NCBI GenBank assembly: GCA_963710605.1 | Contig: CAVQBA010000004.1 | Coordinates: 512,001-576,000 of the forward strand | Source: an uncultured cyanobacterium | GTDB taxonomy: Bacteria; Cyanobacteriota; Cyanobacteriia; Cyanobacteriales; Cyanobacteriaceae | Direction: 5' to 3' | DNA length: 64,000 nt | Part shown: positions 1 to 64,000 of the stretch, piece after piece | Position numbering within the stretch: position 1 is the stretch's first letter | How the letters are laid out: the number at the start of each line of letters is the position of its first letter | Notes under the pieces: model-generated | Told to the model about the DNA's origin: nothing | Databases searched by the model: none | The model's input: only the letters and a program-made list of their open reading frames with translations | Made by a program: the position numbers and the translations under genes

Positions 1-92
1 GCCGCCAAACTTCCCCCAACTAATACTGCCGTCGCCACGGAGGCAATTAGTTTTCCTGAAAAAAAAGAATTGTTTTTTTGTTCTTCTGCCAT
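1..92 (-). CDS. 5' part of a membrane-anchored protein, possibly GerMN-domain (runs off window)
   Basis: ATG at 92 reads MAEEQKNNSFFSGKLIASVATAVLVGGSLAA with an N-terminal hydrophobic segment; co-oriented just downstream of the DUF2993 gene. Confidence 0.5.
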   Translation of the reverse strand, partial: MAEEQKNNSFFSGKLIASVATAVLVGGSLA

Positions 93-135
93 AATTTTAA
101 TAGTTACCTAAGATACGATTTATTTTAGTCAATTT

Positions 136-933
136 TTATGGAGATTGAGGCTGAATATGAGCAAATCCTGCCACTGCTATCTTATCTTCATTTATCTCAA
201 ATTGTAGTAATCTCAGGGTTATACCTGATTTTTCTAACCCTTGTAAAGTTAAATTACTATTGATATTCTCACTAAATCCTTTTAATAGTGTAGATGATAG
301 TTTCCGATCGTTTAATGTTCCTTCAATATCCTTAATTTTCAACTGATAACCTTTAATTACCTCTAAACCAAATTCTAAACGAATATTCAATTCTTCTTCA
401 CCTCGAAAAGCTAATTTTACTTTACTATCTACAGCCAAACGATTATTTGGTAACAAATCAAAATCTAGTGCAACAATATCTATGCGCTCATTTTTTTGGG
501 ATATTTGTTCAACAACCGACTTAACTTGATTTGACAAAAATAAATCATTCAAATTTTCTTCAGTCACCACAACACGCCATCCCATATTCAAAGGAGTTTG
601 CAATATTTGTTGTAAATTTGGTCGTTTTTCCTCACCGCTAGTCGATGATAAACTACGTAATATTGGTAAATCTACTTTTACCTTATCCGTTTCTAATTGT
701 AATAATTCAACTTGAATATTTTCTCTTATCTCCCACTCCTTCAAGTTAAGTTTGATACTATCTATTTCTCCTTTTAGCAATTGATGAGTCGGCACATTTT
801 CCACTCTGACATCTACTTCCTCTATTTCGATTGATTGTCTAGTGATGATTTTAGTTAAAGAATTGTTAATAATAATTCCACCCACTGATAATCCAGATAT
901 TATAATCGTAAGCAAACTAACTACTATTTCCAT
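136..933 (-). CDS. DUF2993 (LmeA-like) protein
   Basis: N-terminal TM, VRVENVPTHQLLKGEID motif, VTEENLN motif. Confidence 0.75.
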   Translation of the reverse strand: MEIVVSLLTIIISGLSVGGIIINNSLTKIITRQSIEIEEVDVRVENVPTHQLLKGEIDSIKLNLKEWEIRENIQVELLQLETDKVKVDLPILRSLSSTSGEEKRPNLQQILQTPLNMGWRVVVTEENLNDLFLSNQVKSVVEQISQKNERIDIVALDFDLLPNNRLAVDSKVKLAFRGEEELNIRLEFGLEVIKGYQLKIKDIEGTLNDRKLSSTLLKGFSENINSNLTLQGLEKSGITLRLLQFEINEDKIAVAGFAHIQPQSP

Positions 934-1660
934 TTTAGATACAGTTACTGATTGAGTATAAATATTGTATTTTACTATTTAATAATTTTTAATTAAATTT
1001 CAATTCTCTTATCTAGCAAAAAATGAATAGATTAGGATATTTTGATTCCGTGTGCATTTTTCTTTGATTACGGGGTACAGTAATACTATAATGTTCACAC
1101 TCACTGGCTAGTTGCTATACACTCAAAACAAAATATATTATTTTAATTTGAAAGATATACTTGTTATTATTAAATAAATGATGATTACCTTAGTACAATA
1201 ACTATTTAAATAAATATAATCATTTTTCATTGATTACCTATTTCACTTCAAAAGCGATAAATCAGTTATTATCTGATTTAGCTTGTCTTTTTGTCTTTTT
1301 GTCGATCGTGTAATTGTGAATATGTGAATCGAGAAATTTAGCTAAATGTCTGTTATTAGTAATTTATTTAATTAATAAAAAACAGAAATTGTTATTGAGC
1401 GTTGATATTGACTTAATGTAAGTAGATAAATATTTTTATTCAACTAAACTAGATTAACACTTATCCAAGTTTAGGATCTATTAAATATTTTTAAGATAAT
1501 TATTTACAGTGGGAATAATCTGATCAAGAGTTCGGATTAATTAATTAGTTGTTAGTAATAAATAGTAATCAATTTGGTACATCTTATTAATTAACGTTTT
1601 TATTAAGATCATTCACAAATTATTAATCACTTAAAGATTATTAATCAATTCCATAAAAGA

Positions 1661-3391
1661 ATGAAAAAAAGCTTGCCTGAATTTGAACAAAATAATGCGA
1701 CAAAAACAATTGTAGCTAATCAGTCTTATTTGGTGTACATCATAGATGACCAAATCATTCATTTGAAAGTTATTCGTGCTTTATTAGAAAAAAATAATTT
1801 TCAAGTGATTACGCAAAAAAAAGTTACAGAAGGAATCGAAGAAATAAAATATTTACTCCCTGATTTAATTATATTAGATGTTGTTATGCCCAACATGAGT
1901 GGTTTTGAGGCTTGTAAATTATTAAAATCTTCCCCTATCACTCAATCTATTCCAATTATATTTTTGACAAGTTTAGATAGCCCTCAAGAAAAAATCAAAG
2001 GTGTTGAGTTAGGTTGTTTTGATTATATTACTAAACCCATTAAATCTTCTGAATTATTAGCTAGAGTTAATAATTGTGTTCGGATTATTAATTTAACTCA
2101 AAATTTACAACATCAAAATCAATTATTAAAAGCCGAAATAAATACCAGAAAAGAAGTACAAATAGCCTTAGAAGAAAGTCAAAATACTTTAAAAGCTATT
2201 ATTGATAATAGTCTCAATGGAATGATTATTGTTAATAAAAACGGTGATATTTTATTTCTTAATAAACAAGCAGAATCCTTATTTAGCGATTCTGAAAAAT
2301 GTATGCTAGGTAAAAATTTTGGTATTCCTATTCATTTAGAAAAAACAAGTCAATTAGACATATTACGATCGTCTTCTAATCGGACAAAAAACCACGAATC
2401 TTCTTTAGAATTAGTTACTGTAGAAGTTAGATGCGTACCTATAATTTGGAATAGTAATAATGCTTATTTAATTTCGGCAACTGATATTACTGAACGCAAA
2501 AAAATGGAAGAAAAACTGCATGTTTTATTCCAAGCTTCAGAACAAAGTCCAGCTTCAATTATGATTATGGATATCACCGAAAAAATAGAATATGTTAATC
2601 CCAAATTTTTAGTTACTACTGGTTATTTAAAAACAGATATTGTTGGTAAAAGTTTTAATAGTATATATTCAAAAACTATTAGTGAATCAGATTACCAAAC
2701 TCTATGGGAAACAATTAATAATGGGCAAGAATGGTCTTCAGAATTTAAAAGTAAAAAGAAAAATAATGATTCTTACTGGGAAAAAATGTTGATATCTCCA
2801 ATCTTCAACGAAATGGAAGATATTACTCATTATATTATTATTAGCGAAGATATTAGTCAACAAAAAAATGAAGAAATAAATCTTTTATATCAAGCTAAAT
2901 ACGACAATCTAACTCAAATTCCTAACCGTAACTATGGATTAGAGCAATTAAATGATTTATTAAAACAAGCAGAAGAAAATAATAACAAATTAGGTTTGAT
3001 GTTTATTGATTTAGATCACTTTAAACAAGTAAATGATAACTTAGGACATGATTATGGTGACGAATTACTGATTCAGGCAACTGAAAGAATGAAAAGCGTT
3101 GTGCGTCAGACAGATTTATTAACACGTTTAGGAGGAGATGAATTTTTTATGGCTATTCCTTTACTTCAACAAGATAATTATTTGGCAACAATTGCAAGTA
3201 AAATAATTGATATTTTGAAAAAACCTTTTATCATTTTTGAACAACCTGTTTGTATATCTGGAAGTATCGGGATTGCTATTTTTCCTCAAGACAGTGATAA
3301 ATTAAAACAACTTATGCGTCAAGCAGATTTGGCGATGTATAAATCAAAAGAAAACGGGAAAAACCAGTTTCAATTTTATAATTGTGATTAG
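1661..3391 (+). CDS. Response-regulator diguanylate cyclase (REC-PAS-PAS-GGDEF)
   Basis: REC (IIDD, LDVVMP, KP), two PAS-like regions, DLDHFKQVND, RxxD I-site (RQTD) and intact GGDEF. Confidence 0.92.
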   Translation: MKKSLPEFEQNNATKTIVANQSYLVYIIDDQIIHLKVIRALLEKNNFQVITQKKVTEGIEEIKYLLPDLIILDVVMPNMSGFEACKLLKSSPITQSIPIIFLTSLDSPQEKIKGVELGCFDYITKPIKSSELLARVNNCVRIINLTQNLQHQNQLLKAEINTRKEVQIALEESQNTLKAIIDNSLNGMIIVNKNGDILFLNKQAESLFSDSEKCMLGKNFGIPIHLEKTSQLDILRSSSNRTKNHESSLELVTVEVRCVPIIWNSNNAYLISATDITERKKMEEKLHVLFQASEQSPASIMIMDITEKIEYVNPKFLVTTGYLKTDIVGKSFNSIYSKTISESDYQTLWETINNGQEWSSEFKSKKKNNDSYWEKMLISPIFNEMEDITHYIIISEDISQQKNEEINLLYQAKYDNLTQIPNRNYGLEQLNDLLKQAEENNNKLGLMFIDLDHFKQVNDNLGHDYGDELLIQATERMKSVVRQTDLLTRLGGDEFFMAIPLLQQDNYLATIASKIIDILKKPFIIFEQPVCISGSIGIAIFPQDSDKLKQLMRQADLAMYKSKENGKNQFQFYNCD

Positions 3392-4056
3392 TAAAATAAT
3401 TAATATAATAATCTTTTTTACTCAAGCTTTTACTAATGAAGAATAAAAAATAATTAATTAACTAGTTATTTAAATTAATTCAGAAAAAGGAGTTAATACA
3501 GTATCGATCGTTACTATTACCAAAATTCAAAATATCAAAGCTGTAGCTAACGTTATTGAAACTCAAATCCTATTTATCCCGATGATTGACTTGACAAATA
3601 AATAATCTGAGTAGATTGTACCAATCAGTGAGCTAAAGTGCCAAAGATATTGATAATTAAACAACTATTACTCGATCGTAATCATCTATTTATTGTATTC
3701 TCTTAATTGTCGGTGACTAAATTCTTACAAATACTACTGACTACAAATAGTATTAGTTATCGGATGCTTTTTTCCTTGCATGACAGGTATTTTTAGGTTA
3801 AGATTGAGCGGAACATTAAGATTTATTAACTAAAACTAATTGCTTTTTCAAAGATACAAGTGAAATAAATTTTGCTCACAACTATTATTTGTGTAAATAC
3901 AAAGATAGGCAAAAAAATGTTTAATACACAACCAGATGATCAAGATGCCAAAGTTTAGGGCAGAATATTTAAATTAGTAGCATCTCAACTAAATATAGTA
4001 ATTATAAAGACAAAAAGCTTAAATAGTTAATTTAAGTATCATTAAAAAAATTCGTA

Positions 4057-5742
4057 ATGCAAATAGTAAATAAAATTCACTTCAATAATGTCCGAGGAGA
4101 TATCTTCGGCGGGTTAACAGCGGCAGTAGTGGCTTTGCCAATGGCATTAGCTTTCGGGATTGCTTCTGGTGCTGGTGCTTCTGCTGGTATGTGGGGAGCA
4201 ATCTTAGTCGGTTTTTTTGCGGTTTTGTTCGGGGGTACACCTAGTCTGATTTCAGAGCCAACAGGACCGATGACAGTAATTGTTACCGCTGTAATCGCTG
4301 AGTTGATGGCAAAAAATCCTGAAACAGGTTTAGCAATGGCTTTTACGGTCATTATGATGGCAGGAATATTTCAAATTTTGTTCGGTGTAATGAAGTTGGG
4401 TAAATACATTACTATGCTTCCTTATAACGTCATCTCAGGATTTATGACGGGTATCGGGGTGATCCTTATTTTCTTACAGATAGCACCGTTTTTAGGTCAA
4501 CAAACGCCTTCTGGTGGGGTATTAGGTGTCATTAGAAATTTACCAAGTTTGATTGTTAATCTTAATCCTTTGGAAGTTATTTTAGGTGTCTTGACCTTAG
4601 TAATTTTGTTTGTATATCCTTCTAAGTGGAAAAGCATTGTACCACCACAGTTAACTACTTTGGTAATTGGTACGATCGTTGCTTTAGTCTTTTTTGGTAA
4701 TGCTGATATTCGTACGATCGCTACTATTGGTGAAATTACTCCTGGATTACCTGAGTTACAAATGCCTGTTTTGAGCTTCGAGAATTTACGCTTAATGTTT
4801 ACTAATGCGATCGTGTTAGCGACTGTAGGTTCGATCGATTGTTTATTAACTTGTTTGGTTTGTGATAGTTTAACTCGTAGTGAACATCAATCAAATAAAG
4901 AATTAATCGGGCAAGGGATTGCTAATTTAATTACCGGTTTTTGTGGTGGTGTAGCAGGTTCGGGTGCAACTACAGCTAGTGTCGTGAGTATTCAAGCAGG
5001 TGGACGTACTGCTTTAGCTGGTATTGTTCGGGCTTTAGTCTTATTAGTAATTGTGCTTTGGGCGGCACCTTTAACCTCAGGTATTCCTTTAGCTGTATTA
5101 GCAGGGATTGTTTTAAAAGTCGGGATTGATATTATTGATTGGGGTTTCTTAAAACGAGTTCACAAAATATCTTGGAAAGCCGCAGGGATTGTTTATAGTG
5201 TGGTTTTATTGACTGTATTCGTCGATTTGATGGTAGCTGTGGCTGTTGGTGTATTTGTCGCCAATATTTTAACGATCGATCGTTTAACATCTTTACAATC
5301 TAATGCAGTTAAAGCAATCACTGATGATGATGATCAAATTTTGTTAAATCAAGAAGAAAAATACATTCTTGATTCAGCACGAGGACGTTTATTATTATTC
5401 CATTTAAGTGGTCCGATGATTTTTGGTGTCGCTAAAGCTATTTCTCGTGAACATGATGCGATCGAGAATTACGATGTTTTAATCGTTGATTTATCAGAAG
5501 TACCTGTTTTGGGTGTTACTTCTTCATTAGCGATCGAAAATGCGATTTCTGAAGCGATCGATGTTGGTCGTGCAGTGATAGTAGTAGGTGCTACAGGGAA
5601 AGTAAAAAGCCGTCTGCAAAAATTAAATACTGGTGCAATACCCGAACATCTTTGGATTGACGATCGTCTTCTGGCATTACAATCTGGGTTAGCAATTGTC
5701 AAAGAAAAAGGGCATGGTAGTTTTACAAAAGTAGTCAATTAG
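4057..5742 (+). CDS. bicA: SulP/SLC26 family bicarbonate transporter, BicA-like
   Basis: GDIFGGLTAAVVALPMALAFG, ISEPTGPMTV, C-terminal STAS domain (LSGPMIFG). Confidence 0.85.
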   Translation: MQIVNKIHFNNVRGDIFGGLTAAVVALPMALAFGIASGAGASAGMWGAILVGFFAVLFGGTPSLISEPTGPMTVIVTAVIAELMAKNPETGLAMAFTVIMMAGIFQILFGVMKLGKYITMLPYNVISGFMTGIGVILIFLQIAPFLGQQTPSGGVLGVIRNLPSLIVNLNPLEVILGVLTLVILFVYPSKWKSIVPPQLTTLVIGTIVALVFFGNADIRTIATIGEITPGLPELQMPVLSFENLRLMFTNAIVLATVGSIDCLLTCLVCDSLTRSEHQSNKELIGQGIANLITGFCGGVAGSGATTASVVSIQAGGRTALAGIVRALVLLVIVLWAAPLTSGIPLAVLAGIVLKVGIDIIDWGFLKRVHKISWKAAGIVYSVVLLTVFVDLMVAVAVGVFVANILTIDRLTSLQSNAVKAITDDDDQILLNQEEKYILDSARGRLLLFHLSGPMIFGVAKAISREHDAIENYDVLIVDLSEVPVLGVTSSLAIENAISEAIDVGRAVIVVGATGKVKSRLQKLNTGAIPEHLWIDDRLLALQSGLAIVKEKGHGSFTKVVN

Positions 5743-5747
5743 TTTAA

Positions 5748-5814
5748 TTGATAATTGATAGTTGATAATTGATAATTGATAATTAACTATCAACTATTAA
5801 CTATTAACTATCAA
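5748..5814. repeat. Inverted heptamer tandem arrays (TTGATAR x5 / CTATYAA x4)
   Basis: Read directly; fills the gap between convergent stop codons. Confidence 0.85.
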
Positions 5815-5819
5815 CTAAT

Positions 5820-6413
5820 CTAACCTATCTTGTCTTTGCTCAATTTAATTTTATTGAACATTGCGGGAGCTTTAGTTGCAACAATAATCATGACAATTAT
5901 CAATGCCGCTATGACGATAATACCTGTCCAAACAGGAAAAGTTAAACCGAGAATAGATAAAGATACAGAGCCTATTCCTTCAATAGTTGCCACAATAAAA
6001 TTACCGAATCCTGCGGTGACACCCGTAGAAGCTAAACGAGTAGTACTAGCCAAAGTCCCGATTAAACCGGCTGTACCTCCCCCTGCGATTACTGCTAGAG
6101 TCCATTGTGCAACTGGATCTGTATGACCTAAAGTAGCCGCAGTTAATACCGTTCCGATGCCGATCGCAAGGGGTACTTGAATCGTATCTAATAAATTATC
6201 GATAATCGGGATATAATATGCACCAACTTCTAAAAAAGTTGCAATAGCTAAAGCGATCGCCGCTTCGGTTGTACCTAACCATTCAAAATTTTCGGGTAAA
6301 GGAAAATGACCAAATATAGCCGCCAAGCTCATCGCTAATGGTGGTACAAAAACCCGAAAACCACAGGCGGCACTAAGAGTTATCCCTAAACACAAACCAA
6401 TAACAACTTCCAT
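5820..6413 (-). CDS. DUF4126 membrane protein
   Basis: LSAACGFRVFVP, EVGAYYIP-DNLLD motifs. Confidence 0.85.
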   Translation of the reverse strand: MEVVIGLCLGITLSAACGFRVFVPPLAMSLAAIFGHFPLPENFEWLGTTEAAIALAIATFLEVGAYYIPIIDNLLDTIQVPLAIGIGTVLTAATLGHTDPVAQWTLAVIAGGGTAGLIGTLASTTRLASTGVTAGFGNFIVATIEGIGSVSLSILGLTFPVWTGIIVIAALIIVMIIVATKAPAMFNKIKLSKDKIG

Positions 6414-6686
6414 TATTTCACTAAAATAGTATTTAATTTACAATTTACTTTCTTTAAATTAATCCTTTAATAACTACTCATTTATCATAAATTTAACAGT
6501 TACAAAAGAATTTAATTACCAGAAAAATAATCAACTATTTCTATTTTATCTAGATCTTTTATTTTTCGTTTTAGATTGAGAGTGAAATAATTTTTGAGAT
6601 AATTGATAGCTATACGTCAACAATTAAGAATTTTAATCTGTACTCTTTACTTTTTACTCCTTACTCCTTACTCCTTACTCAATTTT

Positions 6687-8363
6687 TTATTCCCATTCGA
6701 TCGTGCCAGGAGGCTTAGAAGTAATATCATAAACCACACGGTTAACACCATCAACTTCATTAACAATACGATTAGAAATAGCCTCTAAAAGATCATATGG
6801 TGGTCTTGCCCAATCCGCAGTCATGCCATCTTCGCTAGTAATTAGACGTAAAACAATCGGAAAAGCATAAGTTCTTTGATCGCCCATTACCCCAACACTT
6901 TTAATCGGGAGTAAGACAGCGAAAACTTGCCAAAAATCATGATACATACCCCATGTTTTTATTTCATCTCTGACGATAAAATCAGCATCTCTGAGCATAT
7001 TCAATTTCTCTGATGTAACTTCACCTAAAATCCGAATCGCTAAACCAGGTCCTGGGAAAGGATGACGAGAAACTATCTCTTCAGGTAAATTAATCGATCG
7101 ACCAACTTTACGAACTTCATCTTTAAATAATTTACGTAAAGGTTCAACTAATTTAAAACGAAGATTTTTAGGTAAACCACCGACATTATGATGGCTTTTG
7201 ATTTTAACCGCAACTCTTTCTCCTGTTTTTGGATCAACATTAGTATCAGCAGATTCAATCACATCAGGATACAATGTTCCTTGAGCTAGATAATCAAAAG
7301 GTCCTAAACGGTTAGATTCTTCCTCAAAAACTTGAATAAACTCATGTCCAATACGGCGACGTTTTTCTTCTGGATCGGTTACTCCTTCTACTTTAGCTAA
7401 AAAACGCTCACGAGCGTTAACATATTCCACATTAATATCAAATTGCTTATCAAAAATATCAACTAATCTTTCAGGCTCACCTTTACGCATAAAACCTTGA
7501 TCAATAAACATACAAGTAAGTTGATCACCGATCGCTTTATGAAGTAAAAAAGCTAAGGTAGAAGAATCAACTCCACCTGATAAAGCTAATAATACTTTTT
7601 GATCGCCAACTCTTGCTCGAATTTCTTGTATCGACTCTTCCACAAAAGTTTGCGTAGTCCAAGTTGGTTCGCAACCACAAATATGATAAACAAAATTACG
7701 AATCAAAGCTGTACCAAACTCAGAGTGTATCACCTCAGGATGGAATTGAACCCCAAAAAGTTTTTTCTGATGCTCAGCAACTGCCGCACAACGAGTATTA
7801 TCGGTATGGGCTAGAATTTTGAATCCTGTAGGCAACTGCACGCAAGAATCGCCATGACTCATCCACATCGTTGATTCATTTTCAACATTAGTTAACAAAT
7901 CTGTGGGATCATCAATTTTTAAAGAAGCTTTACCATATTCTCCTCTATTTGCTTGTTCAACTTTTCCCCCTAATTGTTTGACCATCAATTGCATTCCGTA
8001 ACATACACCTAAAATAGGAATACCTAAATTCCAAATTTCAGGATCACAAGCAGGTGCACCTTTGGCATATACTGATTTTGGACCTCCAGAAAGAATAATT
8101 CCACGAGGATTGATTGTACGTAGTTTTTCAGCGGTGGTACGATAAGAAATTACTTCTGAATATACTTCTGTTTCTCTAATTCGGCGGGCAATTAATTCCG
8201 AATATTGTGAACCAAAATCAAGGATAACGATCATTTGACGGACGATAGAAGCCCCGCCTTGCAAAGGCGGGGTCACCTCCTCACGTTCAACGCTTAGACT
8301 AGAAGCTGATTGAGCGATCGATTTGTCCTCTGGCTTGTGGGATATATTATCTACTGTGGTCAC
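6687..8363 (-). CDS. guaA: GMP synthase (glutamine-hydrolysing)
   Basis: [47 protein letters not shown]. Confidence 0.98.
8246..8306. mobile_element. 54-bp in-frame miniature insertion in guaA with hairpin and 7-bp direct repeat
   Basis: TAGAAGC at 8246-8252 and 8300-8306; stem CCCCGCCTT(8252-60)/AAGGCGGGG(8264-72). Confidence 0.65.
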
Positions 8364-8900
8364 TGGCTCTAATTACTGAGGTATTGGTATTGATTTTGAT
8401 GATTAAAAAATAAATTCTTATCCAAAACAGATCTTAGCTACCGTTTAATTTATATCTAGTAGTCAAGATTATGGACAGTTAAGTATTAAGGCATTCTAAC
8501 ATAAATTTTTGTTTAGATAAATGTCTCTTTTTTTAGGTACTTAAATAGTTACTTTAAATATGTATTAGTTCTCAAAAAAAATATAGTTTCAAATCATTTA
8601 CTTTTGATAGTAGTCCTTATGTGGTCAAAATAAAGAAAAATATCTAATCAAAACTATTGAACTATTCTTGAAAAATAGAAAATCCATACCGCTATTTTTA
8701 GGTTCAGAAAATAAAAGATAATATTTATTTTTAAATCATCTTGTTTCAACTTGGTGAAGACAATTATCAATTATTGATTATTTACCCTTTTGTCACGATC
8801 GAAATATTAAAAAATGATTAGCTTCTTACTCAAAATATTGCTGAGAAAATTATATTAAGTTATCTTGAAAAAGTTAATTAAATAAATTATTTGAAAATAA

Positions 8901-9665
8901 ATGGAATCACAATCTCCACTCGCAACTTCAACACCTGCAACTTCAACAGCCCAACCAATGTTACAGGATATAGAAGATTTGACAATTTCATTAATGATCA
9001 AAAGTTTTAATCCCACAATATTAAGTTACGAATTTCTGACTATGACAGGGATTCTACCGAATAGTTGGGAATTAGCTAAACAACCAATCAATAACCCTCG
9101 TGGCTCTCAAGTTAGTTTCAAAAATGGTGTTGAGATTACTGCTCAAGCTAATGCTCTTAATTTTAGACAACCTCTTAATCAAAAACAAGAAGATTCAGAT
9201 AATGTTGACTTAGCAACTATTGCCCAGCGATGTATTGAAAAAATGTCAAGTGCTGAATATCAAGGGTTAAGTATTTCTCCAAAAATTATTATTCCTTTTC
9301 CTGAAGAAGATGGAGGCAGAGACTTTATTCATGATACTTTTTTTAATAATGGTTCGTGGCGTAATTTTGGTAACAGCTCAGTACAAGCTTCTTTGACTTT
9401 ATCTTATGAGTTAGAGCAATGCCGTTTAGGAGTTAATATTAATCCTGCTAAATTACAACAGCCAAATAATATTGCCATAGCCGCTGTTTTGTTTGCAGGT
9501 AACTTCAACTATAGTTTGGCTAACGAGGCTTCTGAGCAAAATACTAATGCCTTAAAAACACAATTGAACAATTGGGAGCGAGATGTAAAAACTTTTCGTG
9601 ATTTAGTCTATAAAAAATTCTTACAAAAAGCACCTACTCAACAAGAAAGCCTGTTTGACAATTGA
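8901..9665 (+). CDS. Hypothetical protein
   Basis: 254-aa ORF with host-like codon usage; no family recognised with certainty. Confidence 0.8.
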   Translation: MESQSPLATSTPATSTAQPMLQDIEDLTISLMIKSFNPTILSYEFLTMTGILPNSWELAKQPINNPRGSQVSFKNGVEITAQANALNFRQPLNQKQEDSDNVDLATIAQRCIEKMSSAEYQGLSISPKIIIPFPEEDGGRDFIHDTFFNNGSWRNFGNSSVQASLTLSYELEQCRLGVNINPAKLQQPNNIAIAAVLFAGNFNYSLANEASEQNTNALKTQLNNWERDVKTFRDLVYKKFLQKAPTQQESLFDN

Positions 9666-9690
9666 CAATTGACAGTTGACAGTTGACAAT
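9655..9690. repeat. TTGACA(A/G) heptamer tandem repeat
   Basis: Five units overlapping the stop codon of the upstream gene. Confidence 0.8.
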
Positions 9691-9737
9691 TAAAAATACT
9701 TCTTAACTGTTATCTGTATCTTTGTTTTTTTATTTTT

Positions 9738-10946
9738 ATGGCTATTCAACCTCTTAGTTGGTCAGAATTAGAATCAATTACTGATTATTCGATTGATTAT
9801 ATTAATGGTGTTACTAATGCTCAATCTCGGTTAAGGCTTTTTGGTCAACCAGAATCGAGCGTTAGAGTAACCCTTTATCGAGATCATCACGCATGGTGTC
9901 CTTATTGTCAAAAAGTGTGGTTATGGCTAGAGGAAAAACAAATCCCTTACCGTATCGAAAAAGTAACCATGTTTTGTTACGGACAAAAAGAAAGTTGGTA
10001 TAAACAAAGAGTACCTTCAGGGATGTTACCTGCGATCGATATTGATGGTCAATTAATTACCGAAAGTGATGATATTTTACTCGCATTAGAAGAAACTTTT
10101 GGCGTTTTAGGTTACGGTATGCAAGACGCACAAGTTATGCCTTTAAGAAAACTAGAAAGATTACTTTTCAGGGCTTGGTGTACTTGGTTGTGTTACCCCA
10201 GTATTTTACCGGGGCAAGACAAAAATAATCGTCGGCAATTTATTAAAGTTGTTGGACAAGTAGAAGATGCTTTAGCAGTTACATCCAGTCCTTTTTTCCT
10301 TGATGATTTTAGTACCGCAGATTTAGTGTTTGTTCCTTATGTAGAAAGAATGAATGCTAGTCTTTATTACTATAAAGGTTATTCCTTAAGAGAAGAAAAT
10401 CCTTATTTATCGGCTTGGTTTGATGGTTTAGAGTCTCGATCGACTTATTGTGGTACACAAAGCGATTTTCATACTCATGTACACGATTTACCGCCACAAA
10501 TGGGAGGCTGTTATGCTAATGGCGATAAACAAACTCAAATTAATCAATTAAAAGTCGATCGAGGTGATTGGTTTGATTTACCTGATGTCAAATATCCTGA
10601 GCCAGAAAATTCTCGATTTGAAGCTTTATCCAGAATTTTAAAGCACCATAATAATATCATTAAAGTTAATCCGACTAATGACAAAAATCTGTTTGACGAA
10701 GCTTTACGGTGTGCTTTGACTTATATGCTCAAAGAGCAAGATTGTCTTCCTCCTGCTAATACTGAAGTCGGTTTACGTTATCTCAGAGACAGAATTAGTG
10801 TACCTCGTGATATGTCTATTTATGCGGGAAAAAGACTGCGTAATGCTCTAGAATATACCGCTAGTTTGATAAGTGAGCGTCAACCCGAACCTTTACCTGT
10901 ACGTCATCGTCGAGATCAAAATCCCGTTAATTTTGCTTTGGTATAA
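9738..10946 (+). CDS. Glutathione S-transferase family protein
   Basis: [26 protein letters not shown]-terminal motifs, [11 protein letters not shown]. Confidence 0.9.
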
Positions 10947-10975
10947 TTAATAAAAAATGAATTGAGATTATTAAC

Positions 10976-11094
10976 CGCAGCGAAAAGTGTGGTCTTGGGC
11001 GGGGCGTACAAGCACCTGAAATTAATTCAGGTGTCAGCCCCTTGGCTCTCCCCCATGAACAACTTTTTAAGACGAGTACGCAGAGAACGCAGAG
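10976..11094. repeat. Nested palindromic small dispersed repeats
   Basis: Hairpin CACCTGAA/TTCAGGTG (11013-11033) closed by GGGGC/GCCCC, inside CTTGG direct repeats and further inverted pairs. Confidence 0.6.
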
Positions 11095-11187
11095 GAGGCT
11101 TGGGTTTGAAATCGTGACGCTTGTAAACAGAGGTGTTTAGAGGAGGCTATGGGTTTGAAATCGTGACGCTTGTAAACAGAGGTGTTT
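11091..11187. repeat. 48/49-bp tandem duplication
   Basis: AGAGGAGGCT(A)TGGGTTTGAAATCGTGACGCTTGTAAACAGAGGTGTTT twice, no spacer. Confidence 0.9.
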
Positions 11188-11281
11188 AGAGAAAGCTATA
11201 TTTAGCTTACTGCTATATAGTCTTCAGCTCCAAAATAGAGTACATTAATTCTAGATAATATTTTTTTATTCTCAATTAATT

Positions 11282-12205
11282 ATGAATATCCGAGCTTCTA
11301 AAGTTAGAGCAATTAGTTCGACAGTTAGTAATATGGAACGATCGCTTAATTTTTATACAAAAGCACTTTCATTTAAACTGGTAGATGATATTACGATCGA
11401 TGAAGATTACTATTGTCAGTTAGAAGCAATTCCCCCCACGAAAATTCGGATTGCAACTCTAAGTATGGGAAATGAATTAATTGAGTTAAAAGAATATCTA
11501 GATTTAGAAGGAAAACCAATTCCCTCTGATACTCAAGGTAATGACTTGTGGTTTCATCATTTTGCGATCGTTGTTAAAGATATGGAGCGTGCTTACGAGC
11601 AATTAAGTCAATTTTCCTTTGAAAAAACATCGATCGCACCTCAAACTCTCGATTCAGGCATCAAAGCCTTTAAATTTAAAGATCCCGATGGACACAATTT
11701 AGAATTGATTTATTTCCCTAGCGGTATAGGTCAAGATAAGTGGCAGAAAGAGACAGAAGAATTATTTTTAGGAATTGATCATACAGCAATTTCGGTTACT
11801 AATACCGAAGACAACCTCAAATTTTATCGAGATTTACTCAGTTTAGAAGTTACCGCCGAAACGGTTAATGTCGGGCAAATTCAAGCGAATCTTGATGGAT
11901 TAGATGAATCTAAAGTACAAATTACCTCTTTGTTTCCTGTAGGTGAAGATTTAGGAGTAGAGTTTCTAGATTACATCATACCGCCGACAGGTAGAGCTTT
12001 TGATGCCTCGGCTAAAAGTTACGATTTAACTCATATGCAAATTCAAATTGTTGTTAATGAGATCGAAAAGATTGTCTCAGATTTAAAACAAAATGAAGTC
12101 GAAATTGTTTCACCTCAAATAATTGATTTTCCCGACTCTTATCCTTATAGTAAAGGTTGTTTAATAAAAGATCCCAACGGACATGGAGTGTTGATTATCA
12201 GTTAA
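11282..12205 (+). CDS. VOC/glyoxalase family protein (two VOC domains)
   Basis: HFAIVVKDM, FKDPDGHNLEL, IDHTAISV, KDPNGH. Confidence 0.9.
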   Translation: MNIRASKVRAISSTVSNMERSLNFYTKALSFKLVDDITIDEDYYCQLEAIPPTKIRIATLSMGNELIELKEYLDLEGKPIPSDTQGNDLWFHHFAIVVKDMERAYEQLSQFSFEKTSIAPQTLDSGIKAFKFKDPDGHNLELIYFPSGIGQDKWQKETEELFLGIDHTAISVTNTEDNLKFYRDLLSLEVTAETVNVGQIQANLDGLDESKVQITSLFPVGEDLGVEFLDYIIPPTGRAFDASAKSYDLTHMQIQIVVNEIEKIVSDLKQNEVEIVSPQIIDFPDSYPYSKGCLIKDPNGHGVLIIS

Positions 12206-12492
12206 TAGCGAATAGTCATTACCAGATTTGAAGTCAAATATTTTTTTAATTTGTTTATCCCTTTTAATTGAGCAGGGCTGATTCATTGTAAAATTTTGTA
12301 ACTTATACAACGTCAGAAATATAATAGTAAAAACACAATGTAACCACTCTCAATCAATCGTATTGTAGTAATAGCTTCTAGCTATTTTCTTCTTCCTTTG
12401 AATGTAACAGCTTTGCCTTAATTGAAGAGAAATGCAGATAAGTAAAAACGTGCTAATAAAAATACCAAGAGCGATTACCATAAGTTTTTTTT

Positions 12493-12582
12493 ACTCCCCT
12501 CTCCTGCGAGGAGCGGTGAGACCCCGCAACAACGGTAAGTTGCAAGGGAACGCTCACCAAGACAGAGGGGTTGGGGGTGAGG
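12493..12582. repeat. REP-like palindrome (CCCCTCTC...GAGGGGTTGGGGGTGAGG) interrupted by a second hairpin element
   Basis: Outer CCCCTCT/AGAGGGG, inner GGTGAG/CTCACC and GCAAC/GTTGC inverted pairs. Confidence 0.6.
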
Positions 12583-12629
12583 TAAAATCAAGATGAGGCT
12601 GGTACTTTTTTTCATGGCAATGTCCTAGT

Positions 12630-13583
12630 TTAAATATTTTCTAACCAACTAGTCAAATCATCAATCGAATTAAAATCTAACAAAGCCTCACCTAAATCTC
12701 CTAATACAGGTAAAGGCAAACTCATAACTTTATTTTCTACATCAGAAGGAATACTACCAATTTTTCTTCTCATTTGACGAGCAATTAAGACAGCTTCTCC
12801 TTGTTGAATTCCCCGTTGAATACCTTGCTCGACTCCTTGTTGAATTCCTTTTTGTAATCCAATCTGTTCTCTTTCTTCTAATTTTGCTTTGTAAATTGGT
12901 GATAACTTCATAATTAACTTTTCATCCTCTGGTGTTAATTTTTTGTCCTTACTTCGATTCAATTCTAACATCGAAAATAAATTCGAGATTAATTCTAGAA
13001 CGTTATCTCGATGAGGGTTATCTCTAGGTAGTGCTTTTAATTCATCAATTGCATTTTCTTGTACTTTCCCCTTACCTAGCATCCTTAACCATAAAGTTTC
13101 GCTATTTACCGGTAGCTGATGTATGACAATGATTTGGGTTGACAATGCTGAGGGTAAAAAATAAACCCCTTTTAACCAATCCTCTTTTGATTTTGCTTCA
13201 AAAGAATCTAATATTTGTTGAGATAAAGTTGGCATTAAAATCCACAATTTTGCGATTTCTGGATTAACTAAACTTTTTTTTGGATTTTTTCTTAAATCTC
13301 TTCTAATGGAAGTATGTACATCAAATAATTTGCCAAGGCAATCATTCACTTGATGAGTTTTGACAGGGTTGCGATAAACTTCAAACAAACAGGTATTTTG
13401 AATTATTTTGGATAATAAGCCCAGTGAAGTAGATGTATTTGGTATTTCTTTATTGGGTTGAAAAAACACATCAATTTCTCTTCTTTGAGAAGTGATATTC
13501 TCAGCCGAGGAGGCGATACCATAATCAGAAATTAACTCAGGTAGATATTGTTTAACAAATTCATCGTGAGGAAATTGACTCAT
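12630..13583 (-). CDS. Rpn-like PD-(D/E)XK protein with C-terminal DUF4351
   Basis: HDEFVKQYL, REIDVFF, GxxQ repeats (GLQKGIQQGVEQGIQRGIQQG), LGEALLDFNSIDDLTSWL. Confidence 0.8.
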   Translation of the reverse strand: MSQFPHDEFVKQYLPELISDYGIASSAENITSQRREIDVFFQPNKEIPNTSTSLGLLSKIIQNTCLFEVYRNPVKTHQVNDCLGKLFDVHTSIRRDLRKNPKKSLVNPEIAKLWILMPTLSQQILDSFEAKSKEDWLKGVYFLPSALSTQIIVIHQLPVNSETLWLRMLGKGKVQENAIDELKALPRDNPHRDNVLELISNLFSMLELNRSKDKKLTPEDEKLIMKLSPIYKAKLEEREQIGLQKGIQQGVEQGIQRGIQQGEAVLIARQMRRKIGSIPSDVENKVMSLPLPVLGDLGEALLDFNSIDDLTSWLENI

Positions 13584-13738
13584 AATGCTCGATTTTTTGG
13601 ATAAACCAATTTTTAATATAGTTTAAAATAACACGATCGTGTAGTGCTTTATTAAGCCGTCATTATTGTCGTTGTCATAAAAGGTTGACTGGTTTAAAAC
13701 TAATCGCTATATCTTTTGATTACATCTTCTATTTATAC

Positions 13739-14728
13739 CTAACCACCAATTTGAGACATTGTTTTTCGGTATTGATTATTTTGCGTACCAGAGTCTCTTT
13801 CTTTAAAATTTATTTCGGGTTTAATTAATAATAAATCAGCTACTTTTTCTTTAACAACTTCTAAATCTTCTCCATTTCTTAACGCTGTTTTCAAATCAAT
13901 TTGTCCTGTTTCATTTAACAAACAAGGACGTAACCAACCATCAGCAGATAAACGGACTCGATTACATCGATCGCAAAAACATTCAGACATTTGCGAGATA
14001 AAGCCTAACGTCCCTTTAGCCGAAGGAATTTTAAAAACATCAGCAGGACCGTTACCTGTAATAAAACTCTCTTCTAGACCCCATTTAGCCTTAATTGAAG
14101 AGCGAATATCCGCCGAGTCTATCCATGCTTTCTCACCAAAAAGATTTGCATTACCAATGGGCATAAATTCAATGAAACGAATATGCCAATTACGATCGAT
14201 TGTTAGACGGGCTAAATCCAAAATTTCACCATCGTTAACCCCTGGAATTATTACTACATTTAGCTTTAAGGGATTAAAACCAACTTGATAAGCCTTTTGA
14301 ATTCCATCCCATGTTTTTTGCCAACGACTTTTGCCATGATTACCAATAATACGATCGAAAGTTTCAGCTTGAAGCGAATCTAAACTAATATTAATACGAC
14401 GTAATCCAGCCTCAAACAAATCAGTAGCTTTATCAGCTAGTAAATAAGCATTAGTAGTCAACGACAAATCTTGGGTTTGCGGAAAACTACTGATTTCGGT
14501 GACAATATCGACTAAATCAGGACGTAACAAAGGTTCACCCCCCGTTAAGCGAAACTTGCTAAATCCGAGAGGAATAAATACTTTTTTAATCAGAGTTAGT
14601 AATTCCGTTTTTGAAAGTATTTCCGAAGATAAAAGATAACTTAATTCTTCTGTTTCAGGCATACAATACTGACAACGAAAATTACATTTATCTATCAAAC
14701 TAATCCTTAAATAGTCAACTTTATTCAC
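13739..14728 (-). CDS. moaA: GTP 3',8-cyclase
   Basis: [19 protein letters not shown] radical SAM motif, [15 protein letters not shown]-terminus. Confidence 0.97.
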
Positions 14729-14896
14729 AAAATAAAAAATAACCTAACTAAATGTTTTTTTGAATCTAGAATAAAATAGAGAATTATAATTCTATTATGT
14801 ATCACTATGTTAGACTAATATCTAATTTACTGATAGTTTCAAATAAAAATTAATTCTCAATTCTCACCGAATAATTGCTTCTAGCAAGAATTCATC

Positions 14897-15268
14897 TCAA
14901 TTCTCAATTTTCAAACTGTGTTCTTGTAAAACTTCTAAACGAATGTATTCTAGAGTTTTTTCATGAGTTGCCGCTAAATCTATGGGGGTTGCAAATCCTG
15001 CATCTAAAGCCTCTTTCCAACGAGAAACGCACAGACACCATTTATCACCCGGTTTTAAACCTGGAAAATTGTACATCGGCATTGGAGTAGTTAAATCGTT
15101 GCCTCTATTCTTACTAAACGCAAGAAATTCAGCCGTCATCGTCGCACAAACCAAATGTAAACCCCTATCTTGAGCGCCTGTATCACAACAACCATTACGA
15201 TAAAAACCAGTCATTGGAGATGTACAACAAGTTTCTAACGGATTACCTTCAACATTTTTTGCCATCAT
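14897..15268 (-). CDS. DUF2237 family protein
   Basis: NVEGNPLETC, TGFYRNGCC, GLKPGDKWCLC. Confidence 0.9.
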   Translation of the reverse strand: MMAKNVEGNPLETCCTSPMTGFYRNGCCDTGAQDRGLHLVCATMTAEFLAFSKNRGNDLTTPMPMYNFPGLKPGDKWCLCVSRWKEALDAGFATPIDLAATHEKTLEYIRLEVLQEHSLKIEN

Positions 15269-15290
15269 TATTTTTGTTACTTCGATCGAA

Positions 15291-15914
15291 CTATTCTTTA
15301 TTATGCCAAAATTTTAAGTCTTCAGGTCGATCGATGTCTTTTAATATAGGTAAATAATCTATTTTATAACCAAGTTGTCGAGCGATCGACATAGTACGAG
15401 CAAAAACTGTATCTGTACCCCAATCAATCCCCATAAACAAAGATTTATCTAACTGCGTTAATCCTAATAAATAATAACCACCGTCATCCGCACCACCAAT
15501 AACTAAATCGTGAGTATTTAGAGAAACAAAAGCTTGATGTAAAATTTCCGCTGATAAACTAGGGCAGTCTATACCGATAATGACGACTTGTTGGCAATTG
15601 TTAGTAAAACGATCGGTAAAAGCATTATACATTTTATCACCTAAATCACCATCAGATTGAATTTGATAATGATATTTATTACCCAACCATTTTTGCATCA
15701 AATCTAAATTTCCACCATTAAAAAAGATATTTATTTCTACTGCTAAATATTCTTCTAGTTTAGTTACAGTATTCAGAGTATGCTCAGTCATTTCCTTTTG
15801 GAAATCAGCCGCTTTTTGAGCCCCGATAGCAGGAATTAACCTCGTTTTAGTTTTACCTTTTTCAGGATAACGAGTAAATATTATTAATGATTTTTGGCGA
15901 GATAAATTAGACAC
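15291..15914 (-). CDS. DUF2064/TIGR04282 family glycosyltransferase-like protein
   Basis: FTRYPEKGKTKTRL, GDLGDKM, IGIDCP, DGGYYLLG, DIDRPED. Confidence 0.88.
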   Translation of the reverse strand: MSNLSRQKSLIIFTRYPEKGKTKTRLIPAIGAQKAADFQKEMTEHTLNTVTKLEEYLAVEINIFFNGGNLDLMQKWLGNKYHYQIQSDGDLGDKMYNAFTDRFTNNCQQVVIIGIDCPSLSAEILHQAFVSLNTHDLVIGGADDGGYYLLGLTQLDKSLFMGIDWGTDTVFARTMSIARQLGYKIDYLPILKDIDRPEDLKFWHNKE

Positions 15915-16174
15915 AAATAAAATTTATAATTGAGAATTTAAAAACAGTGAATTAGCTATCAGTTATTATAATCATTTCGATTAAGATTGAAACAGTGTTA
16001 ATAATACTTAAAACATGAGTCATTACCCCTTCTGGGAAATAAACTACAAGGCTAATAGCAGAACGTTTAATAAATTAAACTCAAATTTTAACCCAAAAAT
16101 TGTCTCATTACTATTTGAAATAACTATAACTGTTGGCTGTCAAATATCAACTTTCAACTCTTAACTCTTAACTT

Positions 16175-17590
16175 TTAACTTTTAACTCTTAACGCTGTTT
16201 TTTTAACAAACTTATTAAAGATATTATTGTCTCTATTTTGTTGGAATATAAATTCCATTTTTTGTTTGATTACATTTAAGTTAATCGCATTAGAATTAGA
16301 AGTATCAGTTACTTGATAATATTCAATTAAACTTAAACCACAAATACGAGTTAAATAAGCGGCACTAACTCCTTGCATTAAACCACCAGCGACAAAAGTA
16401 AAAGCATTAGTTTTTAACACATTAGCGACGGCTTGAGTTGAGATTTCGACTATGCCTAATTGAAGCATTAATTTACCTAAAGCGATCGATACTTCTTGTG
16501 CTTGACTAATTGATAAAGGTTGCTGATAAATTTTACCCAAATCAATAATCATTTGCGTATTAATCGCCGCAGTTGCCAACAAATCAAGACTAGCAACAGG
16601 ATTAGCAAAAGTAGCCGTCGCCGACATCAATTGATACTTATCCATTACAGATAATGATTTTACCTTTCTTATTTGATTAAGTATTTCTTTGATTTGTCTT
16701 TCTAAATCTAGTGCTTGACGATAAGCAGTTGAAAGAATTAAATTTTCTTGCTGAGGTTGTATTTTGTTTTGATAAATATTAATTAGTTGTTCGTAATTTA
16801 TTGGTGTAATTTCTTCAGATTCTTGATAATTAAAATTATCTTGATATTTAATTACTTTTACTTTTTGAGTTTGAGTGGTTATTTGAACTATTTCTTCTTC
16901 TTTATCAATAATTTCTTGTAAGCTATTATTAATATTTTGCCAAATTAATTTCTTTTCTTCTGCTAAACTAAATTCACAATCATCAAATAAAACTAAGATT
17001 CTTTGTTGGCTATTTTTAATTTGTTTAATTTTATTTTTGTCTGAATCCGTTAAATCTCCTTGAATTACAAACAAAACTAAATCACGATCGAGTAATAACT
17101 TTTTGTTAACACTTTTTTCTATCTGATTATCTATCTTTTCAACTTGAGTATCAGCAAATTTTTGCTCAAAGGATCTAGATAAATTCAGGCTATTATTTTT
17201 TTTATTAAGAATTCCTATATTTAAATTTTGCCGTTTACTATTAGTCGTAATATCAGCTAAATTTTGCTTAAATAAACCATAATCTTGAGTAGAGTATTTT
17301 GAGTTGTCTGAAGATTTTGCTTCTTTAATTACAGTATTAATTAGATTATCTAACTTAGCAATTTTTTGATTGAAATCTTCGATCGTGATCTGCTTTATTT
17401 TGGATGAAATAGGACTTTTATTTTTCTTTATTTTACCTAAGATGGCAAATATTCCACCGCCAAAAATAATTCCTAAAGTAGTAATATTACTAATGTCACC
17501 TAAATTATTGGTAATACTTTGCCCTAACCAAAGCATAAAAGAAAGACTAACACCAGCAACTAAAATGGGTTTTTTGATTACTATACTCAC
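16175..17590 (-). CDS. YcjF/DUF697 family protein (degenerate GTPase-like N-terminus)
   Basis: ANPVASLDLLATAAIN, GGLMQGVSAAYLTRI. Confidence 0.75.
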   Translation of the reverse strand: MSIVIKKPILVAGVSLSFMLWLGQSITNNLGDISNITTLGIIFGGGIFAILGKIKKNKSPISSKIKQITIEDFNQKIAKLDNLINTVIKEAKSSDNSKYSTQDYGLFKQNLADITTNSKRQNLNIGILNKKNNSLNLSRSFEQKFADTQVEKIDNQIEKSVNKKLLLDRDLVLFVIQGDLTDSDKNKIKQIKNSQQRILVLFDDCEFSLAEEKKLIWQNINNSLQEIIDKEEEIVQITTQTQKVKVIKYQDNFNYQESEEITPINYEQLINIYQNKIQPQQENLILSTAYRQALDLERQIKEILNQIRKVKSLSVMDKYQLMSATATFANPVASLDLLATAAINTQMIIDLGKIYQQPLSISQAQEVSIALGKLMLQLGIVEISTQAVANVLKTNAFTFVAGGLMQGVSAAYLTRICGLSLIEYYQVTDTSNSNAINLNVIKQKMEFIFQQNRDNNIFNKFVKKTALRVKS

Positions 17591-17961
17591 AAACTTTCAT
17601 TCCCCTAAAATAGTGATATAAATATAATACTGCGAAATGTCTGTTGTTTAATATAAATTGACAAATAAAAGCAATAAATAGAGAAAATGATTACAGCCAA
17701 TAACTTAAAATATTATCACCACAAATATGATTAAACTGTATTGTTTTTTGAGTGATTAAAAGCTTTATTAAAAGTTATTTGCTCTAACTAACTCTTTACT
17801 AATTATTATAAGCGATCGTTATCGCTTTTTTAAGCAAAGCTTATTCTCTATTCGCTATCTAAAACTGTAATAGGAGAAATAGTTCAAAAACAAATTTGAT
17901 TCCAAGCACTCATTTTTTATACTTATCTACGATTTTTTTAAATATTTTTCGGTTTATCGTT

Positions 17962-18558
17962 TTATTTTCCAGTTTTACTTCGGCGACGTGGTTTTGCTTT
18001 AATTTTGGTACGTACTTTTTTTTGTTTAACTACTTTACTCTTAGTTGCCTTTTTTTTCTGAAATGCTTTGAGACGACTACCAATTTCATCAGCTAGATAA
18101 TGACTCATTGCCCCCAATTCTAAACCAATCAATAAAGCAAAAGTTTGAGTTAAATAGTCATTTATTATTTTTTGATAACTAGTTATAACTAGTTGTTGCC
18201 AATTCCAATCAAAACCCCAAATTAACTGAGCGATGGCAACTATCAAAATAGCCGTTACGAATAAAATTATACTTAGATATAACAGTCTGATAATTGTACC
18301 GATGAGGAAGCCATGAGATAAAAACGATCGATGTTTAAGATTTTTTTGATAAGGTAGCCAGATAAACTTAAACCATCCCCAACGTTTATATTGTACTGAG
18401 TAAATATCTAAATCTGGACCAAACATCAAACCACTAAATACAAATGCCGTTGCTGTTATTATTGCTATGTCTAATTTTTTTACTAATAATAAAGTAATGA
18501 TGACAATTAGAGGAAAACATATCCAAGTAATTCGATCGTGTTTTTTTCCTGAAGGCAT
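17962..18558 (-). CDS. DUF2227 putative metal-binding membrane protein
   Basis: MPSGKKHD, GPDLDI, HRSFLSHG, SHYLAD. Confidence 0.88.
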   Translation of the reverse strand: MPSGKKHDRITWICFPLIVIITLLLVKKLDIAIITATAFVFSGLMFGPDLDIYSVQYKRWGWFKFIWLPYQKNLKHRSFLSHGFLIGTIIRLLYLSIILFVTAILIVAIAQLIWGFDWNWQQLVITSYQKIINDYLTQTFALLIGLELGAMSHYLADEIGSRLKAFQKKKATKSKVVKQKKVRTKIKAKPRRRSKTGK

Positions 18559-18601
18559 TGCATTTTCAAAATATAGTCGTTATAATAGAAATCGTGTTTA
18601 A

Positions 18602-18673
18602 GGGCGATTAGCTCAGTGGTAGAGCGCCTGCCTTACAAGCAGGACGTCACTGGTTCAAATCCAGTATCGCCCA
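18602..18673 (+). tRNA. trnV: tRNA-Val(UAC)
   Basis: GGGCGAT/ATCGCCC acceptor stem, D-arm AGCTCAGTGGTAGAGC, anticodon stem CCTGC/GCAGG with loop CTTACAA, GGTTCAAAT T-loop; CCA not encoded. Confidence 0.97.
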
Positions 18674-18994
18674 TTATCTATACTTTTAATGTTGTCTAAT
18701 TTAAGCGAAGAGTCAACAATCTTGTTTATTTAACATTACCATTATTATCTATTGATCTACAAACGTTTTTAGATAAAATGCGATCGTTACAAGCTTTATT
18801 GGTAAAAAGAAAAATGAGTACGATCACGATCGTTTGATTCGTAGATTAGCTTTATTGAAGAAGTAAAAAGTTTTAATCTTAGATTATACCTTCAAAAAAG
18901 TGATTATTTAGTGGCTAGAACTATAAATTTCAAAATGACAAGATGTAATTTTGAGCCAATATTTACAGTTCTTTTTCAAATTTTCACTCAAAAA

Positions 18995-19282
18995 TCAACA
19001 ATTTCGCCATGCTTTAATTTGATGCCCTTGACGGAAAATAATTGATTTGGACAAAGATAATCTTTTCATCGTCTTACTCAATATCGTCACATCTTCTTTA
19101 ACAATTTCGATGTAATGAGGACAAGATTGGAAATCTAAACATAAAACTGTATTGGCATTCCATGTTTCTCTACTTATCTTGCATTCAGACGGTAAAATTG
19201 TCACCAAATCACGAAATCGAGTTAGTACTTCTTGCTCAAAATTATGACTAGTAGATTGAGAAAAAGATTGGTATTCAGACAT
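18995..19282 (-). CDS. Hypothetical protein
   Basis: 95-aa ORF with GAGG SD-like sequence upstream. Confidence 0.7.
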   Translation of the reverse strand: MSEYQSFSQSTSHNFEQEVLTRFRDLVTILPSECKISRETWNANTVLCLDFQSCPHYIEIVKEDVTILSKTMKRLSLSKSIIFRQGHQIKAWRNC

Positions 19283-19601
19283 AGAGTCTCACCTCTAATT
19301 GATAGCTTGTTTTAAACCTAGCATAAATTTATATTTAATTTTGTATTTAATCATAATTGCGACAAAATTTTCCAGTTATGATTGATAATGATCGACAAAT
19401 TAAATTAATTAAAATGCTTGTATCGTAATATAGGCAAGATAAATGAGTTATATTCTCGATCGTGTTTTGTAATTTATAGTTTTGTAAAATATACACAGAT
19501 GAAACTCTCAAAGTAGTTAATTTTCTTGACAATTGTGGCATAAAAGTAATTAGAGCAGTAATTTATGATAAAAATAATTAACTATTTATTCAATAAACCT
19601 G

Positions 19602-20093
19602 ATGAAAGCTAGAGAAATTATTCAAATTATTATTTTTATTCTGATAGGTTTAGCATTTATGTTTGGACTACAACCTTATTTATTTGATCAAAGAATACTA
19701 TTTGGAGTAGTAAGGAGTGTCACCTATAGTGAATGGATTGAGCAATATACCCTAGCCGCCGCAATTATCTTCGGTATTTCTGTTATTTTCACCATAATTT
19801 GGTGTGTGTTATTGTTAAAAAACCAAGATGGTAGTTACAGTACATGGAAAGCAGTTTGGTATGTTGGTTTATTTGTCTTAACCCTAATTGTGATTGGCAC
19901 AGTTTATATCAACAATCAAGATGACAATGGCGAATTGATTAGAGAAACTTTTATGCCGATGACACTCTGGCTTTTATTTGATTCATTATTTTTGCTTTAT
20001 TGGCTACCCACAGTAACTAGTACGCCCGGATTGTTAAAGAAAAAAGCAGTACCCGGAGCAATTTTAATTAATGATTTAATTGGCAGAAATTGA
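19602..20093 (+). CDS. Four-TM membrane protein, first gene of tubulin/actin-like locus
   Basis: Four hydrophobic segments; 33 bp before the tubulin-like gene. Confidence 0.85.
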   Translation: MKAREIIQIIIFILIGLAFMFGLQPYLFDQRILFGVVRSVTYSEWIEQYTLAAAIIFGISVIFTIIWCVLLLKNQDGSYSTWKAVWYVGLFVLTLIVIGTVYINNQDDNGELIRETFMPMTLWLLFDSLFLLYWLPTVTSTPGLLKKKAVPGAILINDLIGRN

Positions 20094-20126
20094 GCGATAA
20101 TTTTAATACTCAGGAGAAGAATTAAT

Positions 20127-21624
20127 ATGGCTTTTTATGTAGTCGGGATAGGTGGCACAGGTGCAAAATGTATTGAGGCAATTATTCAACTAGCTTCTGT
20201 GGGTTTGTTTCCCACTAATAAGCTTAAAGTAATGTTTGTTGATGCTGATGAAACTAATGGTAACTTACAAAGAACACAGACTAGTTTAGGTATTTATCAA
20301 AAATGTCATCAATTACTCAGCGGTAAACATGATGAATGTGATTGGATGACAACTAATATTGAATCTTACTCAGTTTGGTCTCCTTTTGGTAATAAAAATA
20401 CGGATAAAAAACTTGGTTCTTTTTTTGGTTACAATACTTTAAAACAACAAAACCCAGCTTTAGCTAGCTTATTTGATGTTTTATACACTGAAGATGAACG
20501 AAAAGTATCTTTAGAAGTCGGTTTTAGAGGTCGTCCTGCGATCGGTTCTGGTATAATGACTCAGATTGATTCTCGATCGTTTAGAAGAAGAACCATGGCG
20601 TAGTTTCATCAACGAAATTGTCAACAATTCTAGTAGCGGTGGTGAAACCAAAGTATTGCTTTGTGGTTCAATTTTTGGTGGTACAGGTGCATCAGGCTTA
20701 CCCACGATCGGTAGATTAATTGCGAATAAGTTAGAAAAAGAAGGTGTTAGAGAGAAAGTTAAATTAGGTTGTATCTTCGCATTACCTTACTTTAATTTTC
20801 CGAAAGGCTCAGCTAATGAACAAGTTTATGCAAGTTCAGATTTATTTTTACTTAACACCGAAGCCGCTCTTAGGTATTATCGAGAGCAAGCTCAACAATT
20901 TGATGCTAAATATTTAATCGGGAATCAAACCTTTGAAAAACTAGGCGAATTCAGCATTGGGAAAGATACCCAAATTAATCGCCCTCACTTTGTTGAGTTT
21001 TATGCAGCCTTAGCCGCCCGTAACTTTTTTTGTGAGCAACCTGAAGAAGCTGTACACGTTATCAGTCGTCATCAGACAGGTTTACTCCGATGGGATGATA
21101 TACCGAATAGTAATGAAGTCAAAAGCAAATTAGTCAATGCCACTCGTTTTGCTTTTATTTGGTTAGCTGATTTTCAGTTTCAATTACAACTAGGTAAAAA
21201 TCAAGGTATAGGTGAATTAAACGGGTTAGGTTGGTTTGATAAATTTTTTCAAGGAAAAGCTCTATTTAGGAAAACCAGAACACATTTACCTGACTTGAGT
21301 GAAGCTCAACAACAAGAAGCGATTAAAACGATCGATAATTGGTGTCAAGACTACTTACGCTGGCTAAGTGATATTCATATTTGTGATAGCGAAAAAATCG
21401 AGTTATTTAAAGCCCGTGAGCATTTTCTTAATGGTAGAGGATTGAAACCCGAAAACTTCGCCGATTTGTTATTTGACGAATCTCGTACTAAAGATGATTT
21501 AACACAAGATAACCTTGTCAAACTCAAAAATACAATTTCAGAATTGGATACAACTAAATTTGGCGAACCAAATCAGGGAGTAGCAGGATTAGCTAAAGCA
21601 GTCTATGTTTGTTGCAAATTATAA
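20127..21624 (+). pseudogene. Divergent tubulin/FtsZ-like GTPase (Tubulin_2-type), split by +1 frameshift near 20571 (~498 aa if repaired)
   Basis: VVGIGGTGAK, FVDAD, GFRGRPAIG in ORF 20127-20603; tubulin-signature loop GSIFGGTGASG and LPYF in ORF 20566-21624; AGGAG SD at 20112. Confidence 0.85.
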
Positions 21625-21632
21625 ACCGTTCA

Positions 21633-21666
21633 AGAATTTAGAATTTAGAATTTAGAATTTAGAATT
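21633..21666. repeat. AGAATTT heptamer repeat
   Basis: 4 full units plus one partial. Confidence 0.9.
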
Positions 21667-21672
21667 AATACC

Positions 21673-21777
21673 TATTCCCCATTCCCCATTCCCCATTCCC
21701 TATTCCCTATTCCCCATTCCCTATTCCCTATTCCCCATTCCCTATTCCCCATTCCCTATTCCCTATTCCCTATTCCC
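21673..21777. repeat. STRR-like (T/C)ATTCCC x15
   Basis: 15 contiguous units ending 7 nt before ATG 21785. Confidence 0.95.
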
Positions 21778-21784
21778 TAAAACT

Positions 21785-24700
21785 ATGGCAGATTTAATCT
21801 TATCCAAACTAAAAGACGACACCAATATTACTAAAGGGCAACCAGCACAATGGGAAGCCCGAAGTGATAAAGCATTTAGAGACGTAGCCGATAGTCTTGA
21901 TTATCAAGCCCCCGGTGTGATCAAAAATGTTAGTTCAGTACCGACAATGTGGGCTCGCCCTCTGATTACTGAAATGGCTTTATATGATCAAAATCACCCG
22001 ATTCATGAGGCGATGGTAGCTCAATGGCGAGGAATGTTAGCTGTTATTGCATTAGCAGAGATAGAAGGATTTGATCTCCAAGTTCAACTAATCGACTTAA
22101 GCACTCAACGTTATCAACCCTTTGGTGAAGCACTTTATCAACTTATTCCCGAACCAATCAATGCCCTTTATACCAGAGAAGGTAAAAACCCGTGGGAAGA
22201 AGTCTATGTTTTTGTCTGGCAAGGTAAACCAGTAGGTATGACCAGCCCTAGTACTCTTGTCTGTCCATCCGAAGAAGGAAAATGGACAGGATTACGTTGG
22301 TGGCAAAATGGTATGATTCAAAGCCCCGAACCATTTTTGAACGAAGAATCAAAAGAACTACTTTGGCGATGGTTAGAAAATATTCAAAATAATCTTACTA
22401 CTTATAATGGCTCTTCTGTAGCTGTTAATAAAATGATTGGTTTGATTGTTCAATTTAGAACCGATTTAGCAATTGAGAATTCCGCACCTGCCCCTTTAAA
22501 TTTAAGTACTAATCCTAACTTTTTTGGTGAGCCAATCAATCGAGGTGCATTAGTTTTACTTAATAACCCCGTGCGAATACCGCCTCAACCTTCAAACCTT
22601 AGAGTAATCCCTAGTGCAGTTAAAACTAGTGTTAAACCCCTAATTATTATTGACGAACAAATAGCTGATTTTTGGGGGCAACCTAAACAAAATATTTGGG
22701 TACATCAAGATAAAACTTTGGCTTCATTAAATATTGAAGATTTAAAAAACGGTAGGTTAGTTTGGGATGATGTTAACTGGATTACTTCTGCTGAATTATT
22801 TCTTGAAGAATTATATTTTATTGATTTAGATGATGCTTTACCTGGTGCTATCGTACCTCAATCAAATATTCCCCTTACTTTTAACAGTGAAAAAGTTACG
22901 CCTTTAATTCCCCTTAATCCCATCTTGTTAGACTATTTCACCCCAGAAGACTTGGTTAGTCATATTGAAATTGAACCATTTAACAATATTAATGGGCAGG
23001 GGTTACGACTAATTCTCAATTTGCCCTTATCAGGTATAGCCAATCAGAAACAATTTCAAGCTTATCGTCTGCAAAAAGAATATATTTTACATGAAGAAAA
23101 CGCTTTTAAATATTTACCTGTTTTAACTTTATGGCCGAATTTTCGATCGACTAACTGGCAACAATATTATACATTTTATTACGATGGTGATTATGGTGAT
23201 GAAACCTTCCGTGTTTTTGTACCTAATCAGGAAGTACGTCAATTCAAAGCCCCTGATGGTACAGGCTCGTATCAACTAGCTACAATGAACCAAATGCCTA
23301 GTCATGTAGTCTGTAAGGATAGTTACTACAAAGATATCGGTTTAATTCTGTTACCGACACTACCAGAAATAAATTCTCGTGGTAAGTGGAATGTAGGGGT
23401 TGATTTTGGTACTTCTTTTACTAATGTTTATGTCAAGGGCGAAAATACAGGTGATTTTCCTTTAGAGATGAATAAAGAATTACAATTGAATATTACCGAA
23501 AGCCCTATCCAGACTCGTTTACCTGCTTTACTTGAAAGTTTTGTTCCTGAAAAGTTTTTACCTTCAGAAGAGCCTTTACCTCTATCTACAGTATTAACTA
23601 CTAAAAACGGTAATGTTGATGATGGAGAATTACAAGCGATTCTTGATGGACGTATGTATGTACCAGATCCAACTGAATTTGATCCGAATAAACAATGGAT
23701 AAAGTTAGATTTAAAATGGTCAAATCTGAAATATTCTAAAGCCTTTTTACGTCATTTGTGTTTACATATTTCGGCTTTAGCCACTCAAGCGGGGATGAAT
23801 AGTATTGACTGGTGTATTTCTTATCCTAGTGCTTTTGCTTATGTCGATCGACTTACATTTCATCGTAATTGGCAAGAAATCGGTGAAGAATTAGCACCAA
23901 AGACTGGTATAAGTTATTCTTGCCCTGACATTGATGATACTCAACGTTTTTGTACTGAGAGTGTGGCTTTAGCTCAATATTTTAATGATAAAGAAAAACA
24001 TCCTTTAGTTTTAAATACTTGTATTGATATGGGTGGTGGCACATCGGATGTATCTATTTGGGAAAATCGTCGTATTGTTTATCAATGTTCGGTTTTATTT
24101 GCAGGTAGAAATATTTTCTCCGAAATTTTAGCCCTTAATCCTCCTTATGCTCAAAAATTAATGGCGGAATTTAGAATCAATAAAGATTGGACAGATTTGG
24201 GTGAAGTTTCGATCATGACTAATATTGATGTAGCCTTAAGACATTATGCAGAAGAATGGTTAGCTCAACAACGAGTTTATAAAAATGATGATACTTATTT
24301 CCAACGTTTAGTTACTCTAACCGCTTTAGGTGTAGCTGGTTTATATTATTATATTGGTCTAATTTTAAAAGTACTTCATACTGAAGGTAAATATAGTAAA
24401 GCCCAAATTACACCTGTTTATATTGGTGGTAATGCGTCTCGTTTTTTACATTGGCTTTCACCAACTGGTAAATACGATCAAAATTCAGAGTTTAATCAAT
24501 TGTTGAGTTTGATGTTAAGTAAGGCTTCTGGTTTTGAAGATAGTCAGGAAAAAACTCGTCTTAGCACTCGCCCTAAACATGAAGTCGCTTGTGGTTTGGT
24601 TTTAAGTAATACTCAATTAGTGGGAATGACAGAAAATAGCGATTGAGATCCTATTGCAGGAGAGAATTATTATGTAGAATATTATGATGATGATAATGAC

Positions 24701-25120
24701 ATTGAATATAAAGAAGAAAAAAGTTCTCATTCTCGTCTCCATTTTCAAGGTAACATAACTGATTTCAAAATAGATAAGTTAGATAATCTCGAAAAATTTT
24801 TATATGAGTTTAATGCAGGAATAAAAACTCTTAAAATTCAAAGTATCAAACCTCTAGCAAAATCAGATTACAAATTACAAAAACCTCAAGATAAAGATAA
24901 AAATCAAGATAAGGATAATTATAATCTTGAGAAGGACGAAACTACGACTAAAGACAAAAATAGTGAGCTTTGGAAAGATGTAAAATACCATCTTGAAAAT
25001 GAGTTATTAGATGTAAGAGGAGATGCCACTAAACTCGGTGAAAAAACTCCTTTTATTATGGGTTTGAAATCTCTTTTACATACTTTGGGTAAACGTTGGG
25101 CTGATTCTTACAAAGAATAA
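21785..25120 (+). pseudogene. Large protein with unknown N-terminal domain and actin/Hsp70-fold ATPase domain; in-frame TGA at 24644-24646 (953 aa, or 1111 aa with readthrough/repair)
   Basis: Phosphate-1 VGVDFGTSFT, SYPSAF, TESVA, phosphate-2 IDMGGGTSD, FAGR, adenosine YIGGNAS; frame stays open 157 codons past the TGA to TAA 25118-25120. Confidence 0.85.
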
Positions 25121-25121
25121 A

Positions 25122-25168
25122 TTAGAATTCGGAATTCGGAATTCGGAATTCCGAATTTGGAATTCTAA
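25122..25168. repeat. GAATTCG heptamer repeats forming an inverted repeat
   Basis: TTAGAATTC...GAATTCTAA ends with internal GGAATTC units, directly after TAA 25120. Confidence 0.7.
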
Positions 25169-25253
25169 CTAAAGAAAATTAAAAATAAGAAATATTAATT
25201 CTCAATTCTCCACTTGTACTGAGCGTTAGTCGAAGTATTCTCAATTCATAAAG

Positions 25254-25976
25254 ATGTCTGTTTCTCAAACTAAAAAATGTCCTATTTGTGATACGCCTTA
25301 TACTCAAAGTCAAAAGCGATGTAGTCAATGTAGTTGGGATTTGACATTGTATCACGATGGTTTTTTGTCGAACGAGCAATCATTGAAAGTTCATATTTCA
25401 GCTCGAAAAATTTATAGTTATCTACAAAAATATCGTGAAATGGTTAAACAAATGCAACAAAAAATAAAATTGTCTCAAAAAAAAGAAGATGATTTACATG
25501 ATGAAAACGATCGATTAAAGCAAGAATTAGAGGAATCAAAACTATTACCATTACAAATATATGAACTTGAATTACAAATTAATAAGTTACAAACACAAAT
25601 TAAACAACTAGAGTCAGAAAAAAGAGAAAATCAGATTGAAGTTAATCAAAGTTTGGAACAATATGTAATAAATCAAGATAATCGAAATACTAGTTTTGTG
25701 TCTAAAAAAGGAATTCAAGTAACACCGACTAAAAAAAGTTTAGAAGATATTTATTTGAATAAAGCAGATGAAATCGTTTTTGAGGTATCGAATCAAAATG
25801 ATTATTGGATAGTAGAATTAGAATCAACAGTTTATTGTTTATTACCAAATAAAAATTTAGATATTAAACGTAACTTGAAAGCGATTAGACATTTTTTTGA
25901 ATTAGTTGATTATCAAGATAATACAACTTGGGAAGTGGTTAAATTAGCTTTAGTTGAAAAAATAAATATCGATTGA
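25254..25976 (+). CDS. Zn-ribbon + coiled coil + locus-specific C-terminal domain (paralogue 1); homologous frame extends past TGA to 26012
   Basis: CPIC-x10-CSQCSWDL, heptad-rich middle, DYWIV..LLPN; *WKFKTQGILQF follows the TGA. Confidence 0.85.
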   Translation: MSVSQTKKCPICDTPYTQSQKRCSQCSWDLTLYHDGFLSNEQSLKVHISARKIYSYLQKYREMVKQMQQKIKLSQKKEDDLHDENDRLKQELEESKLLPLQIYELELQINKLQTQIKQLESEKRENQIEVNQSLEQYVINQDNRNTSFVSKKGIQVTPTKKSLEDIYLNKADEIVFEVSNQNDYWIVELESTVYCLLPNKNLDIKRNLKAIRHFFELVDYQDNTTWEVVKLALVEKINID

Positions 25977-26051
25977 TGGAAGTTTAAAACACAAGGTATT
26001 TTACAGTTTTGATTATTACTAAATAACAATAAGTTATCTTACTATGAAATT

Positions 26052-26786
26052 ATGTCTTCTACTCACACTAAACAATGTCCAATTTGTGATTCAACTTGTT
26101 TATCGACAGAAACAGTTTGTACAAAATGTGGCTGGGATTTAACAATCAATCATGATTGTCATCTAGATGAAAAAATATTGCAGAAAATTCAAACAGTAAC
26201 TCGTAATGTTTATCAAAAATTCAGAAGATTAACGAAACGTTATCGCCAAGAAAGAAATGAATTAAAAACTCAAATGGATGAAATTAAAGATTTACCAAAA
26301 CAAATGTTTCAATTGCAACTACATGCTTCTAAATTAAAAAAAGAAAACGATCGATTGAAACAAGAAATAGAAAAATTACAAGTTGACAAGTTGAAGACGC
26401 AAATTGAACAATTTGACGATAAAAAAAGTAAAGACAAAATGAAGGTTGAAGAAAATATAGAGCAACATTCGATCGTTCAAGATTATCAAAATACTGATTT
26501 TTTAATGAAAAATGGTATTAAAGTAACGCCTACAAAAAAAACCTTAAAAGATATTTACTTAAATACAGTTAAGGAGATTATTTTCTATCCTGCTAAAGGT
26601 AATGATTATTGGATAGTGGAATTAGAATCAGGAATTTATGGTTTACTACCAAATGAAAATCTTGATATTAAGCGTAACTTAAAAGCGATTAGATATTTTT
26701 TTGAATTGATTGATTATGATGATAATTCTACTTCTACTTGTAAAGTGATTAAATTAGCTCAAGTTGAGAAAATAAATATCGATTGA
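26052..26786 (+). CDS. Zn-ribbon + coiled coil + locus-specific domain (paralogue 2); homologous frame extends past TGA to 26822
   Basis: CPIC-x10-CTKCGWDL; same 3' end as paralogue 1. Confidence 0.85.
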   Translation: MSSTHTKQCPICDSTCLSTETVCTKCGWDLTINHDCHLDEKILQKIQTVTRNVYQKFRRLTKRYRQERNELKTQMDEIKDLPKQMFQLQLHASKLKKENDRLKQEIEKLQVDKLKTQIEQFDDKKSKDKMKVEENIEQHSIVQDYQNTDFLMKNGIKVTPTKKTLKDIYLNTVKEIIFYPAKGNDYWIVELESGIYGLLPNENLDIKRNLKAIRYFFELIDYDDNSTSTCKVIKLAQVEKINID

Positions 26787-26861
26787 TGGAAGTTTAAAAC
26801 ACAAGGTATTTTACAGTTTTGATCATTACTAAACAACACTAAGTTATTCTACTATGAAATT

Positions 26862-27791
26862 ATGTCTTCTACTATTTACCCTAAAAAATGTCCAATTTGT
26901 GATTCAACTTGTTTATCGACAGAAACAGTTTGTACAAAATGTGGCTGGGATTTAACTTTGAATCATGATTATCATCATCTAGATGAAAAAATATTGCAGA
27001 AAACTCAAACAGCAACTCGTATTGTTTATCAAAAACTAAAAAAACTAACGAGCCGTTATCGCCAAGAAAGAGATGAATTAAGAACTCAAATGGATGAAAT
27101 AAAAGATTTACCACAACAAGTATTTGAATTACAATTACGGATTTCAGAGTTAGAAAAAGAAATAGAATCATCGTCTTTACAACAAAAAGATATTGAGCAA
27201 TTAAAGCAAGAAATATTATTAGAATTAGAAAATAAATTTAGAGATATTATTGAAAGACAAAATTTACAATCCACAGCACCTTCATCTAATGTTTTAAAAG
27301 AAAATTTCAAACAAGAAGAAAACGATAATATTCGAGCGACTGAAGATATTGATAACACTGAAAACAAACAAGAAAAAAACGATCGACATGATAATCAGCA
27401 ACCACAAATAAATAATAATGAAGAGAGTTATGTTATTAGAGAGTATTCTCAAAATACTAAAGTTTTCTCTCAATATACTTATAAAGTTACACTAACAAAA
27501 AAATGTTTAGAAAATATTTATATTAATAGAGCAAATGAAATTATATTTGAAATTTCTAATCAAAGTGATTATTGGGTATTTAATCACAATACAATACATT
27601 GCTATTTGTTACCAAAATTAGATTTTAAAATTAATATTAATATTAAAGCAGTAAGAACAATCTTTGAGTTACAACAATATAAAGAAAATAATACTTCTAA
27701 GCAATTTTTAGTTACCAAACCTGCTCGTGTTCAAGAAATAGACAATCAAAAGTGGAAATTAATCGAGCGAGGTATTCTCAGTTTTAACTAA
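26862..27791 (+). CDS. Zn-ribbon + coiled coil + locus-specific domain (paralogue 3, intact)
   Basis: CPIC..CTKCGWDL; DYWVF..YLLP..KPARV..WKLIERGILSF. Confidence 0.87.
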   Translation: MSSTIYPKKCPICDSTCLSTETVCTKCGWDLTLNHDYHHLDEKILQKTQTATRIVYQKLKKLTSRYRQERDELRTQMDEIKDLPQQVFELQLRISELEKEIESSSLQQKDIEQLKQEILLELENKFRDIIERQNLQSTAPSSNVLKENFKQEENDNIRATEDIDNTENKQEKNDRHDNQQPQINNNEESYVIREYSQNTKVFSQYTYKVTLTKKCLENIYINRANEIIFEISNQSDYWVFNHNTIHCYLLPKLDFKININIKAVRTIFELQQYKENNTSKQFLVTKPARVQEIDNQKWKLIERGILSFN

Positions 27792-27833
27792 TTTATTATT
27801 AATATTATTATGAAAAATAAAGTACAAAATAAT

Positions 27834-27860
27834 CCCCCTCTATCCCCCTTTCAAAGGGGG
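27834..27860. repeat. REP-like hairpin CCCCCTTT-C-AAAGGGGG
   Basis: Inverted repeat; related element at 41288-41318. Confidence 0.6.
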
Positions 27861-27954
27861 AAGGTTAAGGATACTTCACTTTTGTTTGAGGGGAGACTTA
27901 CAAATAATGAATGTACATCATAATGATGAAAAATTCTATATTATTAATATTATT

Positions 27955-29454
27955 ATGAAAAATAAAGTTATTCAATTAATTATTATCGGCTTTTTTTTAC
28001 CTATATTTTTAAATAGTTGTAATCAAAATAATCAGCAAACTAACCAAACTAAAAGTGAGGAAGAAAAAATAGCTGAAGTAGTTACTATCGAAGAAAAATG
28101 GAGTGATGAAAAACAACAATTATACGATACTCTTAAACAAGAATATATTGCTTTTAATCAATATTTACAGCCTGAAAGCGATTTACTAAATCTGTTTGAA
28201 GAGCAAAGTAAAACTTCACCAACTAATATTGAGTTTAATCCTTCAAATCCAGATACAAATGAAATAGTTAATTTTACCGAGCAATACCAAAAGTTTTTTG
28301 ATTCTATTAGTGAATTAGAACAAGAATTTCCTGTAGAGCAACAAAATGTAGTTGAAAATATAGCTACGCAACTGAAGCAGTCTTCTGAAGATAATATTAG
28401 TTTAGCATCGATTGAATCTTTATTAGATGACCAGCAACTAACTCAAACAGAAATTTGTGAAAATATACAACTACCTTTACAAATAATAACTCAACAAAAT
28501 GACCCTGATTGTGGTATTTTTGGTCAGCAAACTTATACCGAATTAACTAATTTTTTAATACAAGAAAATCAAGAATTAGAATTTAAAATTAATCAACTAG
28601 ATACGATTGTAACACAACTTAAAAACTCCGAGCAAGAATCTTTAAATTCTAATATTAATCAAAATAAAGATAAAACAAATATTACTCAAAGTAAAGTAAA
28701 AACTGATAATTCGTTACCTATAGTTTTGCTTACTATTACTATTATTTTTAGTGTATTAAGTTTAATTGCTAGTATCTTCAACTATTTAGCAATTAAAAAA
28801 TTAAAAACAAGCAATCAACAAGCTAATGAAAATATAGATGAAAATAACAAAACAGAAATTGAACAATTAAAGTCTCAGATTGACAGCTATCTAGAAAAAA
28901 TAGCAATATTTGAAAGTAATACTCAAAAAATTCAAAATACTTTAGAAAATCAATCTATCACAATAAGAGAATTAGAAAATAAAAATCAACCTAAAAATAT
29001 AAACCCTTCTCGTATTAATAACTTACCGCCACAAAAATTATCTTCTAATTCCGAGGTATCAACAAATACTCATTTAGCACAAATTTATCAGCAAAATCCT
29101 AATAACCTACTACAAAATGGAACAAAAGTGGGTATGACAAAACAAACCACTAACAAAATTTTAGGTGGTGTATGGGATAATATTTTTTTAGAAGAAAATA
29201 GACGTACAGGAGAATACATAATTGTTAATCGTAATAACAGCGATAATAACAAATGTTATCTGTTTTTAGATCCTCATTCAATGTTTAATCCTCAGACTTT
29301 GGGTACTATTCATAAATCAGGTTTATTTGTTTGTCATGGTAACTTAGCCCAAAGTAGAAAGGGAGGTGAAATTACCATCAATAAACCCGCAACCGTAAAC
29401 AAAACACAACAAGGCTGGATGTTGATAGAAGCAGGAGAAATTAGTTTACCTTAA
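27955..29454 (+). CDS. Predicted lipoprotein with internal TM, coiled coil and locus-specific C-terminal domain (paralogue 4)
   Basis: Start moved to ATG 27955: MKNKVIQLIIIGFFLPIFLNSC signal/lipobox; TM LPIVLLTITIIFSVLSLIASIF; ends KPATV..WMLIEAGEISL. Confidence 0.82.
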   Translation: MKNKVIQLIIIGFFLPIFLNSCNQNNQQTNQTKSEEEKIAEVVTIEEKWSDEKQQLYDTLKQEYIAFNQYLQPESDLLNLFEEQSKTSPTNIEFNPSNPDTNEIVNFTEQYQKFFDSISELEQEFPVEQQNVVENIATQLKQSSEDNISLASIESLLDDQQLTQTEICENIQLPLQIITQQNDPDCGIFGQQTYTELTNFLIQENQELEFKINQLDTIVTQLKNSEQESLNSNINQNKDKTNITQSKVKTDNSLPIVLLTITIIFSVLSLIASIFNYLAIKKLKTSNQQANENIDENNKTEIEQLKSQIDSYLEKIAIFESNTQKIQNTLENQSITIRELENKNQPKNINPSRINNLPPQKLSSNSEVSTNTHLAQIYQQNPNNLLQNGTKVGMTKQTTNKILGGVWDNIFLEENRRTGEYIIVNRNNSDNNKCYLFLDPHSMFNPQTLGTIHKSGLFVCHGNLAQSRKGGEITINKPATVNKTQQGWMLIEAGEISLP

Positions 29455-29577
29455 ATCGAATTAATTAATTATTGATAATTAATCTCTCATTATGTATTTA
29501 TCTTATAATTAGTCAAATAGTAATAATACTTAAAAAAATTAAAGTAAGTAAAATTTTTTTTGTTTGTAATTTAGATT

Positions 29578-30858
29578 ATGACGCAATCTTCTTATGATAA
29601 TGAATCTCAGCTAGAGCCTATTTATGATAAAATTCAACAACTAGATAAAAAGCTACAAAATTTAGAAAAATCTAGCCAGAAAGTAATCGTTACTGGAGGT
29701 AAGAAAAACTTTCAGCCAAAACCGCTATTCGTCAGCCAAGAAGAATTAATTAATTTATATAATTATTTACCAAATACATTGCTTGAGTATATTACTCCTG
29801 TTAATGTTACTGCTGATACCTACAGAGCAAAAACAAATAATAAAGTATATTTAGAATATAATTTGAATGGTTATTATTGGGTGATTTTAACTGAATCTGA
29901 ATCTCAAAAAGATTGTTGGTTAGTACCTAATGCCAATCGTAGAAATAATTTTCATCGTTTGCAAGACAAAATAAAATCTCTATTTATTATTCAAGGAAAT
30001 TTAGATAGTTATGATTATATTTTACAAAAACCAGCAAAAATAGAAATTTTTTCCAACGGTTTAAGATGGATTTTGATTAAGCAAGGTTGTTTACAAATAG
30101 GTAAAACTTCTCCTGCTGAGCAACTAATTAAAAAAATAGAAAATATTGAAAATAATAAAAACAAAGAAATACCAGAAATTATTATTATTAATAGTCAAAA
30201 CAAGATTAGTAAATTAAGTAATCAAATTAAAGAATATCAACAAAAAATTAATTCATTAGAAAATAATATTTATAAGCTTCAGCAAACTATAGAAAGTAAC
30301 TTATTAAGATTAAACAAATTAGAAAATCTAAATTTAAATCAAAATTACGACAATTGTTCATTATTACAACAATTAAAACAAGAAATATTATTAGAATTAG
30401 ATAATAAATTAAAAATAATTATTTCTCAACAAAATATTAATAGTTCTCAAGTAAAAAAAGAACATAATCATCAACTACAAATAAATAGTAAAGAAGAAAA
30501 AAAATTAATTAAATATTATTATTATAAAAGCGAAAAATTAGCTCACTATGGCTATAGAGTTACGTTAACTATAGAAAGTTTGGAAGATATTTACGCAAAT
30601 AGAGTAAATAAAATTATTTTTGAAAAATTTGCTCAAAGTAATTATTGTATATTTAAACTAAAGTCAGAAATTTACTATTTATTACCTGAATTTAATTTTA
30701 AAATTAGGACTAATATTAAAAGCCTAAAAACAATTTTTACAATTAAAAATTATAGAGATAACATTTCTAAACAATTTGAAGTTATTAAACCTGCCCATGT
30801 TAAAAAAATAAAATCTGACAAATGGGAATTAACAAAGCGAGGAATTCTCGAATTTTAA
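29578..30858 (+). CDS. Protein with two copies of the locus-specific domain separated by a coiled coil (paralogue 5)
   Basis: YYWVIL..WLVPN..KPAKI..WILIKQGCL and NYCIF..YLLP..KPAHV..WELTKRGILEF. Confidence 0.85.
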   Translation: MTQSSYDNESQLEPIYDKIQQLDKKLQNLEKSSQKVIVTGGKKNFQPKPLFVSQEELINLYNYLPNTLLEYITPVNVTADTYRAKTNNKVYLEYNLNGYYWVILTESESQKDCWLVPNANRRNNFHRLQDKIKSLFIIQGNLDSYDYILQKPAKIEIFSNGLRWILIKQGCLQIGKTSPAEQLIKKIENIENNKNKEIPEIIIINSQNKISKLSNQIKEYQQKINSLENNIYKLQQTIESNLLRLNKLENLNLNQNYDNCSLLQQLKQEILLELDNKLKIIISQQNINSSQVKKEHNHQLQINSKEEKKLIKYYYYKSEKLAHYGYRVTLTIESLEDIYANRVNKIIFEKFAQSNYCIFKLKSEIYYLLPEFNFKIRTNIKSLKTIFTIKNYRDNISKQFEVIKPAHVKKIKSDKWELTKRGILEF

Positions 30859-30946
30859 CTTAGAACGATCGCTTTTTGTCTTTACGATAAAAATAAAATT
30901 ATTAAATTAACTATTACTTATATTATCTCTATTTCTAATTTAGATT

Positions 30947-31999
30947 ATGACGCAATCTTCTTATGATAATGAATCTCAGCTAGAGCCTATTTATGATAAA
31001 ATTCAACAACTAGATAAAAAGCTACAAAATTTAGAAAAATCTAGCCAAAAAGTAATTGTTACGGGTGGTAAAAAAGACTTTCAGCCAAAACCGCTATTTG
31101 TTAGCCAAGAAGAATTAATTAATCTCTACAATTATTTACCGAATATATTACTCGAATATATTACGCCTGTTAGTATTACAGCAGATACTTACAGAGCAAA
31201 AACTAATAATAATATTTATTTGGAATATAACTTAAATGGTCACTATTGGGTGATTTTAACTGAATACGAATCTCATAAAAATTATTGGTTAGTACCTAAT
31301 GCCAATAGAAAAAATAATTTTCACCGTTTACAAGATAGAATAAAATCTTTATTTATTATTCAAGGAGATTTAAATAGTTATAATTATACGTTAGAAAAAC
31401 TAGCAGGAATTGAAATTTTAGCTGATGGTTTAAAATGGTATTTAATTGAAAAAGGTTATTTACAGATAGGCAAAACTTCTCCGATAGAACAACTTATTAA
31501 AAAGCTAGAAAAACTAAAAACTGAAAATGGTGAAATACCGCAAAATATTATTGGTTTAGTTGAATCTATTGATTTATATTATCAAAAAACTTTAAATATT
31601 GAAAAAGAACAAAAAGAGCTAACAAAAGCAGTAGTTAAAATAACTGATATAATAATTACTAATAATAATAAGTTAACTAAAACAACTAATAAACTAGAAC
31701 AAACTATTCATAAGTTAGAGAAAGAAGTTTATCAAACGATTGATCATAATCAACAACAAAATTTAGAAAATTTAGCAACTTTTGAACAAAACTTTGAACA
31801 AAAAATAAAAATAATTAGTACTAAAGTAAGCGAAAATTACCAAGAAAAACAAATATTAAGAGATGATTATGAAAAACTAAATAAAGATTTTAAACAACAA
31901 CAAAGAAAAGTTAAAAACATTAATAGTAATCTTGGTTGTCTTAATTTTTTACTCATCGTAGTAGTCTTAGTTTTATCAATAATTTTAATTAATATATAA
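30947..31999 (+). CDS. Locus-specific domain + coiled coil + C-terminal membrane anchor (paralogue 6)
   Basis: N-terminal ~185 aa closely similar to paralogue 5; ends FLLIVVVLVLSIILINI. Confidence 0.85.
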   Translation: MTQSSYDNESQLEPIYDKIQQLDKKLQNLEKSSQKVIVTGGKKDFQPKPLFVSQEELINLYNYLPNILLEYITPVSITADTYRAKTNNNIYLEYNLNGHYWVILTEYESHKNYWLVPNANRKNNFHRLQDRIKSLFIIQGDLNSYNYTLEKLAGIEILADGLKWYLIEKGYLQIGKTSPIEQLIKKLEKLKTENGEIPQNIIGLVESIDLYYQKTLNIEKEQKELTKAVVKITDIIITNNNKLTKTTNKLEQTIHKLEKEVYQTIDHNQQQNLENLATFEQNFEQKIKIISTKVSENYQEKQILRDDYEKLNKDFKQQQRKVKNINSNLGCLNFLLIVVVLVLSIILINI

Positions 32000-32289
32000 T
32001 CGTAGTTTTATAGCAATCACCATAACAGTTAGCACAGTCTTAAAACGCAAAACTTATGTCAAGTAAAAGTTTTCTAGTTGTTTTAAATAAAAGTTTAATT
32101 TATTAAACGAACAGGATATTAGCCTTGCACGAGAGTTCAAGGCGAGTTTAATACTTTGGCTTGAGGATTATTAATGAATGTCTCAATTCTTTTTAAAATT
32201 ACTATACCGAATGCCCGAATGCCCTTTGACCTTTACTATAAAAAAATTGATAATGAGTAAATTATTAATTAATCGTCGAGGTTAATACA

Positions 32290-33042
32290 TTGTTATATCG
32301 TATTACCGTTAATCCTGAACAAGTACAAAATCAAATCATTAAGTTGCAATCTGAACAAGAACATTACCTGCGTCGTGTAGTGAGATTGAATAATGAAGAC
32401 AACTTCATTGCTATTGATGGTCGAGGTAACTGTTGGTTAGCCAAATTAACACCTAATCATGGTTGTATCGTACGATCGATCGATGAAAATAAAGAATTAC
32501 CTATCGCCGTAACCTTAATAGTCGCTTTACCTAAAGGTCAAGGCTTTGAAGAGATTATTCGGATGACAACAGAATTAGGTGTAACTCAAATACAACCCGT
32601 GATTAGCGATCGAACTATACTTAAACCTAATGCCAATAAACTAATACGTTGGCGTAAAATTGCCGCCGAAGCCGCCGAACAATCAGAAAGACAAATAATA
32701 CCTGATATTACTCCCGTTGTATCGGTAAAAGAAGCTTTTAGTGCGGCTAATAATTTAAATATACCTAAATATTTAGCTTTTGCTCGCAGTACTACCCCAC
32801 ATTTGCAACATATCTTAACAAAAGAACTAGAGCAATCAATACCACCCCAGATAATTATCGCTACAGGTTGCGAAGGCGGTTGGACAAACAAAGAAGTAGA
32901 ATTTGCGGTTAATAAATGTAATTTTGAACAAGTGTCTTTAGGAAAAAGAATATTAAGAGCTGTAACCGCTCCAGTTATGGTCATGTCCTTACTCTCAGCC
33001 ATGATTGATTCTCAAATTAACGACCATCATCAAAATTTTTAA
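32290..33042 (+). CDS. rsmE: 16S rRNA m3U1498 methyltransferase
   Basis: HYLRRVVRL, TELGV, EAAEQSER, EGGWT, LGKRILRAVTAP. Confidence 0.95.
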   Translation: MLYRITVNPEQVQNQIIKLQSEQEHYLRRVVRLNNEDNFIAIDGRGNCWLAKLTPNHGCIVRSIDENKELPIAVTLIVALPKGQGFEEIIRMTTELGVTQIQPVISDRTILKPNANKLIRWRKIAAEAAEQSERQIIPDITPVVSVKEAFSAANNLNIPKYLAFARSTTPHLQHILTKELEQSIPPQIIIATGCEGGWTNKEVEFAVNKCNFEQVSLGKRILRAVTAPVMVMSLLSAMIDSQINDHHQNF

Positions 33043-33149
33043 TTGTTAGCATATTTTATATATACAAAAATGCTACAGAAAAAGATGGTTTGATCTCGCC
33101 ATGATTTGTTAGAATAGCAAGGAAAAAAATTAAGTTAAGTTGGTAGTCT

Positions 33150-33656
33150 TTGAGTCAATCACTAGAAAATATTACTAAACTCGATACTCTGGCACAAGAA
33201 TTAGCCGCTATTCAGCAAACAGGAGCTAAAAAAATAGCCCTGCTAGGTTCTCGCCATGTGCCAATCACTCATCAATATTTAATCGAAATGATGAGTTATG
33301 CTCTTGTGTTAGGAGGTAACCGAGTAATTACCTCAGGTGCGGCGGGAACAAACTCCGCGGCGATAAGAGGTGCGATGCGAGCAGATCCTAATCTGCTTAC
33401 AGTCATACTACCTCAAAGTCTCGATCGTCAATCAAGAGAATCACAAGATCAATTAAAACAAGTTATTCATTTAGTTGAAAATCCAGACAACAACTATCTT
33501 TCCTTAGGAGAAGCAAGTGCAGTCTGTAACCGAGATATTATTTCTCGTTGTCAACAACTAATCTGTTTTGCCTTTCACGATAGTCATACATTGATGCAAA
33601 CTTGTAAAGAAGCTGATGAATTGAGTAAATTAGTAACCAAATTTTACTTTGATTAA
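33150..33656 (+). CDS. DprA/Smf-like (SLOG/Rossmann) conserved cyanobacterial protein
   Basis: IALLGSRH, ITSGAAGTN, CNRDIISRCQQLICF. Confidence 0.75.
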   Translation: MSQSLENITKLDTLAQELAAIQQTGAKKIALLGSRHVPITHQYLIEMMSYALVLGGNRVITSGAAGTNSAAIRGAMRADPNLLTVILPQSLDRQSRESQDQLKQVIHLVENPDNNYLSLGEASAVCNRDIISRCQQLICFAFHDSHTLMQTCKEADELSKLVTKFYFD

Positions 33657-34008
33657 TCATAAAGTAGCTAAATGAACTTATGATTATATTTTTATCGAAA
33701 ATTTTAAGCTTTTGGTGTCGATCGCTTTAAGTACCATGACAAAGTTTTGAATAAACAAACAAAACAGTTTTGACTCTTGCTGTGTAGAGTACTGCAAGTA
33801 AACTTAAATTGCCAAAGAACTTAGATGATAAGTCCGCTGAAAGCTTATAGCCTAGAGTTGAACAATAATGTTCATTATATTCATAAATTCGTTTAGCTAG
33901 ATTATTTTTTATGAGCAACATTTTAGATGATTATTATTTCGGTAAAGGATGAAGATATGAGATAATTAATTTTTGTTAACACAATTATTTAATAAGCTCT
34001 TATCTTTC

Positions 34009-34782
34009 GTGGACAAAAATCGCACCGTTTCCGACACTAAAAGAAGTTTTTACCACCATCATCAACGCCCTATCAACTCCATCTATCGTCGTGTTGTTGA
34101 AGAGTTGATGGTTGAAATGCACTTATTATCAGTTAACATTGATTTCCGTCCCGATCCTGTTTACTATGTAGGTGTCTGTGAAAGTTTCGATCGATTTATG
34201 CAAGGTTATGTACCAGAGTCGGATAAAGACTCTATTTTCAACGCTATATGTCAATCAATAGAAGGCAATCCTGATGAGTACAAAACCAAATCGCAACAAT
34301 TACTCAATTTAGCATCGCAATTATCAGTAGAAGATTTACTCGCTTGGTTAGTTAATCCAAAAGACTCTGAAGGTGTAGAATCTGTAGCTCAAGATTGGCG
34401 CTCGGCTTTAGAAAATCCGAATTTCAAATATAGTCGTTTGTTTGCTATTGGTTTATATTCTTTAATTGAAAAATGTGATTCTGAAGCTGTTAAAAATGAA
34501 GATAAATTAATCGAATCGATCAAATCTTTAAGTGATAAACTATCCTTACCGATCGAAAAACTTAAAAAAGATTTAGATTTATATCGCAGTAATCTTGATA
34601 AAATGGATCAAATGCTGAAAGTGGTTTCTGATGTCTTAGAAGCAAGTAAGAAAAAGAAACAACAAGAGCTTCTCCAAAAACAAACTAAAGAAGACAAATC
34701 ATCAATAGAAGAAAGTACAACTACCTCTGAGGAAAGTACGACTACCTCTGAGGAAGAACAAAATTCCGAAACTAACGAATAA
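34009..34782 (+). CDS. psb29: Photosystem II biogenesis protein Psb29/Thf1
   Basis: RTVSDTKR, PINSIYRRVVEELMVEMHLL, FKYSRLFAIG, DLDLYRSNL; start moved to GTG 34009. Confidence 0.93.
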   Translation: MDKNRTVSDTKRSFYHHHQRPINSIYRRVVEELMVEMHLLSVNIDFRPDPVYYVGVCESFDRFMQGYVPESDKDSIFNAICQSIEGNPDEYKTKSQQLLNLASQLSVEDLLAWLVNPKDSEGVESVAQDWRSALENPNFKYSRLFAIGLYSLIEKCDSEAVKNEDKLIESIKSLSDKLSLPIEKLKKDLDLYRSNLDKMDQMLKVVSDVLEASKKKKQQELLQKQTKEDKSSIEESTTTSEESTTTSEEEQNSETNE

Positions 34783-35035
34783 TCAATTCTCTTCCTACCA
34801 CACAATTTTAGTTGACAGTTTTTGTTAAACAAGCAAGGTTTATAATAATTTTGAGTATCAAAAAATTTTAATTGCGTCTTAGCTTAAATACACCAATTTA
34901 AAATAGATAAAACTAGATATTTAAAAATTGTTTTTGGCTTAGCACATTGTGAGGGAGAGTTATTCATCAATCATTTTTTACGCTCGATAGATATATAAGT
35001 TGTCATCCGTTTCATTGTGAAGAAATAATAATGTC

Positions 35036-36331
35036 ATGTTAGATTTAAAAAAAATTAGAGAAAATCCTGAAGTAGTATTAAAACTTTTACATCAACGTAG
35101 CCCAGAATATACTTTAGACTCCATTTTAGAAATCGATCGACAACAAAGAGAAATACAATCCCAAATCAACAAATTACAAACTAAAAGCAACGAAATCGGC
35201 AAGTCAATTGGTCAAAAAATGCGTTCGGGTACAAATCCTCAAAGCGAAGAAATCGCCCAACTAAAAGAATTGGGCAACCAAACCAAAACCAAACTAGCCG
35301 AATTAGAGCCAAAGACAAGAGAATTAAAAACCCAACTTGAAACTTTATTACTAGAATTACCAAATCTTCCTAGTGACACAACACCAGTCGGCACAAGCGA
35401 AGCCGAAAACGTCGAAGTTAGACGTTGGGGTGATGAATATATATCTAATGATGACAATAGCACTCAGATTCTTCCTCATGACGAAATAGGCGAGAAATTA
35501 GGCATAATTAACAGTGAAAGAGCAGTTAAAGTTGCACAAAGTCGTTTTGTTTCTTTAGTCGGAATGGGTGCGGCTTTAGAAAGGGCGTTAATTAATTTTA
35601 TGCTCGATCGACAAATAGCGGCAGGTTATGTGGAGGTGATGCCTCCTGTCTTAATCAACACACAATCACTGCAAGGTACAGGGCAACTACCCAAATTTGC
35701 GGAAGAAAGCTTTAAATGTGCCGAAGATGACTTGTGGTTAACCCCAACGGCTGAAGTACCAGTTACCAACTTTTATCGTCAAGAGATATTAGACTTTGAG
35801 CAATTACCGATACATCATTGTGCTTATTCTCCTTGTTTTCGTCGTGAAGCAGGTAGTTATGGTAGAGATATGCGTGGTTTAATCCGTTTGCATCAATTTA
35901 ACAAAGTCGAATTAGTCAAAATCGTTCATCCTGATGAAAGCGAAATAGAGCATCAAAAAATGGTAGAAAATGCTGAAGCTATTTTACAAGAGTTGAAACT
36001 ACCATACCGAGTTTTGGAATTGTGTACAGGAGATATTGGTTTTAGTGCTAACAAATGTTATGACTTAGAAGTCTGGCTACCTTCGGCTAATACTTACCGA
36101 GAAATTTCTAGTTGTTCTAATTGTGGTGATTTTCAAGCCAGAAGAGCTGATATTCGCTTCAAACACAAGAATACAAAAGGTACACAGTATGTTCATACCT
36201 TAAACGGTTCGGGCTTAGCTGTAGGGCGGACAATGGCGGCTATTTTAGAAAATTATCAGCAACCTGATGGTACAGTAAAAGTTCCCTCTGCTTTACAACC
36301 TTATTTAAAGACAGATATAATCGGTAATTAA
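35036..36331 (+). CDS. serS: Serine--tRNA ligase
   Basis: [44 protein letters not shown]. Confidence 0.98.
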
Positions 36332-36386
36332 CGATCGATATTTGTTCATAATTAATCTTAATTCTGTCAAGTAGAATAAAACAAAA

Positions 36387-36418
36387 ATAGATCAGTGTGT
36401 GTGTTAAAACTGATCTAT
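36387..36418. terminator. Hairpin between convergent serS and M16 peptidase genes
   Basis: ATAGATCAGT/ACTGATCTAT 10-bp stem. Confidence 0.5.
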
Positions 36419-36752
36419 AGTTATTCCAATTAAGATTAAGACAGTAAGAACAATACTGAAACCAAAGTATTAAAACTGCCTTTAACTGTCGTGCAAGGTT
36501 AATATCTATCCTGTTCGTTTAATAAATTAAACTAAAATTTAGATTCATTACTCGTGTCTCATTTTTATTGGAAACAACTATAAATCCTATTCTTTATTGT
36601 TATAACGATCGTATGTTTGACCAATAATCTCAAAGTTTTAGAAAAAATAGAAACTATATTTTGTCCAGATAAAAAGGGTTTTCTTCTCGCAACCGCTAGT
36701 TAGGATTTTACTTTAGGGTTATGGGATGTCACAATACGATGTTTCAGATTAA

Positions 36753-38048
36753 TTAACGATCACGATAAGCATAACAGACGGCATAATATTCAGAAGAAAG
36801 ATACTGACAAGCATATTGCTGTAGTTTTTCAGCCGATAAATTATTAACAATCTCAGGGTATTTTAAAGCTAAATTAGCAGATTCTAAAATGTGATAATAA
36901 CCATATAAAGAAGCGAGTTGTTCTGGTGTTTCTGTCGAAAAGATATAATCATGACATAATGATTTTTGGCAAGCACTTAGCTCACTTGCACTCACAGGTT
37001 GTTGTCGTAATTGTTGAATATGATTTCTAATTTTGGTTTCTACTTCTTCTAAATTATCAATACATGAATAAGCGGTGATAGTAAACAAACTTGAATATTT
37101 TTGTAAAGAAAAATCGCAACCAATACTCATTACTATTTGCTCTTCTTCTCTTAACTCTCTTACTAAACGAGAACTTCTACCACTTGCTAAGATTAAAGAT
37201 AACATATCAAGTGCGATCGCACCTTCTAAATCTTCAATTCCTGAAGTCATCCAACCCATCACGATTCTTGATTGCTCTAAACGGGGTAAAAACAACTTTT
37301 GCCGACGAGTACTAACTATTGGTGGTTCGCTATCAAAACGATTAACTGCTATCGATTCGGTTACAGGAGTTGGAAAATTTTGAAAGTTTGTTTCGACTAA
37401 AGAAACCGCCTCTTCTTGGCTGATATTACCGACTAAAACTACATTAAGATTATGAGGTTGATAATGAGTTTGATGAAACGTACGCATTTGTTCAGGAGTA
37501 TGACTCATCAAAAAAGGTTTTTCACCTAATACAGAACGTCGGTAAGGATGATGTTGATATATACTGTGAAGTAAAGATTGAAATATAATCCAATCAGGAT
37601 CATCGATCGTTGAACTAAGTTCTTCTAAAACGACATCTCGCTCAATATAAAAGTCTCGATCGGGTATTTGAGGCTGAAGAATAATCTCAGATAAATAAGG
37701 TAAAATTTCGGCTAAATAATCACTAGCGGTACTGAGAAAAAAATGAGTGTAATCGTAACTCGTCGCCGCATTAGCAAAACCGCCTTTACTCTCTACAAGA
37801 TAGTCAAACTCACCGGGTAAAATATTTTTTGTCCCTTTAAAGATCATATGCTCTAAAAAATGAGACATTCCTGATAAGGATTCTGATTCGCTTGTTACCC
37901 CTGCATTTACCCAGACATCGGCTACAACCACCGCACTAGAAAATATTTGCTGGTGTACTAACGTTACTCCGTTATCCAAACTAATCAAATTTAAATCGGA
38001 AATTAAAGTGTTATCAGAGTTGTTTTGAAGATCCTTGACTAGAGCCAT
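36753..38048 (-). CDS. M16 family zinc peptidase
   Basis: HFLEHMIFKGT, NAATSYD, ERDVVLEE. Confidence 0.93.
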   Translation of the reverse strand: MALVKDLQNNSDNTLISDLNLISLDNGVTLVHQQIFSSAVVVADVWVNAGVTSESESLSGMSHFLEHMIFKGTKNILPGEFDYLVESKGGFANAATSYDYTHFFLSTASDYLAEILPYLSEIILQPQIPDRDFYIERDVVLEELSSTIDDPDWIIFQSLLHSIYQHHPYRRSVLGEKPFLMSHTPEQMRTFHQTHYQPHNLNVVLVGNISQEEAVSLVETNFQNFPTPVTESIAVNRFDSEPPIVSTRRQKLFLPRLEQSRIVMGWMTSGIEDLEGAIALDMLSLILASGRSSRLVRELREEEQIVMSIGCDFSLQKYSSLFTITAYSCIDNLEEVETKIRNHIQQLRQQPVSASELSACQKSLCHDYIFSTETPEQLASLYGYYHILESANLALKYPEIVNNLSAEKLQQYACQYLSSEYYAVCYAYRDR

Positions 38049-38168
38049 CGAGATACATTTATTTACCTTTTCTTAATCTTACCTCTAAGCCAGGTAATAA
38101 ATGTTAACTAGATTACATTTTCCGATCACAAAATTATTTTTTTTAAATGTTTGAGTTATCATGTGTGG

Positions 38169-38663
38169 TTATTCATCAGTAACTTTGGCTATATTACCTG
38201 CTTTTACCCAACCTTCTTGTTCACTACCCGGAATCCGAATTTTTTGCCAATCTCCATCATTACTAGTACTTAAGATTATAATTTTACGATCGAAACCTAC
38301 ACCACCGATTCTCTCGGCTTCTTTACTTGGGCCATCTCTTAGACTTAAACCAGTTGACCATGTTACTCTAGCAAAATAAGCTCCGTTAGGAAGTTTTTCT
38401 TCAGGTTCAGGTTTTACTGCCGTTTCTTCAGGTTGTTTTGTTGTTTCTGTCTTTGTCTTTGTGTTTGTCTGTTCGGCTGTGGTTTCTACTTTTTCTTCTT
38501 TTGGTTTTTCTTCTTTTGGTTTTTCTTCAGAAAAAACTTGTTTTTCAGGATTAGTAGCTGTTTGGTTGAGGAAAAAATATGCTCCTCCTGCTATCCCGGC
38601 GGTAAAGAAAATAAGTCCGAAGAAAAAACCAATCACAAATTGAAACAGGCCTGATATATTCAT
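38169..38663 (-). CDS. Membrane-anchored bacterial SH3 domain protein
   Basis: N-terminal TM, low-complexity linker, GLSLRDGPS..WQKIR..GWVK. Confidence 0.85.
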   Translation of the reverse strand: MNISGLFQFVIGFFFGLIFFTAGIAGGAYFFLNQTATNPEKQVFSEEKPKEEKPKEEKVETTAEQTNTKTKTETTKQPEETAVKPEPEEKLPNGAYFARVTWSTGLSLRDGPSKEAERIGGVGFDRKIIILSTSNDGDWQKIRIPGSEQEGWVKAGNIAKVTDE

Positions 38664-38887
38664 AGTTATTTAGTAATAAATAATGAGGTTACACTTAATT
38701 TTTGATGGTAACAAATCATTTTTTTATAAGATTAATGATATAATATAGCACTTTATTCTTAATTTTTAACCAATAAATTATTCTGCTCATATTTCTTCAC
38801 ATATCGTTATATCTTGCATAAATTTATTTAAATACAGAATTTTGATTGTTTAGCAAAATATAATTTCCAGCAAATAGTTTATTTGAT

Positions 38888-39622
38888 CTAATGAGAATTA
38901 GAGCTTAGAAGTAAATCACTAATGACATCGACTAAATCTTCGGTTTGAGCCAAAGTAGGTAATAAGGTTATTTGTTTACTTATATTAGATGGTAGATTAT
39001 TAATCTGAGAAACGATCGTCTCTGTAATTTTTCCTGTGAATAAAAAGTAAGGTAAAACCGCCACAACTTCTTGCTCTGATTTAGTACTTGTCATTTCTTC
39101 TACCACATCGATAAAATTAGGCTCAATTGACCAGTAAGCAACCTTTGCCTGCAAATCGATCGTTATTTTTTCTAACTCTTGATTTGCTTGTTTAATACTT
39201 GTACCGTGGGCTAATAAGATACGTTGATGGGCTTTAGTTTGACTAAATTGCGATCGTAACAAAGCAATTAAATTATCAGAAGTACCAATATGAGGCATCA
39301 ATTGTAAAGGTAAAGGAGAATCAATACTAGCAAGAGCGATTTGTTCAGGAATATCATTAATTACATGAGTACCCGATAATAAAAATAGAGGTAAGATTTT
39401 GACAGATTGATAACCTAAAGAGGCTGATTGTTGAGCAAAACTGATTATATTTTCCGCTAAAGGTTTATTTGTTAATTCTAAATAAGCACTACTAAGAAAA
39501 ACTGATTTATTTTGAGCCTCTAATCGTAATTGAATTTGATGTGCTAATTGTTGTAACTGCTTACCATAGTTTACGTTACGACTACCATGAACAACCAAAA
39601 GATAAGCACTACTATTAATCAT
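38888..39622 (-). CDS. Sirohydrochlorin chelatase (CbiX/SirB family)
   Basis: LVVHGSR, AYLEL, LPLFLLSGTHVINDIP, LAHG, LPYFLFTG; start uncertain. Confidence 0.85.
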   Translation of the reverse strand: MINSSAYLLVVHGSRNVNYGKQLQQLAHQIQLRLEAQNKSVFLSSAYLELTNKPLAENIISFAQQSASLGYQSVKILPLFLLSGTHVINDIPEQIALASIDSPLPLQLMPHIGTSDNLIALLRSQFSQTKAHQRILLAHGTSIKQANQELEKITIDLQAKVAYWSIEPNFIDVVEEMTSTKSEQEVVAVLPYFLFTGKITETIVSQINNLPSNISKQITLLPTLAQTEDLVDVISDLLLSSNSH

Positions 39623-39710
39623 AATTATTATTAAAAACAAGAATTACTTACCAGTTTAAAGGTAAACTATCCAATGCAGAGTTTATTGTGTGCGTAGATA
39701 TATTTATATT

Positions 39711-40475
39711 ATGGTAGAAATTTTACCCCCTAATTTGCAAAAATTACAAGATCAAGTTGCCTTAGTTACAGGTGCATCTAGAGGTATTGGTAAAGCAACC
39801 GCTTTGGCTTTAGCGACACAGGGTGCAAAAATAGTTGTTAATTACGCAAGTAATAGTGAAGCGGCTGATGCTGTAGTTAGCGAAATAACCGAAGCAGGGG
39901 GAGAAGCGATTGCAATTAGTGCAGATGTATCGCAAGAAGAAGCCGTAAATTCTATGGTTACTCAAACCAAAAAAGAATTTGGCAAAATCGATATCTTAGT
40001 CAATAATGCAGGTATCACTCGTGACACATTACTATTAAGAATGAAGGCAGAAGATTGGCAAGCAGTGATTAATCTTAATTTAACTGGTGTCTTTTTATGT
40101 TGTAAAGCAGTCAGTAAATTGATGCTTAAACAAAGAAGTGGCAGAATTATTAATATCTCCTCTGTTGCGGGAGTTATGGGTAATCCCGGGCAAGCTAACT
40201 ATAGTGCGGCTAAAGCAGGAGTAATCGGTTTAACCAAAACATTAGCTAAAGAATTTGCCTCTCGTGGTGTTACCGTTAATGCAGTCGCCCCTGGTTTTAT
40301 TGAAACTGATATGACACAAGGATTACAAGCAGAAGAAATTCTCAAAGCTATTCCTTTAAATCGTTATGGTAAACCTGAGGAAATTGCGGGAATGATTACT
40401 TTTTTAGCAGGAGATATTGCCGCAAATTATATAACAGGGCAAGTATTTAATGTTGATGGCGGAATGGTAATATGA
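39711..40475 (+). CDS. fabG: 3-oxoacyl-ACP reductase
   Basis: TGASRGIG, NNAGITRD, NPGQANYSAAK, VAPGFIETDM. Confidence 0.95.
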   Translation: MVEILPPNLQKLQDQVALVTGASRGIGKATALALATQGAKIVVNYASNSEAADAVVSEITEAGGEAIAISADVSQEEAVNSMVTQTKKEFGKIDILVNNAGITRDTLLLRMKAEDWQAVINLNLTGVFLCCKAVSKLMLKQRSGRIINISSVAGVMGNPGQANYSAAKAGVIGLTKTLAKEFASRGVTVNAVAPGFIETDMTQGLQAEEILKAIPLNRYGKPEEIAGMITFLAGDIAANYITGQVFNVDGGMVI

Positions 40476-40528
40476 TTAGTTGATAATTGAGAATAATGAA
40501 TTAGTCAATTTTGGCTTTTTAATTCTTA

Positions 40529-40556
40529 GTACAGACGTAGCACTACTACGTCTTTA
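40529..40556. repeat. REP-like hairpin between convergent genes
   Basis: AGACGTAG/CTACGTCT stem at 40533-40553. Confidence 0.6.
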
Positions 40557-40589
40557 ACTGAGTTGGTGAGTTGGTGATGTATTAGGTTG

Positions 40590-41166
40590 TTATAGATAAT
40601 TAGACAGAGAAAATGAGTAATGTTTTAATAATATTTTAAAACCGATACCGACGAGAACTAAACCACCAACTAACTCGGCTTTTTTCTCAAAAATGTGTCC
40701 AAATTTATTTCCTAAAAATACGCCGACTAAACAAAGCAAAAAAAGTAATAATTCCAATTATCAAAGCAGAACTAAAAATAGGTATTTCAATCATTGAAAA
40801 TCCTAAACCAACAGCTAAAGCATCGATGCTAGTAGCGATCGCTAACGTAAATAAAACTGATAAATCACGAAAATTAGTACCTTCTTCATCTTCATCATCA
40901 AAAGATTCATAGATCATTTTTAAACCGATAAAAGCCAGTAAAATAAAAGCAATCCAATAATCAAAACTCTCAATTAATTCCCGAAAACTCAACCCCGCAA
41001 ACCAACCCAATAAAGGCATCAAAAACTGAAATCCACCAAAAAATAAAGCAATAAGTAAAGCATCTTTAATTGTAGCTTTTTTGAGAGTAATACCACTACC
41101 AACAGAAACAGCAAAAGCATCCATCGCCAAACCAAAAGATGTTAATACAATAGTCAAGAAACTCAT
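40590..41166 (-). pseudogene. mntP: Manganese efflux pump MntP, +1 frameshift in A7 tract 40738-40744 (191 aa if repaired)
   Basis: LAMDAFAVS, FQFLMP, ATSIDALAVG; missing C-terminus ([18 protein letters not shown]) lies in the shifted frame. Confidence 0.85.
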
Positions 41167-41342
41167 AACAAATAATTAATAATGAATAATTAATAATGAA
41201 TAATTAAAATGCTTTTTACTGTCTGCCAAAAATTAAATTACGAAACACAAAAACTTAACTTATCAGATATATATTTATCTTTTTTATTCCCCTCTTTTAA
41301 AGGAGGGGTTAGGGGAGGTTTTAATTTTTTAATTATCAATTA

Positions 41343-42122
41343 TTAAACGTATCTAGTCAAATTAACACGATAACGCTCTTTTTTAGTTAATTGTACTTCG
41401 CCTATTTCTAATCTACCTTTACCACGAAAAGAAATTAAATCTCCACTTTTGACATTACGACTAGGTTGAGTAACATCTTTCCAATTAATACGTACATCCC
41501 CATTACTAACCGCATCAGCCATTTTACTACGAGACATACCAAAACCGAAAGAAGCAACTGCATCTAAACGTAAAGAAGCCTCTACTGTCGTCATTTCTTT
41601 TTTCTTAGGAGGGCGTATTTTTAAATCAGTCAATTCAATCCGACGAGTTTTAACTGTAACTGAGCGTACTTGTACTAAAGAAGCCTCTAAAAAGTCAACC
41701 ATTTCTTCAGTTACAATGACTTGAGCACCTCTTTCACCTAAGACAATAATATCACCTACTTTTTCTCTGACGATACCTGTACCCAAAATTGAGCCAAGAA
41801 AATCTCGATGAGTAGCAGTATCAAATAAAAAATTACCCGCAATATCTAAAGCAACTAAGCCAATTTGAGTATTATCTGCTGGTATTTCTTCTCGATGCAC
41901 ACCTATTCTTTGTCTTTCTGCTTGAGGATAACCACCCCAAGGAATAATCTTAATGTCTGTTAATGGTGTAAATATTTGATTAACTTCAGCTAATACTGGA
42001 GGGGAAAGAAAATCAGTAACTACTAATTCCCATATTTTTAAGGCTTTCTCTGCTTTATCTATAACTTTGGCTATCTCTTCAACGTTTTCTACTTTTGCCA
42101 GTAATTCTTCTCTAGGTAACAT
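41343..42122 (-). CDS. Photosystem II S4-domain protein (YlmH/Sll1252 family)
   Basis: TDFLSPP, GGYPQAER, HRDFLG, SLRLDAV, RGKGR. Confidence 0.92.
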   Translation of the reverse strand: MLPREELLAKVENVEEIAKVIDKAEKALKIWELVVTDFLSPPVLAEVNQIFTPLTDIKIIPWGGYPQAERQRIGVHREEIPADNTQIGLVALDIAGNFLFDTATHRDFLGSILGTGIVREKVGDIIVLGERGAQVIVTEEMVDFLEASLVQVRSVTVKTRRIELTDLKIRPPKKKEMTTVEASLRLDAVASFGFGMSRSKMADAVSNGDVRINWKDVTQPSRNVKSGDLISFRGKGRLEIGEVQLTKKERYRVNLTRYV

Positions 42123-42461
42123 AATTTGCGTCAATACTAATAATCATTTGCCACGATTAACTATTTTAGTCTCACAAACGATCGTTTTACTGATTAATTT
42201 TATCTTGCTCAATACTAAACATCTTTTCTAGTTTTCTCATAAATCTACTGTTTTTATCTTGATTTTTAGTTAGATTTGTTACATTTCTTATTGTGATTGA
42301 GATAGATTAATTATTTATAACTCGTAAATTGTGTATGAAGGCTGGGTTTTAAGGAAAAACAACAAAATTAGTAAATTATTAAAAAAAATTGCTTAAGTTA
42401 AGAAAAATCAAGAAATTAGAAGTTATAATAAATATAAGCACAAAAAATATTATTTATACTT

Positions 42462-43007
42462 ATGCAATCCTCAACATTAAAATCTTTGGCTTCTAATATA
42501 ATCAAGCCTAATTACGAAGCTAATTTTTGGTCTCAAACTTCATGGGCAATATTACGTACTGTTGTCGGTATCATGATGATTCACAACGGTTTTGATAAAC
42601 TCGGTAACGTAGAAAGTTTTGCCGAAGCTTATGTTGCTTATATTGGTTTACCTTTCCCCATCTTTTTCACTTACGTAGCGGCATATACTGAAATTGTTGG
42701 TTCAGTATTAGTTATCTTAGGTTTATTCACTCGTCCTGCGGCATTAGGATTATTTGGTACGATGTGTGTAGCAATGTATCACCATATTCTTGTAGCAGGT
42801 TTAAGTATTCCTTATTTAGAATTATCTGCTATCTATGCATCTTGTTTCCTATTCTTGCTTGTTAATGGTGCTGGTTTATTTTCTACCGATGCACTAATTA
42901 TTAACTTATTCAACAATAATGCTTTAAGTAAAAAAGCAAAACAAGTTATGTTATTAGAAAAAGCATATCAAATCGAGAACAAAGAAGATCAAGTAGTTAT
43001 TAAATAG
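42462..43007 (+). CDS. DoxX family membrane protein
   Basis: LRTVVGIMMIHNGFDKL, EIVG..LGLFTR, GAGLFSTD. Confidence 0.9.
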   Translation: MQSSTLKSLASNIIKPNYEANFWSQTSWAILRTVVGIMMIHNGFDKLGNVESFAEAYVAYIGLPFPIFFTYVAAYTEIVGSVLVILGLFTRPAALGLFGTMCVAMYHHILVAGLSIPYLELSAIYASCFLFLLVNGAGLFSTDALIINLFNNNALSKKAKQVMLLEKAYQIENKEDQVVIK

Positions 43008-43063
43008 TCATTATCATTGTAATATTTACTTCTAAATATAGAATAATCACTAAATAAAAAAAT

Positions 43064-43100
43064 AAGGCTGTGTGGACAAATTTATCCATACAGCCTTTTT
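43064..43100 (+). terminator. Rho-independent terminator after doxX
   Basis: AAGGCTGTGTGGA/TCCATACAGCCTT stem followed by T run. Confidence 0.75.
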
Positions 43101-43277
43101 CGTATCTTTAATATTTAATTTTATTTTTTATCTGTCAAAATCTGTTACAACTTTCAACTTAATATCAAATCCGATAAATTTTAGATTAAGACAAAATAGC
43201 TATTGATTAAAAGCTCAATTGATTAATCTTCAAATAACGTCATTTTTACGTTAACAGATTACCTCAAAAGTATTTGA

Positions 43278-43655
43278 TTATAATTGAGTGACACTACAAG
43301 TTAAAGGACAAGAAGCATAAATTGGATTGGTATTCAATTGCTTTTTCTCTCTTAACCAACCTAACCACTTAACTTCTTTTGGGTTGACTCCCCTAACAGC
43401 TAACAATACTGAGCTAACCATAATAACCATCATGATACCGCCTCCAATTGCCGCAGAGACTAAAAGAATTGCACTAGCTGGTAACACTGATTGTAAAATT
43501 ATGGCTGACAATACACCGACTGTCATTAAAACTACGACTAATGGAAATCCGATGACGAGGAAACAGACTGTTAGAGTTAGTGTCCAGATGAAAAAACTCT
43601 TAGCCATTGATAATAAATAACTATTGGGCCAACTACCTTGATTTGATATTTGCAT
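43278..43655 (-). CDS. Conserved cyanobacterial small membrane protein
   Basis: Hydrophobic core, ends YASCPLTC; start uncertain. Confidence 0.7.
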   Translation of the reverse strand: MQISNQGSWPNSYLLSMAKSFFIWTLTLTVCFLVIGFPLVVVLMTVGVLSAIILQSVLPASAILLVSAAIGGGIMMVIMVSSVLLAVRGVNPKEVKWLGWLREKKQLNTNPIYASCPLTCSVTQL

Positions 43656-44109
43656 TATTTTTGTACTCCTTGAAGATTTTGATTTTGACAACAACAAACG
43701 ATTTTTATAAAGTTTTCGTAAAACTTAAGCATAAACAACTAGGTTTTGTTTTGCTATATTCTCAGTATATGAAAGATTAAGTGAAAATGAGTAGTTTTGT
43801 AATATTTTTTAACAGTAATTCTCAAAAAAAACTAGAATTATTGCTGTATAAGGCTTTAAATATTTTTATCTCAGAATAGAAACTATTTTATTAATTATCT
43901 TCTTAATATTTGTTTACATAATCTTTCTTTTTTCTCAGGTTTAAGTTGTTAGATAATTAATAATTAATCCTTTTATCTATAGTAAAGAATAAGATGCTTG
44001 AGGCTAATAGATTCTCCTAGCCCCCTTAATTAAGCCAAGATATCTTAAATATAATCTTCTAAGTAACTTGTTTCTTGCTATATCTATTATCTGTTTACGG
44101 TTACTTTAG

Positions 44110-44936
44110 TTAGATTGTGGTAGGTAAGGTTTGTTGAAACTGAGTATAAAAAAGGTTTTGGTAATAGTGTAAAACCAAACCAATTAAACCTAATTGGGCG
44201 ATTGATAATTCTCGATCGATATTGGAAAATTGAGTACAAATATGATTATGAGATTCTAAAACTAAAAAAAGAGCTTGTAATTGATACACAACTGTATCAA
44301 TCTTGATTTTAGATTTATTTATTTGCTCTATTAGTAAGATTAAATTTTTAATAACTTTTGTGTGAGGATAATTACCCATGTAAAATAGATGATACTGTTT
44401 AATGTTAGGTTCAATTATTTGCCATTGATTAAGAGAAAAATCTAAATTATTAATCGTAATTATTTGTTGTTGATGAGCTGATGTTAGTAAAGAACAACAA
44501 CGAGCATGAATATAATAATCGATAAACTTAATTTGACGATCGCTGCAGCGCCTGGCCGATCGTGTTTCAATTGAAATGAGTCCTTAATTAAAACAGGATA
44601 TTGAGTCAATTTATTCAAATACTGAGCGATGAGATACTTATTTACCGAAAACTCTAGCCAACCTTCACCAGATACATTTGTGGTAAAATCTTGATTACGA
44701 TCGTCTTCGTTGTTGTATTCATTATTGAGTTGAACTGCTATTTCGTTTGCTAATTGAAGTGAAGTTTTAGAAGTTGATTTAGCTAAAGTAAAACAATAGG
44801 CAGTCTGATAAATTACCTTTTCAGGATGCTTATTCAATTTCAAATCAGGTTTTCGAGTAATTAATGTATCAGTAATATCAAGCTGTTGGATTACTAAATC
44901 TAATTTTTGACTAATTACACGATCGAGAAAAGACAT
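44110..44936 (-). pseudogene. ArgRS-related DALR anticodon-binding domain protein split by a 20-bp insertion (268 aa if removed)
   Basis: GWLEF motif in 5' part, YIHARCCSLL motif in shifted frame, continuous with ORF 44110-44379. Confidence 0.8.
44537..44562. mobile_element. Very small insertion flanked by duplicated CGATCG
   Basis: CGATCG-CTGCAGCGCCTGGC-CGATCG; removing 20 bp restores the frame. Confidence 0.75.
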
Positions 44937-45093
44937 AGCATCAGTTACAAAATCTTATTTTATTCTCAAAGTATTATCTGTAGCTAGACTTTAAGAAATG
45001 GGTATTAGAGGAAAAAAATATCTACCGAATCCCCCCAAACAACTGTTTACAAACCTACTCCTGAAAACTAGATGTGTAGATGGGTAGATGTAA

Positions 45094-45126
45094 AAATCCC
45101 CGTTACTTTAGCATCAGGAGTGTCAA
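45094..45126 (+). mobile_element. Degenerate IS200/IS605-type right-end remnant
   Basis: AAATCCCCGTTACTTTAGCATCAGGAGTGTCAA resembles the tnpB-element terminal hairpin ending in TCAA. Confidence 0.4.
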
Positions 45127-45162
45127 AGTCTGATATTTAAGACTTAAAAAAAAATCGATCGT

Positions 45163-45306
45163 TTATCTAACTTTGCCTGTTTTGATTTGTTGTAACAAGA
45201 TATCTAATTTAGTTTGTAAACTCATGTATTTAAGCTGTTGATCTGCTTGATATGCTTTTTGTAATTGTTCTAGATTAGAAAATTGTGATTTTATTTGAGT
45301 TGTCAT
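45163..45306 (-). CDS. 47-aa small protein (not in ORF track)
   Basis: MTTQIKSQFSNLEQLQKAYQADQQLKYMSLQTKLDILLQQIKTGKVR; helical; promoter-like elements upstream. Confidence 0.6.
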   Translation of the reverse strand: MTTQIKSQFSNLEQLQKAYQADQQLKYMSLQTKLDILLQQIKTGKVR

Positions 45307-45354
45307 ATATAAATTATTAATTATCTTGGTTTGTTAACAAATGTTAAAGACTAT

Positions 45355-45396
45355 ATAGTAACCCAAAAATTCCTTTTGTGTGTAACTTTGACTACA
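45355..45396 (-). promoter_or_regulatory. Putative NtcA-activated promoter
   Basis: TGTA-ACTTTGAC-TACA (45381-45396) and TACTAT -10 on the minus strand at 45360-45355, 21 nt spacer. Confidence 0.6.
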
Positions 45397-45500
45397 AAAT
45401 ATCAAAAAGTTAAATTTGTTGGAAAAAATCATTAAATCCTTTTAACCAATTGAATAGGTAGAGTCAGTTTGCTCATTAGAATTAATTACAAATAATCATT

Positions 45501-46661
45501 TTAGTTATTATTAATAATGACGACAGGTTCAATATTTTGTTTCGTTTCGATCGCTACACGAATCAGTAATCCAGCCAAGACAAAACTACTCATAAACGAA
45601 CTACCACCATAACTAAGAAAAGGAAACGGTAAACCAGTAGTTGGTAACGAGCCTGTATTGACACCAATATTAAGTAAAGATTGACCAATCAGAATAATGG
45701 TTGTACCCATCGCCACTAAACGATTAACCGGATTAATACATTTAATTGAAACAATCAAACCGATCGTACTATAAGTAATCAATAATAATAGTAATAAACA
45801 AGTACCTAAAAACCCAAACTCTTCAGCAAAAATAGCAAAAATAAAATCAGTATATTGAAAAGGAAGATAAAATAACTTTTGTTGAGACATACCAAAACCC
45901 GTACCAAACTTGCCACCTGAGCCGATCGCCAACAAACTTTGAACTAATTGATAACCACTACCTCTATCATCCGCCCAAGGATTAGTAAAAGAAGTAACCC
46001 GTAGTAACTGATAAGGATTCAACGTAATACTAATTCCTGCGGTAGCAACTCCTAATAATGCCGTCATGATTAGTTGAATATAAGATATTCCTCCAGCCAA
46101 AGCCATCAACCATAATGTCATACCACAAAGAGAAGTAGTACTTAGATTAGGCTGTTTTAAAATACAACCAAGGGTAAAGGTGAAAATAGCTAACCAAGTA
46201 CCCTTAATCGACCAAGGAAGTCTTCTCCAACCCGAAAAAATTGTTGCTCCTTGCAAGATTAAAAAAGGTTTTAATAATTCTGAAGGTTGAATTTGAATTG
46301 GTCCTAATTTTAACCATCTTTGAGCACCATTGATTTCTTCACCAAAACCAATCACAGTAAGAAGAATTAAAAACAAAATAGCCAAATAAAACCAAGGTGC
46401 TACTTCAAGTACTTTTTTAATCGGTAGATTAATGACTATTTTATACAAGACTAAGCCAACAACAACCCAGACTAATTGACGTTTAAAATGATACCAACCA
46501 TCATTAGCTGATTCTAAGCCGACAGCATAAGACGCACTAAAAAGGGTAACTAAACCGATAAAAATCCATAAGAATGTTAGCCATCTTAATAATCTAGCTT
46601 CTAAAGGCCATTGATTGAAATCTGGTTCATAAAAGGGAATTATGTAACGAGCAATATTCAT
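45501..46661 (-). CDS. ftsW: FtsW/RodA/SpoVE (SEDS) peptidoglycan polymerase
   Basis: NGAQRW, QPSELLK, QPNLST, GYQLVQSL, TDFIFAIFAEEFG, SYGGSS. Confidence 0.88.
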   Translation of the reverse strand: MNIARYIIPFYEPDFNQWPLEARLLRWLTFLWIFIGLVTLFSASYAVGLESANDGWYHFKRQLVWVVVGLVLYKIVINLPIKKVLEVAPWFYLAILFLILLTVIGFGEEINGAQRWLKLGPIQIQPSELLKPFLILQGATIFSGWRRLPWSIKGTWLAIFTFTLGCILKQPNLSTTSLCGMTLWLMALAGGISYIQLIMTALLGVATAGISITLNPYQLLRVTSFTNPWADDRGSGYQLVQSLLAIGSGGKFGTGFGMSQQKLFYLPFQYTDFIFAIFAEEFGFLGTCLLLLLLITYSTIGLIVSIKCINPVNRLVAMGTTIILIGQSLLNIGVNTGSLPTTGLPFPFLSYGGSSFMSSFVLAGLLIRVAIETKQNIEPVVIINNN

Positions 46662-46935
46662 AATTTTAATAATAAATCACTGTTAAAAGAATAAGTACAA
46701 ACTACTATTAGTAAATGGTGAATGGAAATCAATTCTAGCGGCTAGACAATTATTCGGGGAGAATTCAAATATCCTTTGTCGTTTTTTAGGCTTTATTTTT
46801 TGTTCTTTCTTTACTCATAGTTTTGATTTGGCACTATCTAATCTTCGTCGTCTTTAGATTTTAGAGCTAAAAATCGTGACTCAGAAACTTGATTTTTTTA
46901 CCTACTAGCTATGAGCGTGATTAAGTATAGCAATT

Positions 46936-47841
46936 TTAAATATGATTGAGAGCTTTTTGTTGATTACTGATAAAGTCTTTAATATTTTGTTCAATATTCT
47001 GACAAATATTCTCTAAGGGTAAATCGTTACAATCTGTACCAAAAGGATTTTCAATTTCAATTGCGATCGCTTCTATACCATAGACAATATAACTAATTAC
47101 AGCCACAAAAGGTATTGTCCACCAATTGATTTCACCAACGTATTGAAAGGGTAAAGCCAAACAGTAAAGAAGTAATAACTGTTTGAGATGGATACTATAA
47201 GACTTGGGGATGGGTGTTTTCAAAATTCTTTCACAACCACCTACCATATTGATTAACTCGCTAATCATATTTTGTAGTTGAGCTAATTGATAAGCATTTA
47301 AATGATTCTGTTGATATTGTTTTAATAAATATTCTCCTAAATAACTAGCTACTTGTAATGGTAAATGTTGAGAATATTGTAATTTATTGTAATTAGTTGA
47401 GGATAGTAATTGACGCATTTGTTCATCTAAGCCTTCTTGTCTTAAATGATTTTTGGTAGCAAAGGCAAATACTGCTAATAAATAAAGATGACTAATTTTG
47501 TTTTGTTTTTCTTCAGGGGTATTTGCTTCGATATTCACCCACATTTGCCATGTTAGATTACGAATATTATTAACAATACTTCCCCACAATTTTCTTCCTT
47601 CCCAAAAACGATCGTTTGCCGAGTTAGTACGAAACACTAATAGTAAACCTAGCACAATCGTCGGAATTAGACTACTTAATGTGGGTTGACCTACAGGTAA
47701 ACCATAATTGTGTAAAATACAAACAAATAAAGTTAAAATAGCAAAAAACAGCGATTTCTCCCAAACATCAGCCCAAATAGAATATTTAATTGCAAAGGCT
47801 CCTCTAAACCAAGATTTTCTTCTCTTTACTAAACCCTTCAT
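46936..47841 (-). CDS. Bestrophin family channel
   Basis: LLVFRTN, RFWEGRKLWG, CERILKTPIP, IENPFG-D-NDLP. Confidence 0.92.
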   Translation of the reverse strand: MKGLVKRRKSWFRGAFAIKYSIWADVWEKSLFFAILTLFVCILHNYGLPVGQPTLSSLIPTIVLGLLLVFRTNSANDRFWEGRKLWGSIVNNIRNLTWQMWVNIEANTPEEKQNKISHLYLLAVFAFATKNHLRQEGLDEQMRQLLSSTNYNKLQYSQHLPLQVASYLGEYLLKQYQQNHLNAYQLAQLQNMISELINMVGGCERILKTPIPKSYSIHLKQLLLLYCLALPFQYVGEINWWTIPFVAVISYIVYGIEAIAIEIENPFGTDCNDLPLENICQNIEQNIKDFISNQQKALNHI

Positions 47842-47937
47842 ATTTGTTTTCGTCTTCAATTTGATTGCAAATAATTATATTTAACCTCAAATACAAGACT
47901 ATCTCAAGATAAATTTTGACGAAGAATCAAGACTCAA

Positions 47938-48387
47938 TTAAACGATAAAGTTATTTGCTTCCCCAAAACAAGCCTGACGACTACGAGCATCATAATATAA
48001 ATCAGCTAGGGTAATTTGAAAAACTGCTTGGGTAAATTTTTGGTTTAAGCGTCGCCAAAGACTAACCGTTACCCAATCTTCGGCTGAGTTATGGTTATTG
48101 TTGTTGTTTTGAGTCGAAATAGGCTCTATTTTGTCTCCCACCGCAATTAATATATCCCCTAAAGAAATATCCTCAGGTGCTAACGCCAACTGATAGCCGC
48201 CTCTTGCACCCCTAATTGATTTGATTAAACCTGCACGCCGTAGCTTAAGTAATATTTTTTCTAAATAAGGTGCAGGTAATTGTTGACGATTAGCGATCGA
48301 ATTCACAGATACTGGCTGATGAGAAGGTTGAAGACTTAAATCTAATAATGCCTTAACTGCATAATGCCCTTTTTTAGTTAATTTCAT
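47938..48387 (-). CDS. Rrf2 family transcriptional regulator
   Basis: MKLTKKGHYAV, YLEKIL, SIRGARGGYQL. Confidence 0.93.
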   Translation of the reverse strand: MKLTKKGHYAVKALLDLSLQPSHQPVSVNSIANRQQLPAPYLEKILLKLRRAGLIKSIRGARGGYQLALAPEDISLGDILIAVGDKIEPISTQNNNNNHNSAEDWVTVSLWRRLNQKFTQAVFQITLADLYYDARSRQACFGEANNFIV

Positions 48388-48996
48388 GGGAGTAAAGATT
48401 ATCGAATCAGAAAACTAATCTTGATCATAATTTAAATGCTTTAGTGAAGAAAGTATTAGTATAAACAAATTAGAGTACAAAGCCTTAAAAAAATAGAATT
48501 TTAAATAAGTTCAAAGTAAGTATAAATAATAACAAAATCAATATTTTATTCACTTTTATTGTAGTATTATCAATAACTATGATAATCATAACTTATGACA
48601 TTATAATTCAAATTAATTTTGATGTATTTTAAATTACTTACAACCTATTTTTTAAGTTTAATACTGTTTGATAAACATTTAAAGTATGATACGGTCAAGC
48701 TTAAAATACAGTAGAAAATGCTTTGTATAGGTAAAAATACTGTTTTTTGAGAATACTTCAGTTAGAAAAGATTTACTATATCTTTTTTTAAGAATCTCTT
48801 GTATATACTTCATCTATTAGTTATTCCCAACTTATTGTATTATTAAGATATTAATTTAATTGAATTAATAAAAAGTTTTAGCTTAATATTTTGGTATATT
48901 ATAGTTAATGAACAAAGATAAAAAACTATTTTGTATGTATCGTCGAAATAGACTGTTTAAAAATATTTAAAATCAGATAGCACTGAATAAAAGTAA

Positions 48997-49374
48997 ATGC
49001 CCAATAATAAAAACAAAACCTTAACAGGGAAAGATTTACTCAAAAAAGTTAAAAAATTAGGTAGTGTTTCCCGTGAAGAAAAAGCGATCGAATGCGGGTA
49101 CTATAGCATAGCTGAGAATGGACAAAAAAGAGTTAGTATGGTCAAATTTCTCAATGCTTTGATTGAAGCTGAGGGAATTGATTTAGATAACGAAAACTCG
49201 TTTGAAACTAAAAAAAGAGGGCGTAGTGCTAATTATCGCATTAAAGTTCAATCTAACTGCAATCTATCGATCGGTAAAGCTTATACTGAAAAAATGGGAT
49301 TAAAACCAGGTGATGAATTTGAAGTTATTTTAGGACGTAAAAACATACATCTTAAACAAATAGAAGAAGCATAA
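48997..49374 (+). CDS. Cyanobacterial AbrB-like regulator (cyAbrB)
   Basis: LTGKDLL, CGYY, FLNALIEAEG, VQSN-NL-IGKAYT, LKPGDEFEV. Confidence 0.92.
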   Translation: MPNNKNKTLTGKDLLKKVKKLGSVSREEKAIECGYYSIAENGQKRVSMVKFLNALIEAEGIDLDNENSFETKKRGRSANYRIKVQSNCNLSIGKAYTEKMGLKPGDEFEVILGRKNIHLKQIEEA

Positions 49375-49461
49375 ACTAATAAAATAATTTCACAGGGGAT
49401 TAACACAGATAGATAAAAAGGTAATTAATCAAAAAAATTGATTATTTAATAAACTCTATTT

Positions 49462-50430
49462 CTATTTTTGCCCCGGTAACTTACGACTAACTTTGGCTGG
49501 TATTAACACTCTATCTCCTTGGTAATAGCCTATCCAACGTACATAAACAGATTCTCCTTCAGAAATATTTTCCTCTCCACAATCATGTATATTGGGATTA
49601 TAGGTAACTTTCCGCCAAGGTTGACCGATAGTTTCTATCTGCCATTGTTGTAATAATAATTCTAATGGTTTAAGTAAAGCAATAATATTTTTTGATGGTA
49701 AATTGTGTTTTAATTCAACCATTAGTTTAGCAGTTGGGTAGCTAATTAATAAATCATTTAATAATTCGATCGATTCAGCCTGCCAATTACTTTCTAGTTG
49801 TGTCGGTAATTGTTCTAATTTATTGACTAAAGAGCGATTTTTCGCTTCTAGTTGATCAATTCTCTCTTGATAATTTGTTGTTTGTTGTTCAAAGTCTTGT
49901 TGCGAATTAAAATATTTATTTTGAGTTAATTCTAATTGATCACTAGTCAATTCCAGTTCTGATTGTAAAGCCTCAATTTGTTCACTGAAAGTTGCCGTTT
50001 GATTCTGCCATTTTTTTTGCCCTCGCTCATACTTATTTTCTTGCTCTTGTGTTTGCTGAGCGTTAGTATCTAATTCTGATTGTAAAACTTCTATTTGTCT
50101 CACTAAATCAATTATACGCAGCTCAGAAGAGCGATTATCTTGAGCTGATGAATTAGAAACTGAATCTAATTGCGTTTGTAGTTTTTCTAACTCAGATTGA
50201 GCTACATTTAAAGCATTAGTTTGAATCTCTAGCTGTTTTTCTAGTTGTTGAATACGCTTTTGATTATTTGTTGAAAAATTATTTTTTTGATCTAAGCGTG
50301 GTGTTTTTTGCTCATCTTTACTTTGCCCAGAAAAACTCGAACTATTATTTTTAAATAAAGTTAGCAATATACCACTACCCGTAAGCCACAAAAAAAAACC
50401 GAAATAAAAATTTTGCCAATCCATCACCAA
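49462..50430 (-). CDS. Membrane-anchored coiled-coil protein with GrpE-like C-terminal domain
   Basis: N-terminal TM, long heptads, YNPNIH..VYVRWIGY..VLIPAKVSR. Confidence 0.7.
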   Translation of the reverse strand: MVMDWQNFYFGFFLWLTGSGILLTLFKNNSSSFSGQSKDEQKTPRLDQKNNFSTNNQKRIQQLEKQLEIQTNALNVAQSELEKLQTQLDSVSNSSAQDNRSSELRIIDLVRQIEVLQSELDTNAQQTQEQENKYERGQKKWQNQTATFSEQIEALQSELELTSDQLELTQNKYFNSQQDFEQQTTNYQERIDQLEAKNRSLVNKLEQLPTQLESNWQAESIELLNDLLISYPTAKLMVELKHNLPSKNIIALLKPLELLLQQWQIETIGQPWRKVTYNPNIHDCGEENISEGESVYVRWIGYYQGDRVLIPAKVSRKLPGQK

Positions 50431-50620
50431 AAAAATATTGCCACAGCAATTACTAGCTTATCTCAAATAGGAAAAACAATGACCTAATCTCGATAAGTTG
50501 AAAAATTCAAATATAAATAAAAAGCCTCCATAGAGAGGCCATTTAGAGACAAGACAGTTGATTAATTTCTTTTGTGAGTTGTTTTCTACCCTACCATTGA
50601 CTAATCAATTATCAAAAAGA

Positions 50621-51763
50621 TTAACTATTAATTGGGGTTTGACCGAAAGTTGGTGAATCAAGATTAAACTTAAAAGCGATCGCATCAATAATAGCTTTTT
50701 CTTCAGGAGTAATTACATTATCCAACTGAGCAAAATAATAACATCTAGTTAAAGTTAAAGAAGCAAAATCAGCCGATAATTGCTCTAACAAAACATCCAA
50801 AGGCTGAGGATTTTCTAGCTTAGTCGCCACAACTTTAACAGAAGAAGGAGAAACTTTTTCTAAAGTACGTAAAATCTCTTCCCATGATTGCCCATCAGGA
50901 TAACTAGCCAAAATCATATGAGCCAAAATTTCATCCATAATTCGAGATTGAGCTAATGCTGACTCCCAATACTCAGCCCGTTGTTTTTCTTGAGCAGGAG
51001 TTGTCATTTTTTCGGTAGTAATTGTCGGGCTAAAATATTTATACTTACCTTCATAAAACCTACAAGCAGTATAACCTAAAGCATAAAGAATAATAGCATT
51101 AGTTGAAGCACCAACTACCGCACCAATACCGGGGATAATTTCAATTAAACTAAATCCTGTTTTAAGTGCATCTGTACCTAAAGATATGCCAAAAATAGCT
51201 AGTACTTCCCCACGACGAGCAGGTTCACGTAAATCTAAGCCATAAACCCCTGCAATTTCGTAAACCATCTCAGATTGTAATCTAGTAGTTAAAGCCAGTT
51301 CAATGCCTAACATAGCCACCGCAACAGGAGGAATAATATTACTCACTAGTCCTACTTTTCCTGCTTCCCATGCTTTATCTAAAATTACTTGATTAGCAAG
51401 TTCTTCTGGTGTACTATCAGGATATTTAGCTCTTAATCTAGCCAATTTAGCTTCTATTTTGTCAATATCTACTTCTCCTAGTATCGACATCAACCACTGT
51501 AAGCCAAATACATTTTTGCACGTTTTAACAAGACTATTTTGACTAAAAGATTCTAAGGTTTCTCCTACTTGTGCTGTGGTACGTTCGACTGCTTTTTGAG
51601 TTTCGGCGGCAGTATTTGTCACAAATTCATCAACGAAGGCTAAAAATTCGATCGGTGTTTCTGGTATTTTTTGTTCTGCTAAAGGTTTGGTAGATGTGCT
51701 ACTAGGAGGAAGAGCTAAATTTTCTTGATTTTGATTGAAAGTGTTGCGTTGATTGTTGTCCAT
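50621..51763 (-). CDS. EcsC/DUF697-like protein with possible TerB-like C-terminus
   Basis: MVYEIAGVYG, IPGIGAVVGA, DNVITPEE; ORF-track N-terminus is translated heptamer repeat, so start moved to 51763. Confidence 0.65.
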   Translation of the reverse strand: MDNNQRNTFNQNQENLALPPSSTSTKPLAEQKIPETPIEFLAFVDEFVTNTAAETQKAVERTTAQVGETLESFSQNSLVKTCKNVFGLQWLMSILGEVDIDKIEAKLARLRAKYPDSTPEELANQVILDKAWEAGKVGLVSNIIPPVAVAMLGIELALTTRLQSEMVYEIAGVYGLDLREPARRGEVLAIFGISLGTDALKTGFSLIEIIPGIGAVVGASTNAIILYALGYTACRFYEGKYKYFSPTITTEKMTTPAQEKQRAEYWESALAQSRIMDEILAHMILASYPDGQSWEEILRTLEKVSPSSVKVVATKLENPQPLDVLLEQLSADFASLTLTRCYYFAQLDNVITPEEKAIIDAIAFKFNLDSPTFGQTPINS

Positions 51764-51776
51764 AATTAAAATACGG

Positions 51777-51862
51777 TTGATAGTTGACAGTTGACAATTG
51801 ACAATTGACAATGAATAATTAACTTCTTACTCATTACTCATTACTCATTACTCATTACTCAT
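51777..51862. repeat. TTGACAR and TTACTCA heptamer arrays
   Basis: Two adjacent tandem arrays in the intergenic gap. Confidence 0.85.
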
Positions 51863-53378
51863 TCTTGCTAATTGTGTTACTGGATTTTTTTCCCAGAGGC
51901 ACAGTAGCAACTGATTTATCTTTAGTAGATAATCTATCTGAAAAAATTGAGTTGTCATCATTTTCTTGGTTGATAGTTTGTTCTATTTTTTGAGTTTCGT
52001 TTAGGGTTTGAGTCGGGTCATATTTTTGAGAATTTTGCACATAATTGAGTTTGAATTCTTCTAACATTTGTGACAAAAGTGTCTGTAATTCTGATTGAGT
52101 TTCTTGATTACCTAATTCAATAGTTAATGACTTTTTAAAATTTTGAGCTAAGTTTTCAAATAATTCTCTACCTTCAATATCACTATAAGAATTGAGTAAG
52201 ATAGTATAAACTGATTTAGCTAAATATTGGGCAAGTTGTTCTGTGGCTTCTGTTGGTAATAAATCTAAACCCGGTATTTTAGGCAATCCTCGGATTAAAT
52301 CTGATTGTTGTAGTGATTCAGTTAAACTATGTCGTAAAAGTGTTTCTACATCTGGCTGTACTTCTGGTAAAACTTTATAAATAGATAATGCTAAAATTCG
52401 ATCGGTAATCGCATCTAGTTTGTTAATTTCATTAACTTGAATATAGCCTTCTGATGGTTCAAGTAAAGAACGAGCCAAAGCACCTGTTTCTACTGCTTCA
52501 ATTGCTTGATTAATTAATCTGACTAAAATAAATACCGATGTACGATCGGCTAAATAGGCGGCTGGTTCGTGGGTTATCTGAGCGATGATGCTAGTTAAAC
52601 TGATCAAACCCGATCGATGTAACTTGACAGTGACAGGAATAATTCTTAACCAACGCCAAAAAGGAAGAATCAGAAAAACTTCATACCAACGCCGCAAAAT
52701 AGTATCGCCCCAAGAAACACCTTCTTGTTTAATGGAAATAAAAAACGATCTAATTAGTAATTCTAGGGCAAAGAAAAGACTAAAAGCTAAATCGATTAAA
52801 GAGAATTGATCAATAAATTGACCATATTCATCGATTTCTCGATAGTAGTTAACTTCTAATAAAGGTTTAATTTTACGATCGAAAAAAGTAAATGCTAACT
52901 CTGGAGTAGTTTGAGATAAATAATCATTACTCCAAAATTGACTAAATGCTTGCTTAGCTGAATTTGTTTTCATTTGATATTCCATTCTGCGTTTAAGCTG
53001 AGCAAATGTACCAAATTGATTAGCTACCGCAAAAGGATTTTCAGCGAGTAAATCACTACTTTGTTGTCTTAACTGCTCTAATGTTTGCTGAGTTAAAGGA
53101 GATTCAATTCCTCCTGTGGCAATTTGCTTTTTTAAAGAATCAACTGTATTTAGGTAAGTTGTTGTCTCAGGATTAGGTTCAATATTTTTAATTGGATCGT
53201 ATAATCTAACGATACTGGGAACTTTATGTAAATAAATATCACGTAGCGGAATATAACTGAAATTAAATAGTACGAGCAATAAATTAGCGACTGCAATTAG
53301 AGCCACTATTTTCGCCCACCAATTTTGATTATTACTCAGTTGTTCGTTTTGTATTTGTTCTCCAGTATCGTATTGCAT
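51855..53378 (-). CDS. Conserved hypothetical membrane protein (ion-transport-like TM segments)
   Basis: LLVLFNFSYIPLRD, FFALE, LPFWRWLRII; start moved to ATG 53378. Confidence 0.75.
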   Translation of the reverse strand: MQYDTGEQIQNEQLSNNQNWWAKIVALIAVANLLLVLFNFSYIPLRDIYLHKVPSIVRLYDPIKNIEPNPETTTYLNTVDSLKKQIATGGIESPLTQQTLEQLRQQSSDLLAENPFAVANQFGTFAQLKRRMEYQMKTNSAKQAFSQFWSNDYLSQTTPELAFTFFDRKIKPLLEVNYYREIDEYGQFIDQFSLIDLAFSLFFALELLIRSFFISIKQEGVSWGDTILRRWYEVFLILPFWRWLRIIPVTVKLHRSGLISLTSIIAQITHEPAAYLADRTSVFILVRLINQAIEAVETGALARSLLEPSEGYIQVNEINKLDAITDRILALSIYKVLPEVQPDVETLLRHSLTESLQQSDLIRGLPKIPGLDLLPTEATEQLAQYLAKSVYTILLNSYSDIEGRELFENLAQNFKKSLTIELGNQETQSELQTLLSQMLEEFKLNYVQNSQKYDPTQTLNETQKIEQTINQENDDNSIFSDRLSTKDKSVATVPLGKKSSNTISKNE

Positions 53379-53380
53379 AT

Positions 53381-55024
53381 TTATTTTAATTGTCCTGAAC
53401 GAATAATTCCAATAATCAACCAAAAACCGAGTAAACTAGCCGCAGTAAATAAAACTGTACTAACGATCGATAATTCTGCTGTTGCCGTACCTGTCGTGAT
53501 TGTTGCCGCTCCCATAATTAATGCACCGACAATGATACTAAACGAAAGTCGATTGGCTGATTGATCTAAACTATTAGATAAAATGGGTAAGTTACGTACA
53601 TTCAAGTTCAGTTTTAATGATTCTGAGGTAATTCTATCTAATAATACGTCTAATTGACGAGGTGAACTCAAACTAAGGCTTTTGAGGTCTAAAGCAACTC
53701 TTAAAAGTGTTTGAGCGGGGTCGTCTCCTAATAGTTGACGGCGAAATAAATCCGTCATTAAAGGTTTAATTTCATCAAGTAAGTTAACTTGAGGATCGAA
53801 TGTACGAGCTACTCCTTCTAAGTTAGCTAATGCTTTAGCGTATAAACCCATGTTGCTGGGCATTTTAATTCCATTTTCACGAGAGATTTCTAATACTTCG
53901 TAAAAAACTTGACTAAAATTAATTTCTGATAAACTTAGATTGTGGTATTTACGCAACATACGATCGTAATTATTCGTTAAACGATCTAAAGTAACAGGTT
54001 GCCCAGCTTCTGCTAGTTCGATCGTTAATTGAGCACATCTTTGAGCATCAATATCCACCACAGCGAGTAACATCTGAGTCAGAATTTGTTGCGTACGGGG
54101 ATCTACTTTACCCATCATCCCGCAATCTAAAATAGCTAGACGACCATCATCAAGATAAAATAAATTACCAGGGTGAGGATCTGCATGGAAAAAACCATCA
54201 ATGTATATTTGTTGAAAGAAAGCTCTAAATAGTAAAGTTGTGAGTTCTCTTTTTTGTTTATTTTCTTCCGAGGCAGTTTGAGCTATTTTAGAAGATAATA
54301 AAGGTACTCCATTTAACCATTCAATAATTAAAATTTTAGAAGTACTATATTGCCAATAAACTTTTGGTACAACAATATTAGTGGGATCAAACCACTTACT
54401 TTGAGAAAGATTTGATTGTAGTTGTTCGGTATATCTACCTTCTATTTGATAATCTAATTCGGCGGTGATGGCATTAGTAAATTCTTCTGCTAAAGATACT
54501 AAATCAAAATCTTTGCCAAAATCTGTCAAAGAAGCTAATTCAGCTAAGCTAATAATCAATGAAATATCTTTAGCAACTACTTGTTCAATATTGGGGCGTT
54601 GTACTTTAAGGGCGACTGGCGTACCATCAGCTAAGATTGCTTTGTGGACTTGACCAATTGAACCGGCGGCGATCGCTTCAGGGTCAACACTATGAAAAAC
54701 TCGATCGATCGGTTGACCTAATTCTATTTCGATTAATCTTTTAACTTCACCCCAACCTACAGGGGGTACATTAGCTTGTAAATCACTTAAAGCATCAATA
54801 TATCTAGAAGGCAACACATCTGGGCGGGTAGAGAGGAGTTGTCCTAATTTGACATAAACTGGACCTAACTCAAGAAGTATATTACGTAATACCTCAGGAG
54901 AAGGCAATTTCGGCTCACTAGCTTTGCCTCCACTTAACAAACCCCGCATATAATCCCAGCCATTGCTGAAGACAATTTCTAATATTTCACGCTGTCTAGA
55001 TGTAGTTTGAGTTAGGGAAAACAT
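53381..55024 (-). CDS. ABC1/UbiB (AarF) atypical kinase
   Basis: LGPVYVKLGQ, AAGSIGQVH, VALKVQRP, FFHADPHPGN, LDCGM. Confidence 0.95.
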   Translation of the reverse strand: MFSLTQTTSRQREILEIVFSNGWDYMRGLLSGGKASEPKLPSPEVLRNILLELGPVYVKLGQLLSTRPDVLPSRYIDALSDLQANVPPVGWGEVKRLIEIELGQPIDRVFHSVDPEAIAAGSIGQVHKAILADGTPVALKVQRPNIEQVVAKDISLIISLAELASLTDFGKDFDLVSLAEEFTNAITAELDYQIEGRYTEQLQSNLSQSKWFDPTNIVVPKVYWQYSTSKILIIEWLNGVPLLSSKIAQTASEENKQKRELTTLLFRAFFQQIYIDGFFHADPHPGNLFYLDDGRLAILDCGMMGKVDPRTQQILTQMLLAVVDIDAQRCAQLTIELAEAGQPVTLDRLTNNYDRMLRKYHNLSLSEINFSQVFYEVLEISRENGIKMPSNMGLYAKALANLEGVARTFDPQVNLLDEIKPLMTDLFRRQLLGDDPAQTLLRVALDLKSLSLSSPRQLDVLLDRITSESLKLNLNVRNLPILSNSLDQSANRLSFSIIVGALIMGAATITTGTATAELSIVSTVLFTAASLLGFWLIIGIIRSGQLK

Positions 55025-55115
55025 TAAAATTGTTACCTATTTTAATTAAGGAGTGGATAATTGACAATTAATAATTCTTAATTATTAATCACTAATTACT
55101 AATTATCAATTTTTT

Positions 55116-55592
55116 TTATGCTTCTTGCCACATTTGAGCAATTTTACCCGGTAAAAACTGACCGATTTCGGCTATTTTTTCTGCCGATAGTTCTTCTTTG
55201 GTTGCACTGAAAACTGTAGAGATTACTTTTTCACCAGTAGTGGTGTTAGGTAAGCCACCTTCTTGCTCGACACGAGTAATGAAAAGTTTATCGTTGATGG
55301 TGAAAGGTGCTTTTCCCTTAAAACGAGGACGGATTTTACTAATCCAAGAAACTAAGGGGTTAGTATCTTTCCATATGTCTTTAAGAGAATCGCCGTTTAA
55401 AGCATCGACCATATTGCCTTCTAATTCTTCGGCTACATCATCAATCATATCTCTAGGGATTAAATCGCGCATTGTTCGATAAACAATTTCGGTTAATTCC
55501 TTCGCATCATAGATATTTTCTAAATCAGCGTTTTGTTGAATTTTTTCTAAAAAAGGTTTGTGAGTTTCTGCAATTGTTTCGTTAGTAGCCAT
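55116..55592 (-). CDS. DUF2267 family protein
   Basis: FLEKIQ..VYRTMRD, VFSATKEEL..LPGKI..W. Confidence 0.8.
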   Translation of the reverse strand: MATNETIAETHKPFLEKIQQNADLENIYDAKELTEIVYRTMRDLIPRDMIDDVAEELEGNMVDALNGDSLKDIWKDTNPLVSWISKIRPRFKGKAPFTINDKLFITRVEQEGGLPNTTTGEKVISTVFSATKEELSAEKIAEIGQFLPGKIAQMWQEA

Positions 55593-56017
55593 AAATATTA
55601 TTAATTTTTTTTAACTTCCATCTTAGGATACGAATAAACACTCTCAATATGTATCTATCTGAGGATGTATTAATCGATCTAACTTTAGAAAGATCTTTTT
55701 TCTTTTCGATCGGTTAAGTTAAAATAATTGATAATTAATAATTTATTTTTCTGTTCAGAAGGTAAATAAATATCACTATTTTATAAATAATATAAATAGT
55801 TGCTCTTGGTTACAAATCAATCGTACCACTATTGATTTTTAACTGCCAAATAACTGCCAGATAGCTTAAAAGTTAGTATTTATAGTCAATACTTTAGTCT
55901 TTTAATCAAAAAACATCTAATCTAGTTAACCGCACCAAAAGTAATTTTCTGATGCAGTCATAGACAAAAGAAAGATTCAATAGTTAATAAATTAGACTAT
56001 TAACTATTAACTATTAA

Positions 56018-57238
56018 CTATTCAGGCTCAACCCATCTATCATCAGCTTTAATCAAATTAATCAATTCTTGTACTCCTTCAGTTTCAGGCACTTTTTTAA
56101 TTTCTTCTCTTCCACGATACAAAGAAATAAAACCGGGTTGCTTACCAACATAACCATAGTCAGCATCAGCCATTTCACCTGGCCCGTTTACAATACAACC
56201 CATGACGGCAATGTCCAAGCCTGTGAGGTGTTTTGTTGCTTCTCTAACTTGATGTAATACTTCTTCTAGATTAAATAAAGTACGTCCACAAGAAGGGCAA
56301 GCTACGTATTCCACCATGGTTTTGCGTAAACCCAGAGCTTGCAAAATACTGTAGCAAACAGGGATTTCTTTTTCCGGATTTTCGGTTAAAGAAACACGAA
56401 TAGTATCACCAATACCATCAGCTAAAAGAGTACCTATACCGGCTGTGGATTTAATTCTGCCATATTCTCCATCACCTGCTTCTGTGACTCCTAGATGTAA
56501 AGGATAATCCATCCCCAACTCATCCATTTTTTTGACCATCAAACGGTAAGCCGCTAACATTACGGGTACACGAGAGGCTTTCATGGAGATAACGATATTA
56601 CGAAAATCAAGAGACTCACAGATATGAATAAATTCTAATGCTGACTCTACCATTCCTTGGGGTGTATCACCGTAGGTAAAAAGCATTCTTTCGGATAATG
56701 AGCCATGATTTACCCCAATACGCATTGCTTTACCTTGATCTCTTAAGGAGACGACTAAAGGTTCAAGAGTTTCTTTAATTTTCGCTCCAATATCGGCAAA
56801 TTCAGTTTCTGAATATTCATCTCGATCGCTTTTTGGTTTTTCAAATACATACAAACCCGGATTGATACGTACTTTATCTACGTGTTTAGCTACTTCTAAA
56901 GCAATTTTCATCCCATTATGATGAACATCAGCCACTAACGGTACAGGTTGATAAGTATCAGCGAGTTTTTGTTTGATTTCGGCTAAGGCTTTAGCGTGTG
57001 CCATACTCGGTACAGTGACTCTAACTATTTCACAACCGATTTCATGTAAACGACGAATAGAATTTACTGAACCTTCAATATCAAGAGTATCCTCATTAAT
57101 CATCGACTGCACAACTACAGGATTGTTACCGCCGATAGTAACGCTACCTACTTTTACAGGGCGTGTTTTACGTCTATGAATTGTAGTATCAAATAAGTTA
57201 TCTTCAGCACTATCTATAGGCTTATCAATAGTTTGCAT
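56018..57238 (-). CDS. ispG: (E)-4-hydroxy-3-methylbut-2-enyl-diphosphate synthase
   Basis: [44 protein letters not shown]. Confidence 0.98.
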
Positions 57239-57340
57239 CGTTAAAAATTAATGATAATTATTATTTTCAACTACATTTTAATCTACTATGGTTCACAAAA
57301 GTTAAAAGTTAAGAGTTAAAAGTTAAGAGTTAAGAGTCAA

Positions 57341-58810
57341 TTATCTTTTTTCCTTTATCCCTAATTCTTGTTCTATAGGTGGAGGATTAAATTTAATCAC
57401 AATCAAAGTAATATCGTCATTATTTGCTTGATTATCACCGACAAATTTTTTAATTTCCCGAAAGATATAATTGAGAATTTTTTCTGCGGTTTTGTATCTT
57501 TTACAACCAAGCTCAAAACAAGCAACGAGGTTATCTTCATCAAATCTTTGATTGTTAGCATTAACCGCATCAGTCAAACCATCGGTGTAATAAAGAATTG
57601 TATCATTTGGTTTTAACTGTATAGAATCTTCTTGATAAGCTGAATTTGGTTGTAAACCAATTAACATTCCGTCAGTATCTAGACGAATAATACTAGTAGA
57701 TTCATTTTCTCGCCAAAGTAAAGGAGGGTTATGAGCGGCATTAGCATAATTCAAAATATGTGTTTGAGGATTATATTCTGAATAAAATAAGGTGACAAAC
57801 CGATGTGAATTTTCTAAATCAGCAAACATAACTCGATTTAAATGACTTAACACTCGTGCTGGTGAGTGACGATTCAAAACTTCTGCTCGTAACATTCCCC
57901 TCGTCATCGTCATAATTAACCCGGCGGGTACACCTTTGCCCATAACATCGCCGATAACAATACTCCAAGGCTGACTTGCCGCATTTTCTTGCTGTTCGTT
58001 ATTGTGATCCCATTGATCGTAATTGACGGGAATAAAATCATAATAGTCTCCGCCTACACGATTAGCGGTTTTACATTTAGCGGCGACATCTAATCCTTTA
58101 ATTGAAGGAAATTTTCGTGGTAATAATTGTAATTGAATTTCTGAGGCGATTTCTAATTCTCTATCTTGACGCTCTTTTGATCTTAATTCTAGAGTTAGTC
58201 TGTTATTAGCGATCGCTACAGAAGTTTGATCGGCAACTAGTTGAACTAATTTACGACGAGTATTTGTCCATGTATAGTCACTATCTTTACTAAAAACATA
58301 TATTCTGCCTTGTTCTATATTTTTGACTAAAATAGGCGTACTAAAAATATTTAACCAAGAAGAAAATTTACGCTCTAGTTGATTCTCAACATATGTAGGA
58401 AAAGATTCTAAGGAAAATAATTTGGTAGAGCTATGTTTTTGTTGTCGTGAATAACTATTGATATTAGTGACGACTGACTGAAAAGAATTAAAGATTTTGT
58501 CTCGCCATTGATCATTGTTGCAATAAATCTGCTCTAAACGAACTCTATTTTCGCTGTAAAGCATTAAGACTGCCCCATCAGCATCGGTAACCCTAGCTAC
58601 CATCAAAGGAGTTAAATCCAAAAATTGATTTAGGTTATGAAAACTACGTAAACCATAACTTAAAGAACCTAGTAAATCTTGTATTTTATTCTGTTCTCTT
58701 TGTAAACTAGCTACTAACTCTTTTAAAGCCACAACAGAATCTTTATCAGTTGAATAACCAAATGTACCTTCTTCTGAATTATTAGAATAATTTTGATTAA
58801 AAATAGCCAC
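57341..58810 (-). CDS. GAF + PP2C/SpoIIE (RsbU-like) phosphatase
   Basis: VGGDYYDF, IGDVMGKG, NAAHNPP, YTDGL, DDIT. Confidence 0.92.
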   Translation of the reverse strand: MAIFNQNYSNNSEEGTFGYSTDKDSVVALKELVASLQREQNKIQDLLGSLSYGLRSFHNLNQFLDLTPLMVARVTDADGAVLMLYSENRVRLEQIYCNNDQWRDKIFNSFQSVVTNINSYSRQQKHSSTKLFSLESFPTYVENQLERKFSSWLNIFSTPILVKNIEQGRIYVFSKDSDYTWTNTRRKLVQLVADQTSVAIANNRLTLELRSKERQDRELEIASEIQLQLLPRKFPSIKGLDVAAKCKTANRVGGDYYDFIPVNYDQWDHNNEQQENAASQPWSIVIGDVMGKGVPAGLIMTMTRGMLRAEVLNRHSPARVLSHLNRVMFADLENSHRFVTLFYSEYNPQTHILNYANAAHNPPLLWRENESTSIIRLDTDGMLIGLQPNSAYQEDSIQLKPNDTILYYTDGLTDAVNANNQRFDEDNLVACFELGCKRYKTAEKILNYIFREIKKFVGDNQANNDDITLIVIKFNPPPIEQELGIKEKR

Positions 58811-59018
58811 AGGAATATGATAAAGCCAAGAAATGAGTAACGAGACTCGATATTGTTATGATGTAACAGTATTTCAATTATGGATCAAATATCAATAAAA
58901 TTCTGAATAATTGAATACAGGAACTACTATAACTTACTTTTTCTGGTTAAGCAGTAAAAAGACTAATCAATAATTAATAATTAATAATTGCCTACTCTAA
59001 ACTATTGATTGTAATCAT

Positions 59019-61976
59019 CTACTTTTTAGTAATATTTTTTAATAAACCACGAACTTGTTTTAATAAATGATCTTTATTATAAGAGCCTTTTTGTAAAATA
59101 GCAGAAACACGACCATTTAAACGTTGTCGATCGTCTTGGGTGATATCTTTGGCTGTAATAATAATGATAGGTATATCTTGCCAATTGGAATTTTGTTGAA
59201 TACTATTTGCGACTTCAAAACCATCAACTTCAGGCATCATTAAATCAAGTAATAATAATTGAGGGTGATAAGATTCAAGTAATTTTAAAGCTTGCTCACC
59301 ATTAATCGCTTCTAATACTTGCCAACCTTCTTTTTGTAATATATTTGTCAGCAAATTTCTACTATTGATGTCATCATCAACTACCATAGCTAACCGAGTC
59401 GAATCATGAGAACGATATTTAGTTAACACTTTTCTTAACTCTTGAGTGTTAATTGGTTTAGTTAAGTAATTTGTTGCACCTAAAGTATATCCCAAATTTT
59501 GTTCTTGAAGTAACGTTGCCATAATCACAGGTATTGTCGCTAAATCTGAGTCTGATTTAAGATGATTAAGAACTGACCAACCATCCATTATCGGCATCAT
59601 TACATCTAAAATAATAACGTTAGGACGAATATTTCTAGCTAACTCTATTCCCTCAAATGGATTAGTTGTAGTAATGACATCAAATCCTTCAGGTGCTAAA
59701 TAACGTTTCATTAAATCTAAAACATTAATATCGTCGTCGATAACTAATACTTTATTTTCCCTAATTGGTATTAATAATGACTGAGTCAATGTTGGCGTAG
59801 AAGTTGATACTTCAGTCGGTTGATTTTGAGCTGTCACTAACACAGGTAATTCGATCGTAAATATTGTTCCTTTTCCTAATTCACTTTTTAGTTTAATCTC
59901 TCCCCCCATCATCTCACAAAACTTTTTGGTAATTGTTAATCCTAAACCTGTACCACCATATTGACGAGTAGTAGAAGCATCAGCTTGAGTAAAAGGTTGA
60001 AATAGCTGATTAATTTGCTCGTTACTAATACCGATACCATTATCTTCTACTTGGATTTGAAGCCAATCTTGGTTATTTTGCTTATAAATGTTAATTTTTA
60101 AGAAGATAAGTCCTTGTTGAGTAAATTTACTGGCATTACTCAGTAAATTGAATAATATCTGTCTAAACTTAGTCATATCAGCATAGATTAAACCAATTTC
60201 GTCAGCATATCTCAACTCAAATTGATTTTGGTTTTTTTCAATTAAAGGTTGAGCGGTAACAATTATTTCTTCTAATAAAGATTTTAGCTCAAATTCTTCT
60301 AAAAATAACTCCATCTTACCTGCTTCAATTTTGGAAATATCGAGTATATCGTTAATCAGAGAAAGTAGATGTTTTCCGGCACTTTGAATCTTAATTAAAT
60401 CAGGGATAAATTCTTTTTGTTCTAAATCTTGGGCATCTTCAATCAGTATTTCACCATAACCAATAATGGCATTAAGCGGTGTACGTAGTTCGTGACTCAT
60501 GTTAGCTAGAAATTGACTTTTAGCTTGATTGGCTTCTTCAGCGGTTTTTTGTGATTTAGCTGAAACTTTTAATGCTGAAGATAGTTGATCAACTTTTTGT
60601 TGTAATTCTGATTCTAAGTTAGTATTAGTATGCTCTAGCTGTTGAAATGATTGTTGTAGTTGTTGTGCCATTGTCTGAAAAGAAGTAGCTAATTCTCCTA
60701 ACTCGTCTTGACGAGATAATCTAATTTTTTGCTCCCAATCTCCTTTAGCAAGGTTTTTAGCGGCGTTATTTAGTTGTAAAATTGGTTCTATAAGCCAACG
60801 TCGCATTGTCGGGCGAATCACAAAAATAGTGAGTAATAACATCACTGCACCAATACCATAACCAACAAAAATGATGTAACGTAATTTGTTTTCTCTTAAC
60901 GATAAAGGTGTACCAACATAAGCAATACCAACTGGGGTGGCTAATTCAGGATTAAGTTGCCAACGATGATCATAGATTGGGCTATAGCCTGTATAGTATT
61001 CTTGACCAATTATATTGGCTTGTCCTAAATAGATTGATTTTTCATTTAAAACTGTTTGAGCAACTTGACGAGATACTCTAGTACCAATAGCACGAGTTGG
61101 ATTTGTGGCTTGGGATTCGTAAGGCACATTAGTCGAGATACGCCAGTCTTGAGCAAAGATAGTAGCTGTATTTATACCTGCAATTTCTTCTACTTGATCA
61201 ACGATATGATAGTTACGATTAAGTAAGTTACCAGTTATGGTTGTACCAACTATTTCACCGTCAACAATTATTGGTGAAACACTCATAATAACTAAACCTA
61301 TTTTACCTCGATCGATAAAGTAAGTTTCTTCAGGAAAAGGTTTTTTGAGTAATGGTAAGTTATCAGTTTCTTGTGGGCGAATACCAATATCTGCTTGTGT
61401 GGCTAACCCCAGACGTTTTAAATATTTACTCTCAATTAATTCTATTCCTGAAAGGCTTTGCTTAGTTAAAAAAACTTGGTTAACTATTGGTAAGTCTTTT
61501 AGTTGAATTTTTTTAGGCACTGATAAAGAGCGAAATACCGTCTTTTCTGGTTTATCTGGTAGTTGAGGATATTGATCAAAGTTTTGGTCAATAATTAATA
61601 TTTTTTGGAAAATTGTTTCTCCTTGAGAATTAGTGATTAAATGGAAGCTATGATCGGCATTTAGTGATGTAAATTGATCAAAAATTTCTTCGACTTGAGC
61701 TTGTTGTTCAACATCATTAATATCTAAGTTACGATTTTCAATTAGTCTTGCTAGTTGAGTTGATTCTTCTTCTATATGTTCTTTTTCTTCTCTTATTTTT
61801 TCTTCTAATATTCTTAATTCGATCGCTATTTCTGATTTAATTAATTTTTTTTCTTCTCGTGGAATTAAAAATAAATTTACTTGAGTAATCACTATAATCG
61901 GTAAACCAATCGTAATTATTAACAAAAAAGATAATTTTTGATTCAAATTTAAACTTTTCCACAAGTTAGCTTTCAT
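59019..61976 (-). CDS. Hybrid sensor histidine kinase (Cache-HAMP-HisKA-HATPase-REC-REC)
   Basis: Two TMs, DELGELA HAMP, MSHELRTPLN, NLLSNA, DNGIG, GGTGLGL, two receiver domains. Confidence 0.95.
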   Translation of the reverse strand: MKANLWKSLNLNQKLSFLLIITIGLPIIVITQVNLFLIPREEKKLIKSEIAIELRILEEKIREEKEHIEEESTQLARLIENRNLDINDVEQQAQVEEIFDQFTSLNADHSFHLITNSQGETIFQKILIIDQNFDQYPQLPDKPEKTVFRSLSVPKKIQLKDLPIVNQVFLTKQSLSGIELIESKYLKRLGLATQADIGIRPQETDNLPLLKKPFPEETYFIDRGKIGLVIMSVSPIIVDGEIVGTTITGNLLNRNYHIVDQVEEIAGINTATIFAQDWRISTNVPYESQATNPTRAIGTRVSRQVAQTVLNEKSIYLGQANIIGQEYYTGYSPIYDHRWQLNPELATPVGIAYVGTPLSLRENKLRYIIFVGYGIGAVMLLLTIFVIRPTMRRWLIEPILQLNNAAKNLAKGDWEQKIRLSRQDELGELATSFQTMAQQLQQSFQQLEHTNTNLESELQQKVDQLSSALKVSAKSQKTAEEANQAKSQFLANMSHELRTPLNAIIGYGEILIEDAQDLEQKEFIPDLIKIQSAGKHLLSLINDILDISKIEAGKMELFLEEFELKSLLEEIIVTAQPLIEKNQNQFELRYADEIGLIYADMTKFRQILFNLLSNASKFTQQGLIFLKINIYKQNNQDWLQIQVEDNGIGISNEQINQLFQPFTQADASTTRQYGGTGLGLTITKKFCEMMGGEIKLKSELGKGTIFTIELPVLVTAQNQPTEVSTSTPTLTQSLLIPIRENKVLVIDDDINVLDLMKRYLAPEGFDVITTTNPFEGIELARNIRPNVIILDVMMPIMDGWSVLNHLKSDSDLATIPVIMATLLQEQNLGYTLGATNYLTKPINTQELRKVLTKYRSHDSTRLAMVVDDDINSRNLLTNILQKEGWQVLEAINGEQALKLLESYHPQLLLLDLMMPEVDGFEVANSIQQNSNWQDIPIIIITAKDITQDDRQRLNGRVSAILQKGSYNKDHLLKQVRGLLKNITKK

Positions 61977-62183
61977 AATAAATAATGAACAGTGAACGAT
62001 CGAATAGTAAAAAACGAATTATTAGTAACGAATCTTAATTACTTTTTCTTACCTTACTCTTGTTTTTAAGCTAATTGTCAACTGTCGATTGCCAATTGTC
62101 AACTATCAAATTTTATAATTGATTTTTTGACTATCGCACCCACGAGATAATTATAAAACAAACTTTATTTTTTTACTTAACTA

Positions 62184-62810
62184 TTAACTACGATAGTTCA
62201 TTCCCGAAGCGAGAAAATTAACTAACTTACTAACAACCTTGTCTATTTCCTCAATCGATTTTTTTTGAATCAAACTATGAGGTTTTTGGGCTTGAGTCAA
62301 GACACGAATTAAACTAGCGATAACTAAATCTAATTGCCAGTGAATTTCGTTACGAGTCTGATTTGGTAATACTCTTTGTAAAGCGTCTAAATAAGCCGTT
62401 TGACTTTCTTGAAACTCTTCTTCTGCTATTATACCAACTGAATATGGTTCGAGGCGACATCTACCCATAAATCTAGCACAATACAATTTACGATCGCCAC
62501 TATTAAGTATTACTTGTAATGGTGGAGTTAAAAAACAAGTTAAAACTTCTTCTAGAGTATAATCTGGTTTTTCTTCTTTTAATTTTGCTAATAACCTCAA
62601 TTCTCCTTCGACGACAGGTTGCGAAATTCTCATAACTACGGCACGAAATAATTCTTCTTTTGAACCAAAATGATAATGTACTGCGGATAAGTTTACTTCT
62701 GCCTCACTGATGACACTACGCAATGATGTACCAGCAAAACCATTTTCAGCAAATAGTTTCTCGGCAACGTTTAATATTTGTTCTTTAGTGTCAATTGAAG
62801 GTTTGGTCAT
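62184..62810 (-). CDS. TetR/AcrR family regulator (PsrA-like)
   Basis: ILNVAEKLFAENGF, VHYHFGSKEEL. Confidence 0.92.
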   Translation of the reverse strand: MTKPSIDTKEQILNVAEKLFAENGFAGTSLRSVISEAEVNLSAVHYHFGSKEELFRAVVMRISQPVVEGELRLLAKLKEEKPDYTLEEVLTCFLTPPLQVILNSGDRKLYCARFMGRCRLEPYSVGIIAEEEFQESQTAYLDALQRVLPNQTRNEIHWQLDLVIASLIRVLTQAQKPHSLIQKKSIEEIDKVVSKLVNFLASGMNYRS

Positions 62811-62811
62811 A

Positions 62812-62829
62812 TTCAAACAAGTGTTGGAA
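62812..62829. promoter_or_regulatory. Putative TetR operator
   Basis: TTCAAACA-AG-TGTTGGAA near-palindrome abutting the tetR start; related site at 63102-63119. Confidence 0.5.
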
Positions 62830-63234
62830 CTTTACTTATTGTACATCACAACATAGTTCAATAATTGACAATTGATAATTGACAATTGACAATTAAAAAT
62901 TATAATTGTTTTAATTAACACAGCAAGGCAATTCAAACAAATTTGTAGGGGGGGAGACACACTCTACACTGTTAATTTACAAGCAAATACTATTAGTCTC
63001 TCTCAAATTGTTTCATTCTTACAAGAAATACTAGACTCATCATTTCATTTAACTGTAGAATAATTTTTTTCGCTCGATGTTTAATTTTAATTAGCTTATT
63101 ATTCAAACGTTTGTTATAATTTTTGCTAACAGATATAGTTAAGTTGTTTGTTGTTATGGTGAACGCTAAATTATTTTTTTTAACCGAAAATTTTGACGAT
63201 CTCTTATCTTGAATAGTTATCAAATACAACAGTT

Positions 63235-64000
63235 ATGGCTACAAACAAAATAAATAAAACCGAAATAAATTTAGAAGATAATTTCCTACATACTTCTTCA
63301 ACTAATAAGAACAAATTTAATAAACTTATTTATCTAATTTTAATTTTAGCGGGGATTGTTGGGTATATTTCAATCGATCGTTTTAATTTATTTTCATCAT
63401 CCGCATTACCAGAATCTCCAGTTGAAGAAAAAGTAGAACAAGCAAAAGCCTTAACTGTTTCAACGATCGAGATCGAACCAGTTAATTCTTATCAAGTATC
63501 TCGTAGCTATACAGGAGAAATAGCCGCAATTAGGACAAGTGAATTAGGATTTTCTCGTGGTGGAGAGCTAATCCAAATTTTAGTTAGTGAAGGCGATCGT
63601 ATTTCTCAAGGTACAATTGTCGCTCTTTTAGATACAAGAGAATTAAAAGCCCAACGTCAGCAATTAGTAGCTGAAAAAGTAGGCGAAAACGCTCGTTTAG
63701 CAGAGTTAAAAACAGGGGCAAGAATTGAAGATATTGATGCGGCAAGAGCAGATGTCAGAGATTTAGAGCAACAATTAAAGTTACAACAAAAACAAAGAGA
63801 AAGAAGAGAATTTTTGTATAACGAAGGGGCAATTTCAAGAGAAGAATTAGACGAATTTTCTTTTGGAGAAGGAGCATTAAACGCAAGACTAGCTAAAGCT
63901 AAAAGTGTCTTAGCTGAATTAAATAACGGTACACGCCCAGAAAAAATCGCCGCTCAACAAGCAGTAATCGATCGATTGAATGCCCGAATTGCCGAAATAG
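63235..64000 (+). CDS. RND efflux periplasmic adaptor (HlyD-type), 3' truncated by window
   Basis: ATG 63235; TM, SYTGEI..SELGFSRGG..VSEGDRISQG..LALLD-like lipoyl motif, long helical hairpin, EGAISREELD. Confidence 0.9.
   Translation, partial: MATNKINKTEINLEDNFLHTSSTNKNKFNKLIYLILILAGIVGYISIDRFNLFSSSALPESPVEEKVEQAKALTVSTIEIEPVNSYQVSRSYTGEIAAIRTSELGFSRGGELIQILVSEGDRISQGTIVALLDTRELKAQRQQLVAEKVGENARLAELKTGARIEDIDAARADVRDLEQQLKLQQKQRERREFLYNEGAISREELDEFSFGEGALNARLAKAKSVLAELNNGTRPEKIAAQQAVIDRLNARIAEI

Follow-up and report, generated by a model that had tools for sequence, protein, structure and literature searches.

The window, which is the whole 64,000-nucleotide stretch analysed here, carries a decaying copy of a five-component system composed of a lipoprotein with a vWA-like motif, a multi-pass membrane protein, an FtsZl1/Tubulin_2 GTPase, an ATPase of about 1100 aa, and an ordered set of proteins sharing a domain termed X. 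The best reading, which we hold tentatively and at slightly less than even confidence, is that of an NTP-gated, envelope-associated conflict system centred on FtsZl1, likely serving defence or cell suicide. The ORF list of the window showed 10 plus-strand ORFs at 19602-31999 which make up nine co-oriented genes, in agreement with the first-pass annotation of this DNA: a protein with three to four transmembrane (TM) segments, a Tubulin_2/FtsZl1-type GTPase, an ATPase of ~1100 aa, and six X-domain proteins. The features are as follows:

19602-20093, + strand: small membrane protein, 163 aa, first gene of the core (ORF and hydropathy scan)
20127-21624, + strand: Tubulin_2/FtsZl1-type GTPase gene, frameshifted (ORFs 20127-20603 and 20566-21624)
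21652-21791, no strand: heptanucleotide tandem repeat CCCCATT/CCCTATT (repeat family D3), filling the GTPase-ATPase spacer and reaching into the ATPase start codon
21785-25121, + strand: giant ATPase, ~1112 codons, in-frame TGA at 24644-24646 (ORF, motifs, orthologues)
25254-26012, + strand: class A X protein, copy 1 (Zn ribbon, coiled coil, X), premature TGA at 25974-25976 (ORF, HMM)
26052-26822, + strand: class A X protein, copy 2, premature TGA at 26784-26786, tail same as copy 1 (ORF, HMM)
26862-27791, + strand: class A X protein, copy 3, intact (Zn ribbon, coiled coil, full X at 179-308) (ORF, HMM, alignment)
27886-29454, + strand: class B X protein, TM near residues 19 and 279, C-terminal X at 391-521 (ORF, HMM, hydropathy)
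29578-30858, + strand: class C X protein, two X (46-175, 304-426) with a coiled-coil linker (ORF, HMM)
30947-31999, + strand: class C X protein, X at 46-175, coiled coil, C-terminal TM anchor at 330-348 (ORF, HMM, hydropathy)

The X array is richer in AT than the core (GC of 0.19 to 0.31 in comparison to 0.30 to 0.39), as had been noted for the accessory genes. The neighbours of the locus in the window are MoaA, DUF697, RsmE, Thf1, and SerRS, and its flanks are not syntenic with relatives of the same family. No defence gene was recognisable beside the locus within the window, no enzymatic effector is carried by the window's own locus, and searches of it and of the related locus L014 gave no P-loop GTPase and no GAP1 domain.

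For the 163-aa membrane protein, described in the first pass as having four TM segments, the hydropathy scan gave three strong segments, the fourth being only possible; a local HMM placed its orthologue directly 5' of the GTPase gene in 32 of the 37 loci surveyed. The FtsZ/tubulin motifs of the following gene were confirmed in the window copy (VVGIGGTGAK and GSIFGGTGASG), and GGTG and GGTGASG are invariant across 21 GTPase orthologues. Its frame is split by one extra base (+1) near 20570 relative to the L014 orthologue, and the C-terminal fragment scored 16.9 bits on PF13809, below the cut-off of 27, in comparison to 31.2 bits for an intact 499-aa orthologue. Judged by this above-gathering score of the orthologue, the GTPase belongs to the Tubulin_2 family, and a tubulin fold is predicted from the motifs and the Pfam match.

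The ATPase ORF (21785-24646) encodes 953 aa up to the in-frame TGA, beyond which the frame is open for 158 further codons to a TAA at 25119-25121; the orthologues are 1096 to 1105 aa without interruption, which bears out the earlier description of a ~1100-aa protein with actin/Hsp70 motifs. The motifs are VGVDFGTSFTN, DMGGGTSD, and IGGNASR, and the ASKHA phosphate-1, phosphate-2, and adenosine motifs, at residues ~535-935, are invariant among orthologues; the N-terminal head spans residues ~1-330. A profile search of the PDB returned an actin-family protein (E 3.6e-5) and MreB and FtsA (~1e-3), in each case over the phosphate-2 region only, and the actin-type assignment is thus a predicted one, made from the motifs and a 60-residue profile match. 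Thirteen among the best 150 representatives of the ATPase family are headless with a different N-terminal domain. The swapped heads include Peptidase_C14 (P0149, P0170), Pkinase (P0137, P0151), and TIR_2 (P0163), and in P0109 Trypsin_2 and VMAP-M1 were added. These N-terminal caspase, kinase, TIR, and trypsin-VMAP-M1 modules support the conflict system suggested in the first pass. In L055, the sole effector-fused paralogue viewed in context, the GTPase, TM, and X genes are all absent from the 16-kb contig.

All six genes at 25254-31999 carry the common X domain of ~130 aa, as detected by a local iterated HMM (i-E 1e-30 to 1e-41) whose profile was built partly from the window's own six sequences and also matches genomes that made no contribution to it. 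With BLASTP as the only measure, the 27886-29454 protein joins the other five solely via its coiled coil, and the claim of six paralogues sharing one domain therefore rests on the profile, which upholds it. No Pfam model matches X, including the Pfam EAD models. Class A copies 1 and 2 share segments with 86% to 88% nucleotide identity, and in both genes (25254-25976 and 26052-26786) the TGA removes the last ~12 domain residues, the X match continuing through it; copy 3, with 21.4 bits on DZR_2 (below cut-off), is orthologous to the relatives' first post-ATPase gene. The class B architecture takes the second array position in most surveyed loci. The N-terminal 203 aa of the 29578-30858 protein share 81% identity with the product of 30947-31999, a recent duplicate of the 5' part of 29578-30858 (87% nucleotide identity over 300 nt), and the window array holds class A three times and class C twice. 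Across loci the array order is conserved, with the Zn-ribbon/coiled-coil/X protein followed by the TM...X protein and then by the protein with N-terminal X. The accessory genes share 37% to 44% identity with the nearest relative, in comparison to 77% to 80% for the GTPase and the bulk of the ATPase, and their evolution is about twice as fast as that of the core. Of the fast-shuffling accessory genes proposed earlier, the faster divergence thus stands, while free shuffling does not agree with the conserved order of the three classes.

Among 301 Cyanobacteriota genomes taken as a single sample, 31 have the ATPase, 30 the GTPase, 32 the X domain, and 32 the lipoprotein, so that the cluster has a sporadic spread over about one in ten (~10%) of the sampled cyanobacteria. 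The 31 ATPase genomes include all 30 GTPase genomes, and 29 and 30 of them carry X and the lipoprotein, respectively. The recurrent order is lipoprotein / TM-GTPase-ATPase-X array. Of the 37 loci surveyed, 35 have the GTPase gene immediately 5' of the gene for the full-length ATPase; the X arrays lie 3' of the ATPase, and membrane components are present in every surveyed locus. In two of the best 150 representatives, P0162 and P0174, the GTPase and the ATPase are fused in a single polypeptide (local HMM i-E 1e-100 and 4e-112), and the conserved pairing of the two NTPases, proposed in the first pass, is borne out by co-occurrence, neighbourhood, and fusions together. Five of the best 150 representatives, and also loci L011 and L015, have X fused to the ATPase, with further X copies in neighbouring genes and at other places in the genome. 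The majority of cluster copies are chromosomal; others lie on metagenome contigs and on plasmids. Five cyanobacterial plasmids carry the cluster, and two of these are mobilizable; intact loci include the plasmid copies of Gloeothece PCC 7822 and Picosynechococcus PCC 7003. Outside the phylum, the TM-GTPase-ATPase triad was seen in one Gemmatimonadota MAG (the system being present in 1 of 151 Gemmatimonadota genomes) and in one Prevotella replicon, and no phage record holds the ATPase. Two genera were positive in all sampled genomes (g14, 5/5; g4, 2/2).

The fifth component, absent from the first-pass annotation, is a conserved lipoprotein whose DxSxS...TD motif is vWA-like. Its gene adjoins the cluster in 29 loci and, in the window's genome, lies on contig C7 away from the cluster. 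The earlier remark that no vWA partner was seen therefore holds for the window itself, but the lipoprotein, with a putative vWA fold, probably is the partner that was supposed to be missing.

Four genes of this copy have lesions, namely the +1 frameshift in the GTPase, the in-frame TGA in the ATPase, and the premature TGA in two X genes, and the locus is dispersed, with the lipoprotein and two-X genes moved to other places in the genome; the system is probably inactive in this genome. The ATPase is truly split in G299 as well, and is flagged as split in G093 and G210. It is improbable that the lesions are assembly errors, with the locus intact and active in the organism, or are bypassed by TGA readthrough. 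Both GTPase halves and the 158 codons past the ATPase TGA are free of additional lesions and 57% to 80% identical to orthologues, and a frameshift-prone long-read assembly could yield a genome which is 84.9% complete despite only 7 contigs; the frameshift, however, lies outside any homopolymer, and base-calling errors cannot explain the displaced lipoprotein and two-X genes. Recoding of TGA was rejected, and readthrough is disfavoured, since TGA ends 258 of 1613 long ORFs and the only tRNA-Trp has anticodon CCA, with no UCA tRNA, and the three TGAs align with variable K/I/F or K/Q positions, not Trp.

Searches of PADLOC-DB returned coiled-coil noise only, and no NCBIfam or PHROGs family matched the locus proteins, in keeping with the premise that no characterised system corresponds to it. 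The named families of the same two NTPase superfamilies, FtsZ/FtsA, MreB, TubZ, and ParM, form membrane-associated filaments by nucleotide-dependent assembly, and an assembly of this kind we infer for the present proteins; the present system differs in an ATPase of three times the size, in its patchy distribution, and in its gene partners. Identity with FtsZ/FtsA or MreBCD was ruled out by Pfam and NCBIfam scores (MreB_Mbl, FtsA, NCBIfam equivalogs) far under cut-offs, as the first pass had held. SrfB (PF07520, srfABC operon) is similar in being ~1000 aa, in its DIGGGTTD...AGDDI phosphate-2 motif, and in being encoded after a ~460-aa gene, and a protein-language-model search ranked it closest among the named clusters (score 0.88, a lead only). 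PF07520 gave no HMMER match to the locus proteins, the profile-profile similarity with the ATPase covers 43 columns around phosphate-2 (probability 79%), and SrfA and the GTPase show no similarity.

According to the text of Makarova and Koonin (2010, PMC2875224), FtsZl1 genes, which include a vertically inherited cyanobacterial clade, stand in operons with membrane proteins, OmpA-like proteins, and usually vWA proteins. The Tubulin_2 GTPase and membrane proteins are shared with the present locus, where the DxSxS...TD lipoprotein is constant in comparison to the usual vWA protein, and the constant partner is the ~1100-aa ASKHA ATPase and not a P-loop GTPase or kinase. No mention of an actin-fold partner was seen in that text, and the X array is not described in it; these genes may already stand in its supplementary family lists. 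Kaur et al. (2020, eLife, PMC7159879) proposed tubulin and HSP70 homologues as multimerising parts of other conflict systems. Their GAP1-N2 DO-GTPase systems resemble the present one in placing such multimerisers beside variable membrane-linked partners and in the grammar of a constant NTPase core with variable modules, but are defined by DO-GTPase plus GAP1, are "nearly completely absent in cyanobacteria", and have tubulin and HSP70 in separate themes, whereas here they form one pair and sometimes one polypeptide. X resembles the EADs of the same account in being fused to the ATPase with other copies in adjacent or distant genes, but it is ~130 aa, has no Pfam EAD match, and here has Zn ribbons, coiled coils, and TM anchors as partners in place of enzymes. 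Most loci, including the window's, have no X on any core protein, and homotypic coupling alone therefore cannot explain docking. The VMAP ternary systems are echoed by one ATPase-family member with Trypsin_2 and VMAP-M1, but a MoxR or vWA-MoxR pair is absent here.

The points counted for a conflict system were the co-occurrence, order, and fusions, the effector-headed paralogues, the ~10% presence, the plasmids, the non-syntenic flanks, the fast accessory genes, and the split ATPases. Counted against it were the lack of a defence-family match, of a flanking defence gene, of an effector in the window locus, and of a phage record, together with the context of L055, the fixed X class order, which suits structural subunits equally or better than diversifying sensors, and the presence in every sampled genome of some genera, which would also fit a housekeeping accessory role. 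A less probable explanation, and on balance a rather unlikely one, is an accessory cytoskeletal or membrane-remodelling machine outside conflict, in which the TM protein, the lipoprotein, and X proteins would anchor tubulin-like and actin-like filaments that serve envelope shaping or repair, vesicle making, or membrane-domain organisation, as proposed for FtsZl1 operons generally. Membrane remodelling is what Makarova and Koonin favoured, an OmpA-family gene lies downstream in the Longimicrobiales locus L020, and the ubiquitous membrane components, the fixed class order, the uniformly positive genera, and the empty PADLOC-DB result all fit; but the ATPase is broken, or flagged so, in four genomes, only 31 of 301 genomes of the phylum are positive, the cluster is found in five plasmid records, and the modules on the paralogues typify cell-death and immunity proteins, not cytoskeletal ones. 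Moreover, FtsZl1 reportedly has no recognisable T6-H7 elements, which are needed for filaments (PMC2875224).

TubZ (tubulin-like) and ParM (actin-like) are plasmid partition NTPases whose systems plasmids and phages carry, and with this precedent the five plasmids would suit a module that segregates or maintains mobile DNA and was captured later by chromosomes. We consider this very improbable: most copies are chromosomal, phage records have no match, a Gloeothece plasmid already encodes its own ParA, and a centromere-binding adaptor was not seen. To our knowledge, no partition system combines a 1100-aa ATPase with membrane proteins and a lipoprotein.

Under the conflict reading, the lipoprotein and TM protein would form an envelope module, upon which the GTPase and ATPase would sit as a cytoplasmic two-NTPase core, and the X domains would dock the Zn-ribbon/coiled-coil and membrane-anchored proteins onto this core. 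An envelope or cytoplasmic trigger, most likely phage infection, would lead to nucleotide-dependent assembly of the core, which would gather effectors. In relatives these may be the caspase, TIR, kinase, or trypsin modules on ATPase paralogues, and in minimal loci such as the window's the membrane-inserted X proteins probably take this part. Assembly would end in growth arrest or cell death.

The nine genes of the cluster were found as ten open reading frames (ORFs), all on the plus strand, between a tRNA-Val gene and rsmE, and the proteins downstream of the ATPase could be grouped into three classes by the position of a shared domain of about 130 amino acids, here called X, and by what accompanies it.

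Features of the cluster and its boundaries
18602-18673, tRNA-Val, upstream boundary
19602-20093, + strand, TM protein of 163 aa; three strong hydrophobic segments by hydropathy, a fourth possible
20127-20603 and 20566-21624, + strand, split gene of the tubulin-like GTPase; GIGGTG and GSIFGGTGASG in the two ORFs
21785-24646, + strand, ATPase gene; TGA stop, the same frame staying open for 158 further codons to 25119-25121
25254, 26052 and 26862, + strand, class A genes (Zn ribbon, coiled coil, C-terminal X)
27886, + strand, class B gene (TM segments and C-terminal X)
29578 and 30947, + strand, class C genes (N-terminal X and coiled coil, followed by either another X or a TM anchor)
32290-33042, rsmE, downstream boundary

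The tRNA gene, tRNA-Val(UAC), precedes the cluster by 930 bp. Insertion of the cluster as an island at this gene was rejected: the next 21 kb were searched for 16-24-nt pieces of the tRNA, with up to one mismatch, and none was repeated there. Seven loci of the cluster were compared in six other genomes, of which five belong to the same family and one to another family of the order, and in none of them were the window's flanking genes beside the cluster. Two heptanucleotide tandem arrays were also observed: CCCCATT/CCCTATT at 21652-21791, which takes up the spacer between the GTPase and ATPase genes as far as the start codon of the latter, and GGAATTC at 25121-25160, just past the ATPase stop, where a terminator-like hairpin also scores on the minus strand. 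Beyond the cluster, a 168-aa ORF at 33150-33656 matched the DprA family only weakly and in part (DNA_processg_A, 21.8 bits vs 29.6) and may be a truncated dprA, and two overlapping ORFs on one strand (51855-53423 and 53381-55024; 522 and 547 aa) may represent a further gene that a frameshift has split.

The GTPase was assigned with the help of an intact 499-aa orthologue (L014:14225-15724), which matched Tubulin_2 (PF13809) at 31.2 bits (E 1.7e-7), above the gathering score of 27; the C-terminal ORF in the window reached 16.9 bits, below 27, the N-terminal ORF gave no match, and in the more distant orthologue of genome G027 (locus L013) a PF13809 match was not found with Pfam. The glycine-rich loops by which proteins of the FtsZ/tubulin fold bind GTP, T1 (GxGGTG) and T4 (GGTG[AS]G), are present in the window's GTPase, and G10, G11, G13, G185-G188, A189 and G191 are invariant across 21 orthologues. 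In the G027 locus a Uma2-family endonuclease gene (L013:13185-13745) sits between the GTPase and ATPase genes.

The ATPase of the relatives is a single ORF of 1096-1105 aa, and 21 diverse members share invariant D540, G542 and T546, D747, G749, T752 and D754, and G880, which form in order the phosphate-1 (DxGT), phosphate-2 (DxGGGT) and adenosine (GG) motifs. Its profile matched PDB entries of the actin family (8r2n_A, E 3.6e-5), MreB (9.7e-4) and FtsA (1e-3) over only about 60 residues at phosphate-2, and it stayed below the curated cut-offs of Pfam (MreB_Mbl 17-21 bits vs 27; FtsA 17-22 vs 31.8) and NCBIfam (MreB 15.7 vs 293; FtsA 15.1 vs 176), as well as below all curated cut-offs for Hsp70. 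Because of the invariant motifs, the restricted PDB match and the failed family cut-offs, the giant protein is called an ATPase of the actin/Hsp70/sugar-kinase (ASKHA) type by its motifs, and the first-pass annotation was right to separate the cluster from the division pair FtsZ/FtsA and from mreBCD. Homology to SrfB (PF07520), a lead from the Atlas, was rejected, since HMMER gave no match and hhalign of the ATPase alignment against four SrfB sequences covered 43 columns at phosphate-2 only; SrfA showed no similarity to the GTPase. The family comprises 1384 representatives at E<=1e-3, with homologues named from Nitrospirota and Acidobacteriota MAGs. A search of genome contigs with a degenerate actin-motif pattern gave 3 relatives among the 600 stretches listed, and when metagenome contigs were scanned with the family representative P0109, the contig that encodes P0109 itself was not among the matches.

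The occurrence of the components was counted in one set of 301 Cyanobacteriota genomes, and these counts are descriptive and carry no statistical test because the sampled genomes are kin.

Table. Occurrence of cluster components in 301 Cyanobacteriota genomes
Component; genomes; genomes in common with the 31 ATPase genomes
ATPase; 31/301; not applicable
GTPase; 30/301; 30
X domain; 32/301; 29
Lipoprotein; 32/301; 30

The results showed that the components are co-inherited with few exceptions: the sole ATPase genome without the GTPase (G210) holds its ATPase as a 367-aa fragment only, two ATPase genomes lack X (G093 and G125) and three genomes have X without the ATPase (G205, G233 and G274), the only ATPase genome that lacks the lipoprotein (G128) has a completeness of 73%, and the lipoprotein occurs without the ATPase in G233 and, as a remnant with many stops, in G168. 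In 37 loci with a full-length ATPase ORF, which were chosen by their ATPase match and so test adjacency and not presence, the GTPase gene is directly upstream of the ATPase in 35, the exceptions being L036, where it is on another contig, and L055, whose 16-kb contig has no GTPase, TM or X gene. The co-occurrence anticipated in the first-pass annotation was thus borne out. The TM gene was recognised by its profile in 32 of the 37 loci, and at that position L020 and L023 carry a multi-TM ORF that looks unrelated. The cluster was found on five cyanobacterial plasmids, where its genes are annotated as hypothetical or 'tubulin-like', and on metagenome contigs, and the triad of TM protein, GTPase and ATPase was found in a Longimicrobiales MAG (GTPase 31% identity, E 7e-38) and on a Prevotella replicon; among 151 sampled genomes of the MAG's phylum, the triad is in one, that MAG itself. 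Downstream of the triad, the Longimicrobiales locus (L020:11833-12783 and 13737-17240) encodes a protein with coiled coil, a member of the OmpA family and an SF1 helicase with an RNase_H_2 domain fused to it.

The lipoprotein counted above has about 440-520 aa and carries a lipobox Cys and the motif VDGSxSM...TD, in which D60 and S64 are nearly invariant and T154 and D155 invariant, and its gene is beside the TM gene, divergent or co-directional, in 29 loci. The majority of FtsZl1 operons have a vWA-domain partner according to PMC2875224; the lipoprotein gave no match in Pfam or in the PDB profile search, and the Atlas gave unnamed look-alike clusters only.

Fusions were surveyed in the best 150 of the 1384 ATPase-family representatives.

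Table. Architectures among the best 150 of 1384 ATPase-family representatives
Full-length; 102
GTPase-ATPase fusion; 2 (P0162, P0174)
X-bearing, with X replacing the head at the N-terminus or following a full ATPase at the C-terminus; 5
Head absent, a different N-terminal domain present; 13
Head absent, or fragment; 19
Only the N-terminal part; 6
Other; 3

The head refers to the N-terminal region of about 330 residues. Pfam identified Peptidase_C14 (P0149, P0170), Pkinase (P0137, P0151) and TIR_2 (P0163) at the ATPase N-termini and Trypsin_2 with VMAP-M1 ahead of the full ATPase of P0109, and no Pfam family in the N-termini of P0146, P0148, P0164 and P0168. The N-terminus of the L055 paralogue carries the pattern HG...DCCHSG, which may be caspase-like. 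In L011 and L015, X is fused to ATPase paralogues as their head (976 and 1037 aa). Headless paralogues of about 730 aa, beginning at profile position ~312, were observed within or beside X arrays (L026:12443-14641 and L043:6513-8714).

X itself was detected in all six downstream genes, with two copies in 29578-30858, by an iterated local profile and its alignment. No consistent Pfam family was found in 34 members, no Pfam model of effector-associated domains (EAD) matched, PDB gave no match under E 0.7, and word-indexed searches returned the query itself only or 19 unnamed proteins; a copy of X hidden in the ATPase head was rejected at an hhalign probability of 0.1%. The surveyed loci have 1-6 X genes, and in most loci other than the window's these follow the ATPase gene in the class order A, B, C, the window having three genes of class A and two of class C. 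The copies in the window share mosaic stretches of 84-92% nucleotide identity, which point to probable recent duplication and conversion.

Four of the nine genes in the window are damaged. The GTPase gene has one extra base near 20570 in the alignment with the intact orthologue, and the first two class A copies have a common premature TGA by which the last strand of X is lost. Recoding of TGA was considered because of three in-frame TGAs in the locus, the 84.9% completeness of the assembly (7 contigs) and its 33% GC, and was rejected: TGA closes 258 of 1613 long ORFs, the sole tRNA-Trp is CCA, and in alignments the TGAs fall at variable positions (K/I/F or K/Q), not at Trp. Among the 39 tRNAs found by ARAGORN there was no tRNA-Gln, and a weak, doubtful tRNA-Pyl(cta) at C4:820043-820134 (31.5% GC) was taken as spurious. 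Across the genome, the frame stays open for 60 or more codons after the stop in 49 ORFs with a length of 250 aa or more (25 TAA, 16 TGA and 8 TAG). Either the genome carries many pseudogenes or the assembly has errors. Two further genes of the system lie away from the cluster, an intact 506-aa lipoprotein gene (C7:399837-401357) and a two-X-domain gene (C4:800651-801739, 258 kb off); in relatives these form a divergent pair beside the TM gene, and in G003 they are on another contig than the core. The copy in the window is probably a relic of a system being lost in this genome.

Strict co-inheritance, fixed order and fusions indicate that the GTPase and the ATPase work together and that X has a functional tie to the ATPase. 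What the machine does was weighed against known systems. The first-pass annotation had left the choice between a defence system and an accessory cytoskeleton. PADLOC-DB 2.0 has no model matching the TM protein, GTPase or ATPase, and gave low matches only for the coiled coils of X proteins (LmuB, JetC and LeoA, E 1e-5 to 9e-3). NCBIfam and PHROGs hold no model for the GTPase-ATPase operon, X or the lipoprotein, and an ATPase match was not found in phage records. As in effector-associated (adaptor) domains, X occurs in some representatives on a core component, the ATPase, and in further copies on neighbouring, differently built proteins; unlike in those domains, the partner copies come without enzymatic effector or signalling domains, the X proteins across the surveyed loci bearing only Zn ribbons, coiled coils and TM segments.

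The swaps of the ATPase head for caspase, TIR, kinase or trypsin domains, the patchy plasmid-linked spread, the repeated decay and the fast accessory genes fit the grammar of NTP-dependent conflict systems in Kaur et al. (2020). [quoted passage not shown] The main rival is membrane remodelling, favoured for FtsZl1 by Makarova and Koonin (2010, PMC2875224), who described the family and its association with vWA proteins and with membrane proteins. No account of an operon of a tubulin-like protein and a giant actin-fold ATPase, of X or of the lipoprotein was found in the literature passages covered; the supplementary family lists of the 2010 paper may overlap with these components. The cluster is placed among the FtsZl1-centred systems. 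We propose, as a speculative reading that we consider rather unlikely, an obligate and sometimes fused machine in which a GTPase of the tubulin superfamily is paired with an ATPase of the actin superfamily, connected with the envelope through the lipoprotein and the TM protein and widespread in cyanobacteria, whose assembly would be the activation platform of an undescribed immune or cell-death system, with paralogues bringing caspase, TIR or kinase effectors and X serving for docking.

Tubulin-like NTPases and actin-like NTPases are usually investigated as distinct cytoskeletal systems. In this cluster the two are strictly co-inherited, and envelope components and a new candidate docking domain accompany them in roughly a tenth of the sampled cyanobacteria; should the pair assemble together, it would be a composite NTPase machine of a new kind. 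If it is true that the pair gates caspase, TIR or kinase effectors, this would be a cytoskeleton-based branch of bacterial immunity, and FtsZl1, without a function since 2010, would gain a testable role. The question is directly testable because intact plasmid-borne copies exist in the culturable strains Gloeothece PCC 7822 and Picosynechococcus PCC 7003, 8807 and 73109. The interest of the finding is thus considerable at the level of the family, and for the genome of the window it lies mainly in the loss of the system.

Follow-up and report, generated by a model that had tools for sequence, protein, structure and literature searches.

We found that six tandem genes on the + strand of a 64,000-nucleotide stretch of cyanobacterial DNA (hereafter, the window) encode seven copies of one shared domain, DOM, and that this domain is tightly linked, in presence and in gene order, to a tubulin-like GTPase and an actin-fold ATPase. 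We consider it somewhat probable that DOM is the shared terminal adaptor of a conserved coiled-coil system, an explanation that as a whole includes a putative docking function.

Seven copies of DOM in six tandem genes

A preliminary description of the window had proposed seven copies of a domain of ~110 residues. We built a profile from 57 DOM segments taken exclusively from other genomes, and it bears out the domain and its copy number, while the length is corrected to about 120 residues. The profile matches exactly seven segments of the window (E from 5.8e-21 to 3.6e-32, Z=1000), nothing else among its 123 stop-to-stop ORFs of at least 60 aa, and none of 615 shuffled ORFs. The six ORFs are all present on the + strand, between positions 25254 and 31999. 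An all-against-all BLASTP comparison places the seven copies in three subgroups, and the links between these are weak (E 2e-4 to 0.05 in the six-protein database). Two further copies lie ~258 kb away in the same genome, in an ORF of 362 aa (G000:C4:800654-801589).

The operon starts upstream of these genes, on the same strand, with the ORF of a small membrane protein of 163 aa (TM163, 19602..20093), whose homologues are found directly 5' of the tubulin-like gene in related loci. The tubulin-like GTPase gene (20127..21624), recognized from its ORFs and by Tubulin_2, is split by a +1 frameshift into two ORFs (20127-20603 and 20566-21624). It is followed by the gene of an actin-fold (ASKHA) ATPase (21785..25120), which measures about 1100 aa in relatives and was recognized from its motifs and from weak FtsA and MreB matches.

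The six DOM genes were delimited by their ORFs and their domains by the profile. The first three share one architecture, with a Zn ribbon (CPIC-x10-CxxC at residues 9-27), a coil, and a DOM of the C-type defined below. Gene 1 (25254..25976) has its Zn ribbon at 25278-25331 and its DOM at 25653-25973, truncated by a TGA at 25974-25976 with a remainder in frame to 26009. In gene 2 (26052..26786) the ribbon lies at 26076-26129 and the DOM at 26457-26783, truncated by the same TGA (26784-26786), the remainder being in frame to 26819. Gene 3 (26862..27791; ribbon 26889-26942) has a complete DOM at 27420-27788 and corresponds, in intact form, to the one Zn-ribbon-DOM gene that relatives have. The ORF of gene 4 spans 27886..29454, with a probable start at the ATG at 27955. 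It encodes a hydrophobic, signal-like N-terminal segment ending in Cys (27940-27996), a loop of ~235 aa, an internal membrane segment (28702-28758), a coil, and a C-type DOM (29062-29451). Since this DOM follows the second membrane segment, it would be cytoplasmic if the N-terminus is exported. Gene 5 (29578..30858) has an N-type DOM (29734-30102) and a C-type DOM (30493-30855) joined by a coil. The gene is a chimera, its front half resembling gene 6 and its back half gene 3. Gene 6 (30947..31999) has an N-type DOM (31103-31471), a coil and a hydrophobic tail anchor (31916-31972).

The partner modules are hence those previously listed, i.e., three Zn ribbons, a lipoprotein-TM-like module, a tandem copy and a tail anchor. 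The coil said to join module and DOM was recovered in 6/6 genes as heptad-like stretches that score above shuffled sequences in a crude, home-made heptad scan. The extra copies of DOM in the window result from recent tandem duplication and recombination. Near-identity of DOM among neighbouring genes of one genome can be plain gene conversion.

A seemingly partly disabled locus

Several genes of the locus are interrupted. The frameshifted tubulin-like gene is one ORF of ~500 aa in relatives. In the ATPase, an in-frame TGA (24644-24646) removes the last 157 codons (24647-25117), which are conserved in relatives. In genes 1 and 2, the in-frame TGA falls before the last hairpin of DOM and is followed by eleven in-frame codons (WKFKTQGILQF) that end at the position of the stop in the orthologues. 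The 3' ends of these two genes, together with the spacer, are 92% identical in DNA, which points to a single TGA event that was copied later and led us to reject independent origins. We also rejected a reading of TGA as a sense codon, since 503 of the 3013 long ORFs terminate on it, as do genes 1 and 2 where the orthologues have their stop. Decay of the entire genome was not borne out, as long ORFs cover 76% of it.

The DOM/NTPase system looks partly disabled in this genome. It is a serious possibility, if one that falls short of probable, that the array is a non-functional remnant in decay, and this is compatible with every other reading of DOM. The frameshift, the TGA in the ATPase and those in the DOM of genes 1 and 2 argue for it, as do the use of TGA as an ordinary stop in this genome and the scattering of the vWA-like and 2xDOM genes to other places in the genome. 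However, genes 3 to 6 are uninterrupted, conservation is still good in the codons downstream of each TGA, the frameshift of the tubulin-like gene could be an assembly error, and split or read-through products could still be made.

DOM defines an unnamed family with a possibly new fold

The domain had been described as unnamed, and indeed sequence searches of Pfam, NCBIfam and the PDB gave no match that covers DOM. At E <= 1, no Pfam-A or NCBIfam family extends over it in the six proteins of the window, nor in the 106 family members that we scanned, 91 of which lack any family match; the matches of the others are all outside DOM. The precomputed Pfam annotation is '-' in 43 of the 43 proteins checked, and the best hit of a PDB sequence profile search is TolR, at E 0.44. 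The family comprises 801 representative clusters, and those members that bear a name are annotated as "hypothetical proteins" of cyanobacteria. When the gene 3 protein served as query in a word-based search, it retrieved nothing but itself, and the part of the literature searched contained no publication on DOM or its operon.

A structure model of the gene 3 copy (pLDDT 90.3, pTM 0.84) predicts that DOM is a folded unit of the alpha+beta type. With this model, Foldseek found no match in the PDB at E <= 0.001 (best 0.45), and a search of BFVD gave none at the same threshold. Among 48,161 chains compared by VIA-align, 14 reached Z >= 2, the top one Z 2.8, and none Z >= 5. The matches in the ESM Atlas are unnamed clusters only. 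The lack of structural neighbours suggests that the fold is possibly new.

DOM follows the tubulin-like/ATPase pair

We checked whether DOM co-occurs with the tubulin-like/ATPase pair and found the two tightly linked. Among 401 genomes of the phylum, 32 have DOM and the ATPase, four DOM alone, two the ATPase alone, and 363 neither, a table that overstates the evidence because related genomes are not independent. The tubulin-positive genomes are the ATPase-positive ones minus one, where the match is at a contig end. In a set of 41 relatives, 15 genomes have strong DOM matches, 15 the ATPase and 15 the tubulin-like protein, with 14 genomes common to all three. At the family level, DOM is present in 14 of 19 genomes at E <= 1 (11 strong and 3 weak matches).

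The gene order is also conserved: the small membrane protein, the tubulin-like GTPase, the 1100-aa ATPase, and then the DOM genes. A DOM gene lies directly 3' of the ATPase in 26 of the 30 fetched loci and, by other inspection, in three more, the sole exception being L041. DOM occurs without the pair in four genomes, one of which (G233) looks like a decayed locus. Some DOM genes are located away from the operon, either as a 2xDOM gene beside a vWA-like gene (L025, L026) or in isolation (L027).

The neighbouring proteins

The orthologues of the tubulin-like protein are single ORFs of 488-530 aa in relatives. Eight of the nine intact ones match Pfam Tubulin_2 (PF13809) at E <= 0.01, with 5.1e-9 as the best value. 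The first member scores 25.6 bits, below the cut-off of 27, and the split copy of the window gives E 0.004 and 0.11. A PDB sequence search with the tubulin-like protein returned nothing. The ATPase motifs D544-F-G-T-S548 and D751-x-G-G-G-x-S-D758 show no variation among 25 orthologues, and we take DFGTS and DxGGGTSD to be the phosphate-1 and phosphate-2 motifs of the ASKHA fold. Matches over the motif region are weak, and concern MreB, FtsA and also a phage partition-protein family. At E <= 0.01, FtsA matches 18 of the 25 orthologues, MreB 15, EutA 4, and HSP70 (PF00012) none.

A vWA-like protein usually adjoins the operon, and its family was found beside it in 25 ORFs of the fetched loci. Residues D60, S62, S64, T154 and D155, candidates for a MIDAS motif, are invariant in nine sequences of the family. 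Pfam, PDB sequence search and Foldseek returned nothing for this protein. In its structure model (pLDDT 72), residues ~46-258 align to many vWA domains with Z of 4.8-5.9. Besides Tubulin_2, the conserved genes of L013 show no GTPase or other Pfam match.

Recurrent architectures and two subtypes

The preliminary description proposed that DOM plugs in different sensors. Instead, we find a limited number of architectures that are conserved from one genome to another. In 182 proteins, DOM is at both ends in 73, only at the C-terminus in 45, and only at the N-terminus in 30. The recurring forms are Zn-ribbon–coil–DOM (16 proteins of other genomes), membrane-spanning–coil–DOM, and DOM–coil–DOM; the form with two membrane segments and DOM counts at least 20 proteins in all, including gene 4 of the window. 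DOM is fused to WD40 in 7 of the 106 scanned family members and to FGE-sulfatase in one. In L013 (976 aa) and L017 (1037 aa), a second copy of the ATPase carries an N-type DOM in place of its first ~270-330 residues.

As judged from the sequences, DOM is divided into two ancient subtypes, the N-type found at N-termini and the C-type at C-termini. In the quick IQ-TREE and FastTree trees from which this support comes, a clade of 43 rows (SH-aLRT 92) contains 41 of the 46 N-terminal DOMs, and the N label changes seven times, against a mean of 38.3 in shuffled labels (0 of 500 shuffles as low). The N-type DOMs have their own conserved leader of ~45 aa in the 32 proteins examined. Conserved positions are identical between the two types (hhalign probability 99.9, E 2e-37).

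These subtypes could also be read as partners of each other, the N-type binding the C-type, so that a coiled-coil lattice builds itself and the NTPases only organize or remodel it. The tracking of position by the subtypes, the leader of the N-type, and the fact that the commonest architecture has one DOM of each type all fit such pairing, as does the presence of an N-type DOM on the ATPase paralogue and of a C-type DOM in the gene adjoining the ATPase. Yet the identical conserved positions of both types fit one common partner equally well, and the main ATPase and the tubulin lack DOM, and we regard this pairing as rather unlikely. Comparison of profiles by hhalign reveals no relation of DOM to the ATPase or to the tubulin, and thus gives no ground for a homotypic link to either protein.

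Comparison with known systems

One of the closest published parallels is with the operons of FtsZl1 (Tubulin_2) with a vWA protein, predicted to be membrane-remodelling systems in the passages that treat them (Makarova & Koonin 2010, PMC2875224). As far as those passages go, the likeness would include the divergent tubulin/FtsZ-like GTPase matching Tubulin_2 in 8 of 9 orthologues, the adjoining protein, in which a DxSxS...TD motif is invariant and the predicted fold resembles vWA, the operon membrane proteins, the lineage-specific genes without known domains, and the patchy distribution. However, FtsZl1 is described there as a protein of about 1000 aa with an FtsZ-like domain, a long coiled coil and a C-terminal helical domain (910-1127 aa in the cyanobacterial entries examined), an architecture not found in the orthologues of 488-530 aa. 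The FtsZl1 passages make no mention of the large ATPase or of DOM proteins, both constant here, and we saw no OmpA or P-loop GTPase partner in our loci.

FtsZ works with FtsA, ZipA and the Zap proteins in a combination of tubulin-fold GTPase, actin-fold ATPase, membrane anchor and coiled-coil accessories. The system described here has the same kinds of components, but its ATPase exceeds FtsA threefold in size and DOM has no sequence relation to FtsZ, FtsA, ZipA or Zap proteins.

A looser parallel had been drawn with GrpE, and the DOM proteins do resemble it in having a long helical part ahead of a small, beta-rich terminal domain, and in the position of their genes beside that of an ASKHA-fold ATPase. 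GrpE chains do top the structural list of DOM (1dkg_B, Z 2.8, rmsd 4.7 over 77 aa; 4ani_A, 2.5; 9bls_B, 2.4), but these matches (rmsd 3.7-4.8 over 53-77 residues) are at noise level, far below what is meaningful for the tool. Pfam GrpE (PF01025) is absent from the six window proteins at E <= 1, although the same model finds a real GrpE in L018 (4.5e-20), a related locus where true GrpE and true Hsp70 occur separately. The ATPase is also nearer to FtsA and MreB than to HSP70, and the parallel is not supported.

DOM might finally be a handle coupling variable sensor or effector modules (WD40, FGE-sulfatase-like, Zn ribbon) to an NTPase switch in a conflict, defence-type or mobile-element system, much like the effector-associated domains of other NTP-dependent systems. 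The distribution is indeed patchy (DOM in 36 of 401 phylum genomes), and copies are found on a mobilizable plasmid of 47.5 kb in Gloeothece verrucosa PCC 7822 and on plasmids of Picosynechococcus and [Synechococcus] strains (5 records). Stops within genes occur in G093, G105, G226, G299 and the window genome, and some loci have a transposase or Uma2 gene within them or next to them. The sections of Kaur et al. (2020, PMC7159879) on GTPase-centred conflict systems report tubulin and HSP70/GrpE themes, those of tubulin and HSP70 in firmicutes and actinobacteria, and resemble our case in combining constant NTPases with operon proteins that a common small terminal domain is thought to unite, and in having WD40 and FGE-sulfatase-type modules as fusion partners. 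However, the systems of those sections are defined by DO-GTPase and GAP1, neither recognized here among the Pfam matches of the conserved L013 genes, and their adaptors are alpha-helical, in contrast to the alpha+beta DOM. A search of PHROGs gave coiled-coil or weak matches only. With PADLOC yielding coiled-coil noise only, architectures that are conserved rather than hypervariable, and no enzymatic effector domain seen in the conserved core, we think this reading improbable.

A putative adaptor and its implications

The linkage in presence and order, the conserved architectures and the fusions to the ATPase make it plausible that DOM is a docking domain. In the terminal adaptor explanation, the core of the system would consist of the small membrane protein, the Tubulin_2-type GTPase, the 1100-aa actin-fold ATPase and the vWA-like protein, and the two NTPases would form or remodel an assembly at the cytoplasmic face of the membrane. 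DOM would tether a fixed set of coiled-coil proteins to one common site on this assembly, most likely the ATPase or the tubulin-like polymer. This set would comprise the Zn-ribbon protein, the membrane-spanning protein with its extracytoplasmic loop, the bivalent DOM-coil-DOM linker and the tail-anchored protein, with a second ATPase or a WD40 protein added in some genomes.

A more far-reaching proposal, which we put forward tentatively, is that of a cyanobacterial cytoskeletal or membrane-shaping machine with two NTPases, transferable by plasmids, in which DOM is a new fold and the universal connector, and the N- and C-types set the polarity of the coils. If the fold is new, DOM is a target for structure determination. 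The system can be tested in culturable strains of Geminocystis, Cyanobacterium and Picosynechococcus, where it is plasmid-borne in the latter. Naming the domain gives a handle on every copy of the system, its clusters being already matched, and points to a likely, if putative, interaction hub. In Bacteria, tubulin-like and actin-like proteins are mostly known apart from each other, from systems that serve division, shape or plasmid segregation; in the conserved operon described here, NTPases of both kinds stand together with a vWA-like protein and with coiled-coil proteins of one family, all of which end in DOM.

Seven copies of one domain in six genes

Six consecutive ORFs occupy positions 25254-31999 of the window on the + strand (genes 1 to 6, starting at 25254, 26052, 26862, 27886 or an ATG at 27955, 29578, and 30947). 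An all-against-all BLASTP of their products resolved the repeated segment, hereafter DOM, into three sets: the C-terminal parts of genes 1, 2, 3, and 5, the N-terminal parts of genes 5 and 6, and the C-terminal part of gene 4. The sets are linked only weakly to one another (E 2e-4 to 0.05 in a database of six proteins), and the seven segments can be aligned over approximately 120 columns. To avoid circularity, we built a DOM profile from 57 segments of other genomes only. This independent profile matched exactly seven segments in the window (E 5.8e-21 to 3.6e-32 at Z=1000), no other part of its 123 stop-to-stop ORFs, and none of 615 shuffled ORFs. The preliminary description had proposed a single domain repeated seven times in six genes, and the copies do align significantly.

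The partner modules that it listed were also recovered. The motif CPIC-x10-CxxC of a Zn ribbon is present in genes 1-3, gene 4 has a signal-like hydrophobic segment ending in Cys (as in a lipoprotein) and an internal membrane segment, and gene 6 has a hydrophobic tail that fits a tail anchor. A crude scan found heptad-like stretches, as expected of a coiled coil, in all six proteins, covering 12-34% of the residues versus 1-6% in shuffled sequences.

Family size and fold

The domain was described as unnamed, and indeed no family of Pfam or NCBIfam covers it. A profile search, exhaustive over 1.84 billion representatives, retrieved 801 proteins at E <= 0.001, of which 433 reach 1e-10 and 51 reach 1e-30. 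Pfam was scanned for 106 of the 150 listed matches: 91 had no match, seven had WD40 repeats, one had an FGE-sulfatase domain, and six others matched only low-complexity or coiled-coil families. None of the Pfam matches in these 106 proteins overlies DOM. The source names, for DOM proteins that have one, read "hypothetical protein" (Geminocystis and Cyanobacterium species) or, in one case, "myosin heavy subunit". Literature searches found no paper on DOM or its operon.

An AlphaFold2 model from a 66-sequence alignment (pLDDT 90.3, pTM 0.84) has two short N-terminal helices packed against a beta-rich body. Foldseek searches with this model gave no neighbour in the PDB (best E 0.45) or in BFVD, VIA-align gave none at Z >= 5 among 48,161 chains, and a sequence profile search of the PDB gave no match. 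The modelled fold may be new: weak or absent matches are no proof of this, and no neighbour is in sight. The preliminary description had drawn a loose parallel with GrpE-type co-factors. We do not accept this likeness, for which the structural matches reach just Z 2.4-2.8.

Two subtypes and a fixed set of protein forms

The DOM proteins are a fixed set of forms and not a free assortment of modules. The form with a Zn ribbon, a coil, and DOM was found in 16 proteins of other genomes, and the form with N-terminal and mid-protein hydrophobic segments ahead of a C-terminal DOM has at least 20 representatives, one of them gene 4. DOM-coil-DOM proteins are common, and the tail-anchored form with an N-terminal DOM is also recurrent. 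Among 182 members of the family, DOM is at both ends in 73, only at the C-terminus in 45, and only at the N-terminus in 30.

A tree of 132 DOMs revealed two old subtypes that track the position in the protein. Of the 46 N-terminal DOMs, 41 fall into one clade of 43 rows, which had an SH-aLRT of 92 in a quick IQ-TREE analysis; its FastTree counterpart has 44 rows with a support of 0.954. The N-terminal label changes seven times on the tree, against a mean of 38.3 when labels are shuffled. Ahead of N-type DOMs lies a conserved leader of approximately 45 residues, comprising a helix, an (I/V)x(V/I)TG strand, and QPKP. The conserved positions of N-type and C-type DOMs are the same (hhalign E 2e-37).

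Duplication among neighbouring genes

In genes 1 and 2, DOM is cut by an in-frame TGA, at 25974-25976 and 26784-26786 respectively, immediately ahead of its last hairpin, and the eleven in-frame codons that follow (WKFKTQGILQF) stop where the orthologues stop. The DNA from the 3' end of each of these genes, across the spacer and into the start of the next gene, is 92% identical between the two; we therefore attribute the two stops to a single nonsense event copied by a recent tandem duplication. Three Zn-ribbon-DOM genes are found here versus one at the same place in relatives. Gene 5 is a chimera: the first 203 residues share 81% identity with gene 6, and the back half is 39% identical to gene 3. 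More generally, C-type DOMs and part of the coil are often 64-88% identical between neighbouring genes of one genome. These identities show that segmental duplication or conversion is ongoing among neighbouring DOM genes, including those of the window. Two more DOM copies are encoded elsewhere in this genome (G000), in a 362-aa ORF at G000:C4:800654-801589.

Co-occurrence and gene order

Across 41 relatives (counting the genome of the window), the ATPase and the tubulin-like gene have identical distributions, both being present in one set of 15 genomes. Strong DOM matches (E <= 1e-9) also occur in 15 of the 41, 14 of which belong to that set. The mismatches are G001, 67% complete, which has DOM without the tubulin-like/ATPase pair, and G028, in 850 contigs, which has the pair with a DOM match of just E 0.09. 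In eight more relatives, the sole DOM matches are weak (E 0.04-0.58). A survey of 401 genomes, sampled evenly across the phylum, identified 36 with DOM, 33 with the tubulin-like gene, and 34 with the ATPase; 33 of the 36 with DOM are from the taxonomic order of the window's genome. DOM and ATPase occur together in 32 genomes and are both missing in 363; four have DOM without ATPase (G205, G233, G274, and G357) and two ATPase without DOM (G093 and G125). Since kin are not independent, these tables describe the association and do not test it. As they stand (32 joint occurrences against 4 + 2 alone), they link DOM closely to these genes, in the co-occurrence that the preliminary description proposed to check.

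The conserved order is a small membrane protein, the tubulin-like gene (~500 aa), the ATPase (~1100 aa), and two to seven DOM genes. Scans placed a DOM gene immediately 3' of the ATPase in 26 of 30 loci; a later profile added L020, and survey matches added L039 and L044. The exception is L041, where the ATPase lacks an immediate downstream DOM gene.

Some loci contain other genes. In one family, a gene of approximately 186 aa separates the tubulin-like gene from the ATPase (L020 9184-9744 and L043 6299-6862), and in L020 it matches Uma2 (restriction-endonuclease fold, 1e-35). At L018 6798-13275 (G029:C182), a cassette on the opposite strand, lying between DOM genes, encodes Hsp70, a zinc-finger/LysM protein, two TPR proteins, and GrpE; its Hsp70 (Pfam HSP70 7e-92) and GrpE are true members of their families, and the surrounding DOM locus is degenerate. 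The whole operon is also plasmid-borne in Gloeothece verrucosa PCC 7822 (mobilizable plasmid of 47.5 kb; L048, NC_014503.1) and in Picosynechococcus sp. PCC 7003 (plasmid of 253 kb; L049, NZ_CP016476.1), with nearly all genes annotated as hypothetical.

The ATPase, the tubulin-like protein, and the vWA-like neighbour

Eight of nine intact tubulin-like orthologues match Tubulin_2 of Pfam (best 5.1e-9), the first member scoring 25.6 bits against a cut-off of 27. The Gloeothece copy is named "tubulin-like doman-containing protein" in RefSeq. In the ATPase, the motifs DFGTS and DxGGGTSD are invariant. Among its 25 orthologues, 18 match FtsA, 15 MreB, and four EutA, all weakly, and none matches HSP70. 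The large ATPase is an actin-fold protein and not demonstrably Hsp70-like.

DOM itself has no similarity to either protein. In L013 (5948-8878, 976 aa) and L017 (10573-13686, 1037 aa), a second copy of the ATPase has an N-type DOM replacing its first 270-330 residues. This fusion is the strongest single hint that DOM and the ATPase share a complex. In L022 (13352-15577) and L033 (9942-12140), a second ATPase that lacks its first ~330 residues and has no DOM is adjoined by DOM genes.

Most loci have the vWA-like gene P520 next to the operon, with 25 ORFs matching its profile; in the window's genome it lies on another contig (G000:C7:399846-401336). Close relatives have both this gene and the conserved two-DOM gene, here the 362-aa ORF at G000:C4:800654-801589, beside the operon, and in the window's genome they are scattered. 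The DxSxS...TD pattern of P520 is invariant, and in its model (pLDDT 72) residues 46-258 align with numerous vWA domains (Z 4.8-5.9) and lead into a beta-sandwich half. Sequence searches and Foldseek gave no confirmation of this identity; from the model, P520 is probably a vWA protein.

Frameshift and in-frame stops in this genome

The tubulin-like gene has a +1 frameshift near 20575-20590, with one extra base (...ATT GAT T CTC GAT CGT..., window 20560-20600), where orthologues have one uninterrupted frame of ~500 aa. Either a genuine mutation or an error of assembly could account for it. The ATPase has an in-frame TGA at 24644-24646, where orthologues carry K, I, L, or F; beyond it, the frame stays open for 157 conserved codons and closes with a TAA at 25118-25120. 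TGA is a normal stop in this genome. The system may be partly disabled here, which has no bearing on what DOM is. Ahead of gene 1, the spacer that follows the ATPase tail contains a tandem heptamer repeat (25125-25165, about six units of GAATTCG and variants), and a DUF2227 metal-binding protein unrelated to DOM is encoded at 17962-18558 on the - strand (Pfam 4e-64).

Relation to known systems and proposed role

The nearest published description is that of the FtsZl1-vWA operons (Makarova and Koonin 2010, PMC2875224). The cyanobacterial FtsZl1 proteins in its listing have ~1000 aa, versus ~500 aa for the tubulin-like protein here, and in the passages considered neither the ATPase nor DOM proteins are mentioned. 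The DO-GTPase systems of firmicutes and actinobacteria presented in Kaur et al. 2020 (PMC7159879) include tubulin and HSP70/GrpE themes; they are defined there by DO-GTPase and GAP1, neither of which was recognised here.

The functional link of DOM to the tubulin-like/ATPase genes is well supported, and we infer that DOM docks on their assembly, as well as the docking site. The main rival is that N-type DOMs pair with C-type DOMs, making a lattice of their own. A conflict-type system comes second: it is suggested by the patchy spread of DOM, its presence in five plasmid records, the in-frame stops in several genomes, and the fusions to WD40 and FGE-sulfatase domains, but no known defence family was matched. 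In the docking model that we favour, DOM would be a common terminal adaptor through which a fixed set of coiled-coil proteins joins the assembly of the tubulin-like protein and the ATPase, at the cytoplasmic side of a membrane.
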